The notes under the pieces were generated by a model. The model saw nothing but the letters and a program-made list of their open reading frames with translations. It had not been told where the DNA came from and ran no database searches. From Archangiaceae bacterium (lineage in GTDB: Bacteria > Myxococcota > Myxococcia > Myxococcales > Myxococcaceae), in assembly GCA_043750125.1 (NCBI GenBank), contig JAYVCD010000396.1:1-18568 (forward strand): a stretch of 18,568 nucleotides of DNA, given 5' to 3'. Within the stretch, counting starts at the first letter, position 1. Each line of letters opens with the position of its first letter. A program made the position numbers and the translations under genes. Below are positions 1 to 18,568 of the stretch, piece by piece.

Positions 1-1
1 C

Positions 2-2056
2 ACGGGCTCGACCGGCGCCGGAAGCGAGGTCTTCAACGCCGAGACCTTCCCCTTGAACGTGAACTCGAACGTCACGCTCACGACCAGCGACCTCGTGCCC
101 ACTCCGGTCAACTACGTCATCCAGTTCACCGACAACACCTCGGGCCAGAGCGCGGTCGTGGTGCATGACCAGTCTGCGTTCAGTGCGTTCACCGTTCAGA
201 ACGTCAACGGGGCGGCGAGCTCGGTCGGGATCTCCACCGCGTGCCCGGCGTCTCCGCTTGCGACGGCCAAGCTGAGCAACGTGGTGGTGATCGGAAAGTC
301 GACGGTGGGCGCAAACCCGGCGCTGGCCGCGGGACTCAACGTGGTCTCGAACTGCAGCGTGGCGATCGACGCGACCGACTTCCGCAGCGCGGGCTTCGGG
401 ATCAGGCTGATCGCGACGACCAACGCGACGAGCGTCTCGGTGACGAACAGCACCGTCGACTCGAACAGCGCGGTCGGCATCCTCGCGACCCGGGGCACCC
501 TCACCGTCGCCGGCAGCACCGTCCGGAACAACGCGCTGGAAGGAATTCGCATTGCTCCGTCGGGAGGCGAGGTGCTGTTCACTCTGACCGGAGGAAAAGT
601 CGAGGGGAACGTCCAGGGCGGCCTGAGCTTCCTCGGCGCAGGTACCGCGGCCAGCACCGCGAGCGTCACCAACACCGAAGTCCGCAACAACGGCTCGAGC
701 TCTTCCAGCGCGTCGACGTTCTTCGGAATCCTGGTGGTCGCTTCGGGTCGAACGGTGAACCTCGTCGGGGTCAACGTCCACGACAACGCCGCCGGCGGTC
801 TCGCCGCACTCACGGGAGGCCTCGCCTCTGGGCCGACCGTGAACATCAGCGGGGTCTCGCACTTCGACACCAACGGCACGTCGTCGAACGCGGCGCCCGG
901 AGCGAGCGCGACCGGGGTCGGCACGATTCTCACCGCGACCGGAGCGACCTTCTCGTCCAACCGGGGCGCCGGGGTGCACGTCGGCGGGCAGGCGGTGGGC
1001 ACCTTCTCGGGCATCACCGTCAACGGCAACGGCGCCGGGCAGTCGGCGGCGAACAATGGCGGCGGTGGCTTCCAGGTCGAGAACGGAACCGCGAGCATCA
1101 ACGCGACCAATGGCCCGACCTCGATTCAAAAGAACGCCTTTAACGGAATCAAAGAAAGCAGCGGCTCGCTCACCCTCACCGGCACCGGGAGCGCGCTGAT
1201 CGACGTGAGCAACAACGGAATTCCCTCTGCCACCCAACCGGCGGCCTCGAGCGGCGCGTACATCGGCGGCGCCACGTTCAACAACAGCTTCGTCAGCTTC
1301 CATGACAACGGGAACCACGGGGTCGAAGTTTCCAACACCGGGGCCAACCCGATTGGGCAACCGATCTCGATGACGAGCTGCAGCTTCGCCAACAACGCGA
1401 AGTCCGGTCTTCACGTCGACGTCTCGTCGCCGATCGTGCTCACCGGAGCCAACTCGCTCAACGTCTTCTCTTCGACGTTCACCAACAATCTGCACGGGAT
1501 CAACGTCGCTGCTTCCGCAGGTGACGTCCACGCAGCCTTCCAGAGCAACACCATCACCAATTCCTCGGACACCGGGGTCTACGTGACGGGCACACTGAAC
1601 TCGGTGCTCAACTTCAACGGCAACACCGTCTCGAACAACAAGGCCGTGACGCTCTTCGGCGGACAGGGCGTGGGCGGAATGCTGTTCATCGGAACCGCCC
1701 CGGGTGCGGGGAAGCTCGGGTTCACGTCCAACCTGATTCACCACAATGCCTTCAACCAGGTCATCGCGGCCGGTGGCGTGGCCGGCCCGACGTTGTGGGC
1801 GCTCAACGGAACCGCGGGAGCCTCGTGTGTTCAGGGCACCGCCAACACCTTCGGTTGCTACAACAGCTCGCCCGCGCCTTCGGCCTCGGTGGGGGTGGTG
1901 GCGATCGGGCTGAACGTCACCGTCCAGGCGAACGGGAACTCCTGGCAAAACGCCGCTCCGGCTGCGGGAACGGACTTCTCGACCGCCGCTGGAGCGATCT
2001 TCTTTCCCGCTCCTCCTTCGCCGGTGTGTGCCGCCAGCGCGATTGCCTGTCCGTAG
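2..2056 (+). CDS. Secreted right-handed parallel beta-helix repeat protein (pectin-lyase-like fold, DUF1565-like), 5'-partial
   Basis: The frame is open from base 2 (TGSTGAGSEVFNAETFPLNV...), so the true start lies upstream of the window and the TTG at 53 is probably not the start. The ETFPL motif (41-55) resembles the DUF1565 N-terminal motif. Many PbH1-type repeats (VRNNALEGIRI, VEGNVQGGLSF, FHDNGNHGVEV, FANNAKSGLHV). Strong GC3 bias. Ends with TAG at 2054-2056. Confidence 0.8.
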   Translation, partial: TGSTGAGSEVFNAETFPLNVNSNVTLTTSDLVPTPVNYVIQFTDNTSGQSAVVVHDQSAFSAFTVQNVNGAASSVGISTACPASPLATAKLSNVVVIGKSTVGANPALAAGLNVVSNCSVAIDATDFRSAGFGIRLIATTNATSVSVTNSTVDSNSAVGILATRGTLTVAGSTVRNNALEGIRIAPSGGEVLFTLTGGKVEGNVQGGLSFLGAGTAASTASVTNTEVRNNGSSSSSASTFFGILVVASGRTVNLVGVNVHDNAAGGLAALTGGLASGPTVNISGVSHFDTNGTSSNAAPGASATGVGTILTATGATFSSNRGAGVHVGGQAVGTFSGITVNGNGAGQSAANNGGGGFQVENGTASINATNGPTSIQKNAFNGIKESSGSLTLTGTGSALIDVSNNGIPSATQPAASSGAYIGGATFNNSFVSFHDNGNHGVEVSNTGANPIGQPISMTSCSFANNAKSGLHVDVSSPIVLTGANSLNVFSSTFTNNLHGINVAASAGDVHAAFQSNTITNSSDTGVYVTGTLNSVLNFNGNTVSNNKAVTLFGGQGVGGMLFIGTAPGAGKLGFTSNLIHHNAFNQVIAAGGVAGPTLWALNGTAGASCVQGTANTFGCYNSSPAPSASVGVVAIGLNVTVQANGNSWQNAAPAAGTDFSTAAGAIFFPAPPSPVCAASAIACP

Positions 2057-2066
2057 GCCCGCAACC

Positions 2067-2351
2067 TCAAGGACAGCCGCAGTACGCCTTCGCCGCTCCG
2101 GTCAGATCGCCGGGGACGGCGGGCGCCTGGTACACGACCGCGGCGTTCGCATCGGCCGCGTGGGCCTTCAGCGCGGCCAGCCCCACCGCATCGGTTTGCG
2201 CGCACCAATCGGCTGCGTCAACACCAACACCGCCATCAGCACGCATCTCATGGCCGGCCACTGTCGCACGGTCCAAGCCAGTGCAACCCCCCGCCACCTC
2301 GGCAGAGCCTGGCGTGGGAAGCGCACCCCCGTTCTCACCGGGGCAGCTGCG
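2067..2351 (-). pseudogene. Probable C-terminal remnant of a Cys-containing secreted protein (or a small hypothetical protein)
   Basis: The distal codons are GC3-rich and read WCAQTDAVGLAALKAHAADANAAVVYQAP...AYCGCP*. An upstream in-frame TGA is present, with no convincing start or signal peptide. Confidence 0.3.
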
Positions 2352-2437
2352 TCAGGCTTGAACGCGCTTTGTCCCAGGTCAGTTCTTTGGGGGACCGATC
2401 TGGACATTCCGCCGCGCTGACCTTCATATCGGCGGTC

Positions 2438-3895
2438 ATGATCCTTCGAATCCCTTGCTCATTGCTGGTCGTGGCCCTGGCCGCTTGCAGCGCACCCAAC
2501 ACGGGCACCGGGGGAGGCGAAGGGGGCGCGGCCGGAGGCGGAGGCGAAGGAGGCGGTGACGCGGCCAGTGGAGGAGGCAACGCAGCCGGTGGAGGCAACG
2601 CAGCCGGTGGTGGCGCGGGAGGTGGCAGCTCGGCGGGCGGCGGCACCGGGTCCGTTCATACCGGCACCTACCCCGACTCTTCCGGAGGGACCAACGGCAC
2701 CCACCCCCAGCTGATCATCGACAGCGCCGGGGTGCGCCACATGGCCTACGAGACCATCGATTCGATCGGCACCGCCTACCCGGTGCGTTACGGCGAGTGC
2801 GCGGCCGACTGCATCAACAACACCAGCTGGAAGTGGGCTTCCATCGGCGACCGCGGCCTGTTCGGGAACAACGCCCGGCTCGCGCTCAATGCCGCGGGCA
2901 AGCCGCGAATGATCTGGGCCAAAGCGGACCTGATCGATGACCCCCAGCAGCTGCAGTACGCCAGCTGCGACACCGGCTGCACCACCGCCGCGAACTGGAC
3001 CATCGCCACCTTCATCACTCTTCCCAAGATTCAGCGTCTTTCCGGCAGCCCGGGGCGAACGCTGGCCGTCGATGGGGCCGGGCGGCTCCACTTCCTCTAC
3101 TTCACCTCGTCGGCGCTCAACTACATCTCGTGCGGCAGCAACTGCACTGCTGCGGGCTCGTGGGACGCTCCGGTCGTCCTGGTGACTGAGAGTGGCCGCG
3201 CGAGCATCGCGGTATCACCGACCGGGCAGGTGCGCGTCGCGTACACCACCTACCCGGATCCGTTCCTCTCGTACCGAAGCTGCGAGTCCAACTGCACGGT
3301 GGCCGCCAACTGGGCCGCGGAACTGGGCCTCTATTTCAGCGGTGCCGGGCTGGTCGCGATCCGCCTCGATGCGCAGGGGCATCCGCGCATCATGTACAAC
3401 CAGGAAAATTCGCAGCAGCCCACCAGCACCACCAACTTCCAGCCGCTGTATGCGACCTGCGATGCGGCCTGCAACACCGCGGGAGGTTGGCAAGCCGCGT
3501 CGATCGGCCTGGTCTACGGCGATGGGGTGAAGGGCCTGGACTTCCAGCTCGACGACACCGGAAAGCCGGTCGCGGCGATGCTGATGAATGACACCACGCT
3601 GGGCATCGTGCGCTGCACCAACAATTGCACCGCCGGGATGGGAGCGTCCTGGACCGTCGCGCGCGTCGAGAGCTCCGAGTCGCTGGAAGCCGAGCTGAAG
3701 GCGCTGCGGCCCAGCTGCCCCGTGAACAAGGCGCCGATCGCCTACTGGTACCCGGGTGAGCAAGCCTCGCTGGCGATCCACCCGACGACGAAGCTCGCCG
3801 AGGTCGCCCACCGCGCGACCACCCTTCAGAAGTGCGGCGGCAGCGGGAACGCGATCGACGGCCCGAGCGTCGCGCGGTACTCGGGCGGCTTTTAG
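2438..3895 (+). CDS. Lipoprotein with six Y-x2-C-x3-C-x5-W repeats (putative disulfide-stapled beta-propeller, BNR-like)
   Basis: ATG 2438 gives MILRIPCSLLVVALAAC (lipobox LAAC), then a Gly-rich linker. Repeats: YGECAADCINNTSW, YASCDTGCTTAANW, YISCGSNCTAAGSW, YRSCESNCTVAANW, YATCDAACNTAGGW, IVRCTNNCTAGMGASW. Each is preceded by a D/N-x-x-G-x-(P)-H/R-hydrophobic beta-turn motif. Confidence 0.8.
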   Translation: MILRIPCSLLVVALAACSAPNTGTGGGEGGAAGGGGEGGGDAASGGGNAAGGGNAAGGGAGGGSSAGGGTGSVHTGTYPDSSGGTNGTHPQLIIDSAGVRHMAYETIDSIGTAYPVRYGECAADCINNTSWKWASIGDRGLFGNNARLALNAAGKPRMIWAKADLIDDPQQLQYASCDTGCTTAANWTIATFITLPKIQRLSGSPGRTLAVDGAGRLHFLYFTSSALNYISCGSNCTAAGSWDAPVVLVTESGRASIAVSPTGQVRVAYTTYPDPFLSYRSCESNCTVAANWAAELGLYFSGAGLVAIRLDAQGHPRIMYNQENSQQPTSTTNFQPLYATCDAACNTAGGWQAASIGLVYGDGVKGLDFQLDDTGKPVAAMLMNDTTLGIVRCTNNCTAGMGASWTVARVESSESLEAELKALRPSCPVNKAPIAYWYPGEQASLAIHPTTKLAEVAHRATTLQKCGGSGNAIDGPSVARYSGGF

Positions 3896-4033
3896 AGTCT
3901 TCCCGTCACTGCGGCGCAGAGAGCCTGTTCTCTCCGCGGCCAAAAGCGAACCAGTGCACGGCCGCGGCGCGGTAATCGTTGCCAAACGCGCACCACTTCT
4001 CGGTTCGAGATTTCGCCAACCGATGCGGCGGTC

Positions 4034-4306
4034 GTGATCGCAGTCCTCGCCGCCAGCGATGGTGGGATCCCGATGGCGAACGGCCAGCTGCTGCGGGGAA
4101 TCAAGACTGCGGGTACGTTCGACAAGCAAGCCGATGGCAGCTGGAAGGCGAGCGCAGGCTTCAGCGACCTGGTCGCCCCTGGAGACAAGGAAGGCGCCGA
4201 CAAGCTGGCTTCGATTTCCCTCGAGGCCGCCTTCAACGTCTCCACCTGCGATGCGGTCGTCAAGCCACAGTGGCTTAGGAGTCTTTCGTGTTGCTGCGAG
4301 TTCTGA
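4034..4306 (+). pseudogene. Small hypothetical ORF or gene fragment
   Basis: Codons at about 4022-4265 have coding-like GC3 bias ([33 protein letters not shown]...). No RBS or signal peptide, and no recognised family. Confidence 0.3.
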
Positions 4307-4451
4307 GCGCACTCAGCCTTGCTTTCCTGCCCCTGGCTTGTGGGGTGGCCGACCGAAACGGACTGAGGCGCGCGCGTTTCGCGGGGGCGGCGCACACTCT
4401 GCGCGTTCGCGGGTGGGCAGTAGGTTGGGCCTCAAGGGACAAGGAAAACTC

Positions 4452-5963
4452 ATGGCTCATCATCGCCGCGCACTTCACGTTCGTTTCACCTGGGCACTGC
4501 TGTGCGGGGTGGGCCTGCTGGGCTGTGGCGGCTCAGGCGTGGGGCTCGTCCCCGACGCGGGGACCGTTCGACTGCCGGGCGACGCGGGGGTCCAAGGGGA
4601 AGACGCCGGCAGCGGGGAAGACGCAGGGACAACAGCAGACGCGGGGAGCACGGAAGACGCAGGCTCCCGGCTGGACGCGGGCCTCGCCGACTCTGGGTTT
4701 CCCCCGGACAGTGGCTCGATTCCCGACTCGGGCTCGATGCCCCTGCCCTACCCCACCCGCACCACCTACCACTTGAAGGGCGTGCAGCCGGACTTCTGGT
4801 CGGACCGGGCAGAGATCGCCGGCAACAATGCAGGCGGCGTCTCGATGAACCTGCTCTGGGCCAACTGGCAAGGGACGTTGACCCCCGGGCCCTGCACTGC
4901 GGCGCAAGAGCTGTACGACGGGCAGTGCTTCAACATCGATCAGTCCGTCGACATCGCGATCACCGACTGGACCGCGCGCGGGGTGGTCGTCACCGCCATC
5001 GCCTACGGGACTCCAGCGTGGGCACGCGCAGGTCGCGTCTGTTCTCCGGTGAGCCCGGGCTTTGAAATCTTCTGCGCCCCCAACAACCCCGCCGACTACG
5101 GACGCTTCGTCGGAATGCTCGCGCACCGCTATGACGGGAAGAACGGGCACGGTCGCATCGCCGACTTCGTGATCCACAACGAGGTCAACACCAACGATTG
5201 GTTCGACATCGGGTGCGGGCAAGGAGTCGCCTGCAACACCGTGCAGTGGCTCGACACCTACGCCGCCAACTACACCGCCGCCTACGACGCAGTGATGCGC
5301 GAGCAGTCGACCGCGAAGGTCTTCATCTCTCTCGACCCCCACTTCGGCCGGGTCTACGACCAGCCCGCAGCGGCCAACCCCAAGCTGTCGGGGATGACGC
5401 TGATCGAAGGGGTCGCCGCTCGTGTGGGGGCTCGAAAGTGGCGCGTCGCCTTCCACCCCTACCCTCCCGACCTGGCCGCAGCCGCCTTCTCAGCGGACGA
5501 CTTTCCCTGGGTCAGCTTCGGCAACGTCGGAGTCCTCGCCGGTTGGCTGCGGGCCACGTTCCCGGGGACTCCATCGGCCTGGGAGATTCACCTCACCGAG
5601 CAAGGCATCACTTCGGTCGGAGCCAATTCCAGCGAAGCGCTGCAGGCCTCTCAGCTGTGCGCCGCGTTCGGCAACATCATCGGCACGCCCGGAATCGAAT
5701 CGTTCATCTACCACCGGATGGTGGATCACCCGACCGAGGTCGCCGGAGGCCTCGCGCTCGGCCTGCGCCGCAGTGACAAGACCGCCAAGCCGTCCTGGGC
5801 CACCTGGGCGCTGGCCAACCGAAATGACATCAACCCGCCGCAGCTCTCGTGCGGCTTCGAGAACCTCCCGTACGTCCGGCTTCGCCGAAGCCATTCCAAT
5901 ACCCGGGGACACTGGCTCTCGAGCCGGGCCGCTCCGAGTGGATTTACCCTCGAGCAGTCCTAG
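4452..5963 (+). CDS. Lipoprotein clan GH-A glycoside hydrolase (DUF5722 / GH39-GH5-like TIM barrel), ending at a probably premature TAG
   Basis: AAGGA precedes ATG 4452. Signal peptide with lipobox (..[12 protein letters not shown]) and an EDAG-repeat linker. Acid/base motif IHNEVN (Glu at 5181-5183), AFHPYP, nucleophile motif IHLTEQG (Glu at 5598-5600), and LGL...KPSW near the barrel end. Confidence 0.75.
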
Positions 5964-6224
5964 AGGCTGTACCGCGAGCCGGTTGCAGGAACGCACCTCA
6001 TCTACGAGTGCAGCGTGGGTCAGCACAACCTGCTCTCGCTCGCCGCGGCCTGCGAAGGGCTGCTCCCGTTGGGCCCCGTCGGCTACGCGCACAACACCCA
6101 GGTGGCGGGGACCGTCGCGCTCTACCGCTGCAGCGTCGCCGCGGGCGCAGACCACTTCGCGTCGGTCGACCCGGGTTGCGAGGGACAGACGGCCGAAGGG
6201 TTGCTGGGTTACGTCCTGCCTTAG
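5964..6224 (+). pseudogene. In-frame continuation of the glycoside hydrolase after the TAG: C-terminal repeat domain (DUF5648-like, LYRC...DHF.S.DPGCEG...EG.LGY)
   Basis: Same frame as 4452. Reads EQS*RLYREPVAGTHLIYECSVGQHNLLSLAAACEGLLPLGPVGY...VALYRCSVAAGADHFASVDPGCEGQTAEGLLGYVLP*. The first repeat of this domain begins before the TAG ([22 protein letters not shown]). Confidence 0.75.
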
Positions 6225-6231
6225 CGGGCGG

Positions 6232-7689
6232 TCAGGGGCAGCTGCGCGCCTCGAGTTCCCAGGCACCGAGGTCCGGCCTGGGGCCGCGCGGACTGCCCCG
6301 TCGATCAACCAATGGAGTCTCGGCATTAATCAGCGCCGCGTCGATTTGCGGCGCACCCGGTGCCGGAGCGAAGTCCGTCAGGTTGGCGAACTGGGGCGCG
6401 GTGGTCATCAGCCCGGTCCCGCCCCCTCCGGTGCGCACCATGTTGTTGGACTCGAAAGTGGGCCGGGGATCGCCGGGGTCGAGCTGAATGGTGGGCAGCA
6501 CGTTGTTCCAGAGCTTCACGTTGTTGTTGCCGGTGATGATCACGTTGCCCTGCTGGTCGTGGGGCACGCGACGCCAGGTGTGGAGTCCCGAGCCGCAGTC
6601 AGCGACGGTGTTGTAGACGATTGACACCCGGTCGACGGCGTCGAGTTCGATCGCGTTGCCGCCCCAGCCGGTGATCAGATTGTTCGCCACCGTGATGTCG
6701 GTCGAGAGCATGTATTGAACGCCCGCGTAGTTGTCCCACTCCACCCCGGGCGTGGCGAGCTGCACCGCGCTGCTGTTGACCGTCTTGTCTCCGCGCATTC
6801 GGTTTCGTGCGATCACGATTCGCGTGGCCCCTGCGGTGAGGACCCCGCTCCCTTTCGGGTTGTGAAAATCGTTGTCTTCAATCACCGCGTCTCGCCCACC
6901 TGAAAATTGAAAGCAGTTGTGGGTGCCGCAGATGAACTCGTTCTGACGAAATTCCAGATGGTGGTTCCAGGTCGCCTCGAGGCCAAAGCTTCCCCCGAGG
7001 AAGATGGTTCTCTCGCCCCCCGCAATCTTCGAGCGGAGCACCTTGATGTCATGGGTCGGGCCGCCCGGAGAGTTGAACAGCTCGAGGCCCGACGTGGTTT
7101 GGGCGCCTACGTCCAGCGTCACCTGGTCGAAGACGATGTACGAGGCGTTGCGCAGGTTGACCACGGCGTCGAAGTGCAGCCCTCGCAGCTGCAGATGCGA
7201 GCCATTGTGAATCTGCAGCCCGTGGAACAGCGGCGTCTCACCCGCGGCTGCTTCGATGAACACGTCGGCAGACAGCGCCCGGGTGATTGTCTCCGAGGGG
7301 TAGCTGCCGCCGTGGACCACAATCTTGTCTCCGGGTTGTGCCGTCGCGAGCACCGAACCCAACGTCGCCCCGGGCGAAAGCAGCAACGTCGCACCCGACC
7401 CCGCACCCAGACCCGCGTCGTAGCCGAGGCACGCCCCGCCCGCATCGGAGCCACCGCCACCGCCGACACCGCCGCCGGAGCCATTGCCACCGCCTCCAAC
7501 ACCGCCGCCGACTCCGGCCACACCACCGCCGCCGACTCCGGCCACACCACCGCCGCCTCCGTCGAACATCGTCGACCCGTCCGGAATCCCAGCGTCGCCG
7601 ATCGGACCTCCGGCGGTTCCGCTGCAGGCCGCGCAGCTCAGCGTGAGCAACACCGCCAGCCCCTGCTCGAGTCGTCTCAACGCGCTCAC
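6232..7689 (-). CDS. Lipoprotein with right-handed parallel beta-helix domain (polysaccharide-lyase-like)
   Basis: The GTG at 7689 overlaps the upstream stop (GTGA). Signal peptide ...LAVLLTLSCAAC, then a Gly/DAG linker. AQPGDKIVVHGGSY N-cap, PbH1 repeats (IEDNDFHN, IARNRMRG, VANNLITG, IVYNTVAD, LWNNVL), and a typical C-terminus D-F...SP/APQIDAA...DRRGSPR...PDLGAWE. Confidence 0.82.
   Translation of the reverse strand: MSALRRLEQGLAVLLTLSCAACSGTAGGPIGDAGIPDGSTMFDGGGGGVAGVGGGGVAGVGGGVGGGGNGSGGGVGGGGGSDAGGACLGYDAGLGAGSGATLLLSPGATLGSVLATAQPGDKIVVHGGSYPSETITRALSADVFIEAAAGETPLFHGLQIHNGSHLQLRGLHFDAVVNLRNASYIVFDQVTLDVGAQTTSGLELFNSPGGPTHDIKVLRSKIAGGERTIFLGGSFGLEATWNHHLEFRQNEFICGTHNCFQFSGGRDAVIEDNDFHNPKGSGVLTAGATRIVIARNRMRGDKTVNSSAVQLATPGVEWDNYAGVQYMLSTDITVANNLITGWGGNAIELDAVDRVSIVYNTVADCGSGLHTWRRVPHDQQGNVIITGNNNVKLWNNVLPTIQLDPGDPRPTFESNNMVRTGGGGTGLMTTAPQFANLTDFAPAPGAPQIDAALINAETPLVDRRGSPRGPRPDLGAWELEARSCP
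7501..7557. repeat. 24-nt tandem repeat (about 2.4 copies) encoding a GGGGVAGV linker
   Basis: ACCGCCGCCGACTCCGGCCACACC at 7501-7524 and 7525-7548, plus a partial copy. Confidence 0.8.
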
Positions 7690-9059
7690 ACCAGGTTCGG
7701 CATCGGGCCCGCGCCGTCCGGCAGCAGCAGTGGGTCTCCCCAGGTCTGCACGTCGGCGTAGCCCATATAATTCCACAGCGAGACGAGCAGGTTCGAGAGC
7801 GCGCGCTTCGGAGTCGCGTTGAGATCCAAAGCCCGGCCCATTCGGAAGTACGAATCCCCGCTGGCCAGCACCACCAGGTCCTTGTCCTTCTGATGGGTGT
7901 CGCCTTGCGACAGCTCGCTCCAGTGCATCACCATCGTGCGATCAAAGAGCGTTCCTCCGGCTTCCGGAAGCTTCTTCAGCTCGTCGTGCAGCCGGGTCGA
8001 AAGGCCGAACAGGTACTTCTTCACCATTCGGATCTTCGCGAACGCGGTGCCGTCCGAGAGGTGCGAGAGCGTGTGGTGACCGTCGGTGAGGCCGAGGTTG
8101 CTGTAGACGCGATCTGAAGTGTTGCCGCTCCAATTGAAGGCCGCGGTGCGGACGAGGTCGCACGCGAACGACATTGCGATCAGCTTGAAGTACGCCGAGC
8201 CGACGGCGGCGTGGTTGTCCGGGTTGAAGACGTCGATCGGAGTGCCGAGCGTCAGTGGAGCGCAGGCCGGATGCCCCCCGCTCGTCCCCTGCAGCGATCT
8301 CTCGATGTCTCGCAGCGACTGGGCGTGGAGCTCGAGCCGCGCCTTGTCGGTCGACGAGACCCGACTCTGCATTCGGGTCAGCTCGTGGGTCATCAAATCG
8401 AGCGCGGACTGTTTCATCGCGAGGCGGCGCGCGAGGTTCTGCTGGCCGGTCAAATCGATGTTCGCGAACAGCCGGGTGTACGCGGTGAAAGGGCTCGTCT
8501 CGGGAGGAATCGGAGCCTGCGTCCCCACCGGGCCGGCGTGAGAATGCTGATTCCAGATGTCGTTGCCTTTGTCCCCGACCCGGAAGTTCAAGTGGCGCTG
8601 GGGGATGCTCGGGTTGTCCGCGAGGATCCGATCTCCAAGCGCGCGATCGATGCTCGGCCCTTTGACGTAGCCGATGTTCTGACAGTTCTGCCCATTCGCA
8701 TCGCAGGTGCCGCCGATGGGAAAGGAGCCCGAGCCCGATCGCCACGGAGCCAGGGCCGACCCACCCTGCTCATGCCCGTCGGACACCTCTCCGGCGGGAA
8801 GACGGTCGTGGTACTTGTTCACCCCGTCGAGCACCAACAGGTTCGAGCGGTACGCTTCGAACGGGCTCAGCATGTCGGCCAGCTGGAAGGTGGTGACGCC
8901 TTTGGTGGTGAAGCGCTGGGCGATCTGATCGCCATTGGCGGTGAACACCGTCACCAGTCGTCTGGGGGGCAGCGCGGCATCGCCGAACGCCTCGAGCCAC
9001 GGCAGGCTGAGCGAGAGTCCGGCAGCACCCTGAAGCAGATTTCGGCGGGAGACTTTCAT
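7686..9059 (-). CDS. DUF1552 (HXXSHH) domain protein, Tat-exported
   Basis: Twin-arginine signal SRRNLLQGAAGLSLSLPWLEA. Family motifs RRLVTVFTANG, GPSIDR, P..AY.RLF, QSALD, DKARLELH..SLRDIERSL, SFACDLVR, HHTLSH, GTLFDRT...WSEL..GDTH, SNLLVSL. Confidence 0.9.
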   Translation of the reverse strand: MKVSRRNLLQGAAGLSLSLPWLEAFGDAALPPRRLVTVFTANGDQIAQRFTTKGVTTFQLADMLSPFEAYRSNLLVLDGVNKYHDRLPAGEVSDGHEQGGSALAPWRSGSGSFPIGGTCDANGQNCQNIGYVKGPSIDRALGDRILADNPSIPQRHLNFRVGDKGNDIWNQHSHAGPVGTQAPIPPETSPFTAYTRLFANIDLTGQQNLARRLAMKQSALDLMTHELTRMQSRVSSTDKARLELHAQSLRDIERSLQGTSGGHPACAPLTLGTPIDVFNPDNHAAVGSAYFKLIAMSFACDLVRTAAFNWSGNTSDRVYSNLGLTDGHHTLSHLSDGTAFAKIRMVKKYLFGLSTRLHDELKKLPEAGGTLFDRTMVMHWSELSQGDTHQKDKDLVVLASGDSYFRMGRALDLNATPKRALSNLLVSLWNYMGYADVQTWGDPLLLPDGAGPMPNLV

Positions 9060-10711
9060 GGCAGGCTCACCCGGCGCATCGTGAAGTCATCGGTCTGGGT
9101 CAACCCGACGATCAGCTCGAGGATGTTGCCCCCCGAAGTGTTGAAGCGTTGGCGCAGCCGAAAGTTCGAGCAGGCGTCTTCGGGCTGCTCTTGCCGACCC
9201 GAGGTGAAACGGAACATCTGGGTCGCGAAGCAATTGCTCACCGTCTTGCTCTTTCCCAGCCGGGTGACGAGCTCGTAGCCATCACTCAAGGTGCCTTCCA
9301 GCTCGGGCTCCGACGTCCCGCGCAGCTCGCCCTGGGTGCTGACCGTGTGGCCCCCTTCGTCGACGGTGCGATTGCGCCCGACCGCGTCGATGTTCTCGAA
9401 CGGGCTGCCGAGGGGGTCGAGCTTCACGTGGCACGAGGCGCAGCTGGGGTTGGTCCGGTGCTGGGCCAGGCGGGCGGCCTGCGATTGGGTCTGATCAATC
9501 GGGCCGAGCGCAGGGACATTTCCGGGAGGCGCGCCGACCGGCTGGCACATCACCGCGGTGCGCAAGGTGAGCCCGCGTCGAACGATCGAGCTGCGGCTCT
9601 CGCGATCGCGCACCGCGAAGACGCCGCCCAACATCAACAAGCCTCCTCGCCTGCCCGGCCAACTGACCTTTTGAAACGCAGTGCCGGTGACTCCGGTGAG
9701 GCCGTAGTGGGTGGCCAGCGCGCCGTTGGCATACGTGTATTGCGCCTCGAGCAGCGTGCGCAGCGTGTGGTCTCCATCGAAGACCACGCCCTTCACGTAA
9801 GCCTGCGCTTCACGCTGAAACAGCTCGGCCAGGTTGGGGTCGAGGTTCGGGTAGAGCGCGGTGTCGCGCTTGAGGGCAGGCAGCCCATCGAGCCCGAGCC
9901 ATTGCTGGAAGAAGGTGTACGTGCGCTGGGCCTTCGCGTCCGCGAGCATTCGCCGCGCTTGCAGCTCGAGGTCCGCGTGGGTCGACAGCTTTCCGTCGGC
10001 CACCGCCTGCAGCAGCGCGACATCGGGCACCGACTGCCAGATCAAATAAGACAAGCGCGTCGCCAGCTCGAGCGGCTTCAGCGGCCGAACCGGGGGCTGC
10101 CCCACCGTGTCTAGCTCGACCCGATACAGAAAGCCGGGAGACTGAACGAAGGTGAACACCAGCCACGAAATCGCGGTGGGGAAGTCGTTGCCCTGGGTGC
10201 GTGCCGAGTCGTAGACCTTCTGGTAGGCGGCGGTTTCGTCCGGGTCGAGGGCGCGGCGGTAGAATTTCGCGCCGAAGCTCTGAATGAATTGGGCTGCGCA
10301 GGCCGCCTCGTTGCCGGTCGGGTTGCAGGGCAGCAGGGTGCTCAGCTGTTTGACCGCACTGGTGGCGAACTGTTCGGCCGCGTCCATGTATTGCTGCGCG
10401 AGCACGCTCTGCACGGTGTTGAACTCGGCGCTGTTCTTGAAACCCAGCGAAGTCGGGTCGGCGAGAAATCCGTTCACCTGCGTGTCGACCAGGGGATTCA
10501 TCGTCGGCTGGTTGAACAAGTCGTCGAGCGAGTACCGCAGCTCTTCGTGGCTCAGTCGCCGCATCGGAGCCGGCCCGACCACTACGGCGTTCGTGCAGGG
10601 ATCCCGATCGAGCCCGTCACCGCCGCCCGCGCCCACCCCATTGATTGGAACCGTGATCTGCCCATCGCAGGCGCACAACCCCAGCAGGCTGATCCAGACC
10701 CATCGCTTCAT
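9056..10711 (-). CDS. DUF1592/DUF1588/DUF1595/DUF1587/DUF1585 multidomain lipoprotein with one CxxCH heme-c-type motif
   Basis: ATG 10711 gives MKRWVWISLLGLCAC. Motifs: PMRRLSHEELRYSLDDL, SPGFLYRVE, ELATRLSYLIWQSVPD..LL, SSIVRRGL..R..VMCQ...PP, HRTNPSCASCH..LDPLG.PFENIDAVGR (CASCH at 9428-9442), CFATQMFRF..GR. ATGA overlap with the DUF1552 gene. Confidence 0.9.
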   Translation of the reverse strand: MKRWVWISLLGLCACDGQITVPINGVGAGGGDGLDRDPCTNAVVVGPAPMRRLSHEELRYSLDDLFNQPTMNPLVDTQVNGFLADPTSLGFKNSAEFNTVQSVLAQQYMDAAEQFATSAVKQLSTLLPCNPTGNEAACAAQFIQSFGAKFYRRALDPDETAAYQKVYDSARTQGNDFPTAISWLVFTFVQSPGFLYRVELDTVGQPPVRPLKPLELATRLSYLIWQSVPDVALLQAVADGKLSTHADLELQARRMLADAKAQRTYTFFQQWLGLDGLPALKRDTALYPNLDPNLAELFQREAQAYVKGVVFDGDHTLRTLLEAQYTYANGALATHYGLTGVTGTAFQKVSWPGRRGGLLMLGGVFAVRDRESRSSIVRRGLTLRTAVMCQPVGAPPGNVPALGPIDQTQSQAARLAQHRTNPSCASCHVKLDPLGSPFENIDAVGRNRTVDEGGHTVSTQGELRGTSEPELEGTLSDGYELVTRLGKSKTVSNCFATQMFRFTSGRQEQPEDACSNFRLRQRFNTSGGNILELIVGLTQTDDFTMRRVSLP

Positions 10712-10829
10712 CTCGGGCGCTGCTGTGCAATCCGCGTGCTTCAAAAACAGTCTGCAAGCGCTCGAAAGACTTCAGCATTGCTGGGCGGGGTCCTCGGGGA
10801 GCGTGGGGTCGCGCCCCCAGATTGGCTGG

Positions 10830-10851
10830 ACTGAGAACATGTGTGCTCAGT
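10830..10851. promoter_or_regulatory. 22-bp imperfect palindrome (operator or RNA hairpin) between the ligase stop and the DUF1592 operon
   Basis: ACTGAGAACATGTGTGCTCAGT has 9 of 11 Watson-Crick pairs. It contains GAAC-ATGT-GTGC, one mismatch from the GAAC-N4-GTTC motif. Confidence 0.35.
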
Positions 10852-10867
10852 GCGCCTTACACCGCCA

Positions 10868-12493
10868 TCAGCAACCGGGCTCACGAAGGCTCATCACCTT
10901 CAGGGCTCCGTCGGCCAACTGCTGGCGCAGAACCTTCTTGTCGATCTTCCCCACGCTGGTCTTCGGGACCGCGGGGATGAAGGTCCACAGCTCGGGCAAC
11001 CACCATTTCGCGAACCGTCCCACGAGGAAGTCACGCAGCGATTCTGCAGTCGCGGCCTGGCCGGCTTTCAAGACCACACAGGCCAGCGGGCGTTCTTGCC
11101 ATTTCTCGTCGGGCGCGGCGACCACTGCGGCTTCGAGCACGGAGGGGTGTTCAATCAACGCGTTTTCCAGCTGCACCGAGGAAATCCACTCGCCTCCCGA
11201 TTTGACGACGTCTTTTGATCGGTCGGTAATCCGGATGTAGCCGCGCTCGTCAATGGTCCCCACGTCACCGGTGCGCAGCCAGCCGTCGTGAAATTTTTCG
11301 GGCGCCGGGTCCCCGTAGTAGGCACCGGTGACCCACGGCCCCCGAAGCTCGAGTTCCCCGACCGCGGTCCCATTCCAGGCCAGCGTCTGCCCGGCTTCAC
11401 CCACCAGGCGAATCTCGGTTCCCGGAGCGATTCGACCGGTGGCCGAGCGGTACTTCATCTCTTCTTCCGCGGGGACGTCGCGCGGCACCGCTGCGGTGGC
11501 GACGAGCGGGCTGGTCTCGGTCAGGCCCCACGCTTGAAGCAGGCACAGTCCGAACTTGCTCTGAAACCGTTCGATCAAGATCCTCGGCACCGGAGCTCCG
11601 CCGCAAAGCACCATTCGCAACGACGAGACATCGAGCGGTTGGGTCTCGGCGAACTGCCACAACCCGTTCCAGATCGTCGGCACGCCCGCGGCCAGGGTGG
11701 GGCGCGCTTCGGCGATCAACTTCGCGAGGCGATCGGGCTGCATGAACCGGTCAGGAAAGATGAGATCGGCGCCGGTCATCCACGCGGCGTGGGGAAGCCC
11801 CCAACCGTTCGCGTGGAACATCGGAACAATCGGCAGCACGCGATCGCGATCAGAGATCCCCAGGCAGTTGCCGCCGCACAGCGCCATCGCGTGAAGGTAG
11901 GCAGACCGATGGCTGTAGACGACGCCCTTCGGATGTCCGGTGGTCCCGCTGGTGTAGCAGGCGATCGCCGCGTCGCGTTCGTCGCAGTCCGGGAACTCGG
12001 CCATCGGGGTCGCGCCGTCGAGCAACGCCGAGTAGGCGACGGCACCTTCCGGCAGCGGCTCGGTGCAAAGGCCCATCACCACCACCTGCTGCACGGTCTT
12101 CAGCATCGGAGCCACCGTGCGGTACAGCTCGAGCAGCGACGCGTCGACGAGCAGCACGCGATCTTCGGCGTGGTTCGCGATGTACGCGATGTCCTGGGCG
12201 CTGAGCCTCAAGTTCAAAGTGTGGAGCACCGCGCCCATCGCGGGGATGCCCAGGTAGGCCTCGAGGTGTTCCTGGGTGTTCCACCCGAGCGTCGCGACGC
12301 GATCGCCGCGCTTCACCCCGAGGCCTTTCAAACCACCCGCGAGCTTGCGCACGCGCACTGCGACTTCTGCGAACGTGGCGCAGCGTGTTCCTTCGGCAGT
12401 GGCGGTGACGACCTTGCTGCGGGGGTGAAGCTGCTCTGCGTGGTGGAACAAGAAAGCCAGGGACAACGGGAATTCCTGCATCGTGCTTTTCAT
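10868..12493 (-). CDS. Fatty acyl-CoA ligase (AMP-forming), AlkK-like subfamily
   Basis: AMP-binding YTSGTTGHPKGVVYSHRS, VPMFHANGWG, QAWGLTETSP, GWLRTGDVG, TDRSKDVVKSGGEWISSVQLEN, PKTSVGKIDKK. The N-terminus MKSTMQEFPL is typical of AlkK-like ligases. Confidence 0.93.
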   Translation of the reverse strand: MKSTMQEFPLSLAFLFHHAEQLHPRSKVVTATAEGTRCATFAEVAVRVRKLAGGLKGLGVKRGDRVATLGWNTQEHLEAYLGIPAMGAVLHTLNLRLSAQDIAYIANHAEDRVLLVDASLLELYRTVAPMLKTVQQVVVMGLCTEPLPEGAVAYSALLDGATPMAEFPDCDERDAAIACYTSGTTGHPKGVVYSHRSAYLHAMALCGGNCLGISDRDRVLPIVPMFHANGWGLPHAAWMTGADLIFPDRFMQPDRLAKLIAEARPTLAAGVPTIWNGLWQFAETQPLDVSSLRMVLCGGAPVPRILIERFQSKFGLCLLQAWGLTETSPLVATAAVPRDVPAEEEMKYRSATGRIAPGTEIRLVGEAGQTLAWNGTAVGELELRGPWVTGAYYGDPAPEKFHDGWLRTGDVGTIDERGYIRITDRSKDVVKSGGEWISSVQLENALIEHPSVLEAAVVAAPDEKWQERPLACVVLKAGQAATAESLRDFLVGRFAKWWLPELWTFIPAVPKTSVGKIDKKVLRQQLADGALKVMSLREPGC

Positions 12494-13302
12494 GATTTCC
12501 CCCGGGCCCGCGATTCACCCTGGCTGCGAAGAAACGGAATCAGCGCTGCGATCACCTTCTGCGGCTGGTCTGCCGGCGAGGCATGGCCCGAGTCTTCGAT
12601 CACGACGACCTGGGCATTTTGCAATCTTGCGGCGTAGTCGCGCTTCATCGCCACCGGGGTGTAGTCCCGATCGGAAGCGAGGATCAGCACCGGGCAGGAA
12701 ATTTCTGCCAGCCGATTCAGCACGGTCCAACCCATCAACCCGCGGGTCGACCTCAGATAGACGTCCGGATCATTGGCGCCGAGCCGATCGCCCAGCTCTG
12801 CGCGAAGGGCTTTTTGTTCGGGCTTGGGGAAGAGCCGCTTCACCACCCACTTCGCGAGCCGTCTGGGTCCGAGGGTGCGGGTGAGGAACAAGCGAAAGCC
12901 CAGGGCGAGCTTCATCTTCAAGGTGCGAGGCACCATGTCCGGGCCGCTGTTGACGATGGTGAGACTGCGGACGAGATCGGGCCGGGTGACGGCGAGCTGG
13001 AAAGCGATCATCCCGCCCATCGAAAGCCCGACCACGTGCAGCTTCTCGAGGTTCATCGCATCGCAGAGGGCGGCGATGTCGGCGGCAAAGAGAGCGACTC
13101 CATAGGCGCCGTCGGGCTTGTCGCTGCGTCCATGACCGCGGGTGTCGGGGACGATCAACCGGTAAGGCTCGGCTGCGAGTCCGGGAATCACGCGATCCCA
13201 ATCGGCTCCCGAGGAACCCAGCCCGTGAAGCATGAGGACCGGCTGTCCAGTGCCGAATTCGTCGACATGAAGGCGCACTGCGGGCAACGAGATGAGCGGC
13301 AT
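12490..13302 (-). CDS. Alpha/beta-fold hydrolase (esterase/lactonase-like, PcaD/CatD-like)
   Basis: LHGLGSS oxyanion region, PDTRGHGRSDKP, nucleophile GLSMGG, acid SDRD, catalytic SGHA. No signal peptide. ATGA overlap with the ligase. Confidence 0.9.
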   Translation of the reverse strand: MPLISLPAVRLHVDEFGTGQPVLMLHGLGSSGADWDRVIPGLAAEPYRLIVPDTRGHGRSDKPDGAYGVALFAADIAALCDAMNLEKLHVVGLSMGGMIAFQLAVTRPDLVRSLTIVNSGPDMVPRTLKMKLALGFRLFLTRTLGPRRLAKWVVKRLFPKPEQKALRAELGDRLGANDPDVYLRSTRGLMGWTVLNRLAEISCPVLILASDRDYTPVAMKRDYAARLQNAQVVVIEDSGHASPADQPQKVIAALIPFLRSQGESRARGKS

Positions 13303-13316
13303 GTCGGAGCTCTACA

Positions 13317-13328
13317 GAACAATCGTTC
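13317..13328. promoter_or_regulatory. Putative TetR operator 1 (GAAC-N4-GTTC)
   Basis: GAACAATCGTTC(A), about 15 nt upstream of the hydrolase ATG in the divergent intergenic region. Confidence 0.55.
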
Positions 13329-13385
13329 ACCTTGGTAGCGCCTTGTCATTGCGCCGCGCTGCGTGATAGTCAGCCGACGGAAGGC

Positions 13386-13397
13386 GAACAGTTGTTC
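13386..13397. promoter_or_regulatory. Putative TetR operator 2 (GAAC-N4-GTTC)
   Basis: GAACAGTTGTTC(A), immediately upstream of the tetR RBS (AGGAGG). Confidence 0.55.
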
Positions 13398-13416
13398 ATC
13401 GAGAGGAGGTCCTTCA

Positions 13417-14052
13417 ATGCGTTCGCCCAGTCGGTCGCAAGTGCGTGGAAATGTGCTGCCTCCGAAGCTGATGGAAGGAGCGCGCGGGCGGATGCTGAAG
13501 ATCTCGCTGCAGCTCTTCGCTCGGCAGGGCTTCCACGGGACGTCGGTGCGCGACATCACCAATGCTTTGGAGATTCAGCCGAGCGCGCTCTATGCGCATT
13601 TCGAGTCGAAGGAGGACCTTTTGGCGCAGCTGCTGTGCGGCGGCTACGAGTTCCACCACGAGACGTTGAGAGGGGCGGCGCTGGAGGCGGGGGCGAACCC
13701 GGTCGAACAGTTGCGGGCGCTGGTGCGCAGCAACGCGACCTTCCATGCGACGTACCCGGTGCTGGCGATCGTGCTCCACGAGGAATCGCACGTGCTGGAC
13801 CCGTCGCGGACGGAAGGGGCGCGGGTGCTGCGCGAGCAATCGGTAGCCTTGTTGTCGGACGTGGTCACCCGGGCCGTGGCGCAAGAGCGGTGCAAGACGG
13901 TGGACCTGGCGACGACGCTGGCGGCGGTTGGGGCGATGGCCATCCGGATCCCGTACTGGTTCTCAACGGCCTCCGGATTGAGCGTCGAGGAATTGGCGGA
14001 AGCGCAGGCGCAGCTGGCTCTGCGGATGCTTGGAATCAGCAACACCCGATGA
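13417..14052 (+). CDS. TetR/AcrR family transcriptional regulator (KstR2-like C-terminal domain)
   Basis: AGGAGG RBS 8 nt before ATG 13417. HTH LFARQGFHGTSVRDITNALEIQPSALYAHFESKEDLL. C-terminal region P.EQLRALVR...FH, IPYWF...G.LS.EELA. Confidence 0.92.
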   Translation: MRSPSRSQVRGNVLPPKLMEGARGRMLKISLQLFARQGFHGTSVRDITNALEIQPSALYAHFESKEDLLAQLLCGGYEFHHETLRGAALEAGANPVEQLRALVRSNATFHATYPVLAIVLHEESHVLDPSRTEGARVLREQSVALLSDVVTRAVAQERCKTVDLATTLAAVGAMAIRIPYWFSTASGLSVEELAEAQAQLALRMLGISNTR

Positions 14053-14075
14053 AGTCACGAAGCGGAGGTCACCCA

Positions 14076-15083
14076 ATGATGCTCAGAACCTGCCTGGTGT
14101 TGGCGTGTCTCACCGGAATTGCGTTGGGCTGTGGCGGGACTCAAAGCCCTCAAGCTGACGATTCCGGAATCGACGCGGGCAACGTCGACGCGGGCAACGT
14201 CGATGCGGGCAACGTCGATGCGGGCACCGTCGATGCGGGGAACATGGACGCGGGCACCGTCGATGCGGGCACCATCGATGCGGGCACCATCGATGCGGGG
14301 AACATGGACGCGGGCACCACCGATGCGGGCACTTTGTGCACTGTCACGGCGGCGAGGGTTTCCTGCAGCCATCGCAGCCTCTATGTCACCCTCCCGTTGG
14401 CACTTCCGCGCCAGGTGCATTTCCAGACCCCGGAGTACGCAGCGCCCGACGGGGGCCGTCCCACGGTGATCTTTTTCCAGGGGACGGGGGTCTCAGGGGA
14501 ATACGCGTTCGCGGCTGACAAGACTGCGCTGTTTGGCCAATACGACCTCGCGCGCACGGTGAAGGCCTTGTTGGACCAAGGGTACGTGGTGATCGCGCCG
14601 GAAGCCCAGAGCAATGGAACGACCGCGTGGCAGACCAACATTCCGCCGACGTCCTTCGCGTGGACGGGATCGGCCGATGATCAACTGGTGAAGGCGCTGT
14701 TCACGGAGATGACTTCGGGAAGCTTTGGCCCGGTGGATCCGAAGCGGCTGTACGCGATGGGGATTTCGAGCGGCGGCTACATGACGAGCCGCATGGCCGT
14801 GAGCTACCCGGGAAAGTTCCGGGCGTTGGCGGTGGCTTCGGCGTCGTACGCGACCTGCTCGTCGACGTGCACCATTCCCACTCTGCCCGCGAATCACCCG
14901 CCGACGCTGTTCCTTCATGGCCAGCTCGACCCGATCGTTCCGATTGCCACGATGTTGGATTACCGAGACCGGCTCAACGCGATCGGAATCGAGGTTCGTA
15001 CCGTCATTGATCCGAACGGAGGGCACGCCTGGTTGCCCTCTGGACCGCAAGACGTCACGTCCTGGTTCGGCTCACATCAGTAA
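14076..15083 (+). CDS. phaZ: Extracellular medium-chain-length polyhydroxyalkanoate depolymerase homolog, predicted lipoprotein with a DAG-repeat stalk
   Basis: GGAGGT RBS at 14064-14069 (alternative ATG 14049 overlaps the tetR stop). Signal peptide ending IALGC. Lipase box GISSG, as in the Pseudomonas fluorescens GK13 PHO depolymerase, followed by GYMTSRMAVSYPGKFRALAV.S.SYATC...LPANHPPTLFLHG..D..VP and GGHAW. From memory these track that enzyme closely. Ser-Asp spacing is 54 and Asp-His spacing is 32 residues. Confidence 0.8.
   Translation: MMLRTCLVLACLTGIALGCGGTQSPQADDSGIDAGNVDAGNVDAGNVDAGTVDAGNMDAGTVDAGTIDAGTIDAGNMDAGTTDAGTLCTVTAARVSCSHRSLYVTLPLALPRQVHFQTPEYAAPDGGRPTVIFFQGTGVSGEYAFAADKTALFGQYDLARTVKALLDQGYVVIAPEAQSNGTTAWQTNIPPTSFAWTGSADDQLVKALFTEMTSGSFGPVDPKRLYAMGISSGGYMTSRMAVSYPGKFRALAVASASYATCSSTCTIPTLPANHPPTLFLHGQLDPIVPIATMLDYRDRLNAIGIEVRTVIDPNGGHAWLPSGPQDVTSWFGSHQ
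14172..14333. repeat. 15-nt coding tandem repeat, 11 DAG units (DAG-N/T-V/I/M/T/L)
   Basis: GAYGCGGGS recurs every 15 nt from 14172 to 14322. Confidence 0.95.
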
Positions 15084-15241
15084 GAGCGCACGCGGGAGGT
15101 CGGCATCAGCGCGCCCGTCCGCCGCTGCAGACACTGCGAGGAGTTTCGGCGTCGCGGTCCGTGTGGTGCAGCGTCGGCCCGGAACATCGCAGGCCGGACC
15201 GGGGTGAGCGTTCGGCCGCCGCGCCGCCTTAGTCGAGAACA

Positions 15242-15673
15242 GTTGAGTCAAGCGAAGCGCCTCGAGTCTGCGAGGTTTTGCATTGCGGGCATTGGCGGGA
15301 AGAGCTGTTCTTTGAGGTGAGCCCAGTGCGTGTGGTTTGCGTTCGCTTTCCAGTGCGTTTTCGTAGGTTCTGGTGAGAACCACCCCCAGTGGTGCGGTTT
15401 ACCGTCGAGCCACGCGGGTAGCGTTCACCAGTGGGGGTAGTTCTCACCAGTGCCCCGACGAAAGCCAAAGTCTCGAACGAAGTTCGCGTCGGAGGCGCGG
15501 TGAGGCGATCTGATGCCTGGGTGCAGGAAGCGAACTCAAGCCGCGAGGAAGGCGTGATGAAGGAAACAGCATTTCCCGCCAATGCCCGCACTGCGAACCC
15601 GCGAACACCGAAGGGGTCGTCTCAGACTCGATCGTCCGCGCTGAACCGAGGGGGGCTCCAGGGTGGACTCAGC
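15242..15673. other. Non-coding element of nested inverted repeats (candidate structured ncRNA or non-autonomous mobile element)
   Basis: Outer arms 15271-15309 / 15565-15603 (33 of 39 WC pairs; perfect 18-bp core 15284-15301 / 15573-15590). Further pairs 15262-15270 / 15623-15631 (9 of 9) and 15244-15249 / 15666-15671. Inner hairpin 15370-15394 / 15426-15450 (23 of 25), extended by 15359-15364 / 15458-15463. Additional stem 15481-15487 / 15530-15536. Confidence 0.7.
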
Positions 15674-15695
15674 CCGAGCACGGTCGGGGCAAACA

Positions 15696-15828
15696 CATCG
15701 GACCCTCGACCGACCGTCGACTCCGCCCGAGAACGATCGCGGCACACGCATCGGACCCTCGAGCGACCGTCGACTCCGCCCGGGCACGCCCCTCACATCG
15801 GAGAATCGAGCGACCGTCGACTGACCCG
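15696..15828. repeat. Three 33-34 nt direct repeats (CATCGGACCCTCGASCGACCGTCGACTCCGCCCG)
   Basis: Copies at 15696-15729, 15749-15782 (1 difference) and a degenerate copy at 15796-15828. Spacers are 19 and 13 nt. Confidence 0.85.
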
Positions 15829-16225
15829 AGTGCCCGAGGGACATTGGGCAGCGATCGGCGGATACGCGCGCCACCAGGCGACGGAAGGAAGGTCGAGGGT
15901 GGGCTCGACGGGCTGTCCGAGCATCGGAGTGACGACCGAGACGCCCAGCTTCGCAGCCGAGGTGGTCAAGGTCTCTGCCGGCTCGAGCCAGGAATGCAGG
16001 CCGAGCTCGAAGGTCGCCCAGTGGATGGGGAATAAGCGACGGGCTCCGGGGCTTTGTGGGCGACGAGGGCGCCTTCGGGACCCAGGTGAATCTGTCCCCA
16101 GCTGGGGTGCCACTGTCTGATCTCGAGCAGGGCCACATCGAACGGACCGAACTGTTCTCCGATGGCCTTGAACGCATCGGTCATTCCGGTGTCGCCACTG
16201 AAATAGACGCGGTGCTCTTCGGTGC
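15793..16225 (-). pseudogene. MBL-fold metallo-hydrolase (RomA/NAPE-PLD-like) pseudogene: 5'-truncated and frameshifted
   Basis: Frame A reads RVYFSGDTG...FKAIGEQFGPFDVALLEI..WHPSWGQIHLGPEGALVAH. After a 1-nt deletion near 16048, frame B reads GARRLFPIHWATFELGLHSWLEPAETL...TPMLGQPVEP...WWR. The HxHxDH N-terminal half is absent. Confidence 0.85.
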
Positions 16226-16432
16226 AGTTGATGAGCGCTGAATTCGCGTCACAGCTGAAGAACGGTCCGTAGTTTTCGCTGAAGGACGGGCGGCCCAGGG
16301 CCAATCGCAACACACGATTGCGAAACGAGCCGCGAGACACCCGGGGTCGGGTTGCTGTGAAGACTTTGAGTTCAGCGCCGAGCTGTCGCCGCTCACCTTG
16401 GGCGTGCCCGTGACCACGCAGCTGCGCGTCGC

Positions 16433-16579
16433 TACGGAACCGTCACGGTCGTGCTGTGTGCGGCGAGCAACGGCACCCTCTACCGTTTCGATGACTCGAC
16501 CGGATCGACACTCACCGCGACCGCGATCGCAACGGTTCCCGCGGGAACCGTCTACCGCGGCCTCGCCTACTTGTTCTAA
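16433..16579 (+). pseudogene. C-terminal remnant of a secreted beta-rich protein
   Basis: GC3-rich codons read GTVTVVLCAASNGTLYRFDDSTGSTLTATAIATVPAGTVYRGLAYLF*. There is an upstream in-frame TGA at 16367 and no credible start. Confidence 0.45.
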
Positions 16580-16699
16580 GCGCGCCGCAGAGTGCGAAAA
16601 GGGCGGACCGCTGGCGGCGGCTCAACTGCCTGCGCGTCGGCCTCTCACTGTTCGGTTGGCTCGCCGCGCTCAAGGCGCTGCCTTCCTGAGCACCCGCGC

Positions 16700-17257
16700 C
16701 TACGAAGGGCGGCCCGGGTCCGCGTGACGCAGCTTGCTGCGCGCCGCGAGGATCTGCTGACGCAGCCCATCGGCCTGGCGCGCGAGATCCTCGAAGTCCT
16801 CGCCTTTGGCGATCTCGGCCAGACCCTGCGCCTTCGCCGCCAGCTCGCCCATTTCCAGATGGAGATCAACCCCTGGAGCTCCGGCGGCCGACGAGGCTTG
16901 AAGCTTGTCGTTGAGCGCAGCGGCGCCCACCCCCAATCCTTGAAACTGATCGAGCAGCGCCTGAAAGGCCTTCGCGCGCCGGTTGATCTCCTCGGCCTTC
17001 GCTCTCACGACGTCGACCTGAGCCATCTGACGATCGCGCACGTGGGCAATCGCGGTGACGAGCACTTGAACCTGTTGGCCGAGCGTCGCCTCGACGTCGG
17101 CCAGCTCGTTGAGCATTCGAGTCGCCCGTTCCAGATTCTTCTGCGAGTTGAGCGCGAGCTTTCGGAAGCTGGCCGTCCCTTCTTCGAAGCGCACCAGCTG
17201 CGAGTCGAGCGAGACCGCGGCGTTGATCAGCTCAGACTTCGATTCGTGTCTGGACAT
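16700..17257 (-). CDS. Hypothetical alpha-helical coiled-coil protein (myxobacterial type)
   Basis: ATG 17257, 185 aa. Heptad-like A/L/E/Q/R-rich sequence (SELINAAVSLDSQL..F...LNSQKNLERA...DLARQADGLRQQILAARSKL). Strong GC3 bias. Confidence 0.75.
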   Translation of the reverse strand: MSRHESKSELINAAVSLDSQLVRFEEGTASFRKLALNSQKNLERATRMLNELADVEATLGQQVQVLVTAIAHVRDRQMAQVDVVRAKAEEINRRAKAFQALLDQFQGLGVGAAALNDKLQASSAAGAPGVDLHLEMGELAAKAQGLAEIAKGEDFEDLARQADGLRQQILAARSKLRHADPGRPS

Positions 17258-17346
17258 GCGATTTTTCAGCCTTTGCCACGAAACGGTGGAAGTGAGCACG
17301 ATCACTTTCGCGGCAGCACGGAGCAAAGAGGCGATCAAGGCTTTCG

Positions 17347-17553
17347 TGGGTCGTCACCAACGGCACCATCACTCTCCAAGCCGGAGCGACGGTGCGCGAG
17401 AGCATCATCGACATCGGAGGGACCCCGAAGATCCACCCCCAGGCAATCGTGAAAGGCAGCCGAATCGTGATCGACGACGCAATCCACCTCACCGGCGACG
17501 ACGGCCGACACGGGTGCCCCGTGGAAGAGCTGCGAGGCCACGCAGAGCGCTGA
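17347..17553 (+). pseudogene. Fragment resembling a bactofilin-like (polymer-forming) beta-helix repeat
   Basis: Reads VVTNGTITLQAGATVRESIIDIGGTPKIHPQAIVKGSRIVIDDAIHLTGDDG. No credible start or N-terminus. Confidence 0.35.
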
Positions 17554-17670
17554 GAGTGTTTTGACCCTCACCGCGATTGCCGTGTCCCAGGAATGGGGGG
17601 CCGGGGGTCCAAGGGGTCGCTGCAAACTCTTCTCGGCGCCGTGGGGCCAGGGCCACGGCAGGAAACTTTC

Positions 17671-18126
17671 ATGAAACGTCTTTTGGCGATGGGTGCGGTG
17701 ACCCTGGTGCTGGGTGCGTGCAGCACCGGCGGGGGCAGTGGAATCGGTGGCGGAATGGGCGGTGGAGTGGGCGGGGGGACGGCCTGCGGTGCGGCCGCCA
17801 AGCCCGGGGAACCCGGCGATGGTGCCCTCCGGGGATGCTCAGGCTGCGCGGTCCAGGCGCCCGTCTGTCAGGCGCCGTCGGAATACACCGTCAGCGTGTC
17901 CTGTCACCCAGGTCCCGATGGCGGTGAATACGCCGTCAATGGCGTCGCTGGATCCTGGTGTTACGCGACGCCCTCTGGATGTGGATCGACACCGACCTGC
18001 GCCTGCCTGCTTCAATTCGGAGTTTTTCGCCACGACGGCGGCGGCCTGAGCTGCCCGGGGAATTACTGGAATTGCTTCGATGGTACTGCGGGCGGGCCCT
18101 CGAACCTCCACTGCAACCCACCCTGA
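17671..18126 (+). CDS. Small Cys-rich lipoprotein
   Basis: MKRLLAMGAVTLVLGAC lipobox, Gly linker, and a Cys-rich domain including CYATPSGCGSTPTCACL. 151 aa. Confidence 0.8.
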   Translation: MKRLLAMGAVTLVLGACSTGGGSGIGGGMGGGVGGGTACGAAAKPGEPGDGALRGCSGCAVQAPVCQAPSEYTVSVSCHPGPDGGEYAVNGVAGSWCYATPSGCGSTPTCACLLQFGVFRHDGGGLSCPGNYWNCFDGTAGGPSNLHCNPP

Positions 18127-18164
18127 TTCGTCGCGGAGCAGTTTTCGCTGACGCGGGTGCGCTC

Positions 18165-18547
18165 TCAGAAACTCAGGCTGAGCCCAGATGGCGTGAAGAC
18201 TGCGTCGTCGTGGTGGATCAGCGCGTCGATCACGCCCAACGCGCAAAGAGCGTAAAACGCGATCCCTGAAGCAAATTTCACCACCGACAGCGCGTTCGCC
18301 TCGGTGGCTCGTTGCGACGGAATTGCCCGCACTGTCAGCGGGGTCGTCGCCCCGAGCAGGAGCTCCGTCGATGCGAAAAAACACCCTCGCGAACCCTCCC
18401 TTGATGAAACTGCCCGGCGCCGAACGGAACGAAGTCCAAGAGGTAGCTGCGCGACTCAACCGCAACCACCAGCGGAAAAACCTCGGGCGTCTGCCTGCCA
18501 TCAGAGCCGGCGCCTGCCAGAAGAATCGAAACAGCCGCTGCCAGCAT
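18165..18547 (-). pseudogene. Frameshifted myxobacterial membrane / outer-membrane-type protein
   Basis: Frame 1 reads RSYLLDFVPFGAGQFHQGRVREGVF. Adding one base to the A6 run at 18376-18381 continues as FASTELLLGAT...VKFASGIAFYALCALGVIDALIHH...GLSLSF*, ending in a C-terminal Phe. Confidence 0.65.
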
Positions 18548-18568
18548 TCCCGCAACGTATCAATGATT

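Follow-up and report, generated by a model that had tools for sequence, protein, structure and literature searches.

The divergent four-gene locus in the stretch of Archangiaceae DNA analysed here (18,568 nt; the window) is, on balance, probably a repressor-controlled cassette for using exogenous mcl-PHA. We refer to its TetR as T, to its hydrolase as H and to its PhaZ-like lipoprotein as Z; mcl and scl denote the depolymerase types. We infer the enzymatic activities, step order, localisation, ligand of T, sign of regulation, polymer source (prey or dead cells) and a role in predation along the following lines. Z would be exported and lipid-anchored through Cys19, with a disordered (V/I)DAGN linker keeping it clear of the membrane, and would cut mcl-PHA outside the cytoplasm to soluble 3-hydroxyalkanoate dimers and oligomers, as characterised members of its family do. 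Since dimers are given as the main product of the GK13 and Bdellovibrio enzymes (in the accessible parts of a review and of PMC4834554), a downstream esterase would be needed; H, a predicted leaderless cytoplasmic serine esterase, could fill this place by cleaving imported oligomer esters, and the fatty-acyl-CoA ligase translationally coupled to it could activate the 3-hydroxy acids for beta-oxidation. T, acting on two GAAC-N4-GTTC palindromes that flank the tetR-phaZ promoter and abut the H start, would control both divergent operons as well as itself, with a pathway-derived acyl compound altering its DNA binding.

The host is a sediment myxobacterium. In the original prediction, positions 10868-15083 were read as a divergon, with an alpha/beta hydrolase and an acyl-CoA ligase on one arm, tetR and a lipoprotein gene on the other, and twin palindromes in between; all four genes lie at these coordinates, and the 114-bp gap holds two GAAC-N4-GTTC palindromes (Table 1). 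The H stop and the ligase start overlap by 4 nt, and 23 nt separate the tetR stop from the start of Z. For T the best start is the ATG at 13417, with GAGAGGAGG 7 nt upstream, and the alignment of its orthologues begins at residue 1 of this start. Given the number of terminator-like hairpins expected from shuffles, the hairpin listed downstream of phaZ is not significant.

Table 1. Features of the locus, in coordinates of the window
Feature	Position	Strand	Basis
Acyl-CoA ligase, 541 aa, PRK06187 subfamily of long-chain fatty-acid-CoA ligases	10868..12493	-	Pfam AMP-binding + AMP-binding_C; NF004837
Alpha/beta-fold serine hydrolase (H), 270 aa, cytoplasmic (predicted)	12490..13302	-	Abhydrolase_1 + Abhydrolase_6
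Divergent control region, 114 bp, with both operators and promoter-like site	13303..13416		sequence reading
Operator O1 (putative), GAACAATCGTTC, 14 nt upstream of H start codon	13317..13328		palindrome, conserved in related loci
Sigma-70-like promoter (putative) for tetR-phaZ, TTGTCA-16-GATAGT	13343..13370	+	consensus match only
Operator O2 (putative), GAACAGTTGTTC, 15 nt past -10 hexamer, 19 nt before tetR ATG	13386..13397		palindrome
TetR-family regulator (T), 211 aa	13417..14052	+	TetR_N + TetR_C_24
Lipoprotein, extracellular mcl-PHA depolymerase family (Z), 335 aa	14076..15083	+	NF050057 e_dPHAmcl equivalog
Z signal peptide with lipobox (IALG-C19)	14076..14132	+	translation; Cys19 at least 90% conserved behind hydrophobic stretch in A1
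Z low-complexity linker, 15-nt unit x 10.9, encoding (I/V/M)DAG(N/T)	14169..14332	+	Tandem Repeats Finder
Z catalytic domain	14340..15077	+	family match in genome search; pLDDT mostly 84-95
Weak terminator-like hairpin, 176 nt past phaZ stop	15259..15286	+	hairpin search: 5 found vs 3.5 expected in shuffles

By its sequence Z belongs to the e-dPHAmcl family, which bears out the proposed mcl-PHA depolymerase at the family level: it passes the cut-off of the curated NCBIfam equivalog NF050057 (298.6 bits against 270; residues 89-334, profile positions 8-251 of 252) and scores 299.4 bits in a profile search of the genome with this model. The margin over the cut-off is only 28 bits. The order of its parts, a signal peptide with lipobox, a linker and one domain reaching the C-terminus, is that of a single-domain enzyme with predicted export, as in e-dPHAmcl. 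Following the lipobox rule, we take IALG-C19 to be a lipoprotein signal; residues 20-81 behind it have pLDDT below 50. No member of the e-dPHAmcl family has a solved structure, and a fold search with Z returned generic alpha/beta hydrolases only. The GISSG motif that had been pointed out occupies residues 229-233, and alignment A1 (20 sequences) shows no variation at S231, D285, H317 and four Cys; position and conservation suggest D285 and H317 as the other members of the triad. This agrees with the G-I-S-x-G lipase box and Ser-Asp-His rule as given in the accessible parts of PMC2666664 and PMC11893044, the former stating that all dPHAmcl enzymes carry Ile at x1 of the lipase box and normally have no substrate-binding domain.

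T joins a TetR_N helix-turn-helix (51.4 bits, Pfam) to a ligand domain (TetR_C_24, 62 bits) and has palindromic operators beside its own gene, the combination that defines a TetR repressor. None of the NCBIfam regulator models reaches its cut-off with T (FadR 28 against 200; FasR 35 against 330). The nearest solved structures are 3vpr (PfmR), 5k7f (AibR) and KstR2, at 53-60 bits across both domains, and they include acyl-CoA binders, in keeping with the acyl-CoA-sensing TetRs invoked beforehand. The twin palindromes represent a conserved operator (consensus tGAACGATCGTTCa), at least one site being present upstream of 72 of the 75 T orthologues (within 200 bp upstream, with at most one mismatch in the arms, against a background of 0.38 per kb). 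A 17-nt inverted repeat encloses both O1 and O2. The window contains the pattern GAACRNNYGTTC two times where 0.13 is expected, a count reached in none of 200 shuffles, and the 6.17-Mb genome has 40 sites, with two within 100 bp only at the Z locus. A promoter search of positions 10500-15600 found a single candidate (0.2 expected), situated between O1 and O2.

In H, Ser94 (in GLSMGG), Asp213, His240 and H26-G27 are invariant among 18 orthologues, all of which start at a homologous Met-Pro and have no leader. The solved structures closest to H are three esterases, 6eb3, 8v16 and 5egn. As a member of the intracellular PHA depolymerases or oligomer hydrolases H was rejected (NF050089 i_nPHAscl, 88.3 bits against 300; TIGR02240 PHA_depoly_arom, 47.4 against 250.6). 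The best NCBIfam score comes from a PcaD-type model (135 against 255.85), and since H stays below all curated cut-offs we assign it no more closely than to the Abhydrolase_1/6 serine hydrolases.

The linkage of T, H and a depolymerase is conserved in the Myxococcota. By a T-H-Z cassette we mean a TetR orthologue, a hydrolase lacking a leader and a gene for an exported member of the PHA-depolymerase family, all within 3 kb, together with a GAAC-N4-GTTC operator; the window contains all four. Among 80 myxobacterial PhaZ loci (the window and 79 others, neighbours being counted within 3 kb), an orthologue of T is found in 24, of H in 20, of both in 18 and of neither in 54; where at least 3 kb is available on each side (n=62), T occurs in 16 and H in 14. 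These PhaZ loci show at least eight gene orders, and one PhaZ clade of 41 rows has no T or H neighbour and an adjacent ligase in one row. Homologues of H (E <= 1e-60) are present in 66 of 401 sampled Myxococcota genomes, and in 59 of the 66 a PHA-depolymerase-family gene adjoins H, of mcl type in five and of e_dPHAscl_type1 (PHB-type) in 54. Two of the 54 scl partners are present only as fragments. The scl-linked H sequences form one clade, so the difference between mcl and scl partners may go back to a single event; nor are related genomes independent of each other. In many loci the depolymerase shares an operon with T or H. The expected synteny holds for PhaZ, TetR and H and is weak for the ligase, of which a true orthologue is found near PhaZ in only three other loci (L058, L067, L111).

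Pairs of a TetR and a hydrolase are common, and T and H might be a self-contained unit for detoxification or quorum quenching, in which a repressor governs an esterase or lactonase, placed beside a depolymerase without a common pathway. The structure 5egn, which ranks third among the solved matches to H, is Est816, described in the part of its source available as an esterase with AHL-lactonase activity, and seven of the 66 H homologues lack a depolymerase in their vicinity; identity does not exceed 53% for any of these seven, and the locus of one is truncated by a contig end. We nevertheless regard such a unit as very improbable, given that the depolymerase directly adjoins H in all the other genomes despite repeated reshuffling of gene order, is often part of the T or H operon (with the short tetR-phaZ gap in the window), and that the operators flank the putative tetR-phaZ promoter.

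The ligase was not AlkK-like as had been claimed: the medium-chain model NF004758 (PRK06087) gives 228 bits where 736 are required, NF004837 (PRK06187) gives 643.7 against 476, and the nearest solved structure is the Thermus LC-FACS 1ult (464.7 bits). A fatty-acyl-CoA ligase adjoins PhaZ in 10 of the 80 mcl loci, the ligases spanning the NCBIfam subfamilies PRK06187, PRK08316 and PRK08162 and a FadD4/PRK12406-like group, and none was found beside the 54 scl cassettes within the flanking sequence examined. The ligase is a weak member of the cassette.

These ligases, being generic fatty-acid types, would also suit the same architecture working on another substrate, with Z as a broad exported esterase or lipase on prey lipids, waxes or cutin/suberin-type polyesters, H and the ligase feeding fatty or hydroxy-fatty acids to beta-oxidation, and T as a fatty-acyl sensor. 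The narrow margin of Z over its family cut-off fits this, as do the esterase activity that the available portion of a review also ascribes to the GK13 enzyme and the promiscuous lipase described as the Burkholderia mcl-PHA degrader in the consulted part of PMC13101487. The scl partners likewise have no linker and no substrate-binding domain (P0125, of 371 aa, is a leader and a single catalytic domain), the latter being typical of true PHB depolymerases in the sections consulted of PMC11893044 and PMC2666664. However, curated PHA-depolymerase models accept enzymes of both types (the scl partners with 280 and 273 bits against 150), the substrate-binding domain is normally absent from dPHAmcl enzymes in any case, and the restriction of ligases to mcl cassettes fits 3-hydroxyalkanoate chain length better than a general lipid substrate. 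We therefore consider a different substrate unlikely.

A different order of steps or ligand can also be envisaged, T sensing free 3-hydroxy acids or dimers with the ligase optional, or the ligase activating the dimer first and H cleaving the CoA-bound dimer ester. In favour are the translational coupling of H and ligase in the window and the absence of a ligase from 16 of the 24 T-bearing PhaZ loci as well as from every scl cassette; with most T-H-Z cassettes lacking it, the shared T must react to a compound whose formation needs no ligase from the cassette. Yet CoA thioesters are bound by those nearest solved relatives of T whose ligand is known, and CoA esters could come from housekeeping ligases encoded at other places in the genome, and we judge either variant to be distinctly unlikely.

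Returning to an mcl-PHA cassette as the preferred reading, the original description of it as a complete regulon is not supported, as the cassette has neither a transporter nor a beta-oxidation gene linked to it and the 6.17-Mb genome has no second twin-operator site. The genome also carries a class III PhaC-like gene, so that the substrate may not come from prey alone. More tentatively, and as a possibility that we find attractive rather than probable, H could be the long-missing cytoplasmic 3-hydroxyalkanoate dimer/oligomer hydrolase and T a dedicated sensor of PHA breakdown with a 12-bp operator, T-H-Z being an ancient module found throughout the Myxococcota for feeding on the storage polyester of other cells, in which the depolymerase was swapped between mcl and scl types and a ligase joined on repeated occasions, only where beta-oxidation of the monomers is required.

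The novelty of the locus is at the operon level, the underlying system being known; the literature searched contained no account of a T-H-Z cassette. Knowledge of extracellular mcl-PHA depolymerases concerns individual enzymes, while the fate of the dimers, the sensing of products and the control of expression are poorly described. The cassette offers a candidate oligomer esterase, a putative regulator with a defined operator and an acyl-CoA ligase whose association depends on chain length. The T-H pair beside PHA depolymerases in many other myxobacteria provides a testable candidate pathway for eating the storage polyester of others and suggests that scavenging of PHA is common in this group; the cassette is present in cultured strains, including Polyangium fumosum DSM 14668 (locus L077), Minicystis rosea DSM 24000 (locus L104) and many strains of the family to which the window belongs. 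It could be relevant to the predatory and saprophytic ecology of myxobacteria, to the turnover of carbon in soil and sediment, and as a source of enzymes and inducible promoters for bioplastic recycling.

Among known systems, Z most resembles the extracellular mcl-PHA (poly-3-hydroxyoctanoate) depolymerase of Pseudomonas fluorescens GK13 (e-dPHAmcl, NF050057) in equivalog score, in GISSG with Ile at x1, in the conserved Ser/Asp/His and in having one catalytic domain and no distinct substrate-binding domain. It differs in being a predicted lipoprotein with a long repeat linker instead of freely secreted, in its four invariant Cys and in its identity of at most 59% to any protein found; Z, for its part, is embedded in a TetR/hydrolase cassette. 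PhaZBd (Bd3709) of Bdellovibrio bacteriovorus HD100, set beside Z by description only, degrades prey PHA to dimers and trimers (PMC4834554); the parts of this paper and of a review that were accessible mention no linked regulator, esterase or ligase, and the DTT sensitivity that the review reports implies disulfides, which would fit the conserved Cys of Z.

For T the closest parallels are AibR (PDB 5K7F, Myxococcus xanthus), PfmR (3VPR) and KstR2, acyl-CoA-responsive TetRs with palindromic operators. Sequence identity is low, and the operator is GAACGATCGTTC here as against the 18-bp AibR repeat. AibR, whose ligand is isovaleryl-CoA, binds DNA only in its ligand-bound form, so its regulatory sign is not transferable to T and induction of the pathway by its own product, as originally predicted, cannot be assumed. 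A TetR/AcrR regulator is required for Burkholderia vietnamiensis to degrade mcl-PHA extracellularly (PMC13101487), the most recent genetic study found and the only such dissection in the literature searched; in the part of that source available, the gene has a distant locus tag, uptake is proposed to be passive, and no downstream esterase, ligase or uptake system is identified.

The degradation of scl-PHA (PHB) by a depolymerase and then a 3-hydroxybutyrate-oligomer hydrolase is established logic. H differs from these systems in standing outside the curated intracellular depolymerase and hydrolase families, the depolymerase of the window in being of mcl type, and the myxobacterial scl partners in their simpler architecture. 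The same T-H pair and operator nevertheless stand beside genes with an scl-PHA catalytic domain of type 1 in 54 sampled Myxococcota genomes.

The window lies on contig C396 of a 6.17-Mb assembly in 460 contigs that is 89% complete, and its G+C content is high, at about 65%. The original prediction had placed four genes in a divergent arrangement with twin palindromes between the arms, and this layout was confirmed at 10868-15083. The alpha/beta hydrolase (H) and the acyl-CoA ligase are translationally coupled on one arm, while the TetR regulator (T) and the lipoprotein (Z, also PhaZ) make up the other. The two operators, O1 and O2, are contained in a 17-nt inverted repeat, and the window has two matches to the pattern GAACRNNYGTTC where 0.13 would be expected, a count of two being reached in none of 200 shuffles. 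The sole sigma-70-like promoter across 10500-15600 is a candidate placed between O1 and O2, so that O2 falls just past the predicted transcription start; the operators bracket this candidate tetR-phaZ promoter and abut the start of H.

Coordinates of the features in the window
Feature	Position	Strand	Remarks
Two right-handed beta-helix proteins (NosD-like match in one); DUF5722 protein	53-2056; 4059-5963; 6232-7776	+; +; -	
ORFs without a Pfam match	2369-3895; 15431-16177; 16592-17452; 17839-18555		
DUF1552 (HXXSHH, PF07586) gene and DUF1592/1588/1595/1585/1587 multi-domain gene	7686-10744	-	directly downstream of the ligase, 123-nt gap; no conserved adjacency to PhaZ in other loci
Acyl-CoA ligase	10868-12493	-	541 aa
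Alpha/beta hydrolase H	12490-13302	-	270 aa; stop shares 4 nt with the ligase start
Operator O1, GAACAATCGTTC	13317-13328		in the 114-bp divergent gap; 14 nt ahead of the H start codon
Sigma-70-like promoter candidate, TTGTCA-16-GATAGT	13343-13370	+	consensus match only
Operator O2, GAACAGTTGTTC	13386-13397		in the 114-bp divergent gap
TetR T	13417-14052	+	211 aa; ATG at 13417 is the best start, with GAGAGGAGG ahead of it
Lipoprotein Z	14076-15083	+	335 aa; begins 23 nt past the tetR stop
Tandem repeat encoding the Z linker	14169-14332		15-nt unit, 10.9 copies, 84% matches

Z scores 298.6 bits on NF050057, the equivalog model for extracellular medium-chain-length (mcl) polyhydroxyalkanoate (PHA) depolymerases (cut-off 270, residues 89-334), and 61 bits on the short-chain-length (scl) model, the two depolymerase families being distantly related. 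From its sequence, Z can be assigned to the NF050057 (e-dPHAmcl) family with high confidence. In an alignment with 19 relatives, S231 (in GISSG, residues 229-233), D285, H317 and the cysteines 88, 97, 261 and 265 are invariant, and Cys19, which follows a hydrophobic leader, is conserved to at least 90%; a signal for export and lipidation is predicted. The conserved cysteines are in keeping with the DTT sensitivity described for the Bdellovibrio enzyme, and two sources describe dPHAmcl depolymerases as all having Ile at lipase-box position x1 and no separate substrate-binding domain (PMC2666664; PMC11893044). Between Cys19 and the catalytic domain, the tandem repeat encodes (I/V/M)DAG(N/T), with further periodicities of 30 and 60 nt; this linker is predicted to be disordered, is highly variable in length and composition among the aligned relatives, and may be a rapidly evolving spacer. 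The AlphaFold model (mean pLDDT 72.7) is good in the catalytic domain except at about residues 230-260 around the GISSG nucleophile (pLDDT 57-60), and Foldseek against the PDB returned only generic alpha/beta hydrolases (TM at most 0.67) with no functional discrimination. The e-dPHAmcl family is without any solved structure, the top PDB sequence match of Z being LC-Est1C (E 7.9e-9). About 1300 database proteins match Z at E <= 1e-10, with identities of at most 59%, and several carry the source names mcl-PHA or poly(3-hydroxyoctanoate) depolymerase, so that the enzyme as such joins a known family as a new member. Z alone passes the NF050057 cut-off in the window's own genome, and a copy over the cut-off is found in 8 of 41 related genomes.

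PhaZ relatives were gathered by scanning one genome per species; 251 were found and the best 80 kept, giving 79 distinct loci, nearly all from Myxococcota. The four window proteins served as tblastn queries against these loci, under author-set thresholds (at least 140 bits for T and 150 bits for H, at most 3 kb from PhaZ). The anticipated synteny of T, H and Z proved to be conserved: among the window and the 79 loci (best 80 of 251 relatives), T is linked in 24 of 80, H in 20, both in 18 and either in 26, and in the subset of 62 whose flanks both reach 3 kb the corresponding counts are 16, 14, 13 and 17. Identities to the window proteins are 40-55% for the T orthologues and 44-71% for the H orthologues. 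Gene orders vary by lineage; besides the window's H<- <->T->Z, and with A denoting an acyl-CoA ligase, T<- <->H->A->Z, H->Z->T, T->Z->H, A->T->H->Z, H<-T<- <->A->Z, T->Z alone and H<- <->Z could be seen. That the linkage is kept despite such rearrangement argues for a common function of T, H and Z. In a FastTree tree of PhaZ catalytic domains (midpoint-rooted, SH-like support only), the linked loci fall into three clades, namely a 25-row clade with the window inside (15/25 linked), a Haliangium pair, and a 10-row clade of Polyangium, Minicystis and Archangium (9/10 linked). Neither T nor H adjoins PhaZ anywhere in a further clade of 41 rows (Nannocystis, Sandaracinus and others), where a single row has a ligase as its neighbor. 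All-against-all clustering of stop-to-stop ORFs from 85 PhaZ loci, muddied by antisense shadow ORFs, revealed no further neighbor family in more than 11 loci, and hence no conserved linkage to a transporter or to a gene of beta-oxidation. One locus (L076, 7787-9753) carries PhaZ twice in tandem, and two contigs of a single MAG (L041 and L044) hold near-identical TetR-PhaZ pairs, possibly through duplication or as assembly haplotypes.

A second type of depolymerase was evident beside H. Two genomes (G015 and G010) encode H orthologues (60-63% identical) although mcl-type PhaZ is absent; H and a T orthologue are oriented divergently there, the operator being that of the window, and the gene directly downstream encodes a secreted protein (Pfam Esterase_PHB) passing NF050058 with 280.1 and 273 bits against 150, the NCBIfam model for extracellular catalytic domain type 1 scl-PHA depolymerases. 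Across 401 evenly sampled Myxococcota genomes (E <= 1e-60), H was found in 66, the window's included, a count in which related genomes are not independent (in one genus, for example, 29 of 32 genomes have H). All 66 neighborhoods were examined. An scl-type depolymerase adjoins H in 54 (29/29 and 25/25 in two batches), in two of them as a fragment only (L160, cut by a contig end, and L174), and an mcl-type depolymerase in five (the window's G000, G008, G020, G288 and G147); the seven H homologues with no depolymerase within the flanks share no more than 53% identity with H, and the locus of one is cut off at a contig start. In the H tree, the 29 scl-linked rows examined group as a single clade inside the mcl-linked ones, and one depolymerase exchange would account for this pattern. 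The scl units (L137, L144-L197; 54/401 genomes) are compact, with three genes in two arrangements, the T and H orthologues and a secreted scl depolymerase whose catalytic domain is without a substrate-binding domain. At L174 (4402-4668), the depolymerase by T and H is present only as two short overlapping fragments, maybe decayed or partly masked. The flanks of another scl cassette (L177) contain neither a 3-hydroxybutyrate dehydrogenase nor a ligase; the LysR, metallo-beta-lactamase, outer-membrane beta-barrel protein and BlaR1-like genes there are unrelated.

The operator recurs across both cassette types. We searched the 200 bp upstream of 75 T orthologues (25 mcl-linked, 50 scl-linked) for GAAC-N4-GTTC, tolerating one arm mismatch; at least one site is present in 72 and at least two in 64, against a background of 0.38 per kb in all DNA examined; in 20 of the 64, the "two" are overlapping registers of one longer palindrome. 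Of the three site-less loci, one is truncated and the other two, from Haliangium, have a variant palindrome. The consensus is tGAACGATCGTTCa, and separate sites usually lie 55-69 bp apart. Control of the locus by T via the twin operators is very likely. Across the window's genome, the stricter pattern GAACRNNYGTTC gives 40 sites against 7 for a reversed control; the other 38 are mostly within coding frames or have GC-rich centers, and no second pair of sites at most 100 bp apart occurs elsewhere in the 89%-complete assembly. As far as this assembly goes, what had been proposed as a complete regulon comprises this locus only. The most promising of the 38, on contig C434, was rejected as a regulon member, as it belongs to a different TetR accompanied by MacB/FtsX and LolA-like genes. 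In that separate system (L135, 5143-9055), the regulator has TetR_N as its sole domain match, the genes behind it encode two MacB/FtsX-type permeases and a LolA-like protein, and one GAACGACCGTTC site about 30 nt ahead of the TetR start resembles the cassette operator half-sites.

The ligase is a weak member of the cassette, yet not a random one. Among the window and the 79 loci (best 80 of 251 relatives), an acyl-CoA ligase of any kind abuts the cluster in 10 of 80, or 7 of the 62 with both flanks of 3 kb or more, and true orthologues of the window ligase (47-59% identical) are near PhaZ only at L058, L067 and L111. Other cluster ligases are PRK08316 at L047 (736.7 against 663; the L045 ORF is near-identical, the scan score being that of L047), PRK08162 at L061 (902 against 677), FadD4/PRK12406/BaiB-like at L050 and L060 (below all cut-offs) and PRK06187-like at L062 and L078 (sub-cut-off). 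Fatty-acyl-CoA ligases that are not orthologous have been recruited repeatedly, which suggests that a fatty-type acid requiring activation arises in the pathway. A ligase is present in 8 of the 26 mcl loci bearing T or H (best 80 of 251 relatives), whereas none was detected across the 54 scl cassettes (flanks of 1.5 kb for 29 and 3.5 kb for 25). For entry into beta-oxidation, 3-hydroxy acids of medium chain length have to be CoA esters, whereas 3-hydroxybutyrate undergoes direct oxidation, and the occurrence of ligases with mcl but not scl cassettes is in keeping with this difference. The window ligase had been taken to be AlkK-like, but it falls below the cut-off of the medium-chain model NF004758 (228 against 736) and passes NF004837 (PRK06187, long-chain-fatty-acid-CoA ligase subfamily) instead, with 643.7 bits against 476; its closest solved structure is the Thermus LC-FACS 1ult. 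The original prediction as a whole is supported in part, holding for the gene arrangement and the T, H and Z linkage but not for the ligase class or the completeness of the regulon.

H is a leaderless serine hydrolase (Abhydrolase_1/6) in which Ser94 (GLSMGG), Asp213, His240 and H26-G27 are invariant across 18 orthologues, all with a homologous Met-Pro start. It scores under every curated NCBIfam cut-off (PcaD 135/255.85, i_nPHAscl 88.3/300, PHA_depoly_arom 47.4/250.6), and its nearest solved relatives are the general esterases 6eb3 and 8v16 together with Est816 (5egn), described as an esterase having AHL-lactonase activity. T comprises TetR_N and TetR_C_24, with 3vpr, 5k7f and KstR2 as top solved matches. 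The first of these is PfmR of Thermus (PMC10636190), and 5k7f is AibR of Myxococcus xanthus, which is described as binding isovaleryl-CoA and as binding DNA solely in the ligand-bound state (PMC5389471), so that a ligand may either release T from DNA or strengthen its binding.

In the mechanism we propose, Z would act at the cell surface, PHA dimers would enter the cell (no linked transporter was found; passive entry has been proposed for Burkholderia, PMC13101487), H would cleave the dimers, the ligase would activate the monomers and T would respond to an acyl compound from the pathway. The GK13 and Bdellovibrio depolymerases are described as releasing mainly dimers (Bdellovibrio: PMC4834554), and expression of the GK13 enzyme as depending on 3-hydroxyalkanoates or starvation. 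On balance, the cassette probably handles PHA breakdown products; the more specific role of H as an oligomer esterase is possible but tentative, and 3-hydroxyacyl-CoA is less likely than not to be the ligand of T. Since the ligase is missing from most cassettes, the common ligand may be other than a cassette-made CoA ester.

Predation on PHA-bearing prey is plausible for a myxobacterium and has a precedent described for Bdellovibrio (PMC4834554), and the cassette would fit just as well with scavenging of PHA left by dead cells. The window's organism may also produce PHA itself, or turn it over, judging from a class III PhaC-like ORF on contig C112 (L207, 1189-2484; TIGR01836 251.6 bits, under the 365 cut-off); the presence of this ORF, albeit below cut-off, led us to drop the idea that the organism is unable to make PHA. 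The same contig encodes a PHB-depolymerase-family esterase (L208, 168-872) with a sub-cut-off score on NF050058 (124 against 150). The stretch is present in sediment metagenome runs, and there were no RNA runs among those listed as containing it.

No description of a myxobacterial PHA depolymerase or of a T-H-Z cassette was found in the full-text literature searched, whose coverage left out most subscription journals. The depolymerase enzyme family is already known and can be named automatically; what appears to be new, at the operon level, is the T-H-Z cassette with its operator and its occurrence with mcl as well as scl depolymerases.
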